From NCBI GenBank assembly GCA_035635575.1, contig DASQAV010000131.1, forward strand, positions 9,860 through 73,859: a stretch of DNA of 64,000 nt, written 5' to 3'. This DNA is from Candidatus Dormiibacterota bacterium (GTDB lineage Bacteria; Eisenbacteria; RBG-16-71-46; SZUA-252). The number at the start of each line of letters is the position of its first letter. The first letter of the stretch is position 1. The notes under the pieces were generated by a model, which saw only the letters and a program-made list of their open reading frames with translations, had not been told where the DNA came from and searched no databases. Below, piece after piece: positions 1 through 64,000 of the stretch. The position numbers and the translations under genes are program-made.

Positions 1-447
1 CTTGGCGCTCCCGTGGGCTCGGCCCTGGCGGGCTCGAGTGCCTTCATCCAGAAGGCGCGCGCCGCGCGAAAGGTATTTGGCGGCGGCATGCGGCAGGCGG
101 GCATCCTGGCGGCCGCGGCGCTTCACGGAGTGCGGCATCACCGGGAACGGCTCGTGGACGATCACCGGCGCGCGAGGAGGCTGGCCGAGGCGATCGCGGA
201 GATTCCCGGAATCCGCCTCGACCCCGAGAGCGTGCGCACGAACATCGTCATCGCGGACACCGGCGAGGACGAGGCACGAAGGGACGCGCTCCTGCGTGCC
301 ACGGCGGCCGAAGGCGTCCTCTTCGGGCCTGCCGCCGGAGGCCCGGGGAGGTTTCGCGCGGTCACGCACCTCGACGTGGACGATGCGGGGATCGAGCGCG
401 CGATCGCAGTGGTGCGAAGCGCGGCCCGATCGGTTCTCGTCGCGTGA
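1..447 (+). CDS. Low-specificity L-threonine aldolase, C-terminal fragment (5' end lies outside the window)
   Basis: The frame is open from position 1. The translation (…VTHLDVDDAGIERAIAVVRSA) resembles the C-terminus of PLP-dependent threonine aldolases of the LtaE/GLY1 family. The ORF track starts at an internal Met (13), but the reading frame continues upstream to the window edge. Confidence 0.55.
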   Translation, partial: LGAPVGSALAGSSAFIQKARAARKVFGGGMRQAGILAAAALHGVRHHRERLVDDHRRARRLAEAIAEIPGIRLDPESVRTNIVIADTGEDEARRDALLRATAAEGVLFGPAAGGPGRFRAVTHLDVDDAGIERAIAVVRSAARSVLVA

Positions 448-1160
448 GCGAGCCCAGCCCGGGAACGCTCTACCTGGTCGGAACGCCGATCGGCAACGTG
501 GAGGATCTCTCCCCGCGCGCGCAGCGGATCCTGGCCGAGGTGGATCTCATCGCCGCCGAGGACACGCGGCACACGCAGGGGCTCCTCTCGCGGTTCTCGA
601 TCCACCGGCCGCTCGTCTCTTACCACGATCACAACAAGGAGCGGCGCACGCCCGAGCTGGTCGAGAAGCTGCAGGCGGGGAGCTCCGTCGCCATCGTCTC
701 CGACGCGGGCTCGCCGGGGATCTCCGATCCCGCTTTCACGCTCGTGCGCGCCGCGGTCGACGCGGGCGTACCGGTCGTGCCCGTTCCGGGAGCGTCGAGC
801 GCCCTCTGCGCGCTCGAGGTTTCCGGCCTTCCCACCGACCGGTTCGCCTTCGAGGGATTCCTTCCGCGCCGCGCCGCGCGCCGCCGCGCCCGCATCGAGG
901 AGTTGCGCCGGGACCCGCGGACCCTCATCTTCTTCGAGTCGCCGCACCGGCTTCGAGAGAGCCTGCGCGATCTCGCGGAAGCCTGGGGAGAGCGGCCGGC
1001 GTCGATCTCGCGCGAGCTGACCAAGAAATTCGAAGAGACCCGCCGGGGCACGCTGCCTTCGCTCCTCCAGTGGGTAGAGGCAACGCCGCCGCGAGGCGAG
1101 TTCGTGCTGGTGGTGGGGGGCGCTCCGCGCGCCGCGGAAGACCAAGAGGAGGGTGATTGA
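444..1160 (+). CDS. rsmI: 16S rRNA (cytidine1402-2'-O)-methyltransferase RsmI
   Basis: GTG start overlaps the upstream stop. N-terminal LYLVGTPIGNVEDLSPRAQRIL…LIAAEDTRHT and the later SDAG(S)P motif are typical of the tetrapyrrole-methylase-fold RsmI family. Length is about 238 aa. Confidence 0.85.
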   Translation: MSEPSPGTLYLVGTPIGNVEDLSPRAQRILAEVDLIAAEDTRHTQGLLSRFSIHRPLVSYHDHNKERRTPELVEKLQAGSSVAIVSDAGSPGISDPAFTLVRAAVDAGVPVVPVPGASSALCALEVSGLPTDRFAFEGFLPRRAARRRARIEELRRDPRTLIFFESPHRLRESLRDLAEAWGERPASISRELTKKFEETRRGTLPSLLQWVEATPPRGEFVLVVGGAPRAAEDQEEGD

Positions 1161-1810
1161 ACGGGAACTGGAAGGAACAGGGGCGCGAGATCTTCCGGCC
1201 CATCGGGAAATATCTCGCGGCGCGGGGCGTCATGCCGGATCACCTGACGATCCTCGGCGTGGCCCTTTCGCTCCTCGCGGCGATGTTCCTGGGCCGCGGC
1301 TCCTTCTTCGTCGCGGGCCTCGTGCTCCCGCTGGCCGGGCTCTGCGACATCCTGGACGGTGACGTGGCGCGAGAGCGCGGGATCGTGAGCCCCTTCGGCG
1401 CCTTTCTCGATTCCACGCTGGACCGGGTCAGCGAGGGCGCCCTCTACGTCGGGCTCGCCTACTACTACTTCACGCGCAGCCAGACCGCGACCGTCTGGAT
1501 GCGCGGCACGTTCGAGGGAAGCGCCGAGTGGGGAGACGCCGACGGCGCGACGCTGGGAATTCTCGCGCTCGCGATCCTCATCCTCTCCTTCCTCGTGTCC
1601 TACACGCGTGCGCGCGCCGAGGGACTGGGCATGGAGTGCAAGGTGGGGATCATGGAGCGCCCCGAGCGGCTGCTCACGCTCGGTGTGGGCGCCCTTCTGG
1701 GCCACCGATTCATGCCCGGCGTGCTGGGCGTGCTCTTCATTTTGACGCTCGTCACGGTTCTGCAGCGCGTGTATCATGTCCGGAAGCTTACTCAGACGAA
1801 CTCCGCGTAA
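1157..1810 (+). CDS. CDP-alcohol phosphatidyltransferase (phosphatidylinositol-phosphate synthase-like, PgsA1-type)
   Basis: TTG start overlaps the rsmI stop (TTGA). It is a 217-aa multi-TM protein with the CDP-OH phosphotransferase signature D-x2-DG-x2-AR…G…D-x3-D (LCDILDGDVARERG…FLDSTLDRVSEG). The size matches mycobacterial PIP synthase. It sits immediately upstream of the inositol-phosphate synthase. Confidence 0.7.
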   Translation: MNGNWKEQGREIFRPIGKYLAARGVMPDHLTILGVALSLLAAMFLGRGSFFVAGLVLPLAGLCDILDGDVARERGIVSPFGAFLDSTLDRVSEGALYVGLAYYYFTRSQTATVWMRGTFEGSAEWGDADGATLGILALAILILSFLVSYTRARAEGLGMECKVGIMERPERLLTLGVGALLGHRFMPGVLGVLFILTLVTVLQRVYHVRKLTQTNSA

Positions 1811-1889
1811 CGTTTGTCGGGGCACGCCTTAGCTTGGGTCGCGCCCGGATCCTCGAAGCCGTGCCCGTAACATCGGAGGATGGAACCTC

Positions 1890-3059
1890 ATGGGGAAGAT
1901 TCGCGTCGGCATCATCGGCGTAGGGAACTGCGCCTCATCGTTCGTTCAGGGCGTTCACTACTACCGGAATGCCAAGGACTCGGATTTCGTGCCCGGTCTC
2001 ATGCACGTGAACCTGGGCGGATATCACGTGCGCGACATCGAGTTCAGCGCCGCGATCGACATCGACAAGAACAAGGTCGGGAAGGATCTCTCCGAGGCCA
2101 TCTTCACGTGGCCGAACAACACCTACAAGTTCAGCGACGTGCCGCGCCAGGGCGTTCCCGTGGCGCGCGGCATGACGCACGACGGGCTGGGGCAGTACCT
2201 CTCCAAGATCATCCACAAGGCGCCGGGCTCCACCGCGGACATCGTGCGCCTCTTGAAAGACACGAAGACCGACGTGGTCATCAACTACCTGCCGGTGGGC
2301 AGCGAAGAGGCCACGAAGTGGTACGTGGAGCAGATCCTCGAGGCGGGCTGCGCGTTCGTGAACGCCATCCCGGTCTTCATCGCGCGCGAGAAGTACTGGC
2401 AGCGCCGGTTCGAGCAGAAGAAGCTCCCGGTGATCGGCGACGACATCAAGTCGCAGGTGGGCGCCACCATCATGCACCGCGTGCTGGCGCGCCTCTTCCT
2501 GGAGCGCGGCGTGCGGCTGGAGCGGACGAGCCAGCTCAACGTGGGCGGAAACACCGACTTCCTGAACATGCTCGAGCGGTCGCGGCTGGAGTCGAAGAAG
2601 ATCTCCAAGACGAACGCGGTCACCTCGATGCTCACCTACGACATCGGCGAGAAGAACGTCCACATCGGCCCGAGCGACTACGTCGAGTGGCTGGACGACC
2701 GCAAGTGGGCCTACATCCGCCTCGAGGGCCGCACGTTCGGGGACGTTCCGCTCAACGTCGAGCTGAAGCTCGAGGTCTGGGACTCGCCGAACTCGGCGGG
2801 CGTGATCATCGACGCGGTCCGCTGCGCGAAGCTTGCGCTGGACAACGGCCTCTCCGGGGCGCTCATCGGGCCCTCCGCCTACTTCAAGAAATCTCCTCCC
2901 GTCCAGTATCCGGACGACGTGGCCCGGCGGATGGTGGAAGAGTTCATCGAGAAGTACGGCCAGAAGAGGAAGGCGGCGCAGAAGCCCGCGCTCCTGAAGC
3001 GGCCGCGGGCCAAGGCCACGCGCGGCGGCATGAAGAAGGCCGCGCGGAAGAGCGTCTAG
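1890..3059 (+). CDS. ino1: myo-Inositol-1-phosphate synthase (inositol-3-phosphate synthase)
   Basis: 389 aa with an N-terminal Rossmann motif [18 protein letters not shown] and the central conserved block of the bacterial/archaeal MIPS family (…[11 protein letters not shown]…[12 protein letters not shown]…). A Lys-rich C-terminal tail is present. Confidence 0.85.
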
Positions 3060-3075
3060 TCCGCCTCGCCCGCCC

Positions 3076-3726
3076 GTGACGGGACTCCTGATCACCCTGG
3101 AGGGGATCGAGGGGTCCGGCAAATCGACCCAGGCCTCTCTCCTTCACAAGGCTCTCAAAACTCGGCAAATTCCGGTATGCTTGACACGCGAGCCGGGCGG
3201 CTCCCCCATCGCGGAGCGTATCCGCGAGCTGATCTTGCACTCGGGGGATGAGCCCTTGGCTCCCGGGGGGGAATTGCTCCTGTTTCTGGCCGCGCGCGCT
3301 CAAAACGTGGCGCAGACCATCCGTCCCGCCCTCGGCCGCGGCGAAGTCGTTATCTGCGACCGATTCACGGACGCTACCCTGGCGTATCAGGGGGGTGGAC
3401 GGACGATTCCAGAGACATTCCTGACCTCGCTCAACGACTGGGCCACGGGGGGGCTGAAGCCCGCCCGGACCTACCTGCTCGACATCGCGGTAGCCGAGGG
3501 GCTGGAGCGGGCGAGACACCGGCTCGGGGCAAGACCGGACCGGTTCGATCGTGAGAGCCAAGCCTTTTTCGAGGCCGTGCGCGCCCGTTACTTGGAGCTC
3601 GCGCGGCGGGAGCCGGAACGAATTGTGGTGCTACGGGGTACGGATCCAGAGACAAGTCTCGCGCATCAAATCGAGACAGACGTGCAACGGATTCTGAGCG
3701 GCTGGACACCCAAGGTACAGAGGTAA
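3076..3726 (+). CDS. tmk: Thymidylate kinase
   Basis: GTG start. P-loop LEGIEGSGKSTQ, the DRF/TDATLAYQG motif and the LID region match the Tmk family. 216 aa. Confidence 0.85.
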   Translation: MTGLLITLEGIEGSGKSTQASLLHKALKTRQIPVCLTREPGGSPIAERIRELILHSGDEPLAPGGELLLFLAARAQNVAQTIRPALGRGEVVICDRFTDATLAYQGGGRTIPETFLTSLNDWATGGLKPARTYLLDIAVAEGLERARHRLGARPDRFDRESQAFFEAVRARYLELARREPERIVVLRGTDPETSLAHQIETDVQRILSGWTPKVQR

Positions 3727-3733
3727 CCACTCC

Positions 3734-5371
3734 ATGAATCGAAGGCAGATTTTCGCGGTTTGCGTCCTCGTGGTCGCCCTGATCGCGGGTACGTGGGCGG
3801 TCGCTCGAGTGCAGGAATCGAACGACAACACGTATTCCAATATCGAACGGTTCATCCAGGTCCTGACGAAGGTCCGCGACAACTACGTCGAGCCCGTCAG
3901 CAGCGACAAGCTGATGGACGCGGCGATCCGCGGCATGCTCCGGACGCTGGACCCCTACTCGCAGTACCTCGACAAGGACGAGGCGGAGCGCCTCGAGACC
4001 ACGACGCACGGCGCCTTCGGCGGAATCGGCATCTCGATCGGGATGCGCGACCGCTGGGTCACCGTGATCGCCCCCATCGAGGGCACCCCGGCCTGGAAGG
4101 CGGGGATCCTGGGCGGCGACCGGATCATCAAGATCGACGACACCTCCACGGAAGGGCTCTCGCTGGACGACGCGATGAAGAAGATGCGCGGCGAGCGCGG
4201 CACGAAGGTCAAGCTGACCATCTACCGCGAAGGGCGTGAGAAGCCGATGGAGTTCGACATCACGCGCGACATCATCCAGATCAAGAGCGTTCCCTACGCC
4301 GGCATGCTGTCGAACGGCGTCGGGTACGTGCGCCTCTCGAATTTCTCGGAGCGCAGCCGCCAGGAGATGGACCAGGCCTTCGACAAGCTCGAGAAGATGA
4401 ATCCGCACGGAGTGATCATCGATCTCCGCTACAACCCGGGGGGTCTGCTCTCCCAGGCCGTGGAAGTGGCCGAGGAGTTCACGCCGCGCGGGAAGAAGGT
4501 CGTGTATACCCGCGGCCGCGATTCCTCGCAGAACCGCGACTTCTACTCGACCGCGGAGCACACGCACGACAGCTACCCGATCGTGATCCTCGTGAACCAG
4601 TGGACCGCTTCGGCCTCCGAGATCGTCTCGGGCGCCCTGCAAGATCTCGATCTGGGGCTGGTCGTCGGCAAGACGACGTTCGGAAAGGGGCTGGTGCAGA
4701 CGGTGATCCCGCTCACGCGCAGCGTGAAGGGCCCCAAGCTCAAGCTCACGACGGCGAAGTACTACACGCCGAGCGGCCGCTGCATCCAGAAGGACGAGCA
4801 ATTGAAAGACGGCGCCCTTGCCGAAGACGATTCCGATGATTCCGACACCAAGCCCCAGGACTCCGCCGCGGACTCGAAGAAGCCGAAGCCGGAATACCGC
4901 ACCGAGATGGGGCGGGTGGTCTACGGCGGGGGCGGCATCACGCCCGACATCGAGCTCGTGGAGGTGAAGCTTCCGCGCGTGATCGAGGACCTGGAGCAGA
5001 AGCAGGTCTTCTTCAAGTACGCGGTCAAGTACGCGTCCAAGCATCGCGATCCGCCGTCCACCTACGCCCTCACGCCCGGGATCCGGGATGAGTTCATGCA
5101 GCTCCTGCGCGACGAGAAGGTGGAGTTCAACCCCGACTCGCTGGCGGACGCCCGCAAGTGGGTGGACAGCGGTCTCCGGCGCGAGCTGGGCCGCCGCTAT
5201 GGCGGTGAGGAAGAGGCCTACCGGATCGCGCTCGAGGACGACGACCAGGTGAAGTCGGCCGCGGCGCTCTTCGACAAGGCTCCGACGCTTCCGAAGCTCC
5301 TGGCGCTCGCCTCCGAGATGAGCAAGGGCAAGCTACAGACGAATCTCCTGAACAACAAGCCGGTCCGCTAG
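3734..5371 (+). CDS. ctpA: Carboxy-terminal processing protease (S41 family, PDZ-containing)
   Basis: Signal/anchor N-terminus. PDZ segment (GGIGISIG…GTPAWKAGILGGDRIIKID) is followed by S41 catalytic motifs (IDLRYNPGG… and …NQWTASASEIVSGALQD… with the Ser/Lys dyad). 545 aa with an acidic insert. Confidence 0.85.
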   Translation: MNRRQIFAVCVLVVALIAGTWAVARVQESNDNTYSNIERFIQVLTKVRDNYVEPVSSDKLMDAAIRGMLRTLDPYSQYLDKDEAERLETTTHGAFGGIGISIGMRDRWVTVIAPIEGTPAWKAGILGGDRIIKIDDTSTEGLSLDDAMKKMRGERGTKVKLTIYREGREKPMEFDITRDIIQIKSVPYAGMLSNGVGYVRLSNFSERSRQEMDQAFDKLEKMNPHGVIIDLRYNPGGLLSQAVEVAEEFTPRGKKVVYTRGRDSSQNRDFYSTAEHTHDSYPIVILVNQWTASASEIVSGALQDLDLGLVVGKTTFGKGLVQTVIPLTRSVKGPKLKLTTAKYYTPSGRCIQKDEQLKDGALAEDDSDDSDTKPQDSAADSKKPKPEYRTEMGRVVYGGGGITPDIELVEVKLPRVIEDLEQKQVFFKYAVKYASKHRDPPSTYALTPGIRDEFMQLLRDEKVEFNPDSLADARKWVDSGLRRELGRRYGGEEEAYRIALEDDDQVKSAAALFDKAPTLPKLLALASEMSKGKLQTNLLNNKPVR

Positions 5372-5376
5372 GAGCG

Positions 5377-6432
5377 ATGCGTGCCGGGCCGGTCGAGCTT
5401 CCTGGGAATGTCCTTCTTTCGCCGCTCTGCGGCGTGACCGATTCGCCGTTCCGCCGCATCGCGCGGCGGAACGGCGCTGCCATGGTCTTCTGCGAGATGA
5501 CCTCGTCGGATGGCCTGGTGCGCAAGAACCCCAAGACCTTCGAGCTTCTGGAATACCGCCCCGAGGAGCGCCCCATCGGGGCCCAGCTCTGCGGCTCCGA
5601 TCCCGCCGTCATGGCGGAGGCGGCGCGCATATGCGAAGGGCTGGGCTTCGACACCCTCGATCTGAATTACGGCTGTCCGGTCCGCAAGGTCATCGCGCGT
5701 GAGGCCGGCGCCGCCATGCTCACCGATCTCGAGCGTCTGGAGCGCGTCACCGCCGCGGTGGTGAACGCGGTTCAGCTCCCCGTGACGGCCAAGATCCGGA
5801 TGGGCTGGGACAAGACGAACACCAACGCTCCCGAGGTCGCCAAGGTGCTCGAGCGCTCGGGCGTGAGGTGGGTCACGGTGCACGCACGCGCCCGCTCCGA
5901 GAAGTTCACCGGACAGGCGCACTGGGAAGTGATCGCCGAGGTGAAGGCCAACACGACGCTTCCCGTGATCGGAAACGGCGACGTGAAGACCCCCGAGGAT
6001 GCGCTCCGGATGATCCAGGAGACGGGCTGCGACGGCGTGATGGTGGGCCGGGGCTCGTTCGGAAATCCCTGGCTCTTCGCGCGCGCGCACCGCCTCCTGA
6101 ACGGAGACGATCCGGGCCCCGAACCCACGCCGCGAGAGCGCATCGCGACCGCGATCGGCCATCTCCACGATCTCGCGGAGAAGAAGGGGGACTATGCCGC
6201 GACGCTCATGCGGAAGCACGTTGCCTGGTACGTCCGAGGCCTCTACGACAATTCCAGCCTCTGCCGCGAGGTGAACCATGCCGCAACGCCGGCCGAGGTG
6301 GAGTCCCTTCTCCTGAACTACCTGGAACGAATCGAGAGCGCTCCCGAGCCCCAGATCCCAGAGCCCGATTCGCCGGACGCCGGGTGGAACGGCGGGGGCG
6401 TGGACGCTCATGGATCCTGCGCGGCTTCGTAA
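5377..6432 (+). CDS. dus: tRNA-dihydrouridine synthase (DusB-like)
   Basis: TIM-barrel Dus motifs are present: LSPLCGVTDSPFRRI, DLNYGCPVRKV, the conserved K and H, and C-terminal helical-domain residues. About 351 aa. Confidence 0.8.
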   Translation: MRAGPVELPGNVLLSPLCGVTDSPFRRIARRNGAAMVFCEMTSSDGLVRKNPKTFELLEYRPEERPIGAQLCGSDPAVMAEAARICEGLGFDTLDLNYGCPVRKVIAREAGAAMLTDLERLERVTAAVVNAVQLPVTAKIRMGWDKTNTNAPEVAKVLERSGVRWVTVHARARSEKFTGQAHWEVIAEVKANTTLPVIGNGDVKTPEDALRMIQETGCDGVMVGRGSFGNPWLFARAHRLLNGDDPGPEPTPRERIATAIGHLHDLAEKKGDYAATLMRKHVAWYVRGLYDNSSLCREVNHAATPAEVESLLLNYLERIESAPEPQIPEPDSPDAGWNGGGVDAHGSCAAS

Positions 6433-7201
6433 GCTTCTCACCGGAGTACGGCGCGGACGCATCACCACGAGCCAGGCGCTCGAGGCGATCGCCCATCTTC
6501 CCTTCGAATCCATCGGCGCGGGAACCGTGGACCACCATCGCGGCATTCGCCAAGCGCTCCCCGAAGTGATCCTCTGCCAGGGAAAGACCAAAGCGCAGTG
6601 TGTCTCGATCGCGCGCTCCATCGTGTCGCGGAGCGGGCGCCTGCTCGCCACCCGTGCCAGCGAGGAGCAGGCCCGCGCCCTGATGGAGGCGTTCGAGGGC
6701 GAGGCGCGATGGAACGAGGCCGCCCGGACCGTGACGGTGGAGCGCGCTCGCCGGAATGGATCCCGGTCGCGCCGTTCCCGGCGCACGGGACATGTGCTCG
6801 TCGTGAGCGCCGGGACCTCGGATCTTCCCGTGGCGGAGGAAGCCGCGGTGACCCTCGATTTCATGGGCGTGCCCGTGGACCGGGTGTACGATGCGGGCGT
6901 TGCCGGGATCCACCGCCTGCTGAAGCACGTCAAGGCGCTCCGTCAGGCCACCGCCATCGTCGTGGTGGCCGGGATGGAAGGGGCGCTCGCGAGCGTGGTC
7001 GGCGGCATCACCGACCGGCCGGTGATCGCGGTGCCCACCAGCGCGGGCTACGGCGCTTCCTTCGGCGGCCTGGCGGCGCTCCTCGCGATGCTCAATTCCT
7101 GCGCCGCGGGGGTCACCGTGGTGAACATCGACAACGGCTTCGGCGCGGGATACGCGGCGGGTGTGATCGCGCTTCGTTCCCGTTCGGGAGGCAGGTCGTG
7201 A
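6410..7201 (+). CDS. larB: Nickel-pincer cofactor biosynthesis protein LarB (PurE-like P2CMN synthase)
   Basis: An N-terminal LarB-specific domain is followed by the PurE-like fold (HVLVVSAGTSDLPVAEEA…GVAGIHRLL…VVVAGMEGALASVVGG…IAVPTSAGYG). Its start overlaps the end of dus, and its stop overlaps the larC start. Confidence 0.7.
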   Translation: MDPARLRKLLTGVRRGRITTSQALEAIAHLPFESIGAGTVDHHRGIRQALPEVILCQGKTKAQCVSIARSIVSRSGRLLATRASEEQARALMEAFEGEARWNEAARTVTVERARRNGSRSRRSRRTGHVLVVSAGTSDLPVAEEAAVTLDFMGVPVDRVYDAGVAGIHRLLKHVKALRQATAIVVVAGMEGALASVVGGITDRPVIAVPTSAGYGASFGGLAALLAMLNSCAAGVTVVNIDNGFGAGYAAGVIALRSRSGGRS

Positions 7202-8379
7202 GCATCGTCTATTTCGACTGCGTCGGCGGCGCGAGCGGCGACATGATCCTGGGCTCCCTGGTCGCGGCCGGCGCTCCGCTCCCCGAGATCGAGCGGAATC
7301 TCCGCGCCCTGCCGCTCCCGGGAATCGCCCTCTCGTCCACGGTCGTGAAGCGCCACGGCTTCGACGCCCTGCTCTTACAGGTAAGCACCGAGGAGACCAA
7401 GGCGCACCGCCACTACACGGAGATCCGCCGCATGCTGGAGGGAGGGGCGCTTCCTCCGCGCGTGCTGCGCCGCTCGCTCGCCGCCTTCGATCTCCTGGGC
7501 CGGTGCGAGGCCGAGGTGCACGGCACCTCGCTCGAGAAGGTCCACTTCCACGAGGTGGGAGCTCTGGACTCGATCGTGGACATCGTGGGCACGGCATGGG
7601 CGCTCGAGATCCTGAACGTGGAGCGCTGTCACGCTTCCGTGATCCCCCAGGGACGCGGCTTCGTGAAGGCGGCCCATGGTACGCTGCCCATCCCGGCGCC
7701 CGCGACGGTTCGAATCTTAGAGGGGGTTCCCGTGCGCATGACCGAGATCGAGGCGGAGCTGACCACGCCCACGGGCGCCGTGCTCCTGCGCACGCTGTGC
7801 GACACGATCGGCGAGCCGATCGGGATCCGGCCCCGCCGCACCGGCGTCGCGACTGGAACGATGGACTTCGCCGAGCGCCCGAACCTCATGCGCGCCATGC
7901 TGGGCGAGCCCCTGGGCGCTCAGGATCGAGGCTCGGTGGAGGTGTTCGAGACGACGATCGACGACATGAATCCCCAGCTCTACGGGCACCTCACGGAAAG
8001 CCTCTTCCTGAGCGGCGCGCGGGAGGTGTACCTGACGCCGGTCCAGATGAAGAAGGGGCGCCCGGGAGTGCTGGTGACGGCGATCTGCGACTCGGGCAAG
8101 GCCCACGCCGTGCTGGAGCGGCTCTTCAAGGAATCGACCACGATCGGCGTGCGGGTGCGTCACGAAGGACGCGTGGAGCTGGCGCGCTCGGTCGCCGAGG
8201 TGCAGACACCGCTCGGGATGATCCGAGTGAAGACCGCCATCCTGCCCACGGGCGAGGAGCGGCGCGTGCCCGAGTACGAGGACGTGAAGCGGATCGCACA
8301 ATCTCTCGGGCGCCCTTTGGTCGAAGTCATGGACGAGGTCCGCTCCTTCCTCCACGAGAGCGCGCGGACCACCGTGTAG
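7198..8379 (+). CDS. larC: Nickel insertion protein LarC (DUF111 family)
   Basis: GTG start at 7198 overlaps the larB stop. The N-terminus SIVYFDCVGGASGDMILGSL is the hallmark of the LarC/DUF111 family. The ORF track gives a longer 5'-extended ORF (6598) that overlaps larB; I prefer the 7198 start. Confidence 0.7.
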   Translation: MSIVYFDCVGGASGDMILGSLVAAGAPLPEIERNLRALPLPGIALSSTVVKRHGFDALLLQVSTEETKAHRHYTEIRRMLEGGALPPRVLRRSLAAFDLLGRCEAEVHGTSLEKVHFHEVGALDSIVDIVGTAWALEILNVERCHASVIPQGRGFVKAAHGTLPIPAPATVRILEGVPVRMTEIEAELTTPTGAVLLRTLCDTIGEPIGIRPRRTGVATGTMDFAERPNLMRAMLGEPLGAQDRGSVEVFETTIDDMNPQLYGHLTESLFLSGAREVYLTPVQMKKGRPGVLVTAICDSGKAHAVLERLFKESTTIGVRVRHEGRVELARSVAEVQTPLGMIRVKTAILPTGEERRVPEYEDVKRIAQSLGRPLVEVMDEVRSFLHESARTTV

Positions 8380-10118
8380 TGATCCGCCTCGAGGCGGTCT
8401 CGTACACGACACCGTCCTCTCCAGGGGGAGGAGCGGGCCGGACCCTCCTCGGCCCCGTCGAGTTTTCCGCGTTCCCCGGCTCGAGCCACCTTCTCCTCGG
8501 TCCCAACGGCTCCGGAAAGACCACGCTCATCCGCATCGTCGCGGGGCTCCGCGAGCCCTCCAGCGGCCGCTACCTCCTCGAGCGCGAAGAAGTGCGCGCG
8601 GGGAAGGAAGGGCGCTCTCTCTGGCCCACGGTCGCGGCACTCTTCGAGGAGCCCGACCCGCAATTTCTATCCGACACGGTGGAGGCGGAGATCGCGTTCG
8701 GGCTCGAGTCGCTGGCCATCTCCCCGCTCGAGATCCGCGCGCGAACGGAGGAAGCGCTCCGCGCGTTTTCCCTCCTGGCATTTCGGCAGAGGGCGCCCCA
8801 GAGCCTGAGCGCGGGAGAGAAGGCGCGCACCCTTCTCGCCGCCGCTCTCGCCGGGAACCCGCGCTGCATTCTCCTCGATCAGTCGCTGGCGCATCTCGAC
8901 CCCGGCTCGCGCCGCGAGCTGGAGGGCTCGGTGGTGAGGGACGCGATCGCCGGGGACCGCGCGGTCATCCGCACCCACCAGGAGGCCGATCCGCCCTTCC
9001 TCGGGGAAACCCTTCACGTGATCGAGGGAGGCTCCCTTCGCTCCCTCTCCCAGCTCACCCCGAAAGGGGTGATCGACGGAGCGCGCGTGCCGTATCCCCT
9101 GGCGCTTCGCGTTTCGGCGCTCCTCGCGTCGGGGCGGCGATGGTCCGGGCCGCTCGCCGCGGACGTGGAGCCCCTGGAGCGCGCGCTGGACCAGGCCCTG
9201 GGACCGGAGGAGGAATCGCGGGCCGCACTTCGTCCCGAAGCCCCGGCACGGGCGCCGTCCGAGGCGCGGCGCGGCCCGGTGGCGATCGCGATGAACGGCG
9301 TGGCCTGGTCGCCGTCCGGCGCGCGCGGCGCTCCGGTGCTCCACGGCGTGGACCTCGAGATCGGACCCGGCGAGATCGTCGCGGCGATCGGCAGGAGCGG
9401 CAGCGGCAAGACCACGCTCCTCAAGCTCGCGGCCGGCCTCGTGGCTCCAAGCGGAGGAACGATCCATCGCGAGCCGCCGGTCGTGGGAAGGGTGCGGCCG
9501 GTGGCGCTCGCGCTCGAGTACCCCGAGCGGCAGCTCTTCGGACGCACGGTGCTCGAGGATGTGACCGCGCTTCTCTGGATCGAGGGAATTCCGGCGGAGG
9601 AGCGCGAGCGGAGCGCGCGCCGCGCGATGACGGAAGTGGGGTTGGATCCCGACCGCTTTGCGGGGAGGTTCCCTGGGTCCTTGAGCGAAGGAGAGAAGCG
9701 GCGCGCCGCGCTGGCCGGGGTGCTCATCGAGCCGCCCCAGCTTCTCCTCCTCGACGAGCCCACGGCGGGACTGGATCCCGAGGGGAGGCGCGCTCTGGTG
9801 CGGGTTCTCGATTCGCTCCGATCGCGCGGGCGGAGCGTCCTCCTCGCGAGCCACGACCTGGCGTTCGTGGGCTCGGTGGCGGATCGCGTGTGTCTGCTCG
9901 GAAGGGAGGGGGAAGGTCCCGGCTCGATGCTCGCCCTGAGGGGAACCGCGGAAATCTTCCGGGATGACGCGCTCCTCATGCGCGCGGGCCTCCCGTCTCC
10001 CGACTTCGTGCGTCTCGAGCGCGTGCTCCGCGCTCGCGGCCTCCTCAAGCCGGTTCCGGTCAAAGACGACGCGGCGCTGCTCGACGCTCTCGTAACCGAT
10101 TCACTGGCTGCTCTTTAG
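8379..10118 (+). CDS. Fused double ABC-type ATPase (ECF/CbiO-like energy-coupling ATPase duplicate)
   Basis: GTG at 8379 overlaps the larC TAG stop. Two complete nucleotide-binding domains are present: Walker A GPNGSGKTT and GRSGSGKTT, signature motifs LSAGEKAR and LSEGEKRR, and Walker B LLDQ/LLDEPTAGLD. The long 5' part of the tracked ORF (from 7503) overlaps larC in another frame and is not coding. Confidence 0.7.
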   Translation: MIRLEAVSYTTPSSPGGGAGRTLLGPVEFSAFPGSSHLLLGPNGSGKTTLIRIVAGLREPSSGRYLLEREEVRAGKEGRSLWPTVAALFEEPDPQFLSDTVEAEIAFGLESLAISPLEIRARTEEALRAFSLLAFRQRAPQSLSAGEKARTLLAAALAGNPRCILLDQSLAHLDPGSRRELEGSVVRDAIAGDRAVIRTHQEADPPFLGETLHVIEGGSLRSLSQLTPKGVIDGARVPYPLALRVSALLASGRRWSGPLAADVEPLERALDQALGPEEESRAALRPEAPARAPSEARRGPVAIAMNGVAWSPSGARGAPVLHGVDLEIGPGEIVAAIGRSGSGKTTLLKLAAGLVAPSGGTIHREPPVVGRVRPVALALEYPERQLFGRTVLEDVTALLWIEGIPAEERERSARRAMTEVGLDPDRFAGRFPGSLSEGEKRRAALAGVLIEPPQLLLLDEPTAGLDPEGRRALVRVLDSLRSRGRSVLLASHDLAFVGSVADRVCLLGREGEGPGSMLALRGTAEIFRDDALLMRAGLPSPDFVRLERVLRARGLLKPVPVKDDAALLDALVTDSLAAL

Positions 10119-10257
10119 CGTCTCCAGGGCGGCTTGCCCTGCGACCCGTCCCCCTCGCTGCCTCATCAAGATCACCGATCCCGAGGCCGATCAATTCCGA
10201 ATGCGGGCTCGCGGCTCCGCGCGACCCCCCAAGGCCAGGCACGAGGGATCGGGAAGC

Positions 10258-10740
10258 ATGGTGAAGTCGGATCAAATCGTCGCCGATCTCGAGCGGCGCC
10301 GTCGCGAGGGCGCCGCGTTCGAGGATCTGCTCCAGGCCGCGGTGCGCGCGCTCCACGATCTGGACGAGCGGTTCCACTGGACCGGCATCTACGAGCTCTT
10401 TCCCGACAACGTCCTCCGCCTCGGTCCCTTCATCGGCGCTCCCACCGATCACGTGTTCATCGGCGTCGGGCGGGGCGTCTGCGGAACCGCGGTCGCCGAG
10501 CGTCGCAACATCAACGTGCCCGACGTCCGGCTGGTCACCAACTACCTGGCCTGCAGCACCGAGACCCGCTCGGAGCTCGTGATCCTGATCCGGAGGGGCG
10601 AGCGGATCTTCGCGCAGATCGACATCGACAGCCATCAGGTCGCCGCGTTCGACGAGAGCACCGTGGCGAGCGTGCAGGTGGTCGCGGACTGGCTCGCCGG
10701 GCTCTACGAGTCGCGCGAGCGGCCCGGGCGGGATTCCTGA
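10258..10740 (+). CDS. GAF-domain protein, free methionine-(R)-sulfoxide reductase-like (fRMsr/YebR family)
   Basis: A roughly 160-aa single GAF fold with the family-typical Cys-containing motifs (GVGRGVCGTAV…NYLACS…IDIDS). Start chosen at ATG 10258 rather than the upstream in-frame Met at 10201. Confidence 0.55.
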   Translation: MVKSDQIVADLERRRREGAAFEDLLQAAVRALHDLDERFHWTGIYELFPDNVLRLGPFIGAPTDHVFIGVGRGVCGTAVAERRNINVPDVRLVTNYLACSTETRSELVILIRRGERIFAQIDIDSHQVAAFDESTVASVQVVADWLAGLYESRERPGRDS

Positions 10741-10871
10741 CCCCGGAGCGGCACGAGAGCCTCGAGCGTCTCCTCGAGGCCATCCCTCGAATCCTGAAAT
10801 CGGATTCCCTCGACCGTTCCATCATCGAGGCCCTGGAGCTTCTCCGCCGCGGCACGGGGGCGGACGCCCTC

Positions 10872-13800
10872 GTGGTGTTCCTGGCGGACGGCGATGCGCC
10901 CCTGACGGAGCGCTGGGCGCCCGATGATCCCGCGACCAAGTCCCTCCTGCGTCCCCGACTCAAAGTTCAAGCACTGGATGCGATCCGGAGCGGCGGTACC
11001 CACCTCTTGCTCGGCGAGTGCCATGTCCAGAACGGCCGCGCCACCCGGACCGTGCTCCTCTGCCAGGCAGAGGCTCCGCTCGGAGCGGTCGCGATCGCGT
11101 GGCCCACCGAGAAAGCTCCGGACGATCCGGTCTCCGCTTCCTGGATCACGGCGGCCATCGAGCTCGTGGCCTCCACCGTGATCCGCAAGCGCGAGGTCTC
11201 GAAGCTGGAGATGCAGGCGGAGCGCGACAAGCGCTGGTTCAAGACTCTCGACGAGCACCTGCGCGTGCTCGACCGCGAGCGCCAGAAGTTCGCCGCGGTG
11301 GTGAACCAGACCGACACCTTCGTCTTCGTGACGGACGAGGAGCGGGTGATCCGATGGAACAACCGCGCCATGGCGGTGCTCCTCCCCTTTCGGGACGACG
11401 CGTCGAGCTGGGTCGGCAAGCCCTGCGGCGAGCTGTGGGCGCGCCTGGGCCAGGTCCAGGACAGCAACCATCCCTACGATTGCCCCATCAAGCGCGCTCT
11501 CGAGCAGAACGAGGTCACACATCAAGAATTGCGCATCCTGGTTCGCGGAGCGCCCGGCGTCCTCTACCTCACCGCGCTCCCCATCAAGGGGCTCGACGGG
11601 AAGCCGCGCGAGGCGATGATCCTGATCCAGGACCTGACCGGTCTCGAGACCCTGCGTCAATCCGAGGTCCGCTACAGTGTCCTCTTCGAGCGAAATCCGG
11701 AAGCGATCCTGATCGTCGACCCGCCGACCCTGGCCATTCTGCTCGCGAATCCGGCGGCGCAGCGAATGCTCGGCTACACGGCGCAGGAGATAGCCCAGGT
11801 CGGCCTTCCGGCGCTGCATCCCGGGTCGGAATGGAAACGGCTCCAGGGCTTCTACGAGCTGGCCTCGCGGCAGAACGCGCCGACCAAGACCCAATGCCGC
11901 GTGCTCGCGCACGACGGAACGGAGCGGATCGCGCTCGTCTCGTCCGCTCGCGTGACGCTGGAAGGAAAGAGCGTCGATCTCATCCAGATGGTGGACGTGA
12001 CCTCGAGCCTCCAGGCCGAGCAGGATCTCGGGGAGAGCCAGGCGCGGCAGGGCGCCATGATCGAGGCCGCGCCCGACGCTATCGTCTCCATGGATCATGC
12101 CGGGCGGATTCTCGAATTCAATCCGGCAGCGGAGCGGATCTTCGGATACCGGCGCGAGGACGTGCTGGGCCGGGACCTGGCGGGCCTCGTCATCCCTCCC
12201 GATCTGCGCGACCGGCACCGCCAGGGGCTCGAGCGCTACATGGCCTCCGGCGATTCCCGGATGCTGGGACGTCCGATGGAGATTCCCGCGCTGCGCTCGG
12301 ATGGGACCTCCTTCCCCATCGAGCTCACGATCGCGCGGATCTCCTCGACGGGGGCGCCGGTGTTCACCGGCTTCATCCGCGATCTCTCGGAGCGGAAGCG
12401 GGCCGAGGAGGCGCTCCGGAGCGCCGAGGACCGGCTCCGCACCCTGATCCACGAGTCGGACGTGGTCATCTTCGCCCTCGACAAGGACGGAATCTACAAG
12501 GTGTCGGCCGGAAAGGGGCTCCAGGCGCTCGGACGCCGCGAGGGGGAGGTGGTGGGCAAATCCATCTACGACGTGTACCGGGATCACCCGGACGTCCTCG
12601 CCAACATCGACCGCTGCCTCGCGGGCGAAGAGTTCACGGCCCATGTAGAGATCAAAGGCATTTCCTACGAGGCCCACTTCCGCCCCGAGCGGAACGAGCG
12701 CGGGGAAATCGTCGGACTGTTTGGATTCGCCACCGATGTCACGGAGCGGAAACGGCTGGAAGCCCAGCTCCGCCATGCGCAGAAGATGGAGGCGGTCGGA
12801 AGGCTCGCCGGCGGGGTTGCGCACGACTTCAACAACCTCCTCACCGTGATCCAGGGGCGGAGCGAGGTGCTGCTCTCGAAAATGTCGCCGCGCGATCCTC
12901 TTCGCGTGGGCGCCGAGGAGATTCAGAAGGCGGGGGAGCGCGGTGTCCTGCTCACCCGCCAGCTGCTCACGTTCAGCCGCAAGAACGTCGCCACGCCGGA
13001 AGACTTGGACGCGGGCGAGGTGGTGCGGAGCTTGGAGAGCCTTCTCTCCCGGCTCATCGGGCCGGACGTGCGCCTGGTGACGCGCACGGGGAAGTGGCCG
13101 CTTCACGTGCGCGCGGACCGGGGGCAGCTGGAGCAGGTGCTCGCGAACCTCGCGGCCAATGCGCGGGACGCGATGCCTCAGGGGGGGGAGCTTTGCATCG
13201 AGGTGAGCGCCACCGATGTCGGGGCAGAAGTGAAAGGCCCGGCCGTGCCCCCCGGCCCCTACGTGGTGGTCTCGGTCACCGATCAAGGGTGCGGGATGAC
13301 CCCCGATGTCCAGAGCCATCTCTTCGAGCCCTTCTTCACGACAAAGGAACAGGGCAAGGGGACCGGCCTCGGGCTGAGCGTCGTGTACGGCATCGTCCGT
13401 CAGTCCGGGGGCGACGTGCTGGTGCAGAGCGAGCCCGGGCGAGGCTCCACGTTCCGGGTCTGTCTGCCCCGCCTCGGCGCCCCGGAGCCGGCCGCTGGAG
13501 CGGCCGCCCCGCCGGCCGCGCGGACGGGCAAGGGGACCGTACTCCTGGTCGAAGACGAGGATGCGGTGCGGGCGCTCGCGCGTGAGTTTCTCACCATCTT
13601 TGGATACGAAGTGGTCGAGACCTCCTCCGGAGAAGAGGCGCTCCGCGTGTTCGAGCAGGTGAAGGAGACGATCGACGTGGTGGTGACCGATCTGATCATG
13701 CCCGGAATGGGCGGGGTCGCCCTGGCCAAGAAGCTCGTCAGGACCAAGCCGGGGCTCCGCGTGCTCCTTGTTTCAGGATATGCCCGCGACACCCTCGAGG

Positions 13801-13925
13801 ATCTGGAGTTCAAGAGCGAGGGATTTGCGTTCTTGCAGAAGCCCTACACGATGGAAGATTTCGCGCGCAGAATCGCGGACCTGCTCCGCGGCGCCTCGCT
13901 TGGAGATCGCGGCCGCAAGGTCTAG
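10872..13925 (+). CDS. Hybrid sensor histidine kinase (GAF-like N-terminus, about 4 PAS domains, HisKA, HATPase_c, C-terminal REC)
   Basis: H-box [25 protein letters not shown]1 and G2 boxes ([10 protein letters not shown]…DQGCGM…GKGTGLGLS). Receiver domain ([11 protein letters not shown]…[13 protein letters not shown]…LQKPY). Several PAS cores. Start is uncertain: first in-frame GTG after the GAF-gene stop is at 10872, but the frame is open from 10740. Confidence 0.75.
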
Positions 13926-13934
13926 ACTCGCGCC

Positions 13935-15398
13935 GTGCCAGCGGCGCGTGAGGATGCCGAACCAGAGCTCCCGGCGGCCTCGCCGGGATGGGAGCCCTTC
14001 CCACGCGGCGAGCTTCTCCTTGCCTGCGCCTTGGCGCTGATCCTCCGTCTCCTCTACCTCGCGGGTGCGGTGAAGAGCCCCCTCTTCGCGCATGCGTCCC
14101 TGGCGGCGCACGCCGTGCACGTGCCGCGTTTGATTCAGGCCCTACTCGATGTCGCATCGGTCTTTCTGCTGGGCGCGGCCGCCCACGTGATGTGGGGCCG
14201 GCGCGCCGGAATCCTTACGGCCGAGATCGCGGCGCTCTACGGACCGCTCCTCTATTTTCAGGCGGAGCCTCTGCCCGTGACGCCGGGGTTCTTCCTGATC
14301 GCGCTCTTCTTCTACCTGGCCGCGCGCGCGGACCGCTCCGGTTCGAATGCGAGGAGGGTCGCGGCTGGGGTCCTGCTCGCCCTGGCCACGTTTCTTGCGC
14401 TGCGCTGGAACGGAGCCGGTGCGGGCGTCGAGCACTCGCCGCTCCGGTTTCTCGAGAACCTGATCCTGGCCTGGAATCGCCGCGAGGTCCCCTGCGGGGT
14501 GGACCAGCGCTTCCTGGCCGCGCACAACTCGCCGATGTTTCGCCAGCCGTTGCTTCTCTCCTTCGCCTTCGTGGGTCCCATCGCGCTGGTCGTGGCATGG
14601 AAGGAGCGGCGGCGGGCGCCGCTCCTCGGGAGCTACCTCTCCTTCGTCACGCTCGCGATCGCGTCGATCGGGGTCTGCGATCGAACGCGGCTTCCGCTTC
14701 TCGCGGGCGCGCTTCCCCTCGCGGGGCGTGGGATCGACCGACTGCTCGCCGCGCTGGCGCGCGAGTCGGAAGGGATTCGCACGAGTCCCGCGGCGGCGCT
14801 TGGGGAGCTGGCCCGTGTCCACGCTCGAACGCTGGTCGCGCTCGGATGCGCCGTGCTGCTCGTCACGGCCCCGTTTCCCGGGATCCAGCGCACGAAGTCG
14901 GGAGAAGGTTGGGCGGCGCTGGGGCGCGCCTACGAGGAGTCAGGGGACGAGGTCCAGTCACTGCGCGCCTACGCGGAAGCGGAGCGACAGGGCCTCCGGT
15001 CCGCCGACACGTATGCGTCCTGGGGCACGCTCGAGCAGCGGTTGAGGCTAGGGGGCGAGGCGGAGAAGCATCTCCTGCTCGCGGTCGGACTGGATCCGGG
15101 GAACGCGGCGGCTCACCTGGCGTTGGCGGATGTGTACCTCGACCGCGGAACCCTCGCGCAGGCCGCCCAGGAATACGAGGTGTCCGCGGGCCTCGTGCCG
15201 GCGCGGGCCGCGGAGCTGTACGTGCAAGCCGGAGAGGCATACGAGGAAGCGAGAGATCTCGACCGCGCGGCCTCGATGTTCCGGCGCGCGCTCGACAAAC
15301 GTCCCGGCTACGAGCCGGCGCGGCGAGGACTGGAGCGGGTCCGGAAGGGCAGCCCGCCGGAGCCGCCGGTGAAGATGTTCCCGCCGCTCGCGCGCTAG
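13935..15398 (+). CDS. Integral membrane protein with C-terminal TPR repeats (unknown function)
   Basis: About 9 predicted hydrophobic helices in the first roughly 300 aa, followed by TPR-like repeats (…AHLALADVYLDRGTLAQAAQEYE…AGEAYEEARDLDRAASMFRRAL…). Its 3' end overlaps the convergent M28 peptidase gene by 4 nt. Confidence 0.5.
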   Translation: MPAAREDAEPELPAASPGWEPFPRGELLLACALALILRLLYLAGAVKSPLFAHASLAAHAVHVPRLIQALLDVASVFLLGAAAHVMWGRRAGILTAEIAALYGPLLYFQAEPLPVTPGFFLIALFFYLAARADRSGSNARRVAAGVLLALATFLALRWNGAGAGVEHSPLRFLENLILAWNRREVPCGVDQRFLAAHNSPMFRQPLLLSFAFVGPIALVVAWKERRRAPLLGSYLSFVTLAIASIGVCDRTRLPLLAGALPLAGRGIDRLLAALARESEGIRTSPAAALGELARVHARTLVALGCAVLLVTAPFPGIQRTKSGEGWAALGRAYEESGDEVQSLRAYAEAERQGLRSADTYASWGTLEQRLRLGGEAEKHLLLAVGLDPGNAAAHLALADVYLDRGTLAQAAQEYEVSAGLVPARAAELYVQAGEAYEEARDLDRAASMFRRALDKRPGYEPARRGLERVRKGSPPEPPVKMFPPLAR

Positions 15399-18325
15399 TC
15401 CTTCCAGCGAGCCAGGAAGAGATTCGTCTCGTGTGAAGCGGGGTCTGCGCGGTTGGAGGCCCAGACGAGCCATTTCCCGTCGGGACTCACGTGGGGAAAG
15501 CCGTCGAATCCCGGCGCGAAGGTGATCCTCTCAGGAGCGCCCCCACGCTTGTCGAGCATCCAGAGGTCGAACTCACGCTGATCGGCCGAGCCCACGTTGG
15601 AGCTCCAGAGAATCCGGTTCCCGTCCGCGTGGAAGGTAGGGCAGAAATTGGCGGCGCCGTTCTTCGTGAGCTGGCGGACGTGGGTGCCGTCCGCGTTCAT
15701 GATGTAAAGCTCGAGCGAGTGCGGGTGGATGAGCCCCTTCTTCAAGAGCGTGCGATATTCCTCGAGCTCTTTCCCTTGCGGCCGGCTGGCGCGCCAAACG
15801 ATCTCCGAGCAATCCGGGCTGAAGAAGGCGCCCCCGTCGTACCCGGGTGTGTGGGTCATCCGCGTCACCTTCCCTGAATCCTCGCGGACATAGAGCTCGA
15901 GATCCCCGTCGCGCGTGGAGGTGAACACGAACTTCCCTCCGCCAGGGCACCAGGTGCCCTCCGCGTCGTATCCGGGGGACTGAACAAGCGGATGGAGCTC
16001 CGATCCGTCCGGCATGGCCTCGTAGATGTCGTAGGAGTCATAGATGGCCCAGACGTATCCGTGCGAGCGGTCCGGGGGCGGAGGGCAGCTGTCCCCCGCC
16101 GCGTGGGTCGAGGAGAAGATGATCCGCTTTCCCTCCGGGTACTCGAAGTAGCCGCACGTGGTCCGCCCCTTGCCGGTGGAAACCATGCGAGAGTCGCCGG
16201 TCTCCAGATCCACCACGTACTCCTGATCGCATTTCGCGCCGCGCTTCGTGGCCTGGAAGATGAGGTTCTTCCCGTCGGGGCTCCAGTAGGCCTCGGCGTT
16301 CTCCCCTCCGAACGTGAGCTGACGGATGTCGGTGAGGTGGCGCTCCTCGGGGACTGGATGATCGAAGGGAAGCCCCGCGCGGGTGACCAGCTCCTTGTCT
16401 TCGAGCGCATAGGACCCGCTGCCCGTGGTTGCTGGAGCGCCCCCGCCGTGTGCCTCCGCTGGCGCGCCCGCGCCCGGGGGAGTGCCGCCCGCGCCTCGCT
16501 GGCCCAGCGTCGCGCGCAAGGTGGTGCGCTCACCGTTTCGAATCACCACCACATCGATCGTCTCGCCGGGCTTGTGATCTTGCAGTGCGTAGGTCATGTC
16601 GTAGAGGTTCTCGATCCGCGTCCCGGCCATGGACACGAGCCGGTCCTTGCCCCGGATTCCCGCCAGGTCCGCCGGTCCACCCGGGCGTACGTCCGCGAGG
16701 AGCACGCCCCCCTCGCTCGATTCCATCGCGCTGTAGTCGGGGATGGTGCCGAGATAGGAGCCGTAGCCTCGGCTGTCCCCGCCCATGGCGGGTCCGGACG
16801 AGGCGCGCACGTACTGGGGCCGCGAGCCCGCGCGAGCCAGCCCTTCGCCCAGCGAGACCGCGAAGGAGACCACCTTGGCGGCTCCCTCCGGGTTCACCGT
16901 CGCGGGCTTGTCCTCCGGGGTGTGGTATTGCTCGTGCGAGCCGGTGAAGAGGAAGAGCACGGGGACCCCAGCCGCGTAGAAGCTGGTCTGATCCGAGGGG
17001 CCGTATCCATCCCCTCTGCTCGTGACGTGGAGCGACGCGCTCTGGGCCGCGCGGTCGATGAGATCCTTCCACTCGGGTGCCGTGTCCGAGCCGAGCGCGA
17101 TCAGCTGGTCCTCCCGCAAGCGCCCGACCATGTCGAGGTTGATCATGGCCGCGACGCCCTGGATCGGAACCGGCGGGTGCTGCACGAACCAGGCGGACCC
17201 CGCCAGGCCGACCTCTTCGCCGGAGAAGAGCGCTATCAGAATGCTTCGCCGGTCCGGAACCTCCGCGAGCGAGCGCCGCAGCTCCTCGCCGATGAGCATC
17301 GCGCCCACCGTGCCCGAGGCGTTGTCGTCGGCCCCGTTGTGGATCGCGTGCTCGTTCGGCCGCATGGAGTGCTCGCCGCCGTAGCCGAGGTGATCGTAGT
17401 GTGCCCCGATCACGACGTATTCGTTCTGGAGCGAGCCCCGGCCCGGAATGACCCCGGCCAGATTCTCCGCCTCCTCGAAGGTTGCCTTCAGGGCGACCGT
17501 TCCCTCGATCTGCGTGCCCGTGGAGGCGACGGAGCGCGGCTTCAGATCGCGGTCCACGTCCTTCTGGAACCGCTCGAGATCGATGCCGGCGGAGCGGAGC
17601 CACTCCTGCGCCACCGAGGTCTTCACCTGGATCACAGGAATTCCCGCCGGGCTTTCGGGCCCATCGTTCTGGAGTAATGGGATCCGGTCTTTTCCCTCGT
17701 CCTGAATCGGTCCGGTCACGAAGACGACCGCCCTGGCGCCGCGCTCGCGCGCCTGGAGCACCTTGTACCGGAGCGCGGACCAGCGGCTGGGCTTCTTTCC
17801 GTCGAATTTCGAAGCGCTGTCCCTCTCCTGGGGCTCGTAGCGGAGCATGAGCGCGATCTTGCCCTTGAGATCGATTCCCTGGAGCTCACGGTATTGGAGC
17901 GGCGGCGCGTCGATTCCATAGCCCAGGAAGGCAACCTCTCCTGAGAAGGAGCCGGAGCTGGAGAAGCCGAGCGGCACCCACGAGGAATCGGGGACCTGCC
18001 CGTCGTGATTGCGGACCACGTCGAGGTGGTTTCCGGAGACGGGCGTGACGCCGGTCTTGATGTCGAAGGGCTGGCGGTAGCTCTTTCCGAACGCGGGCTT
18101 CATCCCCAGGGCCATGAGGCGGCGCTCGATCCAGTCGGCCGCGCGGTGGATTCCCTGGGTGCCGAGCCCGCGTCCCTCCATGCTGTCGTCGGCGAGGGCA
18201 TAGACGCCCGACCGGAATTCCTCGGCCAGGCGCGACTGGCCCGATGGAGCGGCCCCTGCTGCCGCGGGGAGGCGGGAGGCGAGAAGGCAGAAACTGAGCG
18301 CGAAGATGCGAAAACGGGGGGTCAC
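15395..18325 (-). CDS. Multidomain secreted peptidase: PA domain + M28 zinc aminopeptidase + PDZ + TolB-like beta-propeller
   Basis: Signal peptide. M28 metal ligands and catalytic residues (HYDHLGYG…NGADDNASG…SGEEVGLAGS…NLDMVG…HTPEDK). PDZ domain (GGVLLADVRPGGPADLAGI…). C-terminal WD40-like propeller repeats (YWSPDGKNLIF, FSPDCSEIVW, VSPDGKWLVW). 976 aa. Confidence 0.8.
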   Translation of the reverse strand: MTPRFRIFALSFCLLASRLPAAAGAAPSGQSRLAEEFRSGVYALADDSMEGRGLGTQGIHRAADWIERRLMALGMKPAFGKSYRQPFDIKTGVTPVSGNHLDVVRNHDGQVPDSSWVPLGFSSSGSFSGEVAFLGYGIDAPPLQYRELQGIDLKGKIALMLRYEPQERDSASKFDGKKPSRWSALRYKVLQARERGARAVVFVTGPIQDEGKDRIPLLQNDGPESPAGIPVIQVKTSVAQEWLRSAGIDLERFQKDVDRDLKPRSVASTGTQIEGTVALKATFEEAENLAGVIPGRGSLQNEYVVIGAHYDHLGYGGEHSMRPNEHAIHNGADDNASGTVGAMLIGEELRRSLAEVPDRRSILIALFSGEEVGLAGSAWFVQHPPVPIQGVAAMINLDMVGRLREDQLIALGSDTAPEWKDLIDRAAQSASLHVTSRGDGYGPSDQTSFYAAGVPVLFLFTGSHEQYHTPEDKPATVNPEGAAKVVSFAVSLGEGLARAGSRPQYVRASSGPAMGGDSRGYGSYLGTIPDYSAMESSEGGVLLADVRPGGPADLAGIRGKDRLVSMAGTRIENLYDMTYALQDHKPGETIDVVVIRNGERTTLRATLGQRGAGGTPPGAGAPAEAHGGGAPATTGSGSYALEDKELVTRAGLPFDHPVPEERHLTDIRQLTFGGENAEAYWSPDGKNLIFQATKRGAKCDQEYVVDLETGDSRMVSTGKGRTTCGYFEYPEGKRIIFSSTHAAGDSCPPPPDRSHGYVWAIYDSYDIYEAMPDGSELHPLVQSPGYDAEGTWCPGGGKFVFTSTRDGDLELYVREDSGKVTRMTHTPGYDGGAFFSPDCSEIVWRASRPQGKELEEYRTLLKKGLIHPHSLELYIMNADGTHVRQLTKNGAANFCPTFHADGNRILWSSNVGSADQREFDLWMLDKRGGAPERITFAPGFDGFPHVSPDGKWLVWASNRADPASHETNLFLARWKD

Positions 18326-18482
18326 CCCGGCATCCTAGCACCTCCCACTCGCATATGGAAAATCTCGGCCCGGATCGCTAGACTGCCGCGCGCGGGTGAA
18401 GGGCCACGGAAGCGGCACTCCATTCCAACCACGGAGACAAAAGAGGAGATCCAGGCCGTCTTCATCAAGTATCGATGAGCGG

Positions 18483-18511
18483 TTGAGCCGGCCCGCCGTC
18501 TCTGGTATGCT
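18483..18511 (+). promoter_or_regulatory. Candidate sigma70 promoter of the pyr operon (-35 TTGAGC, 17-nt spacer, extended -10 TGgTATGCT)
   Basis: Read directly: ttgagc (18483-18488), a 17-nt spacer, then tg-g-tatgct with the -10 hexamer at 18506-18511. It lies in the 295-bp divergent intergenic region upstream of pyrR. Confidence 0.3.
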
Positions 18512-20196
<1,685 letters not shown>

Positions 20197-21509
20197 GGTC
20201 CTCGATCCCGCGCGCGGCATCGACCGCGTCCAGGATCTCTGGATCGTGGACGGGAAGATCGCCGGCCTGGGGGAGGACGCCCCCGCGGACGTGCGGTCCG
20301 ACCGCGCCGCCGAGGTGCTGTCGGTGAAGGGTGCCGTGATCTGCCCCGGGCTCGTGGACATCCACGTGCACCTGCGCGAGCCGGGACAGGAGGAGAAGGA
20401 GACGATCGAATCGGGAACCCTGGCCGCGGCGCGCGGCGGGTTCACCACGGTCGCCTGCATGCCGAACACCACCCCGCCGCTCGATGACCGGCCGAGGATC
20501 GAGTACGTGATCCGGCGCGCGCGCGAGAGCGGGCACGCGCGCGTCCATCCGATCGCGGCGGTGACCCGCGGACAGATGGGCGAATCGCTGACCGAGATCG
20601 AGGAGCTGGTCGAGGCGGGAGCGGTCGCGATCTCCGACGACGGAAAGCCGGTGCGGAACGCGGAGATCATGCGCCGCGCGCTCGAGCTGACCCGCCCCCT
20701 GGGGATTCCGGTCATCCAGCACGCCGAGGATCCCGATCTCAAGGGGGACGGCGTCATGCACGAGGGTTGGACGTCCACGCGGCTCGGGATGAAGGGAATC
20801 CCGGACGCGGCGGAATCGGTGATCGTCGCGCGTGACGCGCTGCTCGCCGAGCTGACGGGCGGGCACGTGCACGTGGCGCACGTGAGCGCGGGGCGCTCCA
20901 CGGAGATCATCCGGCGCGCCAAGGCCCGCGGCATCCGCATGACCGCGGAGACAGCGCCTCATTACCTGCTCCTCACGGATGAGGCGGTCGAGGGCTTCGA
21001 TCCCCGCACCAAGATGAACCCGCCGCTCCGGAGCGCCAAGGATCGCGAGGCGCTGCTCGAGGCGGTGGTGGACGGCACCCTCGATTGCCTCGCCACCGAC
21101 CACGCTCCCCATACCGACTTCGAGAAGGACTCCGATTTCGACTCCGCCCCCTTCGGGATCGTGGGGCTGGAGACGGCTCTGGGGATCTACCTCAAGGCGC
21201 TCGTCGAGCCGAAACTCCTGTCCTTGCCGGAACTGATCATGCGGATGACGGTGAATCCGCTCCGCGTGCTCGGGCTTCCCGGCGGGACGCTGGAGGCGGG
21301 CGCGCCCGCGGACGTGACGGTGTTCGACCCCTCACGGCGATGGACGGTCCGGGCCGAGGAATTCGCGTCGAAGGGCCGGAATACTCCGTTTCAGGGGTGG
21401 GAGCTTCCGGGACAGGTGCTGGTGACGATGATGGGGGGCCGGGTCACCTATCGCGCCGAGACCCTGCTGGCTGGCGCCCGATAGCGGGCTCCGGGGTTCT
21501 AGTGGTACC

Positions 21510-23267
21510 ATGGCGCCGTTCATGCGAACCCCGCACCCCAGATCGCCGGGACCCCAGATTCTCGTCGCACTCCTCCTCGTCACCTTCACCGGTTGCGCGT
21601 ACTACAACACGTTTTATCTCGCCAAGCGGTACATGCGCGAAGGCCAGAAGGCCCAGGACCGCTTCCTCCTGGACACGCCCGCCCCGGAGGCCGTGGGGAA
21701 GTACGACGGCGTCATCCGGCAGTGCGCCAAGATCCTGGTCGACTATCCCAAGAGCAAGTGGGTGGACGACGCGGTCTATTACATGGGCGCGGCGCTCTAT
21801 GGAAAGGGCGATTATCCGGCGGCGATCAAGAAATTCGGCGAGCTTCGGGCCAGCTTCCCCAAGAGCCCTTACGTGCCCGACTCCAAGCTGATGGAGGCGC
21901 TCTCGCTCTACCGGCGGAAGGAATACGTCGAGGCGGAAACGATGTTCCGCCAGGTCGAGACCCAGCATCCCAACCTCAAGCGCAAGTGGGAGCTCTACTA
22001 CTACGGAGCCGAAGACGAGGTGGGACTCAGGAATTATCCCGCCGCCCTCGCCTGGTACAAGCGCGCCGCGGAGACCGCCCAGAGCAAGCGGCAGCGCGCG
22101 AGAGCTCTGAGGCGCATGGGGGACGCGCACATGGCGAGCAAGGACTACCAGAGCGCGCAGGCGGACTACGCACAGGCGCTCAAGAACGAGGATCTCGGAG
22201 CCCGCCGGCTGGACCTGGCGCTCCAGCGAGGCGATGCGCTGGAACAGCTCAAGCATTACGACGAGGCGCTCTCCTGGTACGACAGCTGGAGGCCCTTCGC
22301 GGTGAACGAGAAGCGCGAGGGTGAGATTCTCATCCGGCGCTACGCGCTCCAGACGGTGATGGGGCGCACTCATGAGGCGATCGAGGGATACCAGGCGCTG
22401 GTGACGCAGTACCCGCGCAGCGCCATCGCCTACGAGTCGCAATTCCGGCTGGGATATCTCTATGAGTCGCAGCTGGGGGATTTCGACGCGGCCGGCCGCG
22501 AGTACGAGAAGCTGAAGGCGGAGCCCGCTCCCTCCGAATTTCAGGTGCAGGCCTCGCGGCGCGCCGCGAACCTCGCGACGATCAAGCAGTACCGATCCAC
22601 GCTCCTCTCGGACACGACGCAGGCGCGCGCGCGGGCGGCGTTCCTGCTCGCGGAGATCTACTATTTCCAGATCGAGCGGGTGGACTCGGCCATGCTCCAG
22701 TACGAGGCCGTGGAGCGCGGATTTGGCTCAAGCCCGTACGCGGCCAAGGCCGCCTTCGCCAGGCTCTGGATCCAGACCCACGACAAGGGAGACACGCTGG
22801 CCGCCGCCGCCCTCACCGACACGATCGCGAGCCGCTACCGCAGGACGCGGTACGCCGAGTCCGCGCTCTATCTCTGGCGCCAGTGGAGCGGGCGGAGCGA
22901 CGCGAGGACGGCGCTCCTGGATTCCCTGGTCGCGAATCCGGATACGACCGTGATCCGCGAGCGCCTGGAGCAGCCCGAGCCTCAGGTGAATATTTCCCCG
23001 GCGGACAGCACACGGCCGGTGATCTTCGAGACCCCGGGGCAGATCGCGGAGCGGGCGCGCCAGGATTCGCTCGCCGCGTACACCCGCGCGCTCTACCGCG
23101 CGAGGCGCCAGGGGCTGCCGCTGCCGCCTCCGCTCCCTCGGGTCACGCACCCCGCCGACGCGGACACGTCCCAAACCAGGAGCCCCGCGGCTCCGAAGCC
23201 GCCCGAACCGACAACCGGAGCGCCGCCCGACACGACCACCGGACCCACCATCGGACCCTCGCGATGA
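21510..23267 (+). CDS. TPR-repeat lipoprotein (BamD/YbgF-like repeat architecture, extended Pro-rich C-terminus)
   Basis: Signal peptide with lipobox LVTFTG|C. Multiple TPR units. C-terminal low-complexity P/T-rich tail. Its stop overlaps the pyrK ATG (ATGA). Confidence 0.6.
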   Translation: MAPFMRTPHPRSPGPQILVALLLVTFTGCAYYNTFYLAKRYMREGQKAQDRFLLDTPAPEAVGKYDGVIRQCAKILVDYPKSKWVDDAVYYMGAALYGKGDYPAAIKKFGELRASFPKSPYVPDSKLMEALSLYRRKEYVEAETMFRQVETQHPNLKRKWELYYYGAEDEVGLRNYPAALAWYKRAAETAQSKRQRARALRRMGDAHMASKDYQSAQADYAQALKNEDLGARRLDLALQRGDALEQLKHYDEALSWYDSWRPFAVNEKREGEILIRRYALQTVMGRTHEAIEGYQALVTQYPRSAIAYESQFRLGYLYESQLGDFDAAGREYEKLKAEPAPSEFQVQASRRAANLATIKQYRSTLLSDTTQARARAAFLLAEIYYFQIERVDSAMLQYEAVERGFGSSPYAAKAAFARLWIQTHDKGDTLAAAALTDTIASRYRRTRYAESALYLWRQWSGRSDARTALLDSLVANPDTTVIRERLEQPEPQVNISPADSTRPVIFETPGQIAERARQDSLAAYTRALYRARRQGLPLPPPLPRVTHPADADTSQTRSPAAPKPPEPTTGAPPDTTTGPTIGPSR

Positions 23268-24076
23268 ATCTCGTCGGGTGTTCGGTGGTCGAGAACCGCG
23301 AGATCACGCCCGGTAATTTCCTCCTCACGCTCAAGGTTCCCCGCGGATTCGCGCGGCCCGAGCCCGGACAGTTCGTGCATCTGCGCGTCTCTCCGGAATC
23401 GGAGCCCCTGCTCCGGCGGCCCTACAGCCTGGAAGGCTTCGTCGAGCGCGGGAAGATCCGCGCCGTGCGCATCTACTACTCCGTGGTGGGCCGAGGCTCC
23501 CGGGTGCTCGCGTCGCAGCCCAAGGGTCAGGAGCTGGATCTCATCGGCCCCCTGGGCCTGGGCTTCACGCCGCGGCCGCGCCGCGCGCCCATCCTCGTCG
23601 CCGGCGGGCGCGGCGTGGCCCCCTTGCTCTTCTTTGCCCGGAGGCTCCGCGAGAAGAAGCGCCCCTTTCTCTTCCTCTTCGGCGCGCGCTCCGCACGCGA
23701 GCTCTACGGAGTCCGCGAGATCCGAGGCGGAAGGATCCACCTCGCCACCGACGACGGGTCGGTCGGCTATCACGGAAGCGTGCTCGATCTCCTGAAGCAA
23801 CAGTGGGAGGCAGGGGAGCACACGCGGCTCACGGCGGAGATCTTCACGTGCGGCCCGCACGGACTCCTCCACGAGGTCGCGGCGTTCGCCGGGGAGCTCG
23901 GGATCCGCTGCGAGGCCTCGCTGGAAGGGCCGATGGCCTGCGCCGTCGGGGCCTGCCGCGGATGTCCCGTGCCGCTCCTCTCGGGCGCCGACGGAGACGG
24001 CGGGCGCTATCCCGCGATGTGCATCGAGGGGCCGGTCATGGACGCCACGATCGTGGACTGGGAGCGGCTGCCGTGA
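23264..24076 (+). CDS. pyrK: Dihydroorotate dehydrogenase electron-transfer subunit (FAD/NAD-binding, 2Fe-2S)
   Basis: Ferredoxin-reductase-type fold with R-x-Y-S FAD motif (RRPYSL) and C-terminal Cys cluster CAVGACRGC…C for 2Fe-2S. Start taken at ATG 23264; the tracked ORF extends upstream through the TPR gene in another frame. Confidence 0.8.
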   Translation: MNLVGCSVVENREITPGNFLLTLKVPRGFARPEPGQFVHLRVSPESEPLLRRPYSLEGFVERGKIRAVRIYYSVVGRGSRVLASQPKGQELDLIGPLGLGFTPRPRRAPILVAGGRGVAPLLFFARRLREKKRPFLFLFGARSARELYGVREIRGGRIHLATDDGSVGYHGSVLDLLKQQWEAGEHTRLTAEIFTCGPHGLLHEVAAFAGELGIRCEASLEGPMACAVGACRGCPVPLLSGADGDGGRYPAMCIEGPVMDATIVDWERLP

Positions 24077-25032
24077 CGCCCTCGCCGTCGCTCACGGTCC
24101 GTGTCGGATCGCTCACGCTCCGGAATCCCGTGCTCGTGGCGTCCGGGATCATTGGGTATGGAATCGAGTACGAGCGCCTGGTGGACCTGAGCGCGATCGG
24201 CGGAATCGTGACCAAGACCGTGACGCGGCACGCCCGCGCCGGGAACCCGCCGCCGCGCGTCGTGGAAACTCCGGCGGGGATGCTGAACTCGATCGGAATC
24301 GAGAATCCGGGGCTCGAGGGATTCCTCGAGCTCAAGGTGCCCATCCTCCGGGAGCTTCCCTGCGCCGTGATCGTCTCGGTGGAGGGAGAGGACGTCCGGG
24401 AGTTCTGCGAGCTGGTCGAAGGGGTGAGCGGCTCCGGGGTGGCGCACGCGATCGAGGTGAACATCTCCTGCCCGAACGTGGGCCCGCACGGCCTCCGGTA
24501 CTCGACCGACGCCGACATGGCGCGCGAGGTCATGAGCGCGATCCGCCCACTCACCAGGCTGCCGCTCATCGCGAAGCTCACGCCCAACGTGACCCGGATC
24601 GCCGAGATCGCCGTGGCATGCGAGTCTTGTGGAGCCGACGCGGTCTCGCTCGTGAACACGTTCGTGGGGATGGCGGTCGATTCCCGGACGCGGAAGCCCA
24701 TCCTGGGCACGGTGGTGGGCGGCCTCTCGGGACCGGCCATCAAGCCTCTCGCCCTGGCCAAGGTGTGGGAGGTGGTGCAGGCGGTGGACGTCCCCGTGAT
24801 CGGAATGGGCGGGATCACGCATCCCCGGGACGCGATCGAGTTCCTCCTCGTGGGCTCGACCGCCGTCCAGGTGGGCACCGCGCTCTTCTCGAATCCGGAG
24901 CTGGCGGAGGCGTGCGTCGCGGAGATCGAGGCCTACGCGCGACGGGCCGAGGTTCCCTCCGTGGCGGACCTCATCGGAGCGCTGGACGTTCCCGCCGAGC
25001 GCGGGATGATCCGCGCCGGGAAAATCCTCTGA
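24073..25032 (+). CDS. pyrD: Dihydroorotate dehydrogenase catalytic subunit (class 1B)
   Basis: GTG overlaps the pyrK stop. Conserved LRNPVLVASG, NSIG(I)EN(P)G, catalytic Cys loop NISCPNV and GGI…D(A) FMN-binding motifs. Confidence 0.85.
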   Translation: MTPSPSLTVRVGSLTLRNPVLVASGIIGYGIEYERLVDLSAIGGIVTKTVTRHARAGNPPPRVVETPAGMLNSIGIENPGLEGFLELKVPILRELPCAVIVSVEGEDVREFCELVEGVSGSGVAHAIEVNISCPNVGPHGLRYSTDADMAREVMSAIRPLTRLPLIAKLTPNVTRIAEIAVACESCGADAVSLVNTFVGMAVDSRTRKPILGTVVGGLSGPAIKPLALAKVWEVVQAVDVPVIGMGGITHPRDAIEFLLVGSTAVQVGTALFSNPELAEACVAEIEAYARRAEVPSVADLIGALDVPAERGMIRAGKIL

Positions 25033-25757
25033 GCGGGCTCCGCGACAGGCTCATCGTCGCGCTCGACCGCCCGGATCTCGCGTCGGCCCTGGCTCAGGTG
25101 GACCGCATCGGCGACTCCGTGGCATGGTATAAGGTGGGGCTGGAGCTGTTCTATGCCGCGGGGCGGCCGGCCGTCCAGGCGCTTGCCGACCGGGGCAAGC
25201 GGGTGTTTCTGGACCTCAAGCTTCACGACATTCCCGCGACGGTGGGAAAGGCGGTCGGTGCCCTGGAAGGGCTTCCGATCTCGCTCCTGAACGTGCACGC
25301 GGCCGGGGGGCCCGCGATGCTCCGCTCCGCGGTGGAAGCCGCTCGAGGCCTCACGGCGCGGCCGCGCGTTCTCGGGGTCACGATGCTCACGAGCCTCGAC
25401 GGCTCCGAGCTTCCGGCGCTCTGGAATCCCACGACCGATCTGGTATCGAAGGTGCTGGCGCTGGCGCGGGTGTGCCGCGAGGCGGGCTGCGACGGCGTGA
25501 TCGCCTCGCCCCAGGAGCTCGTGGCCTTGCGCCGCGAGCACCAGCCCCCCTTCGTGATCCTGACCCCCGGCATCCGGGGGCCGGGGGATCCGTCGCAGGA
25601 TCAGAAGCGGACGCTCTCGCTTCCCGAGGCCATCGGGCGCGGAGCCGACTTCATCGTGGTCGGAAGGCCCATCTCGGAGGCGAGCGATCCCCGGGCCGTC
25701 GTGGCCGCGTACGAAGCATCCCTGGCGTCGAGCCCTACGGAAAGGACCCAAGCATGA
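25029..25757 (+). CDS. pyrF: Orotidine-5'-phosphate decarboxylase
   Basis: Motifs LIVALD, FLDLKLHDIP(A)TV and the catalytic D/K/D/K array. No canonical ATG/GTG near the expected N-terminus, so the start is uncertain (CTG at about 25029 or 25038, overlapping the pyrD stop). The stop overlaps the gmd ATG (ATGA). Confidence 0.7.
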   Translation: MSGLRDRLIVALDRPDLASALAQVDRIGDSVAWYKVGLELFYAAGRPAVQALADRGKRVFLDLKLHDIPATVGKAVGALEGLPISLLNVHAAGGPAMLRSAVEAARGLTARPRVLGVTMLTSLDGSELPALWNPTTDLVSKVLALARVCREAGCDGVIASPQELVALRREHQPPFVILTPGIRGPGDPSQDQKRTLSLPEAIGRGADFIVVGRPISEASDPRAVVAAYEASLASSPTERTQA

Positions 25758-26707
25758 AGGTTCTGGTCACGGGGATCACCGGCTTCGCCGGCAGCCACCT
25801 CGTGGACTACATGCTGGCGGAGAAGAAGGGCGTCGAGATCGTCGGGATCCAGCGCTGGAGAAGCCGCACCGAGAACGTGGAGCACTTCCTGGACAAGGTG
25901 CGCATGGTGGAATGCGACCTGCGCGACGCCTCCTCGGTGCGCGACGTGCTCGACGCGGAACGCCCGGAATGGATCTTCCATCTCGCCGCCCAGAGCTTCG
26001 TGCCGACCTCCTGGACCGCGCCCACCGAATCCCTGATCACCAACATCATCGGGCAGCTCAACATCTTCGAGGCCGTGAAGAAGCTCCACATCCTGCCGCG
26101 CATCCAGCTCGCCTGCTCCAGCGAGGAGTACGGCATGGTGTACGAGAACGAGCTTCCCATCCAGGAGACCAATCCGCTCCGCCCGCTTTCCCCCTACGCG
26201 GTGAGCAAGGTCGGGCAGGACATGCTGGGCTACCAGTACTTCATGAGCTTCAAGCTGCCGGTCATCCGCACGCGCGGGTTCAACCACGAAGGGCCGCGGC
26301 GCGGGCCCGTGTTCGTCTGCTCCGATTTCGCGAAGCAGATCGCGGACATCGAGAAGGGCCGGCGGCCGCCCGTGATCCGCGTGGGAAATCTGGACGCGCG
26401 CCGGGATTTTACCGACGTGCGCGACATCGTGCGCGCCTACTGGCTGGCGCTCGAGAAGGGCGAGCCGGGCGAGGTGTACAACCTCTGCTCGGGGCGCGCG
26501 TGGAAGATCCGCGAGATGCTCGACCTGCTCCTGAGCATGACGAAGGTGAAGGTGAAGGTGGAGCAGGATCCGGCCCGCATGCGTCCCTCCGACGTGCCGG
26601 TCCTGCTCGGGGACGCCGCCAAGTTCACGAAGGTGACCGGGTGGAAGCCCACGATCCCCTTCGAGACCACGCTGCGCGATCTTCTGGAGTACTGGAGGGC
26701 CCGCTAA
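25754..26707 (+). CDS. gmd: GDP-mannose 4,6-dehydratase (short-chain dehydrogenase/reductase, extended family)
   Basis: N-terminal Rossmann VLVTGITGFAGSHL. SPYAVSK Y-x3-K catalytic motif. Gmd-specific FNHEGPRRG block and GNLDARRDFTDVRD. 317 aa. Confidence 0.75.
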   Translation: MKVLVTGITGFAGSHLVDYMLAEKKGVEIVGIQRWRSRTENVEHFLDKVRMVECDLRDASSVRDVLDAERPEWIFHLAAQSFVPTSWTAPTESLITNIIGQLNIFEAVKKLHILPRIQLACSSEEYGMVYENELPIQETNPLRPLSPYAVSKVGQDMLGYQYFMSFKLPVIRTRGFNHEGPRRGPVFVCSDFAKQIADIEKGRRPPVIRVGNLDARRDFTDVRDIVRAYWLALEKGEPGEVYNLCSGRAWKIREMLDLLLSMTKVKVKVEQDPARMRPSDVPVLLGDAAKFTKVTGWKPTIPFETTLRDLLEYWRAR

Positions 26708-26711
26708 GGCC

Positions 26712-27686
26712 TTGCGCACGCTCATCACCGGCGTCGCGGGCTTCGTGGGACGCCACCTCGCGCACGAGCTGGCGAAGGATCCCGACGAGGAGCTGAACGG
26801 CACCGATCACATCGAGCTCGGCGGGTCCGAGGCGGACGAGGTGCTCCGCTGCCATCTCAAGAGTCACCGGCCGCTGGACGTCACGATTTTCGAGCAGGTC
26901 CGCGGGTGCATGCTGGAATCGAAGCCCGACCGGATCGTCCATCTCGCCGCCCAGGCCTCCGGCTCCGAGTCGCTCCGGAGACCCGCCGAGACCTACAAGG
27001 TGAACGCGATCGGCGCGCTCAACGTCCTCGAGGCGGCGCGGCTGGAATTGCCGGACGCCACGATTCTTCTCGTGGGCTCGGCGGACGTCTACGGCTCGGG
27101 CGTGCCGGGTCAGAAGCTCCGGGAAGACACTCCGTTCAAGCCGATCAACGCCTACGCGCTGAGCAAGGTGGCGCAGGACTCCCTGGGGGAGCTCTACGCC
27201 AAGAGCTACGGCCTTCGCGTCATCCGCACCCGCACCTTCAGCCACACCGGGCCGGGCCAGAACCCGCGCTTCGCGCTGGCGGGCTGGGCCGACCAGCTGG
27301 CGCGCATCCACGCCGGGCTGGTCGCGGCGGAGATCAAGGTGGGGAATCTGGAGGGGGTGCGCGACTACGGGGACGTGCGGGACGTCGTCCGCGCGTACCG
27401 GCTCCTTCTCAAGCAGGGGGAGCCGGCCCAAGCCTATAATGTCTGCACCGGTCACGGGCACATCATGCGCCATCTGCTCGACAGCCTCTGCGCGATCGCG
27501 GGATTCAAGCCCACGATCGTCCAGGATCCGGTGCGGGTGCGCTCGCGCGACTCGGATTTTCTCGTCGGCGATCCGGGGAAGATCCAGGCCACGACCGGCT
27601 GGGTTCCCGAGATTCCGATCGAGCGCACGCTGGAGGATCTCTATCGGGACGCGCGCGAGCGGGTGCGGCGCGAGACCGGGAGCTGA
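26712..27686 (+). CDS. rmd: GDP-4-dehydro-6-deoxy-D-mannose reductase-like SDR (Rmd-like)
   Basis: TTG start. LITGVAGFVGRHL, NAYALSK, FSHTGPGQ and C-terminal YNVCTG…IVQDP…TGW are the features that distinguish Rmd from Gmd. 324 aa. Confidence 0.65.
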   Translation: MRTLITGVAGFVGRHLAHELAKDPDEELNGTDHIELGGSEADEVLRCHLKSHRPLDVTIFEQVRGCMLESKPDRIVHLAAQASGSESLRRPAETYKVNAIGALNVLEAARLELPDATILLVGSADVYGSGVPGQKLREDTPFKPINAYALSKVAQDSLGELYAKSYGLRVIRTRTFSHTGPGQNPRFALAGWADQLARIHAGLVAAEIKVGNLEGVRDYGDVRDVVRAYRLLLKQGEPAQAYNVCTGHGHIMRHLLDSLCAIAGFKPTIVQDPVRVRSRDSDFLVGDPGKIQATTGWVPEIPIERTLEDLYRDARERVRRETGS

Positions 27687-27694
27687 GGGGCGGG

Positions 27695-28996
27695 TTGCGC
27701 ATCGTCGTCGTGGGAACCGGATACGTGGGGCTGGTCAGCGGGGCCGGGCTGGCCGATTTCGGGAACGAGGTGCTCTGCGTGGACGTCGACCGGAGCAAGA
27801 TCGACCTCCTCGAGCGCGGCGAGATTCCCTTCTACGAGCCCGGACTGAAAGACCTGGTCGCGCGGAACGTGCGCGAGCGGCGTCTCCGCTTCAGCACGTC
27901 GCTGGAGCAGGCGACGCGCTGGGGCGAGGTCATCTTCATCTGCGTTGGGACGCCCCCGCGGCGGAACGGAACCGCCGACATGCGGGCGGTCTACGACGTG
28001 GCGAAGAACGTGGCGCAGGCCATGCCCGGCTACCGGCTCATCGTGCAGAAGAGCACCGTGCCCGTGGGAACCGGGGACAAAGTGCGCGCCCTCTTGAAGA
28101 AGCACCGGAGACGCGGCGTGCCCTTCGACGTGGCCAGCAATCCCGAGTTTCTCCGCGAGGGCTCGGCGGTTGAAAATTTCATGCGCCCGGACCGGATCGT
28201 CATCGGCGCGAACACGGAGAAGGCGCGGAAGCTCCTGAAGAGCATCTACGCGCCCCTGTACCTGCTCGAGACCCCGACCCTGCTCACGGGCGTGCGCACG
28301 GCGGAGCTCTTGAAATACGCGGCCAACGCGTTTCTCGCGACGAAGATCTCCTTCGTGAACGAGATGGCCAATCTGGCCGAGGCGGTCGGAGCGGACATCC
28401 AGGACGTCGCGAAGGGGATGGGGCTGGACCGGCGCATCGGGCCCAAGTTCCTGCATCCGGGTCCGGGATTCGGCGGCTCCTGCCTGCCCAAGGACGCGGT
28501 GGCCCTGCGCGCGTTCGCCAAGGCGGCGGGCGTTCCGCTGCGGATCGTGGCCGCGGCCACCGAGGCGAACAAGGCGCAGCGCGGCGTGGCGATCCAGAAG
28601 ACGATGCAGGCACTCCGGGGACGCGGAACGCGCACGGCCGCGGTCCTGGGCCTGAGCTACAAGCCGGACACGGACGATCTTCGCGAGGCGCCCTCGCTCG
28701 AGATCATCCGGGCCCTGCTCAAGAAAGGCATCCGGGTGCGCGCATACGATCCCGCCGTGAGGCGCGGCAACCCCGAGGTTCCGGCAGGGGTGGTTTTCGG
28801 CGCCAATGCCTACGACGCCGCGAAGGGAGCCGACGTGCTGGTGCTGGTGACGGAATGGAACGAGTTCCGGAAGCTGGACCTCGTGAAGATTCGCCGGGCG
28901 ATGCGCCGGCGCGCGATCGTCGATCTTCGAAACGTCTACGATCCCGAGACGGTGCGAAAGCTCGGGTTCACGTACACCTCGGTGGGGAGGTCGTGA
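27695..28996 (+). CDS. ugd: UDP-glucose 6-dehydrogenase
   Basis: TTG start. N-terminal VVVGTGYVGLV, catalytic Cys motif GFGGSCLPKD, and the UDP-binding domain LGLSYKPDTDDLREAP. 433 aa. Confidence 0.85.
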   Translation: MRIVVVGTGYVGLVSGAGLADFGNEVLCVDVDRSKIDLLERGEIPFYEPGLKDLVARNVRERRLRFSTSLEQATRWGEVIFICVGTPPRRNGTADMRAVYDVAKNVAQAMPGYRLIVQKSTVPVGTGDKVRALLKKHRRRGVPFDVASNPEFLREGSAVENFMRPDRIVIGANTEKARKLLKSIYAPLYLLETPTLLTGVRTAELLKYAANAFLATKISFVNEMANLAEAVGADIQDVAKGMGLDRRIGPKFLHPGPGFGGSCLPKDAVALRAFAKAAGVPLRIVAAATEANKAQRGVAIQKTMQALRGRGTRTAAVLGLSYKPDTDDLREAPSLEIIRALLKKGIRVRAYDPAVRRGNPEVPAGVVFGANAYDAAKGADVLVLVTEWNEFRKLDLVKIRRAMRRRAIVDLRNVYDPETVRKLGFTYTSVGRS

Positions 28997-29457
28997 TGAA
29001 GTTGATCCAGGGCGTCCATGTCAAACCTCTAAAAGTCATAGCGGACGAGCGCGGCTACCTCATGGAGATGATGCGAAACGACGATCCCTTCTTCCAGCGC
29101 TTCGGCCAGTCCTACGTCTCGGTGGCCTATCCGGGCGTGGTGAAGGGGTGGCACTACCACAAGGTGCAGACCGATCACTTCGTGATCGTGAAGGGAATGA
29201 TGAAGGTGGTGCTCTACGATTCGCGGGAAGGCTCCCCCACGAAGGGGCTCATCAACGAGTTCTTCATGGGAGAGCGGAATCCCATCCTCGTCACCATCCC
29301 GCCGGGCGTGGTGCACGGCATGAAGGGCATCGGGACCGAGCCCGCCATGCTCGTGAACGTGCCGACCGAGACCTACAAGTACGACCAGCCCGACGAGTTC
29401 CGCATCGAGCCGCACTCGAAGGACATTCCGTACGACTGGGAGCGGAAGGATGGCTGA
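28996..29457 (+). CDS. Cupin-fold sugar-nucleotide epimerase/isomerase (dTDP-4-dehydrorhamnose 3,5-epimerase RmlC-like)
   Basis: ATG overlaps the ugd stop (GTGATGA). A 153-aa small cupin with conserved K-G-W-H-Y-H and His pair, typical of RmlC / WbcA-like 3,5-epimerases or 3,4-ketoisomerases. Confidence 0.55.
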   Translation: MKLIQGVHVKPLKVIADERGYLMEMMRNDDPFFQRFGQSYVSVAYPGVVKGWHYHKVQTDHFVIVKGMMKVVLYDSREGSPTKGLINEFFMGERNPILVTIPPGVVHGMKGIGTEPAMLVNVPTETYKYDQPDEFRIEPHSKDIPYDWERKDG

Positions 29458-30481
29458 GGCTCCGGACCTGACCCGCGCCCGATTCCTCGTCACGGGAGGA
29501 GCCGGGTTCATCGGGTCCAATTTCGTGCGGATGGTGCGGAAGCGCTTTCCCGATTCCCGCGTCACCGTGCTGGACAAGCTGACCTACGCGGGGAATCTGG
29601 CGAATCTGGAATCGATCGCGGGCGATGCGGGCTACCGGTTCGTGAAGGGAGACATCTGCGACCCGAAGTCGGTCGCGGAGGCGATGGAAGGGTGCGATCT
29701 CGTCGTGAATTTCGCCGCCGAGACCCACGTGGACCGCTCCATCGAGCGGGCGCACGAGTTCGTGCTCACCGATACGGTCGGGGTGTACGTGCTCCTCGAG
29801 GAAGCCCGCCGCGCCGGAGTGCGCCGGTTCGTGCAGGTCTCGACGGACGAGGTGTACGGGGAGATCCTGGGAGACGCGGCCACGGAGGAATCCCCGCTCC
29901 TCGCGCGAAATCCCTACGCCGCGTCGAAGATCGGAGGGGACCGGCTGGCGTACTCCTACTACGCGACCTTTGGCCTCCCGACCATCGTCACGCGATGCAG
30001 CAACAACTACGGGCCCTACCAGCACCCCGAGAAGCTGATCCCGCTCTTCGTGACGAACGCATTACAAGATATTCCCGTGCCCGTCTACGGAAGCGGGAAG
30101 AACACCCGGGACTGGATCCACGTGGATGATCACTGCGCCGCGATGCTCGCCCTCTTGCAGACGAAGGACGTGGAGGGAGAGACCTTCAACATCGGCGCGG
30201 GGAACGAGAAGTCGGTCCTCGAGATCACGTCCCTGATCCTGGATCGGTTGAAGAAGCCGAAGGGTTTGGTCAAGCACGTCACCGACCGGCCCGGGCACGA
30301 CCGGCGCTATGCCCTGGACGTGAGCAAGCTCCAGAAGCGGACGGGATTCACGCCGGGGATGAATTTCGAGCGCGGCATGAGCGCCACGATCGACTGGTAC
30401 GCCCAGAACCGCGCCTGGTGGGAATCGGTCCGTTCCGGAGAGTACCGCCAGTACTACGAGCGCATGTACGGAGCCCGCTAG
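29450..30481 (+). CDS. rmlB: dTDP-glucose 4,6-dehydratase
   Basis: VTGGAGFIGSNFV Rossmann motif. Catalytic TDEVYG and Y-x3-K (YAASK). RmlB-typical C-terminal region (…HDRRYALD…). 343 aa. Confidence 0.85.
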   Translation: MAEAPDLTRARFLVTGGAGFIGSNFVRMVRKRFPDSRVTVLDKLTYAGNLANLESIAGDAGYRFVKGDICDPKSVAEAMEGCDLVVNFAAETHVDRSIERAHEFVLTDTVGVYVLLEEARRAGVRRFVQVSTDEVYGEILGDAATEESPLLARNPYAASKIGGDRLAYSYYATFGLPTIVTRCSNNYGPYQHPEKLIPLFVTNALQDIPVPVYGSGKNTRDWIHVDDHCAAMLALLQTKDVEGETFNIGAGNEKSVLEITSLILDRLKKPKGLVKHVTDRPGHDRRYALDVSKLQKRTGFTPGMNFERGMSATIDWYAQNRAWWESVRSGEYRQYYERMYGAR

Positions 30482-30490
30482 GGAATTCCG

Positions 30491-31960
30491 GTGCGCCGGC
30501 TGATCCGCTCGACCGCTCTGCTCGGGATTGGGTCCGCCGCGACCGTCGTCGCGGCCATCCTTCGCTCCAAGGTCCTCGCCACGCTGCTGGGACCGCAGGG
30601 GACCGGGCTCCTGGCGCAGCTTTCCACGCTCACCGCGGTGCTGGTCCCGCTCGCCACGCTGGGGCTGGGGAACGGCGTCACCGCGATGATCGCCGCGGCG
30701 CGCGCCCGGGGCGATGCGTTCCTCGTGAAGCGGGTCCGCTCCACGGCGCTGACCCTTTCCTGGCTCGTCGGCCTGGGCCTGGCACTGCTCGCGGCGCTCG
30801 CGTCCCCGTGGCTCGCGGACGCGCTCTTCCACGACCGCACCAAGGCCTGGGTGGTGCTCGCCGGCGCCCTGACGGTGCCGCTCTCCGCGATCGCCTCGCT
30901 TCGCGTCTCGGTCCTGCAAGGATACGAGGCGGTGAAATCGATGGCGAAGCTGAATGCCATCATCGCCGCGGCGACGATCGTCACCATCCTGCCGTTGGCC
31001 TGGTTCTTCGGCCTGCGGGGAGCGGTGGCGGCGCTGGTGGTCGTCGCGGCGATCTATCTCGTGGTCAGTGGGAGAATGGTCGCAAGGCAGTCGCTCCCAC
31101 AGCCTCCTCCCCCTCATCCGCGCATCGACCGTACCCTTCTTCGACCCTTGCTCCGCTACGGCACGAGCGCATTGCTCGTCGGACTTTCCTCGACGCTCAC
31201 CCTGCTGATCCTTCGCTCTGCCCTCGTGGCGAAGCTGGGCCTGGGGCCCAACGGCATCTACCAGGTCTGCGTCGGGATCTCGGGCCTCTATATGCCGCTC
31301 ATCCTGAACTCCATCACCGCGATCGTCTGGCCGCAGATCGCGGGACACGCCACGGACGAGGAAACGAACGTCACGATGCGCGAGGCGCTCCGGCTCGCGG
31401 TGCTCCTACAGACGCTGGCCGCGGGAGCGATGCTGGCCCTGGCACCTCTCTGGATCCCGATCTTCTACTCCGGGAAATTCCTCCCCGCGCTCGCTCTCCT
31501 CCCGATCCAGTTCCTCGGGGACTACTTCCGATCCGTGGCGTGGATCTGTGGGATCTGGCTCGTGCCGAAGAATCGCCTGAGGCCCTGGGTGCTCTTCGAT
31601 CTTGTCTACGGCGTCGCGATGCTGATCACGTTCTGGCTTCTCGTGGATCGCGTGGGACTCCGGAGCATCGTGATCGCGTACGTCGTCGCGCACGTGAGCC
31701 ACGCGTTGCTCCATTACGCCCTCGCGAGAAGGACGCTCCGGTTCCGTCTCGGGCCGGACAACCGGCGTCTCCTTCTCGCCTCGCTCCTCCTCTTCTCCGG
31801 ATTCACCGCATTCACGCCGCACGACCTCCCGGGAGCCGGGTTGGGGGTCCTGGCGCTCGCCGCGTGGGCGGCCCTCGTCGTCCGGCCCAGCGAATGGCGG
31901 ACGGTGTGGCGGAAGGCCCGGGCCATGATCCTGCCGCCCCCCTCGCCCGATGCGAATTGA
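30491..31960 (+). CDS. wzx: Polysaccharide flippase (Wzx / MOP-superfamily polysaccharide biosynthesis protein)
   Basis: GTG start. 489 aa with about 12-14 hydrophobic helices, an architecture typical of PST-family O-unit flippases. Confidence 0.65.
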   Translation: MRRLIRSTALLGIGSAATVVAAILRSKVLATLLGPQGTGLLAQLSTLTAVLVPLATLGLGNGVTAMIAAARARGDAFLVKRVRSTALTLSWLVGLGLALLAALASPWLADALFHDRTKAWVVLAGALTVPLSAIASLRVSVLQGYEAVKSMAKLNAIIAAATIVTILPLAWFFGLRGAVAALVVVAAIYLVVSGRMVARQSLPQPPPPHPRIDRTLLRPLLRYGTSALLVGLSSTLTLLILRSALVAKLGLGPNGIYQVCVGISGLYMPLILNSITAIVWPQIAGHATDEETNVTMREALRLAVLLQTLAAGAMLALAPLWIPIFYSGKFLPALALLPIQFLGDYFRSVAWICGIWLVPKNRLRPWVLFDLVYGVAMLITFWLLVDRVGLRSIVIAYVVAHVSHALLHYALARRTLRFRLGPDNRRLLLASLLLFSGFTAFTPHDLPGAGLGVLALAAWAALVVRPSEWRTVWRKARAMILPPPSPDAN

Positions 31961-32106
31961 CAGGCTCCCCGGGGAAACCTATCCTTGATTCGCATCGCCG
32001 CGCCTGCCGGGGTCCGCGGGACGATCGCGCACCCACGCTGGATCAGGCCGATCGGGGAACGCCTCCCATTCCCGGGCTTCGGATCCAGCCCTTTACAGGA
32101 CAACAT

Positions 32107-33708
32107 TTGAGATTCTCGAAACTCGGTCTTCTTCTCTTCGCCTCGGTTTTTCTTTGCCTTTCGTTCTCTGGGCAAGCCTCCGCCCAGTGGCAGGATCGTG
32201 ACCCGCGCGATTTCCCCGAATCGATCCGCGAGACCAATTCCACGGCCCGCGCGCAGATGCCGCTTCCGCCGCTGGAGGGTGCGGTCGATCCGGAACGGTA
32301 CCTGTTGGGGCCGGGCGATGAGCTGGAGCTGGCGCTCTTCGGAAGGGTCACCGCACGCGTTCCCGTCCTCGTCAACGCCGAAGGCTCGATCTACGTCCCG
32401 AACCTGGGGCACGTCAAGATCGGCGGCCTGAGCATCGTGGCGGCGCGCGCCCACCTCGCCGATGAATTCCGGAAACGCTATCGGGGCGTTCAGGCCGACA
32501 TCACCCTGCTTCGGCCCCGGCGAATCCTGATTCACGTCGCGGGGGAGGTGGTGCGGCCGGGGCTGGTGGAGCTTCAGGGCCCCGCGCGCGTCTCGGAGGC
32601 CGTGAGGGCCGCGGCGGGACTCACGGGCAGAGCTTCGAGACGCAACCTGGTCATTCATAGAGCGGGCGGCTCCGTGGACCACGCGGATCTGGACCGCTAC
32701 TCGATTCTGGGATCGCTCGCGGACAATCCCTACCTCGATGACGGAGACGTGGTGCAAGTTCCCGCGTTCGTCCACACCCTCGAACTGCGCGGCGAGGTGA
32801 CACGCCCCGGCACCTTCGAGCTGCGCAGGGGCGATCACCTGAGCGAGATCATCGCCCTTGCGGGGGGCACGCGCGCCGGAGCCGACACGGACAGCGTGGA
32901 GCTATGGCGATTCGTCTCTTCGACGGAGAGCCGCCGCATGTTCCTTCCACTTCGGGCGGCCTTGGCCGACCCTCCCGGAGCGCCCGACGACCTGGTCCTC
33001 CAGCCCGACGATCGGATCTACGTGCGCCAGGAGCCCGGATGGCATCGAAGCGCGATGGTCCAGGTCGCGGGCGAGGTGGTCCACCCCGGCACCTACTCGA
33101 TTCCTCCGCAGGGGCAAAGAGCCTCGGAGCTCATCGCGCGCTTCGGGGGTGTTACGCAGTATGCCGATCTCAACAGCGCGACGGTCTTCCGCCCCGACCT
33201 CATTCCGACGCAGGACAGCGCCTACGTGCGCAGCCTCCGCCCGGAATCGGGACGCGAGGAAGCCGAATTCCTGAAGGCGCGTTCCCAGGCGAGCGGCACC
33301 CTTTCCGTGCGATTTCGCAAGCTCGTGGCCGAGCGGGATCCCGGCTCCGATTTCGATCTCCGTGACGGAGATCTGGTGCGGGTCCCGACCCGCACGGGCT
33401 CGGTCGGCATCTACGGCGCGGTGCGGCGTCCGGGTGCTGTGGCCTACCGTCCCGGGGCCCGTCTGGAGGAATACGTCCGCGACGTCGGTGGATTCGGAGA
33501 GCGGGCCGATCGCGGGAAAGTCCGCGTGACGAAGAGATCGACGGGCCAGCCCATGCTGCTCGCCGACACTCCCTCCATCGACGACGGCGATCTGGTCTGG
33601 GTGCCCGAACGCGAGCGTGTGAGCTTCATCAAGACGGTCGGCAACGTGACCGGGTACCTGGCGCAGGTGGCCACGGTCTATCTGGTCATCCATCAGGCCA
33701 CGAAATGA
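32107..33708 (+). CDS. Polysaccharide export protein (Wza/KpsD-like; Poly_export + multiple SLBB domains)
   Basis: TTG start gives signal peptide MRFSKLGLLLFASVFLCLSFSGQASA. Poly_export motif YLLGPGDELELALFG and at least three repeated SLBB-like units (…GEV.RPG…). The 5' two-thirds of the tracked 30418-33708 ORF is a non-coding frame overlapping wzx. Confidence 0.75.
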   Translation: MRFSKLGLLLFASVFLCLSFSGQASAQWQDRDPRDFPESIRETNSTARAQMPLPPLEGAVDPERYLLGPGDELELALFGRVTARVPVLVNAEGSIYVPNLGHVKIGGLSIVAARAHLADEFRKRYRGVQADITLLRPRRILIHVAGEVVRPGLVELQGPARVSEAVRAAAGLTGRASRRNLVIHRAGGSVDHADLDRYSILGSLADNPYLDDGDVVQVPAFVHTLELRGEVTRPGTFELRRGDHLSEIIALAGGTRAGADTDSVELWRFVSSTESRRMFLPLRAALADPPGAPDDLVLQPDDRIYVRQEPGWHRSAMVQVAGEVVHPGTYSIPPQGQRASELIARFGGVTQYADLNSATVFRPDLIPTQDSAYVRSLRPESGREEAEFLKARSQASGTLSVRFRKLVAERDPGSDFDLRDGDLVRVPTRTGSVGIYGAVRRPGAVAYRPGARLEEYVRDVGGFGERADRGKVRVTKRSTGQPMLLADTPSIDDGDLVWVPERERVSFIKTVGNVTGYLAQVATVYLVIHQATK

Positions 33709-34784
33709 CCCCGCCCGGATCCCTCGACCTCTCCACGGCGATCCAGGTCCTGAGCCGGCGGCGCCGGTTCGTGATCCAGGTGCTCGCGGTCTTCCTGGTC
33801 GCCGGCGTGGCCCTGGCGTTCCTCCTGCCGCCCGTCTACGAAGGCGTGGCCGTGATCCTGGCCCCGCAAGATACCGACCTCTTCGCCTCCATCTCGAGCG
33901 CGCGCCGGGCGCTGAGCTCTTTCTCCGCGCTCAGCCTGCTCTCCCAGGGCACCACGGCGTCCGACGAGTACGTGACGATTCTCAAGAGCGACAATGTGAA
34001 CCGCGCGGTCGCGAAGCGCTTCGATCTGGCAACCGTCTACCACGTCCGGACCCTGGACAAAGCGGTCCGGGCCCTGAAGGGGAACACGCGGATCAGCCTG
34101 GAATCGGACGGAAGCATCTCGGTCGTGGTGCGTGACCGCGTGCGCGACCGCGCCGCCGATCTGGCGAACGGCCTCGTCGCCGAGCTGGAGCGCTTCAACC
34201 AGGAGCGCCGCGTGAACCGGGCCGGTGCGCTGGTCGGGTTTCTCCAGACGGAGATCGAGTCCACCGGAGTCCAGCTTCGCGCGAGCGAGGAGCAGGTGCA
34301 GGAGTACGGCGAGAGGCGCCACGCGCCGATGCTCTCGGCCGAGGACAAGGCGGCCGCGGAAGGCGCAGGCTCTCTGCTCGCGCGCCGGGCGGCGCTTCAA
34401 GTCCAGCGTCAGGTTCTGAGCAGCTACCTCGAGCCGAACAGCGACGAGCTGGCGCAGACGGACATCGAGATCGGGTCGGTGAACCGGGAAATCGCGAAGA
34501 TGCCCTCGATCCTCATGGGAGGCGCCCGTCTCGTCCGGGACCTCCGGGTGCAGGAGGAGCTCTTCGCGCTGCTCAAGGCACAGCTGGAGCAGGCCCGCGT
34601 GCGCCGGGTCTTCGATATCGCGACCGTGGAAGTCCTCGATCACGCGCATCCTCCGGAGTCGCGCTCGAGCCCGAATCGAAAGTTGGTGGTTCTGGGCATG
34701 CTGGTGCTCGGGTTCCTGACGGCGCTCGGCGGGGCCCTGCTCGCGGAATCGCGGGCGCGCGGAAGCGGAAGCGGCGTGAAGTGA
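33705..34784 (+). CDS. Polysaccharide co-polymerase / chain-length determinant (Wzz-like PCP, no kinase domain)
   Basis: N-terminal and C-terminal TM helices flank a coiled-coil-rich periplasmic domain. Position is directly after the exporter. 359 aa. Confidence 0.6.
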   Translation: MTPPGSLDLSTAIQVLSRRRRFVIQVLAVFLVAGVALAFLLPPVYEGVAVILAPQDTDLFASISSARRALSSFSALSLLSQGTTASDEYVTILKSDNVNRAVAKRFDLATVYHVRTLDKAVRALKGNTRISLESDGSISVVVRDRVRDRAADLANGLVAELERFNQERRVNRAGALVGFLQTEIESTGVQLRASEEQVQEYGERRHAPMLSAEDKAAAEGAGSLLARRAALQVQRQVLSSYLEPNSDELAQTDIEIGSVNREIAKMPSILMGGARLVRDLRVQEELFALLKAQLEQARVRRVFDIATVEVLDHAHPPESRSSPNRKLVVLGMLVLGFLTALGGALLAESRARGSGSGVK

Positions 34785-36118
34785 GCCCCTCCGGGTCGGC
34801 GGCCGAGAGGAGGCTGGGATGGGCCTATCTGACCGTGGCCCTGGTGATGGGAGCGGCGGTCGTCGCGGGGACGAGCGGCACCCTGCTCGGCCCCACGGTA
34901 TCGGGCGTGATCGCGGTCGTCCTCCTCCTGGCCTGCGGGGCCCTGACGCTTGGAGCCGCGCGATGGATCCCGGGGCTCCTCTTCACCCTCACTCCCGCGG
35001 TCTGTGTCTTCAACACCCGGCATGGATTCTTCCCCTTCGATTACGTGGTCTTCGCGCTTGCCTTCTATCTGATCCTCGACGCGCTCTGGCGTGGAGACCT
35101 GAGCCTCCCCGGTCCGCGCTCGCTTCATCTCGCGTTCCTGGCCGTCATCGCCTCGGGGCTCTTGACCCTCTTTCTCGCTCGTGAGCTCAGTTCCTTCGCG
35201 GGCCATCTGAAGCGGGTGATCGTGGGATACCTGGCGATGGTGATCGTCTTTCGCTTCGCCGATCGCGAGCGATGGCCCTGGTTCGCGCTCTCGATTCCGG
35301 TGTCGGGGCTGGCGATCGCGTTCCTCGTGATCGGCGTGTATCTCAGGCGGGGATTCCTGGTGCACAAGGCCTACGAGCTCCGGACGTTCTACTCGAACGT
35401 GGGCTGGGGGTCGAGCAACTACGTGGCGGCGGTGCTCTCGCTGGCCCTTCTGGGCTCGGTCATCCTGATCGTTCTCACGACCCGGCCCTGGCTCCGGATC
35501 GTGAGCGCGCTCTCCCTCCTCCCGATGGGGCTCGCCATGGCGCTCCTCGTGTCGCGAGGGACGCTCGTGGCGGTCGCGCTGGGACTGCTCGGTCTCGTTG
35601 TCGCGGTCGGCGGCAAGAGGCGCTGGGGGTTTCTGGCGCTGGGCGCGCTGGGCGCGGTGCTCCTGACCCAGCTTCCCGTCTTCAAGGTGATCCTCTTGCG
35701 GTTCACGCTGGAGTCCCAGAACTTCTCCTACTACGCGCGTCTCGTTGGGTGGAAGCTGGCGTTCCAGCGTTTCGTGGAGCATCCGCTCCTGGGCGTGGGC
35801 CTGGGGCAGGGCAAGTTCCAGACCGACGCTCTTTCCAATCTCGACCCGCACAATTACCTCCTGTCCGTGGCGTCGGAAACGGGGATCCTGGGACTTGTGG
35901 CCTGGATCGCGCTGCTCTGGATTGTTTTCCAGACTGCCCGGGACGCCGCGCGCGGCGACCCTGCACGCAAGACCTGGGCGATCTCGCTCGGCGTCCTGCT
36001 CGCGGTCGCGGTCCTCCATTCCTGCTACGAGCCGACCTTCGCGGGCGCGAACTACTTCTTCCTGCTCTTCTGGATCGCGGCCATCCTCCATCGGGCCGCG
36101 GATCCCGTGCCGTCATGA
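34781..36118 (+). CDS. O-antigen polymerase/ligase-family membrane protein (Wzy/WaaL-like)
   Basis: 445 aa with about 10-12 TM segments and a large periplasmic loop near the C-terminal third (Wzy_C-like). Start overlaps the PCP stop. Confidence 0.6.
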   Translation: MSPSGSAAERRLGWAYLTVALVMGAAVVAGTSGTLLGPTVSGVIAVVLLLACGALTLGAARWIPGLLFTLTPAVCVFNTRHGFFPFDYVVFALAFYLILDALWRGDLSLPGPRSLHLAFLAVIASGLLTLFLARELSSFAGHLKRVIVGYLAMVIVFRFADRERWPWFALSIPVSGLAIAFLVIGVYLRRGFLVHKAYELRTFYSNVGWGSSNYVAAVLSLALLGSVILIVLTTRPWLRIVSALSLLPMGLAMALLVSRGTLVAVALGLLGLVVAVGGKRRWGFLALGALGAVLLTQLPVFKVILLRFTLESQNFSYYARLVGWKLAFQRFVEHPLLGVGLGQGKFQTDALSNLDPHNYLLSVASETGILGLVAWIALLWIVFQTARDAARGDPARKTWAISLGVLLAVAVLHSCYEPTFAGANYFFLLFWIAAILHRAADPVPS

Positions 36119-37209
36119 GAGTCCTCTTCGACGGCCGCGTCTGCTGCGATCGCTTCACCGGCGTCGGCCGCTACGCCTTCGGGCTCATCCGGCATCTGGG
36201 TCCGGCGTTCCCCGAGATCGAATTCACCGTTGCCTGGAATGAGCACCTCCCCAATCGGCGTTTCGACTGGGGTGCGGTCCGGGGTCCGGGCAACGTCACG
36301 CTCGCGCCCTGCGCGGGCTCGGGCCTTGGGCTTCTCGATTCCCTCCCTCTCCATTCCATCGCGCGCCGGATCCGGCCCGACTTCCTTCAGGCCCCTTATT
36401 TCACGAGCGCGGTACTGAGCCCGGTGCGCACCGTCGTGACGATCCATGACCTCACGCCGTTCACGGCGGGGCATGACCGATGGCGTCATGGAGTGGCCCG
36501 GTGGGGAATCCGGAAAGCCGCGCGGTCCGCGTCCTTCGTCATCACGCCGACCGAAGCGGTCCGGGGGCAGGTCATCGATCGGCTCGGTGTGAATCCGGCC
36601 CGCATCGTCTCCATCCCCGAAGGGGTCGAGCCGCTGCCGGACGGCCCGCTTCACGATCCGGAGATCGCCGCGTCTCCCTACGTTCTCTTCGTGGGAGTCC
36701 ACAAGCCCCACAAGAACCTGGCAGGGCTCCTCGACGCCATGGCGCTGGCCTTTCCCCAGGGCGAGGTGCGCCTGGTGCTCGCGGGGATCCCCTCCGCCTT
36801 CACGGCGGAGCTGCGGCGCCGGGCCGCGTCCCTGGGGATCCTCCAGCGCGTCGTCTTCACGGGGCCCCTGGACGACTCCCAGCTCGGGGCGCTTTACCGA
36901 GGAGCTTCGGCGCTGGCGCTCGTCTCCTTCGAGGAGGGCTTCGGGCTGCCCCTGGCGGAAGCCATGAGCATGCGCGTCCCGGTGGTGGCCTCCGATCTCC
37001 CCGTCTTGCGCGAGGTCTGCGGCGAGGCCGCGCTCTACGCGGATCCCCGGTCGCCGTCCTCGATCGCCGCGGCGCTGACCGAGGCGCTCGCGCGCCGGAA
37101 CGGCGCCGCCGCGCGTCTGGATCACGGCGTACGGCGCGCGGCGGCGCTCTCCTGGCCCTCGCTGGCCCCCCGCTACGCCGTCTGCTACGGAAACGCGGAG
37201 AACGCATGA
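36115..37209 (+). CDS. Glycosyltransferase family 4 (GT-B, retaining)
   Basis: ATG at 36115 overlaps the previous stop (ATGA). C-terminal GT4 motif EGFGLPLAEAMSMRVPVVASD with E-x7-E. The tracked ORF from 35272 is an upstream out-of-gene extension. Confidence 0.75.
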   Translation: MRVLFDGRVCCDRFTGVGRYAFGLIRHLGPAFPEIEFTVAWNEHLPNRRFDWGAVRGPGNVTLAPCAGSGLGLLDSLPLHSIARRIRPDFLQAPYFTSAVLSPVRTVVTIHDLTPFTAGHDRWRHGVARWGIRKAARSASFVITPTEAVRGQVIDRLGVNPARIVSIPEGVEPLPDGPLHDPEIAASPYVLFVGVHKPHKNLAGLLDAMALAFPQGEVRLVLAGIPSAFTAELRRRAASLGILQRVVFTGPLDDSQLGALYRGASALALVSFEEGFGLPLAEAMSMRVPVVASDLPVLREVCGEAALYADPRSPSSIAAALTEALARRNGAAARLDHGVRRAAALSWPSLAPRYAVCYGNAENA

Positions 37210-38366
37210 AGGTCGTGCACGTCTACAAGGACTACGAGCCGCCGGTCTTCGGCGGCATCGAGCACACCGTTCGGCTGCTCAGTGAGGGGATCGCGGCGAG
37301 GTCCGGAGCGGACGTGACGGTCGTGTGCTCCTCCCTGAGCTCGAGGACGAGCGTCGACCAGGTCGGCGCGGTGCGCGTGGTGCGCGCGGCCACCTTCGGC
37401 CGCATCGCGCGCGCTCCGGTGAGCCCGACGCTCATGTTCTGGCTGCGCCGTCTCCAGCCCGACATCCTGCATTTCCACCACCCCAATCCCACCGGGGAGC
37501 TGGCGTGCCTCCTGGCCCGCCCGCGTTGCCCCGTGGTCCTGACCTATCACTGCGACATCGTGCGGCAGAAACGCCTGCTGAAGCTCTACCGGCATCCCCT
37601 GCGGCGGTTCCTCGCCAGAGCCGACCACATCCTGGTCACGTCACCCGCCGCCCTCGAGGGGAATCCTTTCCTGGATCCCCATCGCGCCCGCTGCGAGGTG
37701 CTGCCGCTGGGCATCCGCGCATCCGATCTGGAGGAGACGGAGCGCACGCGCGAGGTCGCCGCCGCGCTGCGCCGGGCGCGTCCGGGACCGAACATCCTCT
37801 TCGTCGGCCGCATGCGTCCGTACAAAGGAATTCCGGTCCTGATCGATGCGATCGCGCACACGCCGGGAACCCTCGTGCTGGTGGGGCAGGGAGAATCGGA
37901 GGAGGAGATACGGCACAAGGTGCGGCGGGAGGGTCTCTCGGATCGCGTGGTGTTCACGGGCGACGTGCTGCAGTCCGATCTTCGCGGCTACTACCAGGCC
38001 GCGGACCTGTTCGTTCTGCCCTCCCTCGACCGCAGCGAAGCCTTCGGCCTGGCGATGGTCGAGGCGATGCACACCGGGCTCCCGGTGATCTCGACACGTG
38101 TCGGGACGGGTACGTCCCACGTCAACCTGGACGGGATCACCGGTCTCGAGGTGCCGCCAGGCGATGCCGCGAGCCTGGCTTCCGCCATCCGCTGGATTCT
38201 CGAGCATCCGGACGAGGCGAAGCGGATGGGCGAGGCGGGACGCGAGCGGTCGCTTCTGTTCACGCACGCGGCCATGGTGGACCGCACCGCAACCCTCTAC
38301 CAGGAGCTCCTTCGCCAGAACGGTGCCCCGGCGCACGCGCGGCGCGCTGCCACGCGGACTCGATGA
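37206..38366 (+). CDS. Glycosyltransferase family 4
   Basis: ATG at 37206 overlaps the upstream stop (ATGA). Motifs FVGRMRPYKGI…, PSLDRSEAFGLAMVEAMHTGLPVIST. Confidence 0.75.
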   Translation: MKVVHVYKDYEPPVFGGIEHTVRLLSEGIAARSGADVTVVCSSLSSRTSVDQVGAVRVVRAATFGRIARAPVSPTLMFWLRRLQPDILHFHHPNPTGELACLLARPRCPVVLTYHCDIVRQKRLLKLYRHPLRRFLARADHILVTSPAALEGNPFLDPHRARCEVLPLGIRASDLEETERTREVAAALRRARPGPNILFVGRMRPYKGIPVLIDAIAHTPGTLVLVGQGESEEEIRHKVRREGLSDRVVFTGDVLQSDLRGYYQAADLFVLPSLDRSEAFGLAMVEAMHTGLPVISTRVGTGTSHVNLDGITGLEVPPGDAASLASAIRWILEHPDEAKRMGEAGRERSLLFTHAAMVDRTATLYQELLRQNGAPAHARRAATRTR

Positions 38367-38499
38367 TGGCAAGAGACCGCTGGGTGTGCCATGATCCTGG
38401 CCAGCGGCGTCCCCCCCCAACGTCGGCATCGTCGCATTTCCAGAGACAATCCAGCGCGCGGTCCAACCTCTTCGGTCGTAGGCACGGAGGTCAGCGGGA

Positions 38500-39627
38500 G
38501 TGACCCATCGCAACGTTGGGAACGGGAGCAGGAACGGACACGGACACGTAAACGGGAACGGGCACGGAGCTCCGGACGCATTCGTGAACGACGCCAAGGC
38601 GCCTCTTCCCGAGCCGCTGCGCGTCCTCATCACCGGGGGAGCCGGCTTCATCGGGAGCCACCTCGCCGAGAGCCTCATCGCCCGCGGCGCGGCGGTCACG
38701 GCGATCGACGACCTCTCCACCGGCCGCTACAGCAACATCGCCCACCTCGAGGAGCATCCGGGATTCCGGTTCGTGTACGAGTCGGTCACCAACGAGAGCG
38801 TCATGGACCGGCTGGTCAGCGAATGCAACCTGATCTTCCACCTCGCCGCCGCCGTCGGCGTGGAGCTGATCATCAAGAGTCCCGTGCAGACGATCGAGAC
38901 GAACGTCCTCGGAACGGAGGCGGTTCTTCGCCACGCCCGGCGCTATCAGAAGAAGATCCTCTTCGCGTCGACTTCGGAAATCTACGGCAAGAGCGACAAC
39001 CATCCCTACGAAGAGAATGACGACCGCGTCCTGGGTCCGACGACGCGCGGCCGATGGGCGTACGCCGAGTCCAAGGCCCTCGATGAGTTCCTGGCGCTGG
39101 CGTACCACCGCGAGCACCGGGTTCCCGTGGTCATCTGCCGTCTCTTCAACACGGTGGGCCCGAGACAGACGGACGCGTACGGCATGGTCATCCCGCGCCT
39201 GGTGAAGCAGGCGGTCTCGGGGCAGCCTCTGACCATCTACGACAACGGGCTCCAGTCCCGATGCTTCTGCCATGTGCAGGACGTCGTGCGCGCCCTGATC
39301 GATCTCGCGCTCAGCGCCCGCGCCGACGGGGAGATCTTCAACGTCGGCAGCGACCACGAGATCACCATTCTCGATCTGGCGCATCGAATCTTGAAGCTTT
39401 CCGGAAGCCGGTCGCCCCTCGAATTCGTCCCCTACGCAAAGGCGTACGCGTCCGATTTCGAGGACATGCGGCGGCGCGTTCCCAATACGGGGAAGATCCG
39501 GAACCTGCTCGGCTGGACTCCCAGGATCCCGCTGGATCAGACGCTTCTGGAGGTCATCGCCGAGTTTCGCTCGCGCCTCGAGCCTTCCCTGAGCCGCGAA
39601 GCCGTGCCCTTCGGCCAGCCGCGCTGA
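38500..39627 (+). CDS. NAD-dependent epimerase/dehydratase (UDP-glucuronate decarboxylase / UDP-sugar 4-epimerase-like SDR)
   Basis: Rossmann VLITGGAGFIGSHL, catalytic YAESK, 375 aa from ATG 38500. An alternative GTG start at 38584 would remove the His/Gly/Asn-rich low-complexity N-terminus and give a conventional roughly 347-aa protein. Confidence 0.7.
   Translation: MTHRNVGNGSRNGHGHVNGNGHGAPDAFVNDAKAPLPEPLRVLITGGAGFIGSHLAESLIARGAAVTAIDDLSTGRYSNIAHLEEHPGFRFVYESVTNESVMDRLVSECNLIFHLAAAVGVELIIKSPVQTIETNVLGTEAVLRHARRYQKKILFASTSEIYGKSDNHPYEENDDRVLGPTTRGRWAYAESKALDEFLALAYHREHRVPVVICRLFNTVGPRQTDAYGMVIPRLVKQAVSGQPLTIYDNGLQSRCFCHVQDVVRALIDLALSARADGEIFNVGSDHEITILDLAHRILKLSGSRSPLEFVPYAKAYASDFEDMRRRVPNTGKIRNLLGWTPRIPLDQTLLEVIAEFRSRLEPSLSREAVPFGQPR
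38520..38575 (+). repeat. Imperfect hexanucleotide tandem repeat (AACGGR / CACGGA units)
   Basis: Read directly: aacggg-agcagg-aacgga-cacgga-cacgta-aacggg-aacggg-cacgga. This would encode an N/G/H-rich stretch (NGSRNGHGHVNGNGHG) if the 38500 ATG is used; otherwise it is 5'-UTR. Confidence 0.4.
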
Positions 39628-39664
39628 GGCTCGGCTAGGATCGACCGATTCCGGGAGGGTACCG

Positions 39665-40771
39665 TTGAGAATCGGAGTGGACGCGCGGAAGCTGCGCGAC
39701 GGCGGCATCGGAACCTACATCCGAAATCTGCTCACCGTTTTCCTGATGCGGCCGGACGGCCATGAGTACGTGGTCTTCCTCCTCGGCGACGACCTGGGCA
39801 CCTTCTCCCATCCCGGCTCCACGGCGGAAGAGATCCGCGTCCAGGCGGGGAAATATTCGGTCGCCGAGCACTGGCACCTGGCCCGCGCGGCCCGCCGCGC
39901 CCAGGTGGACCTCTACCACTCGCCCCACTACACGCTTCCGCTCCCCCTGCAATGCCCGGCGGTCGTCACCGTCCATGACCTGATCCACGTCCGCTTCTCG
40001 CGATTCTTCCCGGCGGGAGCCGGAATCTACGCGCGCACCATCGCGGGCGCCGCGGTGCGCAAGGCGCGCATGGTGCTCGTCGACTCGAGCCACGTACGGG
40101 ACGACGTGCAGGAGATCCTGGGAGTGTCGCCGGATCGCGTGCGCGTGGTCCCGCTCGGAGTCGCCAAGGAGTTTTCGCGGCGGTCCGCCGCCGATGCGGA
40201 GCGCTTCCTACGAGATCGATCGCTCCCGTCCGCGTACATCCTCTACGTCGGCGCGCGGAAGAAGCACAAGAATCTGGCGCTCCTGATCGACGCGCTGGAG
40301 CGGCTTCCCAGGCCGGAGCGGCTGCCGCTCGTGCTCTCGGGTCCGCCCTGGCGACTGGGGCATCCGCTCGCGCAGCGCGCGCAGCGCGCGGGCGTCCTCA
40401 GCTGCATTCAGTTCGCGGGCCCCCTTCGCGACGAGGACGAGCTGGCGCTCCTCTACTCGGGCGCGGCACTCTACGTCCAGCCTTCGCTGGACGAGGGCTT
40501 CGGGCTTCCTCCGCTCGAGGCGATGGCGTGCGGCACACCGGTGCTGGCTTCCACGGCGGGCGCTCTCAAGGAAACTCTCGGAGACGCGGCGGTGCTCCTG
40601 CCGCCCAGCGAGCCCGAGGTCTGGGCCGCGACCATCGTCGATCTCCTGAGAGACAGCCTGCGCCGCGAAGGGCTGATCCGGCGAGGTATCGCGAGGTCGC
40701 GCGCGTACACCTGGGAGCGCACGGCCGAGCTGACGATGGCGGCCTACCGTGAAGCCCTTCACGTTGCCTGA
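39665..40771 (+). CDS. Glycosyltransferase family 4
   Basis: TTG/ATG-proximal start. C-terminal EGFGLPPLEAMACGTPVLAS GT4 signature. 368 aa. Confidence 0.75.
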   Translation: MRIGVDARKLRDGGIGTYIRNLLTVFLMRPDGHEYVVFLLGDDLGTFSHPGSTAEEIRVQAGKYSVAEHWHLARAARRAQVDLYHSPHYTLPLPLQCPAVVTVHDLIHVRFSRFFPAGAGIYARTIAGAAVRKARMVLVDSSHVRDDVQEILGVSPDRVRVVPLGVAKEFSRRSAADAERFLRDRSLPSAYILYVGARKKHKNLALLIDALERLPRPERLPLVLSGPPWRLGHPLAQRAQRAGVLSCIQFAGPLRDEDELALLYSGAALYVQPSLDEGFGLPPLEAMACGTPVLASTAGALKETLGDAAVLLPPSEPEVWAATIVDLLRDSLRREGLIRRGIARSRAYTWERTAELTMAAYREALHVA

Positions 40772-42041
40772 CGCCCTGGCGCGCGCCTCCGCGATTTCCT
40801 TCCTGCTGCTCGCCGCGGCATTGCCCTGGTCCGTGGCCCCGATGTCGATCGCGCTCGTGGCGTGCGCGGCGCTCACGTTCCTCGTGTGGGGCGTGCGCCG
40901 AGAGGGGTGGATGCGCACGCCCGTCGACGTTCCCGCGCTGGTCTGGCTATTGGCGTTGGTTCTCGCCTCCACGTTCTCGCTCGATCCGGGCCAAAGCTTT
41001 CCGCGTGTGGCGAAGGGCCTCCTCTTCCTCCTGGTTCCCGTCGCGGCGTATCACGGGCGCGACGAGCGGCTCGCGCGGCGCGCGGTCACGGTGCTTCTCG
41101 TCTCGGCCGTGGCGGCCGCCCTCTTCGCGCTGGGCCGCTTCGTTCTGGCCGGCCCGCATTTCCCGAACCGCGTCAAAGGCGCGGTGGGGCATCCGCTGAC
41201 CTACGGGGGACAGGGGATGCTCTTCGCCTCGCTCGCGACCGCGATCGCGATCCGGTGCCGGGGACGCTGGCGCGCGGGTGCCCTGGCCGCGCTCGTGGTC
41301 CTTCTTCCCGCACTCGCGGGAACCTACACGCGAAGCGCCTGGATCGGATACGTGGCGGCCCTCGCCGTAATCGTGGCGTTCACGCGCGCGAGGTGGCTGT
41401 GCGGGGTCGCGGGCGGCGTGGCCGCACTGGCGCTCGTGCTCCCCGGCGTCTATCGCGCGCGCGCGTTCAGCATCCTCGACCCTCAGAGCCCCTGGAACCG
41501 GGAGCGGGTCCACATGTGGGATGCCGGGCTCCGCATGTTCCGCGACCATCCGTGGACCGGAGTGGGGTTACAGGATCTCCACTCGATCTACGAGGTGTAC
41601 AAGCCGCCCGGCGCGGTAGAGCCCGCGGGGCATCTCCACAGCGTGTACGTCCAGGTGGCGGCGACCATGGGCATCGTCGGGTTGGCGGCCCTCGCCTTCC
41701 TGGTGGTGGGGCTCATGCGCGCCGCTTCACGGGCGTTCCTCGAATGGCGGAGGACGGCGGCCAGGGATCGATCTCCCTCCGGTGACTTCGCGGCCGCGAT
41801 CTCCCTGGGCGTCTCGGCGGCGTTCGTCGGGTTTCTGGTCTCGGGTCTCATGGAGTGGAACCTGGGGGACGAGGAGCTCCTGGATCTCCTCTGCGTGCTC
41901 GTGGGAATCGCGTTCGGCGCGGTCGGGTGGGCGCGCCATCGCGCGGCCAGAGGAGGCGAGGAGCTCGCTCGAATCGAGCGCGCGCCCGATCAGCGGGACG
42001 AGGCTGTTGAAGCGGGCGGCGTGACGAGCAGATTGAGGTAG
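40749..42041 (+). CDS. Second O-antigen polymerase/ligase-family membrane protein
   Basis: 430 aa, multi-TM with a Wzy_C-like periplasmic loop (…YTRSAWIGYVAALAV…). Start overlaps the end of the preceding GT4. Confidence 0.55.
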   Translation: MKPFTLPDALARASAISFLLLAAALPWSVAPMSIALVACAALTFLVWGVRREGWMRTPVDVPALVWLLALVLASTFSLDPGQSFPRVAKGLLFLLVPVAAYHGRDERLARRAVTVLLVSAVAAALFALGRFVLAGPHFPNRVKGAVGHPLTYGGQGMLFASLATAIAIRCRGRWRAGALAALVVLLPALAGTYTRSAWIGYVAALAVIVAFTRARWLCGVAGGVAALALVLPGVYRARAFSILDPQSPWNRERVHMWDAGLRMFRDHPWTGVGLQDLHSIYEVYKPPGAVEPAGHLHSVYVQVAATMGIVGLAALAFLVVGLMRAASRAFLEWRRTAARDRSPSGDFAAAISLGVSAAFVGFLVSGLMEWNLGDEELLDLLCVLVGIAFGAVGWARHRAARGGEELARIERAPDQRDEAVEAGGVTSRLR

Positions 42042-42895
42042 GGATACCAGGCTTGCCGCGGCGCCCGGCCGCGTGACAGGAGCTGAGCCCCTACGCGAAT
42101 CATCGCGAAGGCCGCGCGCTTCCAGGGCGGCTTGCCTTCCATGGGGAACAGCGGTTTCGCCACGTCGAGCGGCGGATACACCAGCTCGTCCGGAACGAAT
42201 CTCACCCCGAGCCCATGCCGCTCGAGACGCCGGCGGATCGAGGCGTACGTTCGATAGTGCACGTCCCACGTCTCGTCTCGTGAGATCGCGTACCGGTGAC
42301 TCGAGCCGCGCAGGCGCACGTACCACTCCGCCATGCGCCGCGGCATCCAGGGCACGAGCCGGAGCGCGGTGTGGTCGTCCTTGGTCTGGAACCGGTTGGG
42401 CACCTGCACGAAGATCCCGCCCGAGCAGACCCGCGCGAGCTCCGGCAACACCCGCTCCAGCACTTCGTCGCTCAGGTGCTCCAGCACGACGAAGAGGGTC
42501 ACCAGGTCGAAGGACTTGTCCGGGAACGGCAGCCTCCCGACGTCGTTCAGGACGAAGCGGGTTTCTGGAATTTCGTTTTCCCGGGCGAGAAGCCGTGCGA
42601 GCGCGAGATGCTCCTCGTGCAGGTCGATCCCCACGGTCTCGTAGCCGAGGGTGTTCATGAGAACGGTCAGCTCCCCCAGTCCGCACCCGAAGTCGAGAAT
42701 TCGAGGCGTGCCGCGCACGCCACACTCCGAGGCGAGGTAGGGCAGGAGCCGTCCGAGCCATCGCGCGTACCCCGCGTCGGTCTGCTCGGTCTTGGACAAT
42801 ATGTCGCGTGTGATCGGCTCGTGGACGCGCGTTCCCCGGAGGGGCTCCAGACGTGTCCGGACCGCCTCCAGAAAGCGCTCCGCCTTGAGCGGCAT
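41990..42895 (-). CDS. Class I SAM-dependent methyltransferase
   Basis: Motif I ILDFGCGLGELT and downstream D…FDLV… blocks. Start taken at the internal Met (MPLKAERF…) because the 35-aa extension in the ORF track overlaps the upstream GT4 gene. Confidence 0.6.
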   Translation of the reverse strand: MPLKAERFLEAVRTRLEPLRGTRVHEPITRDILSKTEQTDAGYARWLGRLLPYLASECGVRGTPRILDFGCGLGELTVLMNTLGYETVGIDLHEEHLALARLLARENEIPETRFVLNDVGRLPFPDKSFDLVTLFVVLEHLSDEVLERVLPELARVCSGGIFVQVPNRFQTKDDHTALRLVPWMPRRMAEWYVRLRGSSHRYAISRDETWDVHYRTYASIRRRLERHGLGVRFVPDELVYPPLDVAKPLFPMEGKPPWKRAAFAMIRVGAQLLSRGRAPRQAWYPYLNLLVTPPASTASSR

Positions 42896-42896
42896 C

Positions 42897-43979
42897 TCAG
42901 CCTCGCCCGCGCCGCTCGACGGCACGCCGGAGCGCCTGCTCGAACTGCCGGGCCGCGACCGACACGTCGAACCCGCGCGCCCGGGCACGGCCCGCTTCAC
43001 CCATCCGCGCGCGAAGGTCCGCGTGGCCCAGCAGCCGGAGCATCGCGGCGGCCATTCCTTCCACGTCCCGGGGAGGCACGAGAATCCCGTTCAGGCCGTC
43101 CTCGATGATCTCGGGCACGGCCCCGACCCGGGTCGAGACGGCGGGGCATCCCCCGGCCATCGCCTCGAGCGGGGGAAGGCCGTAGCCCTCGTAGCGGCTG
43201 GGAAAGAGGAGCACCGCCGCCTCGGCGTAGAGCGTTCGCAGGGCCGCGTCGTCCGGATTCTCCACGTAGTCCACGAAGTCTGGAATCTCCCCGGCGCGCC
43301 TCCGGCCGAAGCAGCGCAGACGCGCCGCCGGAATCTCGCGGCGGACGCGCTCGAACGCGGCGAATCCGTCCACCGCTCCCTTGCGCTCCCCGGGGGCGTG
43401 CGGCATGAGCACCCCGGATCGGGCGGGCCGAGGCACGGGACACTCGGACCAGAAGGACACGTCGATGCCGTTCCGGACCACGGCGTCCGCCTCGACCCCC
43501 ACCTCGTCGCGAAGAAGGCGCGCGGTGTATTCCGATCCCGCGATCCGGAATAGAGGCAGCCGGTAGGTGGCGTCCACATCTCTCGGGAGGCCGCTGTCGA
43601 TCTCCCGGTGCTGGACGATGTAGCACTTCGCGCCCTTCCCGGGAGACAGCCGCGAGATCGAGCGCGCCGTCGGCCAGGCGGTCGCGACGATGGCGTCCGC
43701 GTCGGGTACGAACCGGTTGTTGATGCTCGGCACCATCCGGCTTTCTCTCAGGGCCGGTTGCCGGGGCGGCTTGGTGCCGTGCAGCACGTTGTTCCTGAGT
43801 CCGCCCAGCCAGGAGCGCACGCCCGCGAACCGGCGCGCCGAATCTCGAAAGCGGTAGGGGATCATGGGGAAGAGGACCGTGGTGTCGTGCCCCGCGGCCC
43901 GGAGAAGGTCGGCGTAATCGAAGGCGACGCGGGCGCCGCCGGTGAAGGACGGGGCGGGAAGAATGAACGTGACCTTCAT
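42897..43979 (-). CDS. Glycosyltransferase family 4
   Basis: RYEGYGLPPLEAMAGGCPAVSTRVGAVPE motif. 360 aa. Confidence 0.75.
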   Translation of the reverse strand: MKVTFILPAPSFTGGARVAFDYADLLRAAGHDTTVLFPMIPYRFRDSARRFAGVRSWLGGLRNNVLHGTKPPRQPALRESRMVPSINNRFVPDADAIVATAWPTARSISRLSPGKGAKCYIVQHREIDSGLPRDVDATYRLPLFRIAGSEYTARLLRDEVGVEADAVVRNGIDVSFWSECPVPRPARSGVLMPHAPGERKGAVDGFAAFERVRREIPAARLRCFGRRRAGEIPDFVDYVENPDDAALRTLYAEAAVLLFPSRYEGYGLPPLEAMAGGCPAVSTRVGAVPEIIEDGLNGILVPPRDVEGMAAAMLRLLGHADLRARMGEAGRARARGFDVSVAARQFEQALRRAVERRGRG

Positions 43980-45541
43980 CCGGCCGCGCGCCTCCGGGGA
44001 TACGGCAGAAGGACCCGCACTTCTTCAAGCTTTACGTAGCGCGCCGCGGTCAGGACGCCCAGGACGACGAGGGCCGACACGCCGCCCAGGGCACCCGCCG
44101 CGATCCAGGCCACGAGCCCGGCCGAGGCGGGCATCACGCGATCGAGAGCCAGGGCACAGAGCCATCCCGCCGCCACCGCGAGCGTGGGGACGAGGTGCGG
44201 CGTGAGGAACACCTCGCGCCTCGTCCAGCCGAAGAGGGAACGGAAGCGCGCGAGAAAATAGACCGAGCCCGCCGCGTTGGAGACGATCCAGGCCACGAGC
44301 GCGCCCCGGAGCCCCCAGCGCGGGATCAACACGAGGCTGAGCAAGAGATGCGAGCCCGCCACCACGCCCGCGAACCGAGCCTCGACGTCGGGCCGCCCGA
44401 TTCCGCGCACGAGGGTCGTTCCCATTCCGGTGGTCAGGGCGGCCGCGAATCCGATCGCGAGCGCCCGGAGCACCATAGCGGAATCCTCGTGCCCCGGCCC
44501 GAGCCACGCGATGAAGACGCGGCTGCCCGCGCCGAGCACCACCGCGAGCACGATCGCTCCCGCGCTCAGCACGAAGCGCGCGCCCCTGCGATAGAGCTCG
44601 CGCAGGCGCTCCCGATCCTGGGTGGCGTGGAACGCGGCCGCCGTGGGGAGCACGGCGAGGAGGAGAAACTGGGGAAAGACGCTCGCGGAGATGGCGACCC
44701 TGGCCCCCAGCTCGTAGGGGGTGATCGCGGCCAGGGCGATGAACGCCCCGAGCAGGAACTTGTCGATCTGCTGATGAAGCGCCGAGAAGATCCCCGCGAG
44801 CTGCATCGGGCCGCCGAAGGCGAGCGCCTCCCGAACGTGGGGCCGCGCGCGCGGCCACGAGCCAAAGCGGAACTCGCGCACCTTCATGCGCAGAAGAAGC
44901 GCCGCGCAGAGCATCCCCAGAAGCCAGGACCCCATCATGCCCAGCACCAGGCCCCGGAGCCCCAGCCCGAAGCGAAGCGCCAGCAAGATTCCGAGCCCCT
45001 GGAAGATCGTGATCGCCACCGCGACCGAATTCGCGAGGTCGAACCGGCCGTACGCCTGGAGCACGGACATGACGACGTTCACGACTCCCGCCAGGGCGAA
45101 CGCGGCGCCCCCGGCGATCAGCGCGAATCGGGCGACGCCGGCCTGGGCGGGCGGAACGTGCAGGAGGCGGAGCGCGAAATCGCCCAGGAGAAACAGGACC
45201 GCGATCCACACCAGGCCGAGCGCGAAGAAGCCCAGGATCCCGAGCGTCGCGAAGGCGCCGGCCTCCTCGTGCGCGTCCCGGGCGCGCGCCCCCGCGACGT
45301 GGCGAAGGGTTCCCTGCACCAGTCCCAGATCGAAGGCGGAGAGGTATCCCGTGAGCGCGAAGAAGAGCGACCAGATGGCGTACCCCTCCGTCCCCACGGC
45401 ACGGAGGATGCGCGGCGTGAAGACGAGCCAGAGGAGGACGCTGAGCACCCGCCCCGACGCGGCGTGGAGCGTGTTCGTCGCCAGACGCCGGCCGGTGCCG
45501 CCGCGGCTTCCGATCTCGATCCCGGGCTCTACCGGCTCCAC
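43976..45541 (-). CDS. Second polysaccharide flippase (Wzx/MOP superfamily)
   Basis: About 12-14 TM helices. Start placed at in-frame GTG (45541) just after the upstream GT4 stop, rather than the tracked ATG at 45607, which would overlap that gene by 62 nt. Confidence 0.6.
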   Translation of the reverse strand: MEPVEPGIEIGSRGGTGRRLATNTLHAASGRVLSVLLWLVFTPRILRAVGTEGYAIWSLFFALTGYLSAFDLGLVQGTLRHVAGARARDAHEEAGAFATLGILGFFALGLVWIAVLFLLGDFALRLLHVPPAQAGVARFALIAGGAAFALAGVVNVVMSVLQAYGRFDLANSVAVAITIFQGLGILLALRFGLGLRGLVLGMMGSWLLGMLCAALLLRMKVREFRFGSWPRARPHVREALAFGGPMQLAGIFSALHQQIDKFLLGAFIALAAITPYELGARVAISASVFPQFLLLAVLPTAAAFHATQDRERLRELYRRGARFVLSAGAIVLAVVLGAGSRVFIAWLGPGHEDSAMVLRALAIGFAAALTTGMGTTLVRGIGRPDVEARFAGVVAGSHLLLSLVLIPRWGLRGALVAWIVSNAAGSVYFLARFRSLFGWTRREVFLTPHLVPTLAVAAGWLCALALDRVMPASAGLVAWIAAGALGGVSALVVLGVLTAARYVKLEEVRVLLPYPRRRAAG

Positions 45542-45545
45542 CGGC

Positions 45546-46697
45546 TCAACGCGTTCCAAGGGAGATCGCCTCCTGATAGACGGCAAGGGTAGCGCGTGCC
45601 GTCTCATGCCAGGTGAACCGTGCTGCCTGAACCGGCCCCGCCGCGCGGAGCCGGCGCGCCACCGCTTCGTCCGTGACCGCGCGGCGCATCGCCTCGGCCA
45701 GCGCCCGCACGTCGTCCGGCGCCACCGTCAGCGCCGCGTCCCCGGCCACTTCGGGAAGGCTCGACGTGTTCGAGGTGACGACCGGGGTGCCGCACGCCAT
45801 CGCTTCGAGCACCGGCAGCCCGAATCCTTCGAAGAGGGAGGGATACACCACGGCCGCCGCCTTCCGATAGAGCGCCGGCAGATCGCGGTCGAGGACGCGG
45901 CCGACGCGAAGGACGTGACCCTCCAGGCCCTCGGAGGCGAGGCGGTCGAGTACCGGCCGATAGCCCCATCCCAATCCCCCCGCGAGCACGAGCCGGTGCG
46001 GAATCCCCCGTCCGCGGAGCAGGGCGAACGCGTCGAGGAGGCGCAGGAGATTCTTCCGCGGCTCGAGCGTCCCGAGGAACAACAAGAAAGGCGGGCGGAT
46101 TCCGTACCGTTCCAGCGCCGCCGCGTCGTCGGGACCCTCTCGTGGAGTGAAACGCTCCTCGTCGTAGCCGTCGGGCACGACGCGCATCCGGGCTGGATGG
46201 ATCCCGGTCCGGAGGGCCAGCTCCTCCGCCGTGGCGCGCGAGGGAACGATCACCAGCTTCGCCCGCTTGCAAGCGCGGGGCACCATCTGCCGCAGATGGA
46301 AGCGGCTGAGTTTCGAATGGACCTCGGGATGGCTCATGAAGGTGATGTCCTGCACGGTGACCACGCTGGGCAGGCCTCCCACGTGCGGCACGATCGAGTT
46401 CGACGCATGGATCAGGTCCGCCTCCGGCAGCATGCCGCGGAGCGAGATGCCGGTAACCTGAGAGGAGAGCGAGAGCGCGCGCCAGGCGCGGTCCCGCCAC
46501 GGGAGATTCTTCCGCCGGAGCCCCAGAAGCCAGGGCGGCGTCTCGATCTCGATCGGGCCCATCGTCGCATACGGAAGGAGCACGGGCGGCTGGGGCAGCT
46601 CGAGGAGCCCGTGGCAGAGCTCCCGCACGTAGCGCGCGTTTCCCGCTCCCTCGTGAAGTCCCGCCGAGACGTCGATCGCGACGCGCGGGGCGCTCAC
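45546..46697 (-). CDS. Glycosyltransferase family 4
   Basis: GTG start overlaps the upstream GT2 stop (GTGA). C-terminal EGFGLPVLEAMACGTPVVTS signature. The longer tracked ORF (to 47171) runs through the GT2 gene in another frame. Confidence 0.7.
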   Translation of the reverse strand: MSAPRVAIDVSAGLHEGAGNARYVRELCHGLLELPQPPVLLPYATMGPIEIETPPWLLGLRRKNLPWRDRAWRALSLSSQVTGISLRGMLPEADLIHASNSIVPHVGGLPSVVTVQDITFMSHPEVHSKLSRFHLRQMVPRACKRAKLVIVPSRATAEELALRTGIHPARMRVVPDGYDEERFTPREGPDDAAALERYGIRPPFLLFLGTLEPRKNLLRLLDAFALLRGRGIPHRLVLAGGLGWGYRPVLDRLASEGLEGHVLRVGRVLDRDLPALYRKAAAVVYPSLFEGFGLPVLEAMACGTPVVTSNTSSLPEVAGDAALTVAPDDVRALAEAMRRAVTDEAVARRLRAAGPVQAARFTWHETARATLAVYQEAISLGTR

Positions 46698-47614
46698 CGT
46701 GCGAGAAGCCAGGTGAGCTCGTCCCGGTGGAGCCGCAGCGAAGCCATCGCGGCGCGGCTCCCGCCGCGGATCCAGGCAGGGATGGCGCGCCGGACCGCCT
46801 TGAGCAGCGTGAGCAAGAGGGAGAGTCCCGTCACCGCGGCAGCCGCGAATCCGGGGCGGTGCTTTCTCATGAGCAGGACGTAGGCGCGCTGGATCATCAG
46901 GCTCGTGCGCTCGCGCGTCTTCCTCCAGCTCCCGCCCCATCCGTGCTCGATGACCGCCTCGGGGAGATACACCACCCGCCAGCCCGCGTCGTGCAGGCGC
47001 CAGCAGAGGTCCACGTCCTCGCCGAAGAAGAAGAAATCCTCGTCGAGGAGTCCCACCTGGGCCAGCGCTTCCGCGCGGAGGATCAGCGCCGCCCCGCAGA
47101 GCTCGTCCACGTCGCAGGTCAGGCCGTAATCGCGCCGCTCGAATCGATCCGCCGTCGCGCGGCGCACCCATCCCGGAACCGGCGTGATGGCGACCATGGA
47201 CGCAAGGAGCGTGGGGAAGGCGCGGCCCGTGGGCTGGAGCGTTCCGTCGAAGTGGCGAAGCTGCGGCCCGCAGGCGCCCACGCGCGGATGCGCGTCCAGG
47301 TAGGCGACGAGACGCCGCAGGGCGCCCTCCGGAACGCGCGTGTCGGAGTTGAGGAGCATGCGGTAGCGCCCGTGGGCGAAGGTCAGCCCCTGGTTCGAAG
47401 CGCGGGCAAATCCGAGGTTCTCCTGGTTCTGGATGAGGCGCACTCCGGGAAACTCGGCCGCGACCATCGAGGCGCTCCCGTCCTGGGAGTCGTTATCGAC
47501 CACGAACACCTCGGTGGAGACGCCCGCCTCGCCTCGCAGGGATTGGAGGCAATCCGAGAGGAGGTCGCGCGTGTTCCAGCTGACGATGACGATGCTGACG
47601 TCGGGAAGGCTCAT
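46694..47614 (-). CDS. Glycosyltransferase family 2
   Basis: N-terminal GT-A signature VSIVIVSWNTRDLL…FVVDNDSQDGS with DxD-like region …FGEDVDLCWRL. Start taken at MSLPDVS (47614) rather than the tracked 47713. Confidence 0.7.
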   Translation of the reverse strand: MSLPDVSIVIVSWNTRDLLSDCLQSLRGEAGVSTEVFVVDNDSQDGSASMVAAEFPGVRLIQNQENLGFARASNQGLTFAHGRYRMLLNSDTRVPEGALRRLVAYLDAHPRVGACGPQLRHFDGTLQPTGRAFPTLLASMVAITPVPGWVRRATADRFERRDYGLTCDVDELCGAALILRAEALAQVGLLDEDFFFFGEDVDLCWRLHDAGWRVVYLPEAVIEHGWGGSWRKTRERTSLMIQRAYVLLMRKHRPGFAAAAVTGLSLLLTLLKAVRRAIPAWIRGGSRAAMASLRLHRDELTWLLAR

Positions 47615-47711
47615 GGGTTCGGAAGGCGGTCTCGCGCCGGGCGGGATTGTATCAATAACCGGTGATCTGGGGTAAGCTCCAGCCGCTCGCGCGCTTCGCG
47701 CGGCGAACCCC

Positions 47712-49112
47712 ATGATCGGAAAGAATCGTCAACTCTTCGCCACCGGCGCGTTTCTCCTCGACGGTGTCCTGATCGCGGCATCCTGGCTCGCCGCCTACGG
47801 GCTGCGATTCCACGGGCTGGGTATCGCCACTCCCCTCGGCGTGCCGCCCCTTTCCCTCTATCTCTGGTTCGGGGCCGTGCTCACGCCGGTCGCGCTCCTC
47901 ATCCTGAGATCGCTCCACATCTATCGCTCCACGCGCACCGCGCGGCTCTCCCAGGAGATGTTCGCGCTCGTCCAGGGAGTCGTCGCGATCACGGCCCTCG
48001 CGGGCCTCGGCTCCTACTTCTCACGCGGAGAGCTGAGCCGCTCCGTGCTGCTCCTCTTTGCCGTGATCGCATCCCTGGCGCTCTGCGTCACGCACGCTCT
48101 GGGAAGGTTCACGCTGCGCGCGATGCGCCGGAACCGCCGCAATCTCCGGCACGTCCTCATCGTGGGCACGGGGGAGCTGGCCGCCGAGCTCGAGCGAAAG
48201 ATGACCTCGGAGGGGGATTTTGGATTCGCGGTGGAAGGCATGGTCGCGGCCCGCGCGGAGGAGACCGGCGGGACGATCGGGTCCACGAAGGTCCTGGGCT
48301 CGGTTGCCGACCTGCCGGAGCTGGTGGAGCGGAGCGGGGCGGAGCTGGTCTACCTCGCGCTGAACCGGAACGAGCACGAGGCGGAGCTGGAGGCGCTGGA
48401 GCGTCTGAACGACTCGACCGCCGCGGTCCGGCTGGTTCCGGATCTCGCACGCACCTTCACGCTGAACGCGAGCGTCGAGGATTTCGCCGGGACGCCGGTG
48501 ATCCTCGTGACCGAGAGCCCGGGCCAGGGATGGAACGCGGTGCTCAAGCGGGTCTTCGATCTCACCTTCGCGGCGATCGGGCTCATCCTCCTTTCGCCGG
48601 TGCTTCTCTTGATCGCGATCGCGGTTCGCCTGGACTCGCCCGGTCCCGCGCTCTACGGGCAGGAGCGCGTGGGGCTCAGCGGCCAGCGCTTCAAGATGTA
48701 CAAGTTCCGAACCATGCGCCAGGACGCGGAGCCGGAGGGGAACGCGGTGTGGGCCCGGCCGGGGGATCCGCGCAGGACGCGGCTGGGGTCGCTCCTACGG
48801 CGCACCTCGCTCGATGAGCTGCCTCAGCTCTGGAACGTGCTCGTGGGGCACATGAGCCTCGTGGGTCCGCGCCCCGAGCGTCCCCACTTCGTGAAGCAGT
48901 TTCGCGCCCAGATCCCGCGCTACATGCTCCGCCACCACGTGAAGGCCGGCATCACCGGATGGGCGCAGGTGAACGGGCTTCGCGGCGACACCCCGCTCGA
49001 TCGGCGGATCGAGTACGATCTCTACTACATCCAGAACTGGTCGATGGGATTCGACGTGAAGATCCTTCTTCTCACCGTGCTCCGCGTGTTTCGCGACCAG
49101 AGCGCCCATTAG
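47712..49112 (+). CDS. Undecaprenyl-phosphate hexose-1-phosphate transferase (WcaJ/WbaP-type bacterial sugar transferase)
   Basis: Four to five N-terminal TM helices and a central linker. C-terminal Bac_transf domain with KRVFDL…, PGPALY, KFRTM, DELPQL and GxMSLVGPRP motifs. Confidence 0.85.
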   Translation: MIGKNRQLFATGAFLLDGVLIAASWLAAYGLRFHGLGIATPLGVPPLSLYLWFGAVLTPVALLILRSLHIYRSTRTARLSQEMFALVQGVVAITALAGLGSYFSRGELSRSVLLLFAVIASLALCVTHALGRFTLRAMRRNRRNLRHVLIVGTGELAAELERKMTSEGDFGFAVEGMVAARAEETGGTIGSTKVLGSVADLPELVERSGAELVYLALNRNEHEAELEALERLNDSTAAVRLVPDLARTFTLNASVEDFAGTPVILVTESPGQGWNAVLKRVFDLTFAAIGLILLSPVLLLIAIAVRLDSPGPALYGQERVGLSGQRFKMYKFRTMRQDAEPEGNAVWARPGDPRRTRLGSLLRRTSLDELPQLWNVLVGHMSLVGPRPERPHFVKQFRAQIPRYMLRHHVKAGITGWAQVNGLRGDTPLDRRIEYDLYYIQNWSMGFDVKILLLTVLRVFRDQSAH

Positions 49113-49113
49113 C

Positions 49114-50121
49114 GTGCTCGAAGTCGCTCCCCTCGCCTTCTTCTCGGCCCTGGCGTTGACGCCCCTCGCGCGGCGCCTCGCGCGCGCGACCGGCTACGTG
49201 GATGATCCCGCCGCGCGCAAGGCGCACGCGCAATCCACGCCCCTCCTCGGGGGAGCCGCCGTCGCGGCGGCGCTCGTGATCGCGCCGCTCCTCGCGCGAG
49301 CGATGGGCGCCTCCCCGATCGCGGCGCCCACCACGGGGGTCGTGGTGGGGGCGCTCATCGCGCTCGCGCTGGGATTGATCGACGACCGCCGGCCACTGGG
49401 TCCCAAGTCAAAGCTCCTGGGGCAGCTCTTGGCGGGGGCCTGCCTCGTCTACTGGGGGACCTCGGTGCCGGAGCTCCGCCTGAACCCCATCCTGGGAATC
49501 CTCGCGGTGGTCGCGGTCGCGGCGTTGCTCAACGCGATGAACTTCCTGGACAACATGGACGGCATCCTTGGCGCGCTCGTCCCGGTGACCGCGTGCGGCT
49601 TCGCGGCGCTCGCCCTGATCCACGGCACGCCCGTGGACCTTGGCCTCGCGTTCGGGCTGATCGGCGCGTGCGCCGGATTCCTTGTCTATAACGCGCCCCC
49701 CGCGCGGATCTTTCTTGGCGACGCGGGCAGCCATCTCCTCGGCTTCAGCCTCGCGGCGCTCGCGCTGCAGTCGCTCCAGGGATCCTTCACGCTGCCGCAT
49801 CTCGCCGCGGTCCTTCTCATCCTTGCGTATCCGATTTTTGACGCCACGTTCGTGGTGTGGGACCGCGTTGTAGGACGCCGTCCATTCTACGTAGGCGGTA
49901 CGGACCACACGACACATCGGCTCGGGAAGCGCTTCGGGAAGTGGGGAACCATCGCAATCGTGTCACTTGCGTCCTCTCTGAACGCATGGCTCGGCGTATG
50001 GACCTGGGGGCGTTCCGACGCCTTGTCAATCGTCTGCGTTTTATGCGTTTCTGCCCTTGGATACGCCCTTTTTGGCACCGTGCTGAGACACATCAGTCCC
50101 ACCACCCAGTTCGTCACTTGA
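49114..50121 (+). CDS. Polyprenyl-phosphate N-acetylhexosamine-1-phosphate transferase (WecA/MraY-family)
   Basis: GTG start 2 nt after the previous stop. Multi-TM protein with the family's NFLDNMDG and FLGDAGS motifs. Confidence 0.8.
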   Translation: MLEVAPLAFFSALALTPLARRLARATGYVDDPAARKAHAQSTPLLGGAAVAAALVIAPLLARAMGASPIAAPTTGVVVGALIALALGLIDDRRPLGPKSKLLGQLLAGACLVYWGTSVPELRLNPILGILAVVAVAALLNAMNFLDNMDGILGALVPVTACGFAALALIHGTPVDLGLAFGLIGACAGFLVYNAPPARIFLGDAGSHLLGFSLAALALQSLQGSFTLPHLAAVLLILAYPIFDATFVVWDRVVGRRPFYVGGTDHTTHRLGKRFGKWGTIAIVSLASSLNAWLGVWTWGRSDALSIVCVLCVSALGYALFGTVLRHISPTTQFVT

Positions 50122-50146
50122 CAAACTCGTTTTACACTTGTATTCT
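50118..50146 (+). promoter_or_regulatory. Candidate sigma70 promoter (-35 TTGACA, 17 nt, -10 TATTCT) upstream of the sigma54 activator gene
   Basis: Read directly: ttgaca (50118-50123), spacer aactcgttttacacttg (17 nt), tattct (50141-50146). It lies in an 87-bp intergenic segment that is unusually AT-rich for this genome. Confidence 0.4.
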
Positions 50147-50208
50147 GCCTTGACGCAGGGAGTAGGGCGCAGCCTTGCAGGCCGGAACAAAACAAGGGGT
50201 GGGGAACA

Positions 50209-51890
50209 TGACGCAGCGTCCAGATCCGTCTCAACCCAGAGACCCCAGCGCGTCCGAAATGCCCGAGATCGACCCTCTTGAGCGGCTCAGCAGGGGCTTG
50301 ACGCAGTGGGAGCGGGAACTGTTGCAGGAGCCACGGTCGCCCTCGCGGCCGCGTACCGTAACCGACCTCGATCGCATCACGCACGTCCTCCAGGCAGCGC
50401 GATCCGTCACCGGCACCCTCGATATCAATGAGCTCCTGATCCGCGTCGTCGACGCCGTGATCCAGGTGGCCGAAGCCGACCGCGGATTCCTCATGCTCAT
50501 GCACGAGGACGGAAAGCTCCGCTTCGAGGTCGCGCGCAACAAGGACGAGACCACCCTTCCTTCCGACGAATTCCAGATTTCCTGGGGCATCGCCGAGGAA
50601 GCGGCGCACCGCCGGGAAACGGTCTGGGTCGCCGACGCGATGGGCTCCTCGCTCTTCGCGGAGCGGAAGAGCGTTCGCGAGCTCTCCCTCCGCACCGTGG
50701 TCGCGCTCCCGATCCTGAGCAGCGGGCGCGTGCTCGGCGTGCTCTACATCGATTCCCATTCCGTCACGCACGAATTCACTCCGGACACCATCACGCTGCT
50801 CGAGGCATTCGGGGCGCTCTGCGCCGTGGCGCTCGAGAACGCGCGCATGCACGAGGCGCTGCGGGATTCCAAGAGCCGCCTGGAGATCGAGAACCAGAAT
50901 CTGCGGCGCGCCCTCAAAGAGGATTTCCGCTACGGGCTCCTGGTGGGGCGCAGCCCGAAGATGCTCCGGGTGATCGAATTGCTGGAGAAGGTGATCCCGA
51001 CCCAGGTCTCGGTGCTCGTCCAGGGAGAGACCGGCACGGGGAAGGAGCTGATCGCTCGGGCGATCCACATGAACGGTCCGCGCCGCGAAAAGAGCTTCGT
51101 CGCGGTGAACTGCGGCGCCCTTCCCGAGAACCTCCTCGAGAGCGAGCTCTTCGGCTACAAGAAGGGCGCCTTCACGGGCGCCACGGAGGACCGGCCCGGG
51201 CTCTTCGAGGCCGCCGATGCCGGCACGATCTTCCTCGATGAGGTGGGGGAGATGCCCGCGTCTCTGCAAGTGAAGCTCCTCCGCGTCCTGCAAGACGGCC
51301 ACATCCGCCGCGTGGGCGACACGGTCTCGCGCAAGGTGGACGTGCGCCTGGTCGCCGCGACCAACCGCGACCTCAAGGCCGAGGTCGAGGGCGGCCGGTT
51401 CCGGCAGGATCTCTTCTTTCGTATCAACGTCGTGCCGCTCGAGCTGCCGGCGCTCCGCGAACGAGGGGAGGACGTGCTCCTCCTGGCGCAGCACTTCCTC
51501 GATCAATTCGCCAAGCAGCAGCAGCGGAAGCTCCGCGGCCTGACCCCGGAGTCGCGCGAGCTCCTGCTCCGGCATCCCTGGCCGGGGAACGTGCGCGAGC
51601 TGGAAAACGCCATGGCACGCGCCGTGGCGCTGGCCGACGAGGGCGCCTCGCTGGAGCCTTCGCTCTTCGGGCTCGGGGCGCCCGTCACGCGCCGCTGGGA
51701 CGGGCAGCACACGCTGCGGGAGACCCTCGACGCGGTCGAGGCGGATACGATCCGCGAGGCGCTACGGCAGTGCGACCAGAATGTTTCACGCGCGGCACGC
51801 GCGCTGGGCGTGAGCCGGCAGCACCTTCACAATCGGATGAACTCGCACGGCATTCGCCGCTCGCGGGTCATGAACGAGCCGGCCGCATAG
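50209..51890 (+). CDS. Sigma54-dependent transcriptional activator (GAF sensor domain, AAA+ sigma54-interaction domain, Fis-type HTH)
   Basis: Walker [15 protein letters not shown] loop ([10 protein letters not shown]), Walker B/ESELFG, arginine finger region, C-terminal HTH ([19 protein letters not shown]). N-terminal GAF-like domain. Start at ATG 50209 with SD-like aaggggtgggg. Confidence 0.85.
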
Positions 51891-51907
51891 CGGCGAAAGA
51901 AACCCGA

Positions 51908-52930
51908 GTGGCGCCTCACGTCGAGCGCCGGCTCGCTTCGCTCCGCGCGATTCTCATGCAGAGCGACGCCGAGATCCGCGCACAGTACCCCGAATATTTC
52001 CTCACGTACTATACGTATCTCCGCATCCTCCGGAATCCCGCCCGCATCGAGCACGTCTTCCAGAAAGCCCACGACATGTACCGGTACCTGGAAGCGGAGG
52101 GGAAGGACGTCCTGGACCTGGGCGCGGGGTTCGGCATCGAGGCGCTCCTGGTCGCGATCTATGGAGCGCGCCGGGTGGTCGCCACGGAGATCGATCATGA
52201 CATGGTGGAGGTCGGGCGGTACCTCGCCGAGCGGATGGATCCGCCCATGGCCAATTTCGAATCGAAGTACGGGGACGGGATCTCGATGCAGCTCCCCTCC
52301 GGTAGCTTCGACGGGATCATGACCAACTGCGTGATCTCCCACGTGCGCGACCTCGAGGGGTTCCTGGCCGAGACGACCCGGCTCCTCCGGCCGGGGGGAA
52401 TCTTCTTCCTGAGCGACGAGAACAATTCCCTCTACCTGCCCGCGCGTCCGCGGCGGCGCCGGGGATGGCGCAGTATGGAGGCCGAGCCGGATGGCCCCTG
52501 GTTCCAAGTGCGCATGGCGTACATCGGGGAGCACGTTCCCCAGCTCAGCGGAAACGAATTGCTGGAAGCGACGCGGATCACGCGGGGGCTCGTGGGCAAG
52601 GACATCATGGACGCCGTCCGCGACTATCGGGAATCGCGCCGTCTCCCGACCCGGCCCGCCTTCCTCTACCGGCATCCGATCGACGGCCAGTACCCCGAGC
52701 GGGAGCTCAACCCCTACTGGCTCATGCGCAAGTTCCGGGACCAAGGCCTCACTCCGGAGCTTCTTCCCGCGTTCTTTTCCCGGGGGATCGAGAACCATCC
52801 CCGGCAATGGGTGAAGGACGTTCTTCGCCTTCTCTGCACCGCGTGCCCCGCGCTTTCGGTCTACGTCTGGCCCATCATGAGGCTGCGGGGAAGAAAACCC
52901 GTGTTGACACCTTCCGCCGGCGTCTCCTAG
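51908..52930 (+). CDS. Class I SAM-dependent methyltransferase
   Basis: Motif I VLDLGAGFGIEAL. Post-I acidic residue (VATEID). Motif II-like (FDGIMTNCVISHV) and motif III (LRPGGIFFLSDE). GTG start at 51908 chosen because the tracked upstream Met lies inside the activator gene. Confidence 0.6.
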   Translation: MAPHVERRLASLRAILMQSDAEIRAQYPEYFLTYYTYLRILRNPARIEHVFQKAHDMYRYLEAEGKDVLDLGAGFGIEALLVAIYGARRVVATEIDHDMVEVGRYLAERMDPPMANFESKYGDGISMQLPSGSFDGIMTNCVISHVRDLEGFLAETTRLLRPGGIFFLSDENNSLYLPARPRRRRGWRSMEAEPDGPWFQVRMAYIGEHVPQLSGNELLEATRITRGLVGKDIMDAVRDYRESRRLPTRPAFLYRHPIDGQYPERELNPYWLMRKFRDQGLTPELLPAFFSRGIENHPRQWVKDVLRLLCTACPALSVYVWPIMRLRGRKPVLTPSAGVS

Positions 52931-52940
52931 TCTCGCGCCG

Positions 52941-54149
52941 ATGCGAACCGGCCTCCTGAGCCGCGCCCGCGAGCGCCGACCGCAATTCGCAGCGCCGCTC
53001 CTCGCGTCGCTTCTCGTTCTCCTTTCCTCTCCCGCGTTCGCCGCATCCCCCGAGACCTCGCCGCCTCCTGCCGCGGATCTTCCCGCCCCCACGGGCTTCT
53101 CCGCGAAGGATCGCCCCGGGGATTCTGGGAACGCGACCTTGCTGACGTGGAAGGATCCGTCCGGGGTGCCCGAAGGCGCGATGATCCAGATCCGCCGCGC
53201 GGTTCCGCCCGCGTACGACTGGACCGACATCGCGACGGTGAAGCTGGGTGTGGAGCGTTACGAGGACACGACGGCGAAAGACGGCGTTGTCTACCGCTAC
53301 GAGATCGCGGTAACCGTTCCCGCCGCTGGAGTTTCGGGCCCGCCGGTCGTGAGCGACCCCGTTGCCTCGCACGACAACTGGTTCAGCAAGGACCGCACGA
53401 ATTCCTTCATCGCCTCGGTCCTCTTCATCTTCATCCTCCTGATCTCCATCACGATGGCGAAATCGGGGAAGAACATCTTCATCCGGCGCATTGCGGGGTT
53501 GAACGCCATCGACGAGGCGATCGGGCGCGCCACCGAGGTCGGGAAGAAGGTGCTCTACATTCCCGGGATCCAGAGCATGGACGAGATCCAGACCATCGCC
53601 TCGATCTCGATCCTGGGCCACGTGGCGCGCGCGACCGCGCGCTACGGTGCGGACCTGGACGTCGCGAATCGCGACCCGCTCACGTTTGCCTCGGCACGCG
53701 AGGTGGTGCGCTCGGCCTACCTCGAGGAGGGACGACCCGACCTCTTTCGCGAGGAGATGGTGAACTACGTCACGTACGACCAGTTCGCGTTCACCGCCGC
53801 GGTATCCGCGCGGATGATCCGGGAGAAACCGGCGGCGATCTTCCTCATCGGGTACTTCTTCGCCGAATCGCTCATCCTCGCTGAAACGGGGCAATCCACC
53901 GGGGCCATCCAGATCGCCGGCCAGGCGGACCCGACCCAGCTCCCGTTCTTCGTCGCGACCTGCGACTACACGCTCATCGGCGAGGAGCTCTACGCGGCGA
54001 GCGCCTACCTCACGCGCGAGCCGATCCTCCTGGGCTCGATGCGCGCCCAGGATATCGCCAAGGGCATCGTCATCGTGCTCGGGATCGGGGGCATCATCGT
54101 GACGAGCCTGGGCCTGACCTGGTTCCCGGACCTCTTCAAGACCAAATGA
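52941..54149 (+). CDS. Uncharacterised protein: signal peptide, FN3-like domain, TM helix, about 230-aa internal domain, C-terminal TM helix
   Basis: Signal peptide (LLASLLVLLSSPAFAASP). FN3-like segment (PAPTGFS…LLTWKDP…YRYEI). Hydrophobic helices FIASVLFIFILLISITMA and IVIVLGIGGIIVTSLGLTWF. No recognisable catalytic motif. Confidence 0.5.
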   Translation: MRTGLLSRARERRPQFAAPLLASLLVLLSSPAFAASPETSPPPAADLPAPTGFSAKDRPGDSGNATLLTWKDPSGVPEGAMIQIRRAVPPAYDWTDIATVKLGVERYEDTTAKDGVVYRYEIAVTVPAAGVSGPPVVSDPVASHDNWFSKDRTNSFIASVLFIFILLISITMAKSGKNIFIRRIAGLNAIDEAIGRATEVGKKVLYIPGIQSMDEIQTIASISILGHVARATARYGADLDVANRDPLTFASAREVVRSAYLEEGRPDLFREEMVNYVTYDQFAFTAAVSARMIREKPAAIFLIGYFFAESLILAETGQSTGAIQIAGQADPTQLPFFVATCDYTLIGEELYAASAYLTREPILLGSMRAQDIAKGIVIVLGIGGIIVTSLGLTWFPDLFKTK

Positions 54150-54946
54150 ACTTCGAATTCGGACGCGTCGCTCTCGTCGTGCTCTTCGCCCTCCTGCCGA
54201 TCGTGGGGATCGCGCTCGGCTTCTTCGTTCCGGCCCTCCGCGCGCGGGGGCCGCTCTTCGTGGCCTTCTTCGCCGGTATCATCCCGATTCTTTCGCTCTA
54301 CATTCCGAGGCAATTCCTCTCGGGCGAGACGGGGATGAGACCGAGGCTCGACCAGTGGCTCATCATCGTCTACGGGTTCGCGCTCCTGCTCGGGATCGTG
54401 AACGTAATCCAGAATGGATCGCGCAAGATCGCCCGCCGCGAGAAGGGATGGCCCTACTCCGCCGTGCTGATGACAGGCCTGTTCCTCACGGGAGGGCTGG
54501 GCATCTGGGGGGCGGTCTCGGGGCAGGGGATCACGACGCTCCCGGACGGATCGGGAACGCCCTTCAAGTGGATCGCGGATCATTTCTTCCTGCCGCTCCA
54601 GGCCACCATCTTCGCGCTCCTCGCGTTCTTCATGGCCTCGGCCGCATTCCGCGCGTTCCGCGCCAGAAACACCGAGGCCACCATCCTCCTCGCCGCCGGC
54701 ATCGTCGTCATGGCGGGCCGCGTTCCCTTGCTCGAGTTCCTGTCGTCTCCGTTCCCCCCGCTTCAGCCCACCGCGGCGGTCGCGAGTCAGGGGTTGGGGA
54801 AGCTGACCGAGTGGATCATGAGCACCCCCAACGGCGCGGCCCAGTCGGGCATCATCATCGGCGCGGCGCTCGGCGCCGCCTCGATGGCAATCCGAGTCAT
54901 CCTCGGGATCGAGCGTGGGTACCTGGGTCTCGGAGGAGGGGAGTAG
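54146..54946 (+). CDS. Uncharacterised polytopic membrane protein (about 7 TM)
   Basis: ATG overlaps the previous stop (ATGA). 266 aa, almost entirely hydrophobic helices. No recognised motif. Confidence 0.5.
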   Translation: MNFEFGRVALVVLFALLPIVGIALGFFVPALRARGPLFVAFFAGIIPILSLYIPRQFLSGETGMRPRLDQWLIIVYGFALLLGIVNVIQNGSRKIARREKGWPYSAVLMTGLFLTGGLGIWGAVSGQGITTLPDGSGTPFKWIADHFFLPLQATIFALLAFFMASAAFRAFRARNTEATILLAAGIVVMAGRVPLLEFLSSPFPPLQPTAAVASQGLGKLTEWIMSTPNGAAQSGIIIGAALGAASMAIRVILGIERGYLGLGGGE

Positions 54947-54947
54947 C

Positions 54948-55832
54948 GTGGCGCGATTCTTCGACAAGTTGCTGAATCTGGACCGGCGCTGGCTCTTCCT
55001 TCTCGTGTTCCTAGGCGTTGCTGTTCCCATCATCCTGCCGATCGGCCTGCCCGTGACCACGACCGGCCCAACCCGCTCCGCCTTCGAATATATCGAGGCC
55101 TTGAAGCCCGGCGACTACGTCATCATCTCTTTCGATTACGGTCCCTCCTCCGCTCCTGAGAACGACCCGATGGCCGAGGGGATCATGCGGCAGTGCTTCC
55201 TCAAGAAAATCCGCGTGGTGGTCATCGTGCTCTACCAGCTTGGGGGACTCCAGCTCGCGAGCAATTCCGTCGCCAAGGTCTCGGCGGAATTCCCCAATCT
55301 CAAATATGGCGTGGACTATGTGAACCTGGGCTACAAGGACGGGGCCGCGGCGGTCATGAAGCGGATGGGGGACGACATCGCGGGCGCCTTTCCGACCGAC
55401 GTGCGCGGCACACCGCTCTCCCAGATTCCCATCATGAAGGGGCTGAGAAGCCTCCGTCAGGTAAGCGTGGTCGTCACCGTCGCCACCGGGCTCATCGGCG
55501 AGTACTGGATCACGCAGGCCCACCAGCAGAGCGGCGTGCCGGTAATCGTCGGTCCGACCGCCGTGGGCGCGCCGAAGTACTACGCCTACCTGAACGCGGG
55601 GCAGCTGGTGGGGATGCTCGGTGGGATGAAGGGGGCCGCGGAATACGAGAAGCTTCTCGCCGCGCGCTACCCGGAGCTGGGGCGCTTCTACAAGACGACC
55701 CGCGCGTTCACCGCCACGAAGGGGATGGACGCCCAGACCGTCATCCACTTCGTCATCATCCTGTTCATCCTGATCGGGAACATCGCATTCATGAGCCGCC
55801 GCGCAGCGCAGAAGAAGGCGGCTGCGCGATGA
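54948..55832 (+). CDS. Uncharacterised bitopic protein (N-terminal TM, about 210-aa extracytoplasmic domain, C-terminal TM + basic tail)
   Basis: GTG at 54948 immediately after the previous stop. TM helix WLFLLVFLGVAVPIILPIGL and C-terminal VIHFVIILFILIGNIAFM. The tracked Met (54915) would overlap the upstream gene. Confidence 0.45.
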   Translation: MARFFDKLLNLDRRWLFLLVFLGVAVPIILPIGLPVTTTGPTRSAFEYIEALKPGDYVIISFDYGPSSAPENDPMAEGIMRQCFLKKIRVVVIVLYQLGGLQLASNSVAKVSAEFPNLKYGVDYVNLGYKDGAAAVMKRMGDDIAGAFPTDVRGTPLSQIPIMKGLRSLRQVSVVVTVATGLIGEYWITQAHQQSGVPVIVGPTAVGAPKYYAYLNAGQLVGMLGGMKGAAEYEKLLAARYPELGRFYKTTRAFTATKGMDAQTVIHFVIILFILIGNIAFMSRRAAQKKAAAR

Positions 55833-56470
55833 CGCCCATGCCCGATATCGGGACCTGGGTCGCGGCGCTCCTCACGCTCTTTGCGTTCTCGTTCCTCTAC
55901 AAGGACAACCCTCTATTCCGATTCACCGAGAGCCTGTTCGCCGGGGTCTCGCTGGGGTACTACGTGGGGACGACGCTGAACCAGACGCTGGTTCCGAACC
56001 TCATCAAGCCCCTGACCCACGACTTCAACCAGAACTGGGATCTCCTGGTGCCGGGACTTCTGGGCCTGCTGCTCTACATGCGTTACGTGCCCAAGACCGG
56101 ATGGGTTGCCCGCTACGCGCTCGGGATCTACGTCGCCTACTACATCGGTCTCGATTTCACGAGGCGCATCCACGGCGAGGTGCTGCCGCAGCTGGGGCGG
56201 GCCATCGTTCCGCTCTCGCACCTGGACGGGCACACGATCTTCTATTCCCTGATCTTCGCGATCGGCGTATTCAGCGTGCTGATCTATTTCTTCTTCTCCA
56301 AGGAGCAGGACCAGGTCACGCGGCGCATCGCGCGCGTGGGCATCTGGTTCCTCATGGTCTCCTTTGGAGCGGCCTTCGGATTCACGGTCATGGGGCGCGT
56401 CGCGCTCCTCATCGGCCGCCTCAATTTCCTGATCCTGGATTGGATTTACCCCCTGATCGGAATCCGGTAA
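55829..56470 (+). CDS. Uncharacterised polytopic membrane protein (about 5-6 TM)
   Basis: ATG overlaps the previous stop (ATGA). 213 aa. The tracked ORF from 55193 is an out-of-gene 5' extension. Confidence 0.5.
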   Translation: MTPMPDIGTWVAALLTLFAFSFLYKDNPLFRFTESLFAGVSLGYYVGTTLNQTLVPNLIKPLTHDFNQNWDLLVPGLLGLLLYMRYVPKTGWVARYALGIYVAYYIGLDFTRRIHGEVLPQLGRAIVPLSHLDGHTIFYSLIFAIGVFSVLIYFFFSKEQDQVTRRIARVGIWFLMVSFGAAFGFTVMGRVALLIGRLNFLILDWIYPLIGIR

Positions 56471-56494
56471 CATCCGGGTAACCGGTCCGCGCGT

Positions 56495-57193
56495 TCAGGG
56501 TTTCTTTCCCGCCGCGGCCGATGCCTCGAAGTTGACCATCGGTACCGTGTTCTTGTTCCCGGCGGGATATTCCACGGTCACGATGTCGCGCAGCGCGGCG
56601 ATGCGCTGCGTCAGCCCGGCGACCGTCTCGGTCGCGGCGCGGATCCGGGCCACCTTGTCGCGCGCGTCCGCCGGAAGCCCCGGATGGACGTGGAGCAGCT
56701 GGGCATTTCCCTGGATCACTTGCAGCGGATTGTTGATCTCGTGGTTCAGCGCCACCGCCATCGCCGACACCGCCTTCATCCGCTCGATCCGAAGACGCTC
56801 CTCGCTGGCCTGGTGCAGCGCGATCGCGTTCCGCACCTTCAACGGAATCTGAAAGCGAATGTCACACTCCGACAGGGGCTTCGTGAAGTAGTCGATCGCT
56901 CCCAGCTCCAGACTCCGCTGGATGTCGTCCTGCGCCGTGGACGCGCTGGCCACGATGAAGGGGATTCTCGCGAGCGTCTCGCTCTTGCGCATCGTGAGGA
57001 TGACGTCGAAGCCGTTCGGGTGGGGCATCATCAGATCCAGAAGCAGGAGATCGACCCGCTGGGTCTCCATGATCTGGAGCGCCTGCTCGCCGCTCTCCGC
57101 CTCCAGGAAGTTGTAATCCCCCTGGCGCAGCACCATGCGCAGGAGCTTCCGGCTATGGGCCTCGTCGTCAACGACCAGTAGGTGGAACGGCAT
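56495..57193 (-). CDS. Response-regulator receiver domain fused to a HisKA (DHp) domain, lacking an ATPase domain
   Basis: REC motifs (LLVVDDE…DLLLLDLMMP…, K in FTKPL). C-terminal H-box HEINNPLQVIQGNAQLL, with no N/G1/G2 boxes following. 232 aa. Confidence 0.7.
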   Translation of the reverse strand: MPFHLLVVDDEAHSRKLLRMVLRQGDYNFLEAESGEQALQIMETQRVDLLLLDLMMPHPNGFDVILTMRKSETLARIPFIVASASTAQDDIQRSLELGAIDYFTKPLSECDIRFQIPLKVRNAIALHQASEERLRIERMKAVSAMAVALNHEINNPLQVIQGNAQLLHVHPGLPADARDKVARIRAATETVAGLTQRIAALRDIVTVEYPAGNKNTVPMVNFEASAAAGKKP

Positions 57194-57596
57194 GGCTCCT
57201 CTTCGAGATCAGCGTTTCGATCCGTGCGAGCAGATCGTCCGCACTCACGATGGGTTTCGAGACGTAGTCGTCCGCGCCACTCTCTTTCAGGAACTTCTCC
57301 CGGGACCCCTTCATCGCGTGCGCGGTCGCGAGCAGCACCGGCACGTGGCGGGTGGCGGGATCGCTCTTCAGCCTTCGCGTGATCTGGAGCCCGTCGACCG
57401 GCTTGCCGTCCAGGTGGCTGTTCGAGAGCGACACGTCCATGATGACCAGATCCACGCTCCCGGCCTTGATCTCCTGGATGACCCGCAGGGGGTCCTCCGT
57501 GATCTCGATCACGTAATTGCCCTTCCGCGTCAGGATCAGCTGGAAGAGCTTGGCGTTCATCGGGTCGTCTTCGACGATCATGATTCGTTGAGGCAT
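57168..57596 (-). CDS. Single-domain response regulator (CheY-like)
   Basis: IMIVEDDPMN, phospho-acceptor region DLVIMDVSL, T/S and K (SKPI) positions. 142 aa. Overlaps the start of the downstream REC-HisKA gene. Confidence 0.8.
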   Translation of the reverse strand: MPQRIMIVEDDPMNAKLFQLILTRKGNYVIEITEDPLRVIQEIKAGSVDLVIMDVSLSNSHLDGKPVDGLQITRRLKSDPATRHVPVLLATAHAMKGSREKFLKESGADDYVSKPIVSADDLLARIETLISKRSHAVPPTGR

Positions 57597-59896
57597 TCGT
57601 CCCTCGCTGTGCCCGACTCCGCCCGGGGTGGTGCCGCCGGGAACGTCAGGCTGACCCGCGTTCCCTTGCCCGCTCCCTCGCTGACCATCGCGATCTTTCC
57701 GCCCATCCGCTGGACCAGAGACTTCGTGATCACCAGGCCGAGCCCGGCACCCTGGTGGCGCCGCTTGTAGGATCCATCGACCTGCGAGAACTTCACGAAG
57801 AGGCGCGCCTGATCCTCCCTGGCGACCCCGATGCCGGTGTCTTCGATGACAATCCGGATCTCGTCGGGGAACTCGTGCCTGGACGCTCGCACCCTCACCC
57901 CTCCCTTATCGGTGAACTTGACCGCGTTCCCAAGCAGGTTCAGGAGCACCTGGCGGAGGCGTGCCGGATCAAGCTGCATCTCCAGGGGGTACGAGGGCGT
58001 ATCGGCGGTGAGCCCGATCCCCTTGCGGGCCGCCGCGGGGCGCAGCGTGTCCACCGCCGCCAGGAGGGTCGGCGCCGCATCTCCCGCTTCCAGGGCCATT
58101 TCCAGCTTGCCCGCCTCCACTTTCGCGAGATCCAGGATGTCGTTGATCACCACGAGGAGGTGCTCGGCGCTTTCCCGGATGGAACGGGCGAAGGTCCGGC
58201 CCTCCTTCTCCGATTGGGCGACGCCCTGCTCGAGAAGGGTGGCAAAGCCGATCACGGCGTTGAGGGGAGTGCGGAGCTCGTGGCTCGTGTTGGCCAGGAA
58301 CTCGTTCTTCATGCGACTCCCTTCGGCCAGCTTCTCGTTCGCCGTCTGCAGCTGCTCATTGATCAGCTCCAGCTGCTCGGTTCGGTTCTGGATCACCTCT
58401 TCGCGCTCGCGCCGATCGCTGATGTCGCGGCCGACGATCACCCAGGCGTCCTCGCTCCCCTCGCGGTTCATCGCCTTGGAGACGGTGGCCTCGGCGGGGA
58501 ATTGCCCGCCGCCCACCATGCAGCACGCCAGCTCGCCCTGGAATCCGCCTTGGTCGCCGAGAACCCGGAGCAGGGAGGCGCGGTCGGCGCGATCCAGGGG
58601 AACGAACATGCTCTCGATCTCGCGGCCGCGGAGCTCTTCGTCGGGAGTGTTCCCCAGCGCGCGGCGCGCGGCGGGGTTGGCGTACGTGACCTTGCCCTCG
58701 AGATCGAACCCGACCAGCATCTCGTCGGTGCCGCGCATGTAGGAGGCGAGGAGCTGATCGCGCGATTCGAGCTGGATCCGCTTCAGTCCCTGCGTGAGCT
58801 GGCCCGCGAGCCAGCGGATCAAGGTCACGTCATTGGGAGCGAACTCCCGGGACTCTCCGGCGAAGCACTGCAGCACTCCCGTCGGATTTCCCCGCTCGAG
58901 CAAGGGCACGGAGCACACGCTGGGGCTCGACTGCTCGGGGTCCATCTCCCGGGGCTCGAGCGCGGAGATGCCGCGCATCGCGACGATCGCCAGCGGCCCC
59001 TTCTCGCCGGCGCGGCGGTAGAGCGCCCACTCCTGAAACCCGGTCGCCTCCGCCATCGTGTCCAGCGCGGTCCGGATCAGGTCCCCTTCGCTTCCCGCCC
59101 GCATCATGACCTCGGCCAGCCGGTGGATGCTGAGACGGGCGTGAATGTTCCGGTTCCGTTCCTGCTCGAGATGGCGCTTTCGGTAGCGGTCGTATCCGGT
59201 GAACCCGATTCCGCCCAGCAGGACCACGCACACCGCGATGGCCTCGGCGCGGAAGCGGCGCTCGGATCGAAGGGCGGCCTCCGCCCCCACGTCGACCACC
59301 AGGACCGCGACCGCCTTGCCCTCCTTGTCCCGGATGGGTGCGTAGCCTCCGAGCCAGCTTCCGTGCCGATCCTCGAAGGGCGCGGGGTCCGCGGTGGGAC
59401 CGGACATGCCGTGCTGGACTTGCGGGCGCGCTACGGCGTTGAAGAGGTCCCCACGATGGATCTGCTCCTTGGGATCCGCCACGGCGTCGAGCGCGAACCG
59501 CCAGTTCCTGGAACGCGGCCCCGGCGTGAGCACGAAGATCCTTCTCACGTCGGGGTTGGCCTGCCGCGCGGCGATCAGCCGGGCGCAGAGCTCGCCATAT
59601 TGCGGGGTGGTCTCGTCCGTCCGCGAGCCGAGCGCCTGAAGCTCATCGGCCGGAATGCCTCCCGCGATCGTCGCCGCGAGGGCGGCCACCCGGACGCGCC
59701 CCTCCTGGTGGAGCCGCTCGCTGAGATACGCGGTCAGCGCGCAGACGAGCGCGACCGTGAGGGTCGCGGTGAGCGCCGTGAGCCACGCGTAATGCGCGCG
59801 AATCTTCCCGATGTTCTGCGGGCTTCCCGGCGTGGACGCGGCAGACTGGGACTCCGGCCGCCCCGGCTTGCTCGAGGCAATATGGCTCTCTGGCAA
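57578..59896 (-). CDS. Membrane sensor histidine kinase (periplasmic sensor domain, GAF, PAS, HisKA, HATPase_c)
   Basis: N-terminal TM. Extracytoplasmic roughly 170-aa domain. Second TM. H-box NTSHELRTPLNAVIGF. N box LLNLLGNAVKFT. G1 EDTGIG. G2 GAGLGLVI. 772 aa. Confidence 0.8.
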   Translation of the reverse strand: MPESHIASSKPGRPESQSAASTPGSPQNIGKIRAHYAWLTALTATLTVALVCALTAYLSERLHQEGRVRVAALAATIAGGIPADELQALGSRTDETTPQYGELCARLIAARQANPDVRRIFVLTPGPRSRNWRFALDAVADPKEQIHRGDLFNAVARPQVQHGMSGPTADPAPFEDRHGSWLGGYAPIRDKEGKAVAVLVVDVGAEAALRSERRFRAEAIAVCVVLLGGIGFTGYDRYRKRHLEQERNRNIHARLSIHRLAEVMMRAGSEGDLIRTALDTMAEATGFQEWALYRRAGEKGPLAIVAMRGISALEPREMDPEQSSPSVCSVPLLERGNPTGVLQCFAGESREFAPNDVTLIRWLAGQLTQGLKRIQLESRDQLLASYMRGTDEMLVGFDLEGKVTYANPAARRALGNTPDEELRGREIESMFVPLDRADRASLLRVLGDQGGFQGELACCMVGGGQFPAEATVSKAMNREGSEDAWVIVGRDISDRREREEVIQNRTEQLELINEQLQTANEKLAEGSRMKNEFLANTSHELRTPLNAVIGFATLLEQGVAQSEKEGRTFARSIRESAEHLLVVINDILDLAKVEAGKLEMALEAGDAAPTLLAAVDTLRPAAARKGIGLTADTPSYPLEMQLDPARLRQVLLNLLGNAVKFTDKGGVRVRASRHEFPDEIRIVIEDTGIGVAREDQARLFVKFSQVDGSYKRRHQGAGLGLVITKSLVQRMGGKIAMVSEGAGKGTRVSLTFPAAPPRAESGTARDECLNES

Positions 59897-59968
59897 CGTA
59901 CCTCCCTTTCCGCGTACCTATCGGACGGTGGTGCAAGGAACTACAGCGAAAAGGAAGGGTTTTAGGCA

Positions 59969-59983
59969 TGGCACCTCTTTGCT
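59969..59983 (+). promoter_or_regulatory. Sigma54-like promoter element (TGGCAC-n-TTGCT) upstream of the lipoprotein gene
   Basis: Read directly: catgGCAC ctct TTGCt. -24 TGGCAC and -12 TTGC are both present, but the GG…GC spacing is 9 nt rather than the canonical 10. It is located 37 nt upstream of the 60020 start. Confidence 0.25.
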
Positions 59984-60019
59984 AGCGTCCATCGCCACAA
60001 GGGATTATCATTCCGGCCC

Positions 60020-61213
60020 GTGCGTCTGAACCCGATCCTAGGTCTCTTGCTGGTGTGCCTGGTCGCAGCACCCCTCCCGGGGTGCTCGCGCAAGGCGGAA
60101 AAGCTGGTGGGAGCCGGCCGCGTGATCCGCGGCCCCGGGGGCCTTGGAACGACGACGCGCGTCCAGCCCACGCCCGACCGCGATACGTACGTGGAGCCCG
60201 GGACGGCGGACTTCGGCGACCTCCTCATCGTCGGGAGCGACACCCTCTTCACCGCGCGCATCTTGATGGCGGTCGCTTCCTGGAGCGTTCCCAGCGACAC
60301 GCTCCCCGGTTTCTCCCTCGGGCAGGTCTGGCTCGAGGTGCCGCCGGACACCACGTTCTTCGAGGGCGGCAACGTGAATCTCCACCTGACGGGGTCCTCG
60401 TGGGACACGACGTCCGTCGCGTGGCCGGGGCCTGCGCTTTCGACCCTGCTCGGATCCGCCGTCGACGATCGCCTCACGCCGGGTGCGTTCGTCCTTCCCC
60501 TGAATCCCGCCGTGTACGACTCGATGAAGCGCTGGGCGCAGGCTCCGGGCACGGTGCCCGGATTCGCGCTGGAGCGGCCGGGACAGGGATTGCTGGCCTA
60601 CAAGAGCAAGGGATCCCGGTTTCGCGTGGAATACACGCACACCGTCTCGGGGAGCCCAAAGACGGACACGCTCAGCACGACCGTCACGCAGAACTTCTAC
60701 CTGCACTCTCCGATCGCGCCCCCGCCGGCGGGAACCGAATCGGCGCTCATCCTCGGCGGGATCTACAAGGCGGGGCTCGCCCTCCACTTCCCGCTCGATT
60801 CGGTGCCCGCGAAGGTATCGATCGACGAAGCCCTGCTCGTGTTGAAGCAGGTCGTGGGACCGCCCTTCAATCTGGCGAGCTCGGACACGCTCGCAGTCGT
60901 CCAGGTCCGGCGGATCGAGTTGCCCTGGGGCGAGAGCGTCACCGAGAAAGCGCTGCTGGGCGTGGACAACGCCACGACCGCGTCGCGACTCTTGCGCTTG
61001 GCCTATACCGCCGCGGACAGCACGATCCGGATCACCATTCCCGGGCCGCTCATCCGCGAATGGGCCTCGACGTCCTCTTCGAACCAGGGGTTCTTCCTCT
61101 CGCTCGTCCACCGCACGGATCCCAGGCGCAAGTTCCTGATCGGCTCCCGCGAGTCCACGGCTCCTGCCCAGCTTCACGTGACCTACACCGATCTCCCGCC
61201 GGGGAGGTTCTGA
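60020..61213 (+). CDS. Uncharacterised lipoprotein
   Basis: Signal peptide with lipobox LPG|C (MRLNPILGLLLVCLVAAPLPGCS). 397 aa, predicted beta-rich, no recognised motif. Confidence 0.55.
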   Translation: MRLNPILGLLLVCLVAAPLPGCSRKAEKLVGAGRVIRGPGGLGTTTRVQPTPDRDTYVEPGTADFGDLLIVGSDTLFTARILMAVASWSVPSDTLPGFSLGQVWLEVPPDTTFFEGGNVNLHLTGSSWDTTSVAWPGPALSTLLGSAVDDRLTPGAFVLPLNPAVYDSMKRWAQAPGTVPGFALERPGQGLLAYKSKGSRFRVEYTHTVSGSPKTDTLSTTVTQNFYLHSPIAPPPAGTESALILGGIYKAGLALHFPLDSVPAKVSIDEALLVLKQVVGPPFNLASSDTLAVVQVRRIELPWGESVTEKALLGVDNATTASRLLRLAYTAADSTIRITIPGPLIREWASTSSSNQGFFLSLVHRTDPRRKFLIGSRESTAPAQLHVTYTDLPPGRF

Positions 61214-62466
61214 TGCGCCGCCCCGCGTCGGCATTCGCATGGAGGTCCGCGCTCGCCGGCCTCTTCGCGCTCGCCGCACTCGCGGCGCCGGCCGGCGCCA
61301 ATTCGATTCTTTCGGTCGGAGGATTTGGCGAGCCCCAGCTCGAGGAGGCCGCCCGGCTCCGCGCGCTCGGAGGAGCCGGCGCCGCGGAGCACGGACCACG
61401 CGACATCTCGCTCGTCAACCCGGCCTCGCTCTCCGACGTGGATCGGATTCTCCTCCAGATCACCGCACTTCCGGCCGCCCGCCGAATCAGCGCGAGCTCC
61501 GGTATCTCCGAGACCGCGTACGAGACCACATTCCCATCCGCTCGCGGCGTGATCGCCCTGCCGGGAGGAATCGTGATCGCCGGGAGCTACGTCGCGGGTA
61601 CCGACGCCGAGTTCCGCGTGGTCCGCTCGGAGAACCAGGGCGTGCCCTCGACGGTCGAGATCAACGGAACGGGCGGCATGAACTTCCTGCGCGCGAGCGT
61701 GGCGCGGCGCATGGCGCCGCCGCTCAGGATCGGCGTGGACTGGGAGGTGATCTCCGGGAGCTACCGCGAGCTCTGGTTCCGCACCTTCTCCGATCCGGGA
61801 CTCACGCCCGCGCGGGACACGCTGGAGACGAGGTATCCCAAGAAGGCTCGCTGGAGATTCGGAGCGCAATTCGTACACGAAGGCTGGACCCTGGGCGGCG
61901 TCTTCGAGACCTCGCAGAATCTCCCGGTCGAGCAGCGGCAGTCCACCGGCGGGGCCTCCGAGACCGCCGTGGTGGGGCGCCTCAAGTATCCGAGCGGGCT
62001 CGCCCTCGGAATCTCCGCGCCGCTCCGGACGCGTCTGCGCGCCGTGGCCCAGTACCGGCGGCAGAACTGGGCCCGCTCCTCCTTTCCGAGCACGCTCGTG
62101 GATTTCCGGGCGCAGCAGCGCTTCTCGTTAGGCATCGAGCGGACGCGCCCGCCGGAGGGAGCGGGCTCGGGGTCGATCTGGAGCCGGATCCCGCTTCGCG
62201 TCGGAGGGTATTTCCTCCAGTGGCCGGATCTCCTGCCCCGGGCGGGAGCGTCCGACATCTCGGGCGGCACCGTGGCGGTCGATGAGCGCGCGCTCACGTT
62301 CGGCGCCGGAATCGTCACGAAGGATCAGGGAGGCGGGCTGGATCTCTCCCTGGAGCTGGGAACGCGGGGGGACAAGGACGCGCTGGGCGTGACCGAGAAG
62401 TTCGCGCGCCTGGGGATTTCATTCCTCGTGAGCGATGAGACGTGGAGGGGGTCGTTCCACCGCTGA
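61213..62466 (+). CDS. Putative outer-membrane beta-barrel protein
   Basis: ATG overlaps the lipoprotein stop (TGATG). Cleavable signal peptide (…ALAALAAPAGA). Alternating hydrophobic/polar pattern with many G/S/T/R-rich turns, consistent with a porin-like barrel. About 417 aa. Confidence 0.45.
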   Translation: MRRPASAFAWRSALAGLFALAALAAPAGANSILSVGGFGEPQLEEAARLRALGGAGAAEHGPRDISLVNPASLSDVDRILLQITALPAARRISASSGISETAYETTFPSARGVIALPGGIVIAGSYVAGTDAEFRVVRSENQGVPSTVEINGTGGMNFLRASVARRMAPPLRIGVDWEVISGSYRELWFRTFSDPGLTPARDTLETRYPKKARWRFGAQFVHEGWTLGGVFETSQNLPVEQRQSTGGASETAVVGRLKYPSGLALGISAPLRTRLRAVAQYRRQNWARSSFPSTLVDFRAQQRFSLGIERTRPPEGAGSGSIWSRIPLRVGGYFLQWPDLLPRAGASDISGGTVAVDERALTFGAGIVTKDQGGGLDLSLELGTRGDKDALGVTEKFARLGISFLVSDETWRGSFHR

Positions 62467-63941
62467 TCGTGCCGTACGCTCGTCTGCTTCAAGATGTCCT
62501 TCTGGCCATCTATCTCGCCGTGTGGGTGGTCTTCGCCGTCTACGGCATCCATCGCATCCATCTCATCCGGCTCTTCCGCCGCAGGGGCCGCGATCTCTCC
62601 CCTCTTCCTGCGTCGAGATCGGGCGGCTGCCCGCGCGTCACGGTCCAGCTGCCCGTCTACAACGAGCGCTACGTCGTGAACCGCCTGCTGGAGGCGGCCG
62701 CGGCGCTGGACTACCCGCCGGACCGCCTCGAGATCCAGCTCCTGGACGATTCCGTGGACGAGACCCGCGAGATCGCGGCGGCCAAGGTGCGGGAGCTTCG
62801 CGGGCGCGGAATCGACGTGGTCCACATCACGCGCCATCGGCGCGAGGGCTTCAAGGCGGGCGCGCTTCAGCACGGGCTCGAGCGCGCCAAGGGGGAGCTC
62901 CTCGCCGTCTTCGACGCCGACTTCGTGCCGCCCCCCTCGATCCTTCGCCAGATGGTGCCCTACTTCCAGGACCCGCGCGTAGGCGTGGTGCAATCGCGGT
63001 GGCAGTATCTGAATCAGGATTACTCGATTCTCGCGCAGGCGCAGGCGATCTCCCTGGACAGCCACTTCGTCATCGAGCACGCCGCGCGAATGGCGGGGGG
63101 ACGGTTCCTCAACTTCAACGGCACTGCGGGCATCCTACGTAGAGCATGCATCCTGGACGCGGGCGGCTGGCAATCGGACACGCTCACCGAGGACCTGGAC
63201 CTGAGCTATCGCGCGCAGCTCCGTGGATGGCGCTTCGTCTTCGCGCCCCACGTGCTCTGTCCCTCGGAGCTTCCCGTCGAAATGAACGCCTTCAAGGCGC
63301 AGCAGCACCGCTGGGTGAAAGGATCGATCCAGGTGGCGCGGAAGCTCCTGCCTCTCCTCTGGAAGTCGCGCGCGCCATTTCCCGTCAAGCTGGAGTCCAC
63401 GTTCCACCTCACCTACAACGCGGCCTACGTGTTCCTCCTTCTGCTCTCGCTCATCCTCTACCCGGTCGTGCTCGCGCGCTACCGGAGCCACAGCACCCCG
63501 TACATGATCGCGGACACGATCCTGTTCGTGATCGCGACCAGCTCCGTCCTCTTCTACTTCGGATACGCGCAGCGGGAGACGAGGCGCGACTGGCTGAAGC
63601 AGCTCCGCTTCCTGCCGTTCACCATGTCGCTGGGGATGGGGCTCTCGGTCACGAATACGCGCGCCGTTCTGGAGGCTCTGGCCGGCCACCGGAGCCCGTT
63701 CCACCGGACGCCCAAGTTCCGGATCGAGCGGCGGGGAGACCGCTGGCGGGAGAAGCGCTACCGCGCCCCGCTGAACGGGTGGGCGGTGCTCGAGATCGCG
63801 CTGGGGATCTATTTCGCGTGGGCGATGATCGCGCTCGCCCATCGCGGAATGTACGCGCCGCTACCGTTTTTCGTTCTGTATCTCTTCGGCTTTCTCTACG
63901 TGGGGATCCTCTCCCTGGTCCACGCGCGCGTCCGCTCCTGA
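62442..63941 (+). CDS. Processive-type family-2 glycosyltransferase (cellulose-synthase-like polysaccharide synthase with QxxRW)
   Basis: N-terminal TM. GT-A core (VQLPVYNE…LLDDSVDET…DADF…TED). Q-x-x-R-W motif (QQHRWVKG). Four to five C-terminal TM helices. 499 aa. Confidence 0.75.
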   Translation: MEGVVPPLIVPYARLLQDVLLAIYLAVWVVFAVYGIHRIHLIRLFRRRGRDLSPLPASRSGGCPRVTVQLPVYNERYVVNRLLEAAAALDYPPDRLEIQLLDDSVDETREIAAAKVRELRGRGIDVVHITRHRREGFKAGALQHGLERAKGELLAVFDADFVPPPSILRQMVPYFQDPRVGVVQSRWQYLNQDYSILAQAQAISLDSHFVIEHAARMAGGRFLNFNGTAGILRRACILDAGGWQSDTLTEDLDLSYRAQLRGWRFVFAPHVLCPSELPVEMNAFKAQQHRWVKGSIQVARKLLPLLWKSRAPFPVKLESTFHLTYNAAYVFLLLLSLILYPVVLARYRSHSTPYMIADTILFVIATSSVLFYFGYAQRETRRDWLKQLRFLPFTMSLGMGLSVTNTRAVLEALAGHRSPFHRTPKFRIERRGDRWREKRYRAPLNGWAVLEIALGIYFAWAMIALAHRGMYAPLPFFVLYLFGFLYVGILSLVHARVRS

Positions 63942-64000
63942 CGGGGCGCGCCGCGCGAGCACCCGCCGTCCCAGCCGGGCCACGAGAACCGTGATCCACA

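What the first reader, a model, noticed from the sequence alone, without database searches (positions are those of the whole stretch)
51908..56470. Candidate undescribed membrane system: methyltransferase plus four translationally coupled, motif-less membrane proteins downstream of a sigma54 activator
After the GAF-sigma54 activator come five genes in one orientation. They are a class I SAM methyltransferase, then four hypothetical proteins whose stops and starts overlap (ATGA, TAG-n-GTG, ATGA). The four are: (1) signal peptide-FN3-like domain-TM-about 230-aa internal domain-TM. (2) a roughly 7-TM polytopic protein. (3) a bitopic protein with a roughly 210-aa extracytoplasmic domain. (4) a roughly 5-TM protein. 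None has a motif I can assign to a known transporter, secretion, motility or polysaccharide family. The stoichiometric coupling suggests a multi-subunit envelope complex, possibly a novel transport or polymer-modification machine. It might be regulated by the adjacent enhancer-binding protein and sensor-kinase module.
Basis: inference. Interest (0 to 1): 0.7.

Follow-up and report, generated by a model that had tools for sequence, protein, structure and literature searches.

The report
Undescribed conserved four-subunit membrane complex
Four overlapping genes encode a membrane-protein set that recurs in the same order, often in two or three tandem copies, in hundreds of uncultured bacterial species; it matches no characterised system, so it looks like a real and still unnamed membrane machine, most likely a transporter.

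Summary
Window 52941-56470 carries four real, overlapping genes (P1-P4) for membrane proteins.

P1 matches Pfam DUF6754 behind a secreted FN3 domain. P2, P3 and P4 match no Pfam, NCBIfam or PDB sequence family.

The block is strongly conserved. At least 576 species genomes encode P1, and 62 of the 80 loci fetched hold a complete P1-P2-P3-P4 cassette across about a dozen candidate phyla. Whole cassettes are often duplicated in tandem as old paralogues (about 50% identity). One natural P3-P4 fusion exists.

The methyltransferase and the sigma54 activator accompany the cassette only in close relatives, and the methyltransferase is missing in two of those. No sigma54 promoter is present. A conserved TTGACA-17/18-TAG(T/G)CT element lies just before P1.

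Function is inferred only. About a quarter of the loci place the cassette inside amino-acid catabolic operons. My best guess (about 0.35) is a new kind of multi-subunit solute uptake system.

The parts
52941..54149 (+). P1, 402 aa. Signal peptide (AFA/AS), extracytoplasmic FN3 domain (about residues 45-135), membrane helix (150-174), cytoplasmic alpha/beta DUF6754 core (about 180-358), C-terminal membrane helix (361-389).
54146..54946 (+). P2, 266 aa, polytopic. It has 7 hydrophobic segments here and 6 in most relatives (about 210 aa). A conserved basic stretch (AAFRAFRAR) lies between membrane helices, and the C-terminus carries a conserved GIER motif.
   Evidence: No Pfam, NCBIfam or PDB match. 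Directly follows P1 in 71 loci. ATGA overlap with P1.
54948..55832 (+). P3, 294 aa. N-terminal membrane helix, roughly 225-aa Rossmann-like alpha/beta domain (predicted periplasmic by the positive-inside rule), C-terminal membrane helix.
55829..56470 (+). P4, 213 aa, 5-6 membrane helices. The N-terminus is probably periplasmic. Conserved YKDNP..F.E and FGASFGYTVM.R motifs.
   Evidence: No Pfam or PDB match. 1966 representative clusters at E<=1e-3. Fusions and N-terminal extensions add one extra membrane helix. ATGA overlap with P3.
52904..52933 (+). Promoter-like element for the cassette: TTGACA (52904-52909), an 18-nt spacer, then TAGTCT (52928-52933, whose TAG is the methyltransferase stop codon). 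It ends 7 nt before the P1 ATG, which implies a leaderless or very short-leader mRNA.
   Evidence: GTTGACAC is invariant, the spacer sequence varies at 17-18 nt, and TAG(T/G)CT is conserved in all 10 Eisenbacteria-clade loci. This includes L001 and L092, where the region is intergenic.
51956..52930 (+). A lineage-specific neighbour, not a core part.
   Evidence: Methyltransf_11, E=5.7e-16. Present only in L002-L008 and L011; absent from L001, L092 and all distant loci.
50259..51890 (+). GAF-sigma54 enhancer-binding protein. A lineage-specific neighbour. A sigma70-like promoter lies at 50118-50146.
   Evidence: Sigma54_activat E=3.2e-72, plus GAF and HTH_8. Promoter scan. Linked to the cassette only in L001-L008, L011 and L092.

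Best explanation
P1-P4 are the four subunits of one conserved, so far undescribed cytoplasmic-membrane complex, here called the DUF6754 cassette.

Shown:
- The four genes are translationally coupled.
- They keep one order across many phyla.
- They duplicate and diverge as a whole set.
- P3 and P4 occur fused in nature.

Inferred anatomy:
- P2 (6-7 helices) and P4 (5-6 helices, N-terminus outside) form the membrane core.
- P3 hangs a Rossmann-like domain on the periplasmic face between two anchoring helices.
- P1 puts an FN3 domain outside and the most conserved part of the system, a roughly 200-aa alpha/beta domain rich in invariant acidic residues, on the cytoplasmic face. That domain could dock on the conserved basic cytoplasmic stretch of P2.

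Inferred function (low confidence): a new type of multi-subunit solute uptake system, probably for amino acids or related small nitrogen compounds. P3 would act as a tethered binding or gating module, P2 and P4 as the permease, and the P1 core as the coupling or regulatory module. Paralogous cassettes would serve different substrates.

In this window the cassette has its own sigma70-type promoter. The methyltransferase and the sigma54 activator are neighbours, not components.
For: Complex:
- Overlapping stops and starts.
- 62 of 80 loci hold 76 complete ordered cassettes in Eisenbacteria, Latescibacterota, WOR-3, Zixibacteria, Poribacteria, Cloacimonadota, TA06, Stahlbacteria, Edwardsbacteria, Ignavibacteria and Planctomycetota.
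- Tandem cassettes have about 50% identity within a genome, and in most cases each copy is closest to a copy at the same position in another genome.
- All four subunits diverge in parallel between paralogous cassettes: 50, 46, 40 and 47% identity.
- P0423 is a P3-P4 fusion.

Topology: hydropathy and charge distribution, the AF2 models, and the extra membrane helix in fusions.

Transport reading:
- Cassettes sit on the same strand inside catabolic operons. In 11 loci they follow a GlmL-like ATPase block, with gcvH/PA/PB upstream in 4-7 of those and lplA downstream in 4.
- In L035, L055, L074, L085-L088 and L091 (downstream arm not recovered in L035), cassettes lie between Fer2_4/Pyr_redox_2/Fer4 and Fer2_BFD/DAO subunit genes of a heteromeric amino-acid dehydrogenase; in L010, L012 and L013 a lone P1 lies next to such genes.
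- P3 is the most divergent subunit between paralogues.
- P2-P4 carry no cofactor-binding Cys/His motifs among their invariant residues; P1 has a single invariant Cys, C341.

Own promoter.
Against: - No transport assay exists, and no similarity to any transporter family or fold was found.
- P3 has one alpha/beta lobe, not the two-lobed clamp of classical binding proteins.
- No ATPase or recognisable ion-coupling motif lies inside the cassette.
- Most loci (about three quarters) have unrelated or housekeeping neighbours (aroK/aroB, metG, prfA/prmC). In this window the neighbours are polysaccharide and regulatory genes.
- Sequence conservation is unusually high for a substrate-specific transporter.
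- An FN3 ectodomain is unusual in transporters.
- The DUF6754 core could not be searched on its own, because FN3 hits filled both PDB fold searches.
Confidence: 0.35

Rival explanations
1. Envelope or polysaccharide machine. The complex would export, modify or anchor a surface polymer, with the FN3 domain and the periplasmic P3 domain handling glycan.
For: - Window neighbours are GT4 and GT2 glycosyltransferases, a Wzx-type flippase, and WbaP- and WecA-like transferases upstream, with GT2 and GT87 downstream.
- The same layout is seen in L092.
- WOR-3 loci have a Wzi-like gene after the cassette (L044, L052, L053, L065) and a Wza-like gene before it (L084).
- FN3 domains are common in carbohydrate-active proteins.
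Against: - Polysaccharide genes adjoin only a minority of loci, and within the Eisenbacteria clade that synteny may simply reflect close relatedness.
- There is no match to Wzx, Wzy, Wzc, ABC-2 or glycosyltransferase families.
- Fold hits to GT-B are no better than those to any other Rossmann fold.
- Tandem paralogous cassettes embedded in gcv and dehydrogenase operons do not fit this reading.
Confidence: 0.15
2. Ion-translocating or energy-coupling membrane module. It would work with soluble partners, using a logic similar to Rnf/Nqr or to the membrane sectors of decarboxylases. Candidate partners are the GlmL-like ASKHA ATPase with the c11 protein, or flavoprotein/ferredoxin dehydrogenases. 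The module would link amino-acid oxidation or ATP hydrolysis to an ion gradient.
For: - The block c13 - GlmL-like ATPase (PF13941) - c11 directly precedes P1 in 12 loci from several phyla, including L089 and L090 where no gcv genes are present.
- c11 has a weak RnfC_N/NqrA_N-type barrel-sandwich N-terminus in 9 of 10 members.
- Ferredoxin and flavoprotein genes flank cassettes.
- P2 and P4 are each about 200-aa proteins with about six helices, like NqrD/E. P3 is anchored with a periplasmic domain, like NqrC.
- Conservation of the cytoplasmic P1 core is very high.
Against: - No Rnf-Nqr, FMN_bind or any other cofactor family match.
- No conserved Cys pairs, heme-ligand pattern or flavinylation motif.
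- Most cassettes lack these partners nearby.
- The size resemblance to Nqr subunits is from my own knowledge, not a test.
Confidence: 0.15
3. Transmembrane sensor or scaffold. The complex would relay an extracytoplasmic cue, sensed by the FN3 and P3 domains, to the cytoplasmic P1 domain. In this clade it would feed the adjacent two-component and sigma54 regulators.
For: - The cassette is flanked by an enhancer-binding protein upstream and by HK-RR-RR genes downstream, in the window and in the closely related Eisenbacteria-clade loci where the downstream flank is present.
- Domains lie on both faces of the membrane.
- Some P4 variants carry an inserted EF-hand region.
Against: - The regulators are linked only in one clade.
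- No known signalling domain is present in P1-P4.
- Two or three tandem paralogous cassettes inside metabolic operons are atypical for sensors.
Confidence: 0.08
4. A five-gene sigma54-dependent operon in which the methyltransferase is a functional subunit or modifier of the membrane complex, exactly.
For: All six genes lie on the same strand with very short gaps: activator, then methyltransferase, then P1 after a 10-nt gap. The arrangement is conserved in L002-L008 and L011.
Against: - The methyltransferase is absent from L001 and L092 and from all distant loci.
- No -24/-12 promoter is present. The window has 12 loose matches against 14 expected by chance, and none lies at 51890-52941.
- A conserved sigma70-type element lies directly before P1.
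Confidence: 0.04

Closest known systems
Pfam DUF6754 (PF20539), with an N-terminal fibronectin type III domain
   Same: P1 is a full-length member: 372.7 bits against a cut-off of 27, covering 254 of 257 profile positions. Public records name relatives 'DUF6754 domain-containing protein' or 'fibronectin type III domain-containing protein'.
   Different: The family has no assigned function, and no paper in the searched library mentions it. It covers only one of the four genes.
Binding-protein-dependent uptake systems (ABC importers, TRAP and TTT transporters)
   Same: The overall logic is similar: an extracytoplasmic alpha/beta domain, two small polytopic subunits and a conserved cytoplasmic module, encoded as a coupled operon, often embedded in catabolic operons and present as paralogous sets.
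   Different: There is no ABC ATPase and no Walker motifs. No BPD_transp, ABC2_membrane, DctP/Q/M or TctA/B/C match was found. P3 is a single lobe anchored at both ends, not a free two-lobed binding protein. The resemblance is architectural only.
Rnf/Nqr ion-translocating complexes
   Same: Subunit sizes and layout are similar: two subunits of about 200 aa with about six helices each, and one anchored periplasmic-domain subunit. Flavoprotein, ferredoxin and RnfC_N/NqrA_N-like proteins are encoded next to some cassettes.
   Different: No sequence match to the Rnf-Nqr or FMN_bind families. No conserved Cys, His or flavinylation motifs. P1 has no counterpart in those complexes.
KTN/RCK (TrkA-N) and other Rossmann-like domains

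Membership tests
Pfam DUF6754 (P1) | Score above the curated gathering threshold over the whole domain model | tested here: met
   372.7 bits against a cut-off of 27; residues 144-397 cover profile positions 2-255 of 257.
Fibronectin type III domain (P1 N-terminus) | Sequence-profile and fold match to FN3 beta-sandwiches | tested here: met
ABC transporter (including ABC-2 permeases, Lpt and Mla types) | A nucleotide-binding subunit with Walker A/B and signature motifs encoded with the permease | tested here: not met
   No ATPase gene within or next to the cassette, in the window or in the 76 cassettes examined. No P-loop family hit in P1-P4.
ABC transporter (including ABC-2 permeases, Lpt and Mla types) | Permease subunits matching ABC membrane-domain families | tested here: not met
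   Scanning 51 P2 and 50 P4 homologues gave only scattered sub-threshold noise; ABC2_membrane_3 appeared in 2 of 51. PDB profile searches returned no hits.
Gliding / type IX secretion motor (GldK/L/M/N) | Sequence match to the Gld families | tested here: not met
   No such Pfam or NCBIfam hits for P1-P4.
Rnf/Nqr complexes | Rnf-Nqr family membrane subunits and an FMN_bind periplasmic subunit with cofactor-binding residues | tested here: not met
   No family hits. The invariant residues of P2-P4 include no Cys and no flavinylation motif.
TRAP / TTT transporters | DctP/Q/M or TctC/B/A family subunits | tested here: not met
   No hits.
Sigma54-dependent operon | A -24 GG / -12 GC promoter (TGGCAC-N5-TTGC) upstream of the regulated genes | tested here: not met
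   The window has 12 matches at up to 2 mismatches against 14 expected, and none lies between 51890 and 52941. No strict match in the EBP-MT or EBP-P1 spacers of the window, L001, L092, L002, L003 or L005. A conserved sigma70-type element is present instead.
KTN/RCK nucleotide-binding domain (P3) | Specific fold match, a GxGxxG nucleotide-binding motif and a cytoplasmic location | tested here: inconclusive
Anti-phage defence systems (PADLOC) | Match to a defence-system protein model | tested here: not met
   No hit for P1-P4. Only the methyltransferase matches a generic MTase region of mad2.
Class I SAM methyltransferase (neighbouring gene) | Match to the Rossmann-type SAM-binding domain families | tested here: met
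   Methyltransf_11 at 59.4 bits (cut-off 21.2), plus Methyltransf_25, _23 and _31. No equivalog-level NCBIfam assignment.

The most novel reading that the evidence does not exclude
The DUF6754 cassette is the founding example of a previously unrecognised class of four-subunit cytoplasmic-membrane machine. It would be unrelated to ABC, TRAP, Rnf/Nqr or secretion systems, and it is seen here mainly in uncultured FCB-type candidate phyla, Poribacteria and Planctomycetota. Rossmann-like modules sit on both faces of the membrane. In some lineages a dedicated ASKHA (GlmL-like) ATPase and a barrel-sandwich protein would act as cytoplasmic partners. On this reading it is a new transport or energy-coupling mechanism rather than a divergent member of a known one.
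Probability: 0.4. Interest if true: 0.8.

Novelty: categorically new. Interest (0 to 1): 0.62.

Why it matters
If the cassette is a new kind of transporter or energy-coupling complex, it fills a gap in the predicted physiology of a dozen uncultured phyla found in soils, sediments, sponges and bioreactors. In those genomes it is highly conserved and often present in several copies, yet it is invisible to annotation: three of the four genes have no family at all.

The work here turns one domain of unknown function into a defined and testable system. It provides:
- four subunits with predicted topology;
- a very confident model for one of them;
- a natural fusion that indicates contact between P3 and P4;
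- candidate cytoplasmic partners (GlmL-like ATPase, c11);
- candidate substrates (glycine, proline, sarcosine-type compounds).

It also shows that the methyltransferase and the sigma54 activator should not be drawn into the system.

Tried and rejected
- **Sequence families.** Pfam and NCBIfam scans of the window proteins found only DUF6754. Pfam scans of 51 P2 and 50 P4 homologues gave only scattered noise. PADLOC gave nothing for P1-P4.
- **PDB sequence profiles.** Profiles of each subunit found only FN3 for P1 and nothing at E<=10 for P2, P3 and P4.
- **Internal relationships.** Profile-profile tests for P1 core against P3, P2 against P4, and for internal repeats in P2 and P4 were all negative (probability below 2%).
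- **Fold searches.** P3 gave only generic Rossmann matches. The two P1 searches were filled by FN3 hits, so the DUF6754 core was never ranked alone. The AlphaFold-database library was not available.
- **Literature.** Searches for DUF6754 and PF20539, and on the phyla and on GlmL, found nothing relevant.
- **c11 and the GlmL-like protein.** Neither has a PDB relative by sequence.
- **Sigma54 promoter.** Searches were negative.
- **RNA genes.** Rfam and tRNA scans of the window were empty.
- **Readings considered and dropped.** Defence system; flagellar or Tol/Exb-type stator (no conserved membrane-embedded Asp and no family hits); PTS and ECF transporters (no family hits). The stator, PTS and ECF comparisons rest partly on my own recall.

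Full report
**1. What is in the window**

Six co-oriented genes lie on the + strand between 50.1 and 56.5 kb:
- a GAF-sigma54 activator (50259-51890);
- four membrane-protein genes: P1 (52941-54149), P2 (54146-54946), P3 (54948-55832) and P4 (55829-56470).

All six have the third-position GC of real genes in this 66-70% GC genome (0.86-0.89).

The window is from a soil metagenome-assembled genome. NCBI labels the identical P1 as 'Candidatus Dormibacteraeota'. The nearest genome loci, however, are Eisenbacteria and Latescibacterota, so that label is doubtful.

**2. The four proteins**

- a signal peptide;
- the FN3 sandwich;
- a membrane helix (150-174);
- a six-stranded alpha/beta domain (about 185-358);
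- a C-terminal membrane helix.

The charge distribution puts the alpha/beta core in the cytoplasm. That core is the best-conserved part of the system, with 56 invariant positions among 115 homologues that are 40-84% identical to the window protein. The invariant segment FAESLILAETG..GAIQIAG falls in the only low-confidence stretch of the model. That pattern fits a partner-contact or ligand site (inference).

P3 gives a very confident model (pLDDT 95.2, pTM 0.90). It has an N-terminal membrane helix, a Rossmann-like domain of about 225 aa, and a long C-terminal helix that re-enters the membrane. Positive charges at both termini place the domain in the periplasm.

P2 has 7 hydrophobic segments here and 6 in most relatives. 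P4 has 5-6.

**3. Conservation**

tblastn and ORF clustering show P1-P2-P3-P4 in this order on one strand in 62 of the 80 loci, 76 cassettes in all. Most of the remaining loci are cut by contig ends. Three loci (L010, L012, L013) have P1 alone.

Going by the record titles, the carriers are:
- Eisenbacteria, Latescibacterota, WOR-3, Zixibacteria, Poribacteria and Cloacimonadota;
- TA06, Stahlbacteria, Edwardsbacteria and CSSED10-310;
- Ignavibacteria and Planctomycetota, including a Brocadiaceae genome.

Nearly all of the record titles mark metagenome-assembled or uncultured genomes.

The P4 family alone has 1966 representative clusters (50% identity level) at E<=1e-3.

In at least 14 loci the whole cassette is repeated two or three times in tandem. 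Copies within a genome are about 50% identical. In most cases each copy is closest to the copy at the same position in another genome, so the duplications are old. All four subunits diverge together between copies (P1 50%, P2 46%, P3 40%, P4 47% identity).

One representative, P0423, is a natural P3-P4 fusion. Its P3 part is 34% identical to the window P3 (E=5e-52), and its P4 part spans residues 369-588. An extra membrane helix lies between the two parts, which places the N-terminus of P4 outside the cell. Together these results make a four-subunit complex the only economical reading.

**4. What does not belong**

The methyltransferase and the activator accompany the cassette only in the closest relatives (L001-L008, L011, L092; P1 at 65-84% identity). 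The methyltransferase is missing even there in L001 and L092, where the activator is followed directly by P1.

There is no sigma54 -24/-12 element upstream of the methyltransferase or of P1. Instead, all ten clade members share an element directly before the P1 start codon:
- an invariant GTTGACAC;
- a 17-18-nt spacer of variable sequence;
- TAG(T/G)CT;
- a further 6-9 nt to the start codon.

In the window this element lies at 52904-52933, and its TAG is the methyltransferase stop codon. In L001 and L092 the same element is intergenic. This looks like the cassette's own sigma70-type promoter, giving a leaderless or very short-leader mRNA (inference from position). A second sigma70-like site precedes the activator at 50118-50146.

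**5. Context elsewhere, and function**

Neighbourhoods are heterogeneous, but two themes recur on the same strand.

(a) In 12 loci from several phyla the cassette is directly preceded by c13 (100-140 aa), then a 600-aa GlmL/MutL-family ASKHA ATPase (PF13941), then c11 (375 aa). The GlmL-like protein scores below threshold for the GlmL equivalogs. c11 has no family, but a weak RnfC_N/NqrA_N-type barrel-sandwich N-terminus in 9 of 10 members. Among these loci, gcvPB lies upstream in seven, gcvH and gcvPA in four, and lplA follows the cassettes in four. L089 and L090 have the block without gcv genes.

(b) In about a dozen further loci one or two cassettes lie between Fer2_4/Pyr_redox_2/Fer4 genes and Fer2_BFD/DAO genes, or next to them. 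These are subunits of a heteromeric proline, sarcosine or Hcn-type amino-acid dehydrogenase; that family assignment comes from the Pfam composition and my own knowledge.

A third, smaller theme is polysaccharide export. It includes the window's own EPS cluster and the Wzi-like and Wza-like genes in WOR-3 loci. Other loci show housekeeping neighbours.

Several observations point the same way:
- the cassette is embedded within catabolic operons;
- it occurs as old paralogous sets;
- P3 is the most divergent subunit between paralogues;
- no cofactor motifs are conserved.

I therefore favour a new multi-subunit solute uptake system for amino-acid-type substrates, at about 0.35. Three rivals remain open: an ion or energy-coupling module working with the ASKHA ATPase or the dehydrogenases (0.15), an envelope or polysaccharide machine (0.15), and a sensor or scaffold (0.08). 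None of these is tested by function here.

**6. Comparison with what is known**

The only existing label is DUF6754 for P1, and no paper in the searchable library mentions it. The system resembles binding-protein-dependent transporters in layout and Rnf/Nqr in subunit sizes. It fails every membership test that could be run (see the table). It is not a defence system.

**7. Verdict**

The feature is real and strongly conserved, and on present evidence it is undescribed. The five-gene, sigma54-regulated framing does not.

Function remains an inference, which limits the score. The system is now well enough defined for multimer modelling, co-purification and uptake assays.

Noticed in passing
L025, L034, L036, L037, L040, L060, L061, L063, L075, L077, L089, L090 (e.g. 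L089:5538-8815, L040:1559-7611): A conserved block lies directly upstream of the cassette on the same strand, and is not present in the window. It runs c13 (100-140 aa, no family), then a 600-aa GlmL/MutL-family ASKHA ATPase, then c11 (375 aa, no family, weak RnfC_N/NqrA_N barrel-sandwich N-terminus). The ATPase scores below the equivalog cut-offs and has no PDB relative by sequence. These may be cytoplasmic partners of the complex.
   Followed up: partly
L085:3732-14797, L086, L087, L088, L091, L055, L074, L035; L010:4450-7751: Cassettes lie between, or next to, genes for a heteromeric FAD amino-acid dehydrogenase: Fer2_4, Pyr_redox_2 and Fer4 upstream, Fer2_BFD/SO_alpha_A3 and DAO downstream. 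In L010, L012 and L013, P1 stands alone beside a fused SoxA/HcnB-like gene plus DAO, with no P2-P4 within 8 kb.
   Followed up: partly
window 52904-52933 and the equivalent positions in L001-L005, L007, L008, L011, L092: A conserved promoter-like element ends 6-9 nt before the P1 start codon: invariant GTTGACAC, variable 17-18-nt spacer, TAG(T/G)CT. In loci that carry the methyltransferase, its TAG doubles as that gene's stop codon. The position implies a leaderless or near-leaderless transcript.
   Followed up: yes
P0423 (598 aa); P0381, P0395, P0398, P0437 (425-500 aa); P0464, P0380, P0457: Three kinds of P4 variant were seen. P0423 is a natural P3-P4 fusion. Four variants carry an insert of roughly 200-280 aa, charged and helical, between helices 4 and 5, and one of them (P0437) has EF-hand motifs. 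Others have an N-terminal signal-anchor followed by a 130-200-aa extracytoplasmic extension.
   Followed up: partly
window 53109-53129 (P1 residues 57-63) and all homologues: The FN3 domain of P1 carries an invariant D-x-P-x-D-x-G motif (DRPGDSG here) together with invariant W70 and R86. It resembles DxDxDG-type calcium-binding loops; that comparison is from my own recall and was not tested.
   Followed up: no
window 56495-59896 (- strand): Convergent with the cassette lie three regulatory genes: a response regulator with a C-terminal HisKA-like region but no ATPase domain (56495-57193), a single-domain response regulator (57168-57596), and a 772-aa PAS/HisKA/HATPase sensor kinase (57578-59896). 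The trio is conserved with the cassette in the Eisenbacteria clade.
   Followed up: no
window about 60038-62457 (+ strand; L081:17098-19517): Two adjacent genes of 388 and 417 aa have no Pfam family. They lie between the sensor kinase and GT2/GT87-type glycosyltransferase genes, and are conserved in L092 and in clade loci (clusters c23 and c50).
   Followed up: no
whole window: NCBI labels the identical P1 protein as coming from a 'Candidatus Dormibacteraeota' MAG. The closest genome loci (84-72% identity, same synteny) are Eisenbacteria and Latescibacterota, so the bin label is probably wrong. The 64 kb hold no tRNA gene and no Rfam match.
   Followed up: partly
L084:10001-19994 (WOR-3 chromosome CP070664.1): Here P1 is followed by an 89-aa gene and a roughly 5-kb run of about 15 very small genes, mostly on the opposite strand (DUF7717, DUF7417, Metallophos). 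Genes of 658, 301 and 232 aa follow on the + strand. This looks like an insertion that splits a cassette.
   Followed up: no

What the first reader, a model, noticed from the sequence alone, without database searches (positions are those of the whole stretch)
56495..59896. Phosphorelay-like operon: sensor kinase, stand-alone CheY, and a REC-HisKA protein with no ATPase domain
Three overlapping minus-strand genes. The first is a periplasmic-sensing GAF-PAS histidine kinase. The second is a single-domain receiver. The third is a protein with a receiver fused to a DHp/HisKA H-box (HEINNPLQV) but lacking N/G1/G2 boxes. It can presumably accept phosphate on Asp and carry a phospho-His without autokinase activity, so it would work as a Spo0B/HPt-like phosphotransfer node or as a phosphatase. 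This is a non-standard two-component architecture, placed between the two candidate envelope gene clusters.
Basis: seen in the sequence. Interest (0 to 1): 0.5.

Follow-up and report, generated by a model that had tools for sequence, protein, structure and literature searches.

The report
Receiver-controlled histidine-kinase core lacking its ATPase
A conserved three-gene signalling operon in a Candidatus Eisenbacteria genome ends with a real, strongly conserved protein that joins a phospho-receiver to the histidine-bearing helical core of a sensor kinase but has a small beta-hairpin in place of the ATP-binding domain, and this ATPase-less module turns out to be widespread and, as far as I could find, undescribed.

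Summary
Three overlapping minus-strand genes encode a membrane sensor kinase (57578-59896), a 142-aa single-domain receiver (57168-57596) and a 232-aa REC-HisKA protein (56495-57193) with no ATP-binding (CA) domain.

It is not a pseudogene. More than 120 homologue clusters are all 213-283 aa with REC+HisKA only, dN/dS is 0.09-0.34, and the triad is syntenic in all 11 distinct Eisenbacteria-type loci.

The new finding is that its C-terminal half belongs to a broad CA-less module: a HisKA-type DHp (NHE[IV]NNPL..I.GNAQLL) plus a ~25-aa beta-hairpin tail (pLDDT 91). It is fused to REC, 2xREC, HAMP, GAF, PAS or TPR inputs across FCB-group phyla and Acidobacteriota. His is invariant (124/124), as is Asn/Gln at +4; Glu at +1 is kept in 120/124. 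REC-to-His linker lengths in other phyla are quantised in heptads (42 to 84), so the receiver likely controls the DHp through a coiled-coil signalling helix, as in LvrB.

Most likely function: a receiver-gated phosphatase or phospho-sink for the co-encoded receiver. A Spo0B-like forward relay is the main rival.

The nearby sigma54 activator has a GAF input and no receiver, so it is not a direct phospho-acceptor. Verdict: new variant of a known kind, moderate interest.

The parts
57578..59896 (-). Sensor histidine kinase, 772 aa, TTG start with GGGAGG 5 nt upstream. Layout: TM1 (aa ~36-60, nt 59717-59791), a ~155-aa extracytoplasmic loop, TM2 (aa ~214-236, nt 59189-59257), a weak GAF-like region, PAS (aa 389-497, nt 58406-58732), HisKA (aa 529-596, nt 58109-58312, H-box SHELRTPL) and HATPase_c (aa 643-755, nt 57632-57970).
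   Evidence: ORF. Pfam domains. NCBIfam finds the kinase core most like BarA/TorS/HrmK-type cores, i.e. the cores of hybrid kinases. Hydropathy and start-codon context. Orthologues sit in the same position in all Eisenbacteria-type loci.
57168..57596 (-). Single-domain receiver ('REC142'), 142 aa. It has an acidic pocket E9-D10-D11, phospho-acceptor D54 (codon 57435-57437), T91, K114, and a ~10-aa insertion after D54 (SLSNSHLDGKPVDG).
   Evidence: Pfam Response_reg at 76 bits. The best NCBIfam matches are receiver domains of the hybrid kinases HrmK and BarA. It is only 24% identical to the receiver of the next gene. A 142-aa orthologue with the same 26-nt overlap occurs in L001-L013.
56495..57193 (-). 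REC-DHp-tail protein, 232 aa: a receiver-controlled, CA-less transmitter.
56840..57184 (-). Receiver domain of the REC-DHp-tail protein (aa 4-118). It has D9-D10, phospho-acceptor D53 (codon 57035-57037), S83, Y102 and K105, all invariant in 25 aligned homologues.
   Evidence: Pfam at 85 bits. Invariant columns. The AF2 receiver fold has pLDDT 80-94, and its best structural match is RR468 (TM 0.92).
56690..56836 (-). Signalling helix running into DHp helix alpha1 (aa 120-168), predicted as one continuous helix. The H-box ALNHEINNPLQVIQGNAQLL includes H151 (codon 56741-56743), E152 and N155.
   Evidence: AF2 of the module has pLDDT 91. The H-box is invariant in orthologues. Across the wider family His is 124/124, Glu(+1) 120/124 and Asn/Gln(+4) 124/124.
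56597..56671 (-). DHp helix alpha2 (aa 175-199).
   Evidence: AF2 model. The family-conserved R-I...V/I-T..L pattern is. Foldseek returns only histidine-kinase DHp domains: RetS/GacS, ZraS, CpxA and ERS1.
56510..56587 (-). C-terminal tail (aa 203-228) with the motif VTVEYPAGN...VPMVNF. It is predicted as a beta-hairpin (strands 206-208 and 218-220) plus a short helix, and it replaces the CA domain. Y209, M219 and N221 are near-invariant family-wide. A variable low-complexity end follows.
   Evidence: Conservation. AF2 pLDDT 81-90 over the tail. True kinases match the module HMM only up to position ~86 and then continue into CA, while tail-class proteins match to ~106 and then stop.

Best explanation
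**What it is.** The 232-aa protein is a functional, receiver-gated histidine-kinase transmitter core without an ATPase.

**Shown.**
- It has a competent receiver (D53) joined by a continuous helix to a HisKA-type DHp hairpin (H151-E-I-N-N-P-L).
- The DHp ends in a conserved beta-hairpin tail where a CA domain would normally be.
- It therefore cannot make His~P from ATP.
- It is always co-encoded with, and overlaps the reading frames of, a membrane sensor kinase and a single-domain receiver (REC142).

**Inferred mechanism.**
1. The kinase senses an extracytoplasmic or PAS-detected signal and autophosphorylates.
2. It phosphorylates REC142 (the output or shuttle) and also D53 of the REC-DHp protein.
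3. Phosphorylation of D53 changes the packing or register of the coiled-coil signalling helix, as shown structurally for the REC-DHp-CA kinase LvrB. This switches the dimeric DHp into a state that docks REC142~P.
4. The DHp then removes the phosphoryl group. It does so either by hydrolysis, using the H-E-x-x-N phosphatase motif, or by back-transfer onto H151 (a phosphate sink).

**Net effect.** A kinase-driven negative feedback or reset on the single-domain receiver. The same logic, an input domain gating a CA-less DHp, would apply to the HAMP-, GAF-, PAS- and TPR-linked members of the wider family.
For: **Real gene under selection.**
- More than 120 homologue clusters are all 213-283 aa with REC+HisKA only.
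- D53, K105, H151 and the whole H-box are invariant.
- dN/dS is 0.09-0.34, and the DHp-tail half is more constrained than the receiver half.
- The triad is conserved in all 11 distinct Eisenbacteria-type loci.

**No CA domain.**

**Family logic.**
- 124 of the 145 scored best 50%-identity representatives are tail-class without CA.
- Their inputs are those of sensor kinases (REC, 2xREC, HAMP, GAF, PAS, TPR). This argues for a regulated activity, not a passive shuttle.

**Catalytic residues.** Asn/Gln at His+4 is kept in 124/124. This is the residue required exclusively for HisKA phosphatase activity according to Willett & Kirby 2012 (PMC3510030).

**Precedent for phosphatase activity in a DHp without CA.** Zhu et al. 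2000 (EnvZ) and Kramer & Weiss 1999 (NtrB) are listed in the references seen. Their content is from my own knowledge. NtrB shares this H-box type.

**REC-to-DHp coupling.**
- Lys(beta5)-to-His spacing in 18 of 26 non-Eisenbacterial REC-DHp-tail proteins is 42, 49, 56, 63, 70, 77 or 84.
- The closest solved DHp is LvrB, which has the identical HEINNPL motif. In LvrB, receiver phosphorylation drives coiled-coil formation in the linker helix (PMC13269768).

**Circuit precedent.** In RedCDEF, a kinase-like protein that cannot autophosphorylate dephosphorylates a single-domain receiver and receives phosphate from another receiver (PMC2755868). Galperin et al. 2018 proposed phosphatase activity for archaeal 'HisKA, no HATPase' proteins.
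Against: - No biochemical data exist for any member of this family.
- His is absolutely conserved and Glu(+1) nearly so. Glu(+1) is the residue linked to kinase/phosphoryl-His chemistry and is dispensable for phosphatase activity. This points to a real His~P intermediate and fits a phosphotransfer role at least as well.
- The kinase core and REC142 resemble the parts of hybrid kinases. Hybrid kinases normally feed an HPt, and no HPt gene is in the operon or the window.
- The Eisenbacteria linker (46 residues, 7n+4) falls outside the main 7n class, so the sign of the regulation is unknown.
- The operon has no identified output.
- About half of the family's loci have no neighbouring two-component genes.
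- The role of the tail is unexplained.
Confidence: 0.42

Rival explanations
1. **Forward phosphorelay node (Spo0B/ChpT-like).** The kinase phosphorylates REC142, which acts as a split 'hybrid-kinase' receiver. REC142~P passes the phosphoryl group to H151 of the CA-less DHp, and H151~P donates it to a terminal receiver. That receiver would be either the protein's own D53 or an unlinked response regulator elsewhere in the genome.
For: - His is 124/124 and Glu(+1) 120/124 in a family that cannot autophosphorylate.
- The kinase core and REC142 best match hybrid-kinase cores and receivers (BarA, TorS, HrmK).
- No HPt gene is nearby.
- Degenerate kinases do serve as phosphotransferases: Spo0B and ChpT, and LovK/PhyK downstream of MrrA (PMC5964349; PMC9981736).
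- RedE accepts phosphate on its His from a receiver.
- In the Latescibacterota cluster L052, a REC-DHp-tail gene sits among two kinases, three single receivers and an NtrC-type regulator.
Against: - Known phosphotransferases (HPt, Spo0B, ChpT) have no input domains. This module is fused to the whole range of sensor inputs, which suggests a gated enzymatic activity.
- The Pfam SPOB_a match is below threshold (15.6 against 28.1) and there is no HPt match.
- REC142 lacks the FATGUY motif seen in several shuttle receivers (checked by eye).
- No terminal regulator is present in the operon or the 64-kb window.
- The neighbouring sigma54 activator has no receiver.
Confidence: 0.3
2. **Kinase modulator acting through the DHp (RetS-like), or a trans-phosphorylated substrate.** The CA-less DHp either pairs with the operon kinase's DHp to block or drain it, or is phosphorylated on H151 in trans by that kinase's CA domain. 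In the second case the kinase would gain a second, receiver-gated transmitter with different partner specificity.
For: - The best Foldseek match of the module is the RetS/GacS DHp co-complex (7n0e).
- The gene is adjacent to a full kinase in Eisenbacteria, Zixibacteria (L081) and Latescibacterota (L037, L052).
- The overlapping reading frames suggest coupled, stoichiometric production.
Against: - The two DHps in the operon are of different H-box subtypes (SHELRTPL against NHEINNPL). The kinase matches the module HMM at only 22 bits, so heterodimerisation is not expected.
- Many family members have no kinase within 6 kb.
- The Foldseek hit reflects the generic DHp fold (E 7e-4, TM 0.48).
Confidence: 0.1
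3. **Non-catalytic dimerising response regulator.** The DHp-tail serves only as a dimerisation or partner-binding output of the receiver, and the tail recruits an unknown target. The H-box would be conserved for structural or binding reasons.
For: - The tail is conserved and predicted to be structured, and it has no counterpart in kinases.
- No output domain exists elsewhere in the operon.
- The gene has a conserved neighbourhood of envelope and membrane genes.
Against: Complete conservation of His and Asn/Gln(+4), and 97% conservation of Glu(+1), over sequences only ~30% identical overall is hard to explain without phosphoryl chemistry.
Confidence: 0.1
4. **Truncated pseudogene or assembly artefact of a REC-HisKA-HATPase kinase.**
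For: The closest solved relative, LvrB, is a REC-DHp-CA kinase.
Against: - The same stop position and length class occur in more than 120 clusters and in 80 species-level loci from many phyla.
- dN/dS is 0.09-0.34.
- The convergent gene lies 24 nt downstream.
- The tail is conserved and predicted to be structured.
Confidence: 0.01

Closest known systems
[quoted passage not shown]
   Same: - An N-terminal phosphorylatable receiver is joined by a helical linker to a HisKA DHp.
- The H-box core HEINNPL is identical, and LvrB is the best PDB sequence match of the module profile (E 2.8e-14).
- The heptad-quantised linker lengths in the family fit LvrB's coiled-coil activation mechanism.
   Different: - LvrB has a CA domain and autophosphorylates. 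In LvrB, receiver phosphorylation works by releasing that CA domain.
- Here there is no CA domain. A ~25-aa beta-hairpin tail follows alpha2, so whatever the receiver regulates cannot be autokinase activity.
'HisKA, no HATPase' non-enzymatic HK-like proteins / P2CS 'possible incomplete histidine kinases' (Galperin et al. 2018, PMC5847659)
   Same: - Input domain(s), then a C-terminal HisKA-like domain with a conserved His, and no ATPase.
- Function unknown; phosphoacceptor or phosphatase roles have been proposed.
   Different: - That description is an architecture class, reported mainly for Archaeoglobi and Methanomicrobia with PAS/GAF inputs.
- The family here is bacterial (FCB-group phyla and Acidobacteriota).
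- It is defined by a specific H-box (NHE[IV]NNPL..I.GNAQLL) and a conserved C-terminal beta-hairpin tail.
- Homology to the archaeal proteins was not tested.
Myxococcus xanthus RedCDEF 'four-component' system (RedE), PMC2755868
   Same: - Operon logic: a sensor kinase, a single-domain receiver, and a kinase-like protein that cannot autophosphorylate.
- That kinase-like protein dephosphorylates the single-domain receiver and can accept phosphate on its His from another receiver.
- Here the extra receiver (RedD-like) and the kinase-like DHp (RedE-like) would be fused in one chain.
   Different: - RedE keeps an HATPase_c domain, and its phosphatase activity needs ADP/ATP.
- RedE has a poorly conserved HisKA domain and no input domain.
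- No sequence relationship was shown.
Spo0B and ChpT histidine phosphotransferases
   Same: Kinase-derived DHp-like helical hairpin dimers that cannot autophosphorylate and that exchange phosphate with receiver domains.
   Different: - Both have a C-terminal pseudo-CA alpha/beta domain and no N-terminal input domain.
- The Pfam SPOB_a match here is sub-threshold (15.6 against 28.1 bits).
Isolated DHp domains of EnvZ and NtrB (domain-dissection experiments)
   Same: A HisKA DHp without its CA domain retains phosphatase activity toward the cognate response regulator. NtrB has the same H-box type (HEIKNPL). The references are listed; their content is from my own knowledge.
   Different: Those are engineered fragments of bifunctional kinases. 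Here the CA-less state is the natural, conserved form and carries an extra tail.

Membership tests
HisKA-family DHp domain (Pfam PF00512) | Profile match above Pfam's gathering score | tested here: met
   30.9 bits against a cutoff of 26.9, E 2.9e-7, aa 148-198. Family members score 30-44 bits.
HisKA-family DHp domain (Pfam PF00512) | H-box H-E/D-x-x-T/N-P with the phospho-acceptor His | tested here: met
   H151-E-I-N-N-P-L is invariant in orthologues. In the tail class His is 124/124, Glu(+1) 120/124 and Asn/Gln(+4) 124/124.
HisKA-family DHp domain (Pfam PF00512) | Two-helix hairpin that dimerises into a four-helix bundle | tested here: inconclusive
   The hairpin is predicted with pLDDT 91, and its structural neighbours are DHp domains. 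Dimerisation could not be modelled with these tools.
Canonical sensor histidine kinase (HisKA + HATPase_c) | C-terminal Bergerat-fold ATP-binding domain with N, G1, F and G2 boxes | tested here: not met
   There is no HATPase_c hit and no hit with a locally built CA HMM. Only 81 residues follow the His. AF2 shows a beta-hairpin plus a short helix. Fold search finds no CA-like match.
Rec-controlled histidine kinases (LvrB type) | N-terminal receiver with a phospho-acceptor Asp | tested here: met
   Response_reg at 85 bits. D9/D10, D53, S83 and K105 are invariant.
Rec-controlled histidine kinases (LvrB type) | Coiled-coil alphaS linker between the receiver and the DHp | tested here: inconclusive
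   The helix is predicted continuous over aa 120-168. The family shows 7n spacing in 18 of 26 non-Eisenbacterial members, but the Eisenbacteria orthologues have 46 residues (7n+4).
Rec-controlled histidine kinases (LvrB type) | CA domain whose release enables autophosphorylation | tested here: not met
   No CA domain.
Spo0B/ChpT-type phosphotransferases | Sequence match to the Spo0B helical domain (PF14689), or a DHp followed by a pseudo-CA domain, with no input domain | tested here: not met
   SPOB_a scores 15.6 bits against a cutoff of 28.1. There is no alpha/beta domain after alpha2. An N-terminal receiver input is present.
HPt domain proteins (PF01627) | Monomeric four-helix-bundle HPt profile match | tested here: not met
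   No HPt family appears among the Pfam hits at E<=1 for any of the three proteins.
'HisKA, no HATPase' HK-like proteins (Galperin 2018 / P2CS incomplete HK) | N-terminal input domain, a C-terminal HisKA with a conserved His, and no recognisable HATPase | tested here: met
   This is an architecture class and not a homology family. Relatedness to the archaeal examples was not tested.
CA-less 'DHp-tail' module (defined here) | H-box NHE[IV]NNPL..I.GNAQLL, alpha2 with R-I..[VI]T..L, and the tail V..EY..G..M[IL][DN][LI] ending the protein within ~63-117 residues of the His | tested here: met
   The window protein matches module HMM positions 3-107 of 112 at 108 bits. True kinases match only positions ~3-86 at 22-55 bits. 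One deviation: the window protein has T190 where 94 of 108 members have Arg.
RedE-like phosphatase of a single-domain receiver | Dephosphorylates the co-encoded single-domain receiver and accepts phosphate on His from another receiver | not testable with these tools
   This needs in vitro phosphotransfer and phosphatase assays. Only the operon composition is analogous.

The most novel reading that the evidence does not exclude
The DHp-tail module would define a previously undescribed, widespread class of two-component protein in the FCB superphylum and Acidobacteriota. These would be sensor- or receiver-gated transmitters that have replaced the ATP-binding domain with a beta-hairpin. They would act as dedicated signal-controlled phosphatases or phosphotransferases on receivers phosphorylated by other kinases. 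That would make them a third regulated component alongside kinases and response regulators. In the window operon it would form a self-contained kinase / receiver / receiver-gated eraser circuit controlling the adjacent envelope-polysaccharide and membrane gene clusters.
Probability: 0.4. Interest if true: 0.7.

Novelty: new variant of a known kind. Interest (0 to 1): 0.55.

Why it matters
- Two-component signalling is usually described as kinases plus regulators, with phosphatase activity as a side function of bifunctional kinases. A large, strongly conserved family that keeps only the DHp, with every phosphoryl-chemistry residue intact and under the control of ordinary sensor inputs, would mean that many FCB-group bacteria use stand-alone, signal-regulated 'transmitter' proteins that are currently annotated as 'response regulator' or 'histidine kinase'.
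- It gives a natural minimal system for separating DHp phosphatase and phosphotransfer chemistry from autokinase chemistry.
- It also lets the coiled-coil register model of input-to-DHp signalling be tested without a CA domain.
- For the uncultured Eisenbacteria, it marks the one conserved signalling operon sitting between two conserved envelope gene clusters.

Tried and rejected
**Hypotheses rejected.**
- Pseudogene or truncation: rejected on conservation, dN/dS and synteny.
- Cryptic ATPase domain: rejected by Pfam, a local CA HMM, two AF2 models and Foldseek.
- Sigma54 activator at ~50.2 kb as the cognate regulator: rejected as a direct phospho-acceptor because it is GAF-AAA+-HTH without a receiver. 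The second sigma54 activator seen in syntenic loci also lacks a receiver.
- A conserved kinase-receiver-REC-DHp triad across phyla: rejected. REC142 and the kinase have no clear orthologues outside Eisenbacteria-type loci. Only the module is shared.

**Tests that were negative or uninformative.**
- FATGUY shuttle-receiver motif in REC142: not present (LLATAHA). This is uninformative because not all shuttle receivers have it.
- Asp-to-His spacing as a heptad test was noisy because of indels inside the receiver. It was replaced by Lys(beta5)-to-His spacing.
- The sigma70 promoter and intrinsic terminator scan of 56300-60300 found nothing.

**Searches with limited return.**
- The profile search of the word-indexed protein database returned only 55 hits, mostly fragments on short contigs, so gene context came from the genome-contig scan instead.
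- Eight literature searches found no description of this CA-less DHp-tail family. The nearest is the archaeal 'HisKA, no HATPase' note.
- The EnvZ and NtrB domain-dissection papers are not held in the library.
- The afdb50 fold library was unavailable.
- Neighbourhood clustering of the HAMP-type members from Fibrobacterota/Chitinivibrionales showed only housekeeping neighbours.

Full report
**1. The observation**

The ORF listing shows three minus-strand ORFs at exactly the reported coordinates: 57578-59896 (772 aa), 57168-57596 (142 aa) and 56495-57193 (232 aa). They overlap by 19 and 26 nt. Each start codon is preceded by a Shine-Dalgarno-like motif.

Pfam assigns these domains:
- First protein: PAS, HisKA (66 bits) and HATPase_c (98 bits).
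- Second protein: Response_reg only.
- Third protein: Response_reg (85 bits) plus HisKA (30.9 bits against a gathering score of 26.9). No HATPase_c.

The kinase's GAF hits are partial and weak: GAF_2 scores 27.5 against a cutoff of 28.6, PF01590 scores 20.2 against 22.4, and each match covers only the C-terminal third of its model. Two hydrophobic segments (aa ~36-60 and ~214-236) flank a ~155-aa loop, which is consistent with extracytoplasmic sensing.

In the third protein only 81 residues follow H151. The convergent + strand gene ends 24 nt beyond its stop codon, so nothing downstream could encode a CA domain. Only the 'GAF' label on the kinase is weak.

**2. It is a real gene and not a truncation**

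- A search of 5.8 billion proteins listed the best 120 of 6,933 hits. These are 70-97% identical, all 213-283 aa, and all annotated REC+HisKA only. Those that carry a name are mostly labelled Candidatus Eisenbacteria.
- In an alignment of 25 of them, D53, S83, K105, H151 and the whole stretch KAVSAMAVALNHEINNPLQVIQGNAQLL are invariant. So is a C-terminal motif (V.T..YPAGN....MV) that precedes a variable low-complexity end.
- Pairwise dN/dS against eight orthologues is 0.09-0.34. The DHp-tail half has lower dN than the receiver half.
- In all 11 distinct Eisenbacteria-type loci examined, the order kinase, 142-aa receiver, REC-HisKA is kept. In loci with independent gene calls the same 26-nt overlap is kept (L001-L013).
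- The flanking genes are also syntenic. On one side is a convergent block of four membrane proteins (DUF6754 plus three without Pfam hits), a methyltransferase, a GAF-sigma54 activator and glycosyltransferases. On the other side are two ~400-aa proteins without Pfam hits, GH15, GT2, GT87 and a receiver-less sigma54 activator.

**3. No cryptic ATPase**

- AF2 on the orthologue alignment gives a good receiver (pLDDT 80-94), followed by helices and a low-confidence tail. Foldseek against the PDB returns only receiver domains, with RR468 best.
- AF2 on the C-terminal module with a diverse alignment gives mean pLDDT 91. It predicts one continuous helix over aa 120-168 with H151 in mid-helix, a loop, helix aa 175-199, a beta-hairpin (aa 206-208 and 218-220) and a short helix.
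- Structural neighbours of this module are kinase DHp domains only: RetS/GacS, ZraS, CpxA and ERS1.

**4. What the C-terminal half really is**

I searched aa 118-232 alone against 1.84 billion cluster representatives. There were 956 hits at E<=1e-3. Only the best 150 are listed, so what the remaining hits look like is unknown.

- The Eisenbacteria orthologues collapse into one 50% cluster plus a few fragments.
- Nearly all the other best hits carry the match at their extreme C-terminus. By a motif scan, 113 of 146 have the H-box 63-117 residues from the end.
- An HMM-based classification without motif pre-selection, which scored 145 of the sequences, gives 124 'tail-class, no CA', 18 with CA and 3 others.
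- The module consensus is ERLAAvGEmAvtvNHEINNPL..I.GNAQLL, loop..RI..VT..L, then ..V..EY..G..MIDL.KS.
- Within the tail class His is 124/124, Glu at +1 is 120/124, and Asn (114) or Gln (10) at +4 is 124/124.
- N-terminal partners confirmed by Pfam are REC, 2xREC, HAMP, GAF, PAS, GAF+PAS and TPR, and never HATPase_c.
- A scan of one genome per GTDB species found at least 406 confirmed matches. The 80 best come from Eisenbacteria, Latescibacterota, Fibrobacterota/Chitinivibrionales, Zixibacteria, Ignavibacteria, Gemmatimonadota, Cloacimonadota, Delongbacteria, Acidobacteriota and others.
- In these loci, essentially all tail-class genes match module HMM positions ~3-106 of 112 and then stop. Genuine kinases in the same loci match only positions ~3-86, at 22-55 bits, and continue into a CA domain.

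So the window protein is the receiver-input member of a broad CA-less 'DHp-tail' family. One deviation: it has Thr190 where 94 of 108 members have Arg.

**5. Relation to known proteins**

- By sequence profile, the closest solved DHp is Leptospira LvrB (E 2.8e-14, identical HEINNPL). FixL chimeras, ThkA, ZraS and KinB follow.
- LvrB is the prototype Rec-controlled kinase (REC-DHp-CA). Phosphorylation of its receiver induces coiled-coil formation in the alphaS linker, which releases the CA domain (PMC13269768).
- To test for the same type of coupling, I measured the distance from the conserved beta5 Lys to the H-box His in REC-DHp-tail proteins. Outside the Eisenbacteria orthologues, 18 of 26 have 42, 49, 56, 63, 70, 77 or 84 residues. 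That is seven different lengths, all multiples of seven. Seven others have 50 and one has 47. The Eisenbacteria class has 46.
- This heptad quantisation is what a continuous coiled-coil signalling helix predicts, so the receiver probably does control the DHp. The Eisenbacteria register (7n+4) differs from the majority, so the sign of that control cannot be inferred.

**6. Gene context and possible partners**

- The 64-kb window holds only one other two-component protein, a hybrid kinase at 10134-13922. It holds no DNA-binding response regulator and no HPt.
- NCBIfam places the kinase core nearest BarA/TorS/HrmK cores, and REC142 nearest the receivers of HrmK and BarA. Together they resemble a split hybrid kinase.
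- REC-DHp-tail genes are also next to kinases in other phyla: Zixibacteria (L081) and Latescibacterota (L037). In L052 the cluster is Rec-HK, REC, REC-DHp-tail, REC, REC, PAS-HK and an NtrC-type regulator.
- Two-component genes are the commonest neighbour family, present in 34 of ~80 loci. Many HAMP-type members have none within 6 kb.
- REC142 and the kinase have no clear orthologues outside the Eisenbacteria-type loci. The triad is therefore lineage-specific, while the module is generic.

**7. Mechanism**

*Shown:*
- The protein cannot autophosphorylate.
- Both receivers are competent.
- The DHp keeps all phosphoryl-chemistry residues.
- A helical, register-sensitive connection joins the receiver to the DHp.

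*From established knowledge:*
- DHp fragments of EnvZ and NtrB retain phosphatase activity without CA. The references are listed; their content is from my own knowledge.
- Kinase-like proteins can act as phosphotransferases (Spo0B, ChpT, LovK/PhyK). They can also act as phosphatases that additionally accept phosphate on His (RedE).

*Inferred.* My preferred reading (0.42) is a receiver-gated phosphatase or phospho-sink for REC142~P, giving kinase-driven feedback. The main argument is that the family is wired to the full range of sensor inputs. That makes sense for a regulated enzyme and not for a passive shuttle.

*Main rival (0.30).* A forward Spo0B-like relay. It is favoured by the absolute conservation of His together with the near-invariant Glu(+1), and by the hybrid-kinase character of the kinase and REC142 with no HPt nearby. 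The two readings are not exclusive, because RedE does both.

*Minor rivals:*
- RetS-like modulation or trans-phosphorylation by the kinase (0.10). This is weakened by the different H-box subtypes.
- A non-catalytic dimerising regulator (0.10).
- A pseudogene (0.01).

The function of the beta-hairpin tail is unexplained.

**8. Novelty**

The architecture class 'HisKA without HATPase' is known. P2CS calls these proteins incomplete kinases, and Galperin et al. 2018 noted such proteins in archaea and suggested they might be phosphatases. In eight literature searches I found no description of this bacterial family, its H-box and tail signature, its phyletic spread, or any experiment on a member. 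Pfam and NCBIfam have no model for the tail.

I rate it a new variant of a known kind. It is of moderate interest to specialists because it is widespread, strongly conserved and directly testable.

Noticed in passing
window 52941-56470 (+): Four consecutive membrane-protein genes lie convergent to the operon: a DUF6754 protein (402 aa, 373 bits) followed by proteins of 266, 305 and ~214 aa with no Pfam hit. Their order is conserved next to the operon in every Eisenbacteria-type locus. Function unknown.
   Followed up: partly
window 50175-51890 (+) and 51770-52930 (+): A GAF-AAA+-HTH sigma54 activator (no receiver domain) is followed by a class I SAM methyltransferase. The pair is syntenic in homologous loci. 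In L002 the two were called as one 893-aa product, which could be a fusion or a calling/assembly difference.
   Followed up: partly
window 60020-62466 (+): Two ~400-aa proteins with signal-peptide-like N-termini and no Pfam hits lie divergent from the kinase gene. They are conserved in synteny. In L001 they are called as a single 831-aa product.
   Followed up: no
window 10134-13922 (+): A large hybrid histidine kinase (1263 aa; DHp, CA, then a C-terminal receiver). It is the only other two-component protein in the 64-kb window.
   Followed up: no
L016, L020, L038, L043, L066 (Ignavibacteria / Zixibacteria), about 5400-9700: A conserved cluster: a DHp-tail protein (~280-298 aa), then a ~570-600-aa protein with a DHp match but no CA detected by my local HMM, followed where the locus extends far enough by three single-domain receivers (L066 ends within the first one and also has a receiver upstream). 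It could be a multi-receiver circuit built around the CA-less module.
   Followed up: no
L030, L032, L040, L041, L056, L069, L074, L077, L082, immediately upstream of the DHp-tail gene: In nine loci from several phyla, a ~276-aa protein whose sequence looks like an HDOD domain (judged by eye, not run through Pfam) sits directly upstream of a DHp-tail gene. This is a recurrent pairing of two signalling modules of unknown function.
   Followed up: no
window 57168-57596 (-), aa 55-68 of the 142-aa receiver: The single-domain receiver has a ~10-residue insertion right after the phospho-acceptor Asp (DVSLSNSHLDGKPVDG), in the beta3-alpha3 loop. It also has His at the T+2 position. The 142-aa length is conserved in orthologues.
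   Followed up: no
L007 (labelled Latescibacterota) and L010 (labelled Acidobacteriota): These two MAG contigs carry the full Eisenbacteria-type triad at 79-88% identity over the module. Their phylum labels probably reflect mis-binning or mislabelling and not a wider distribution of the triad.
   Followed up: no
REC-DHp-tail proteins in the P and L sets: Linker lengths fall into discrete register classes: 7n (18 proteins), 7n+1 (7 proteins) and 7n+4 (the Eisenbacteria orthologues). In engineered sensor kinases, as I recall, different registers invert the signal response, so these classes may correspond to opposite signs of receiver control.
   Followed up: partly
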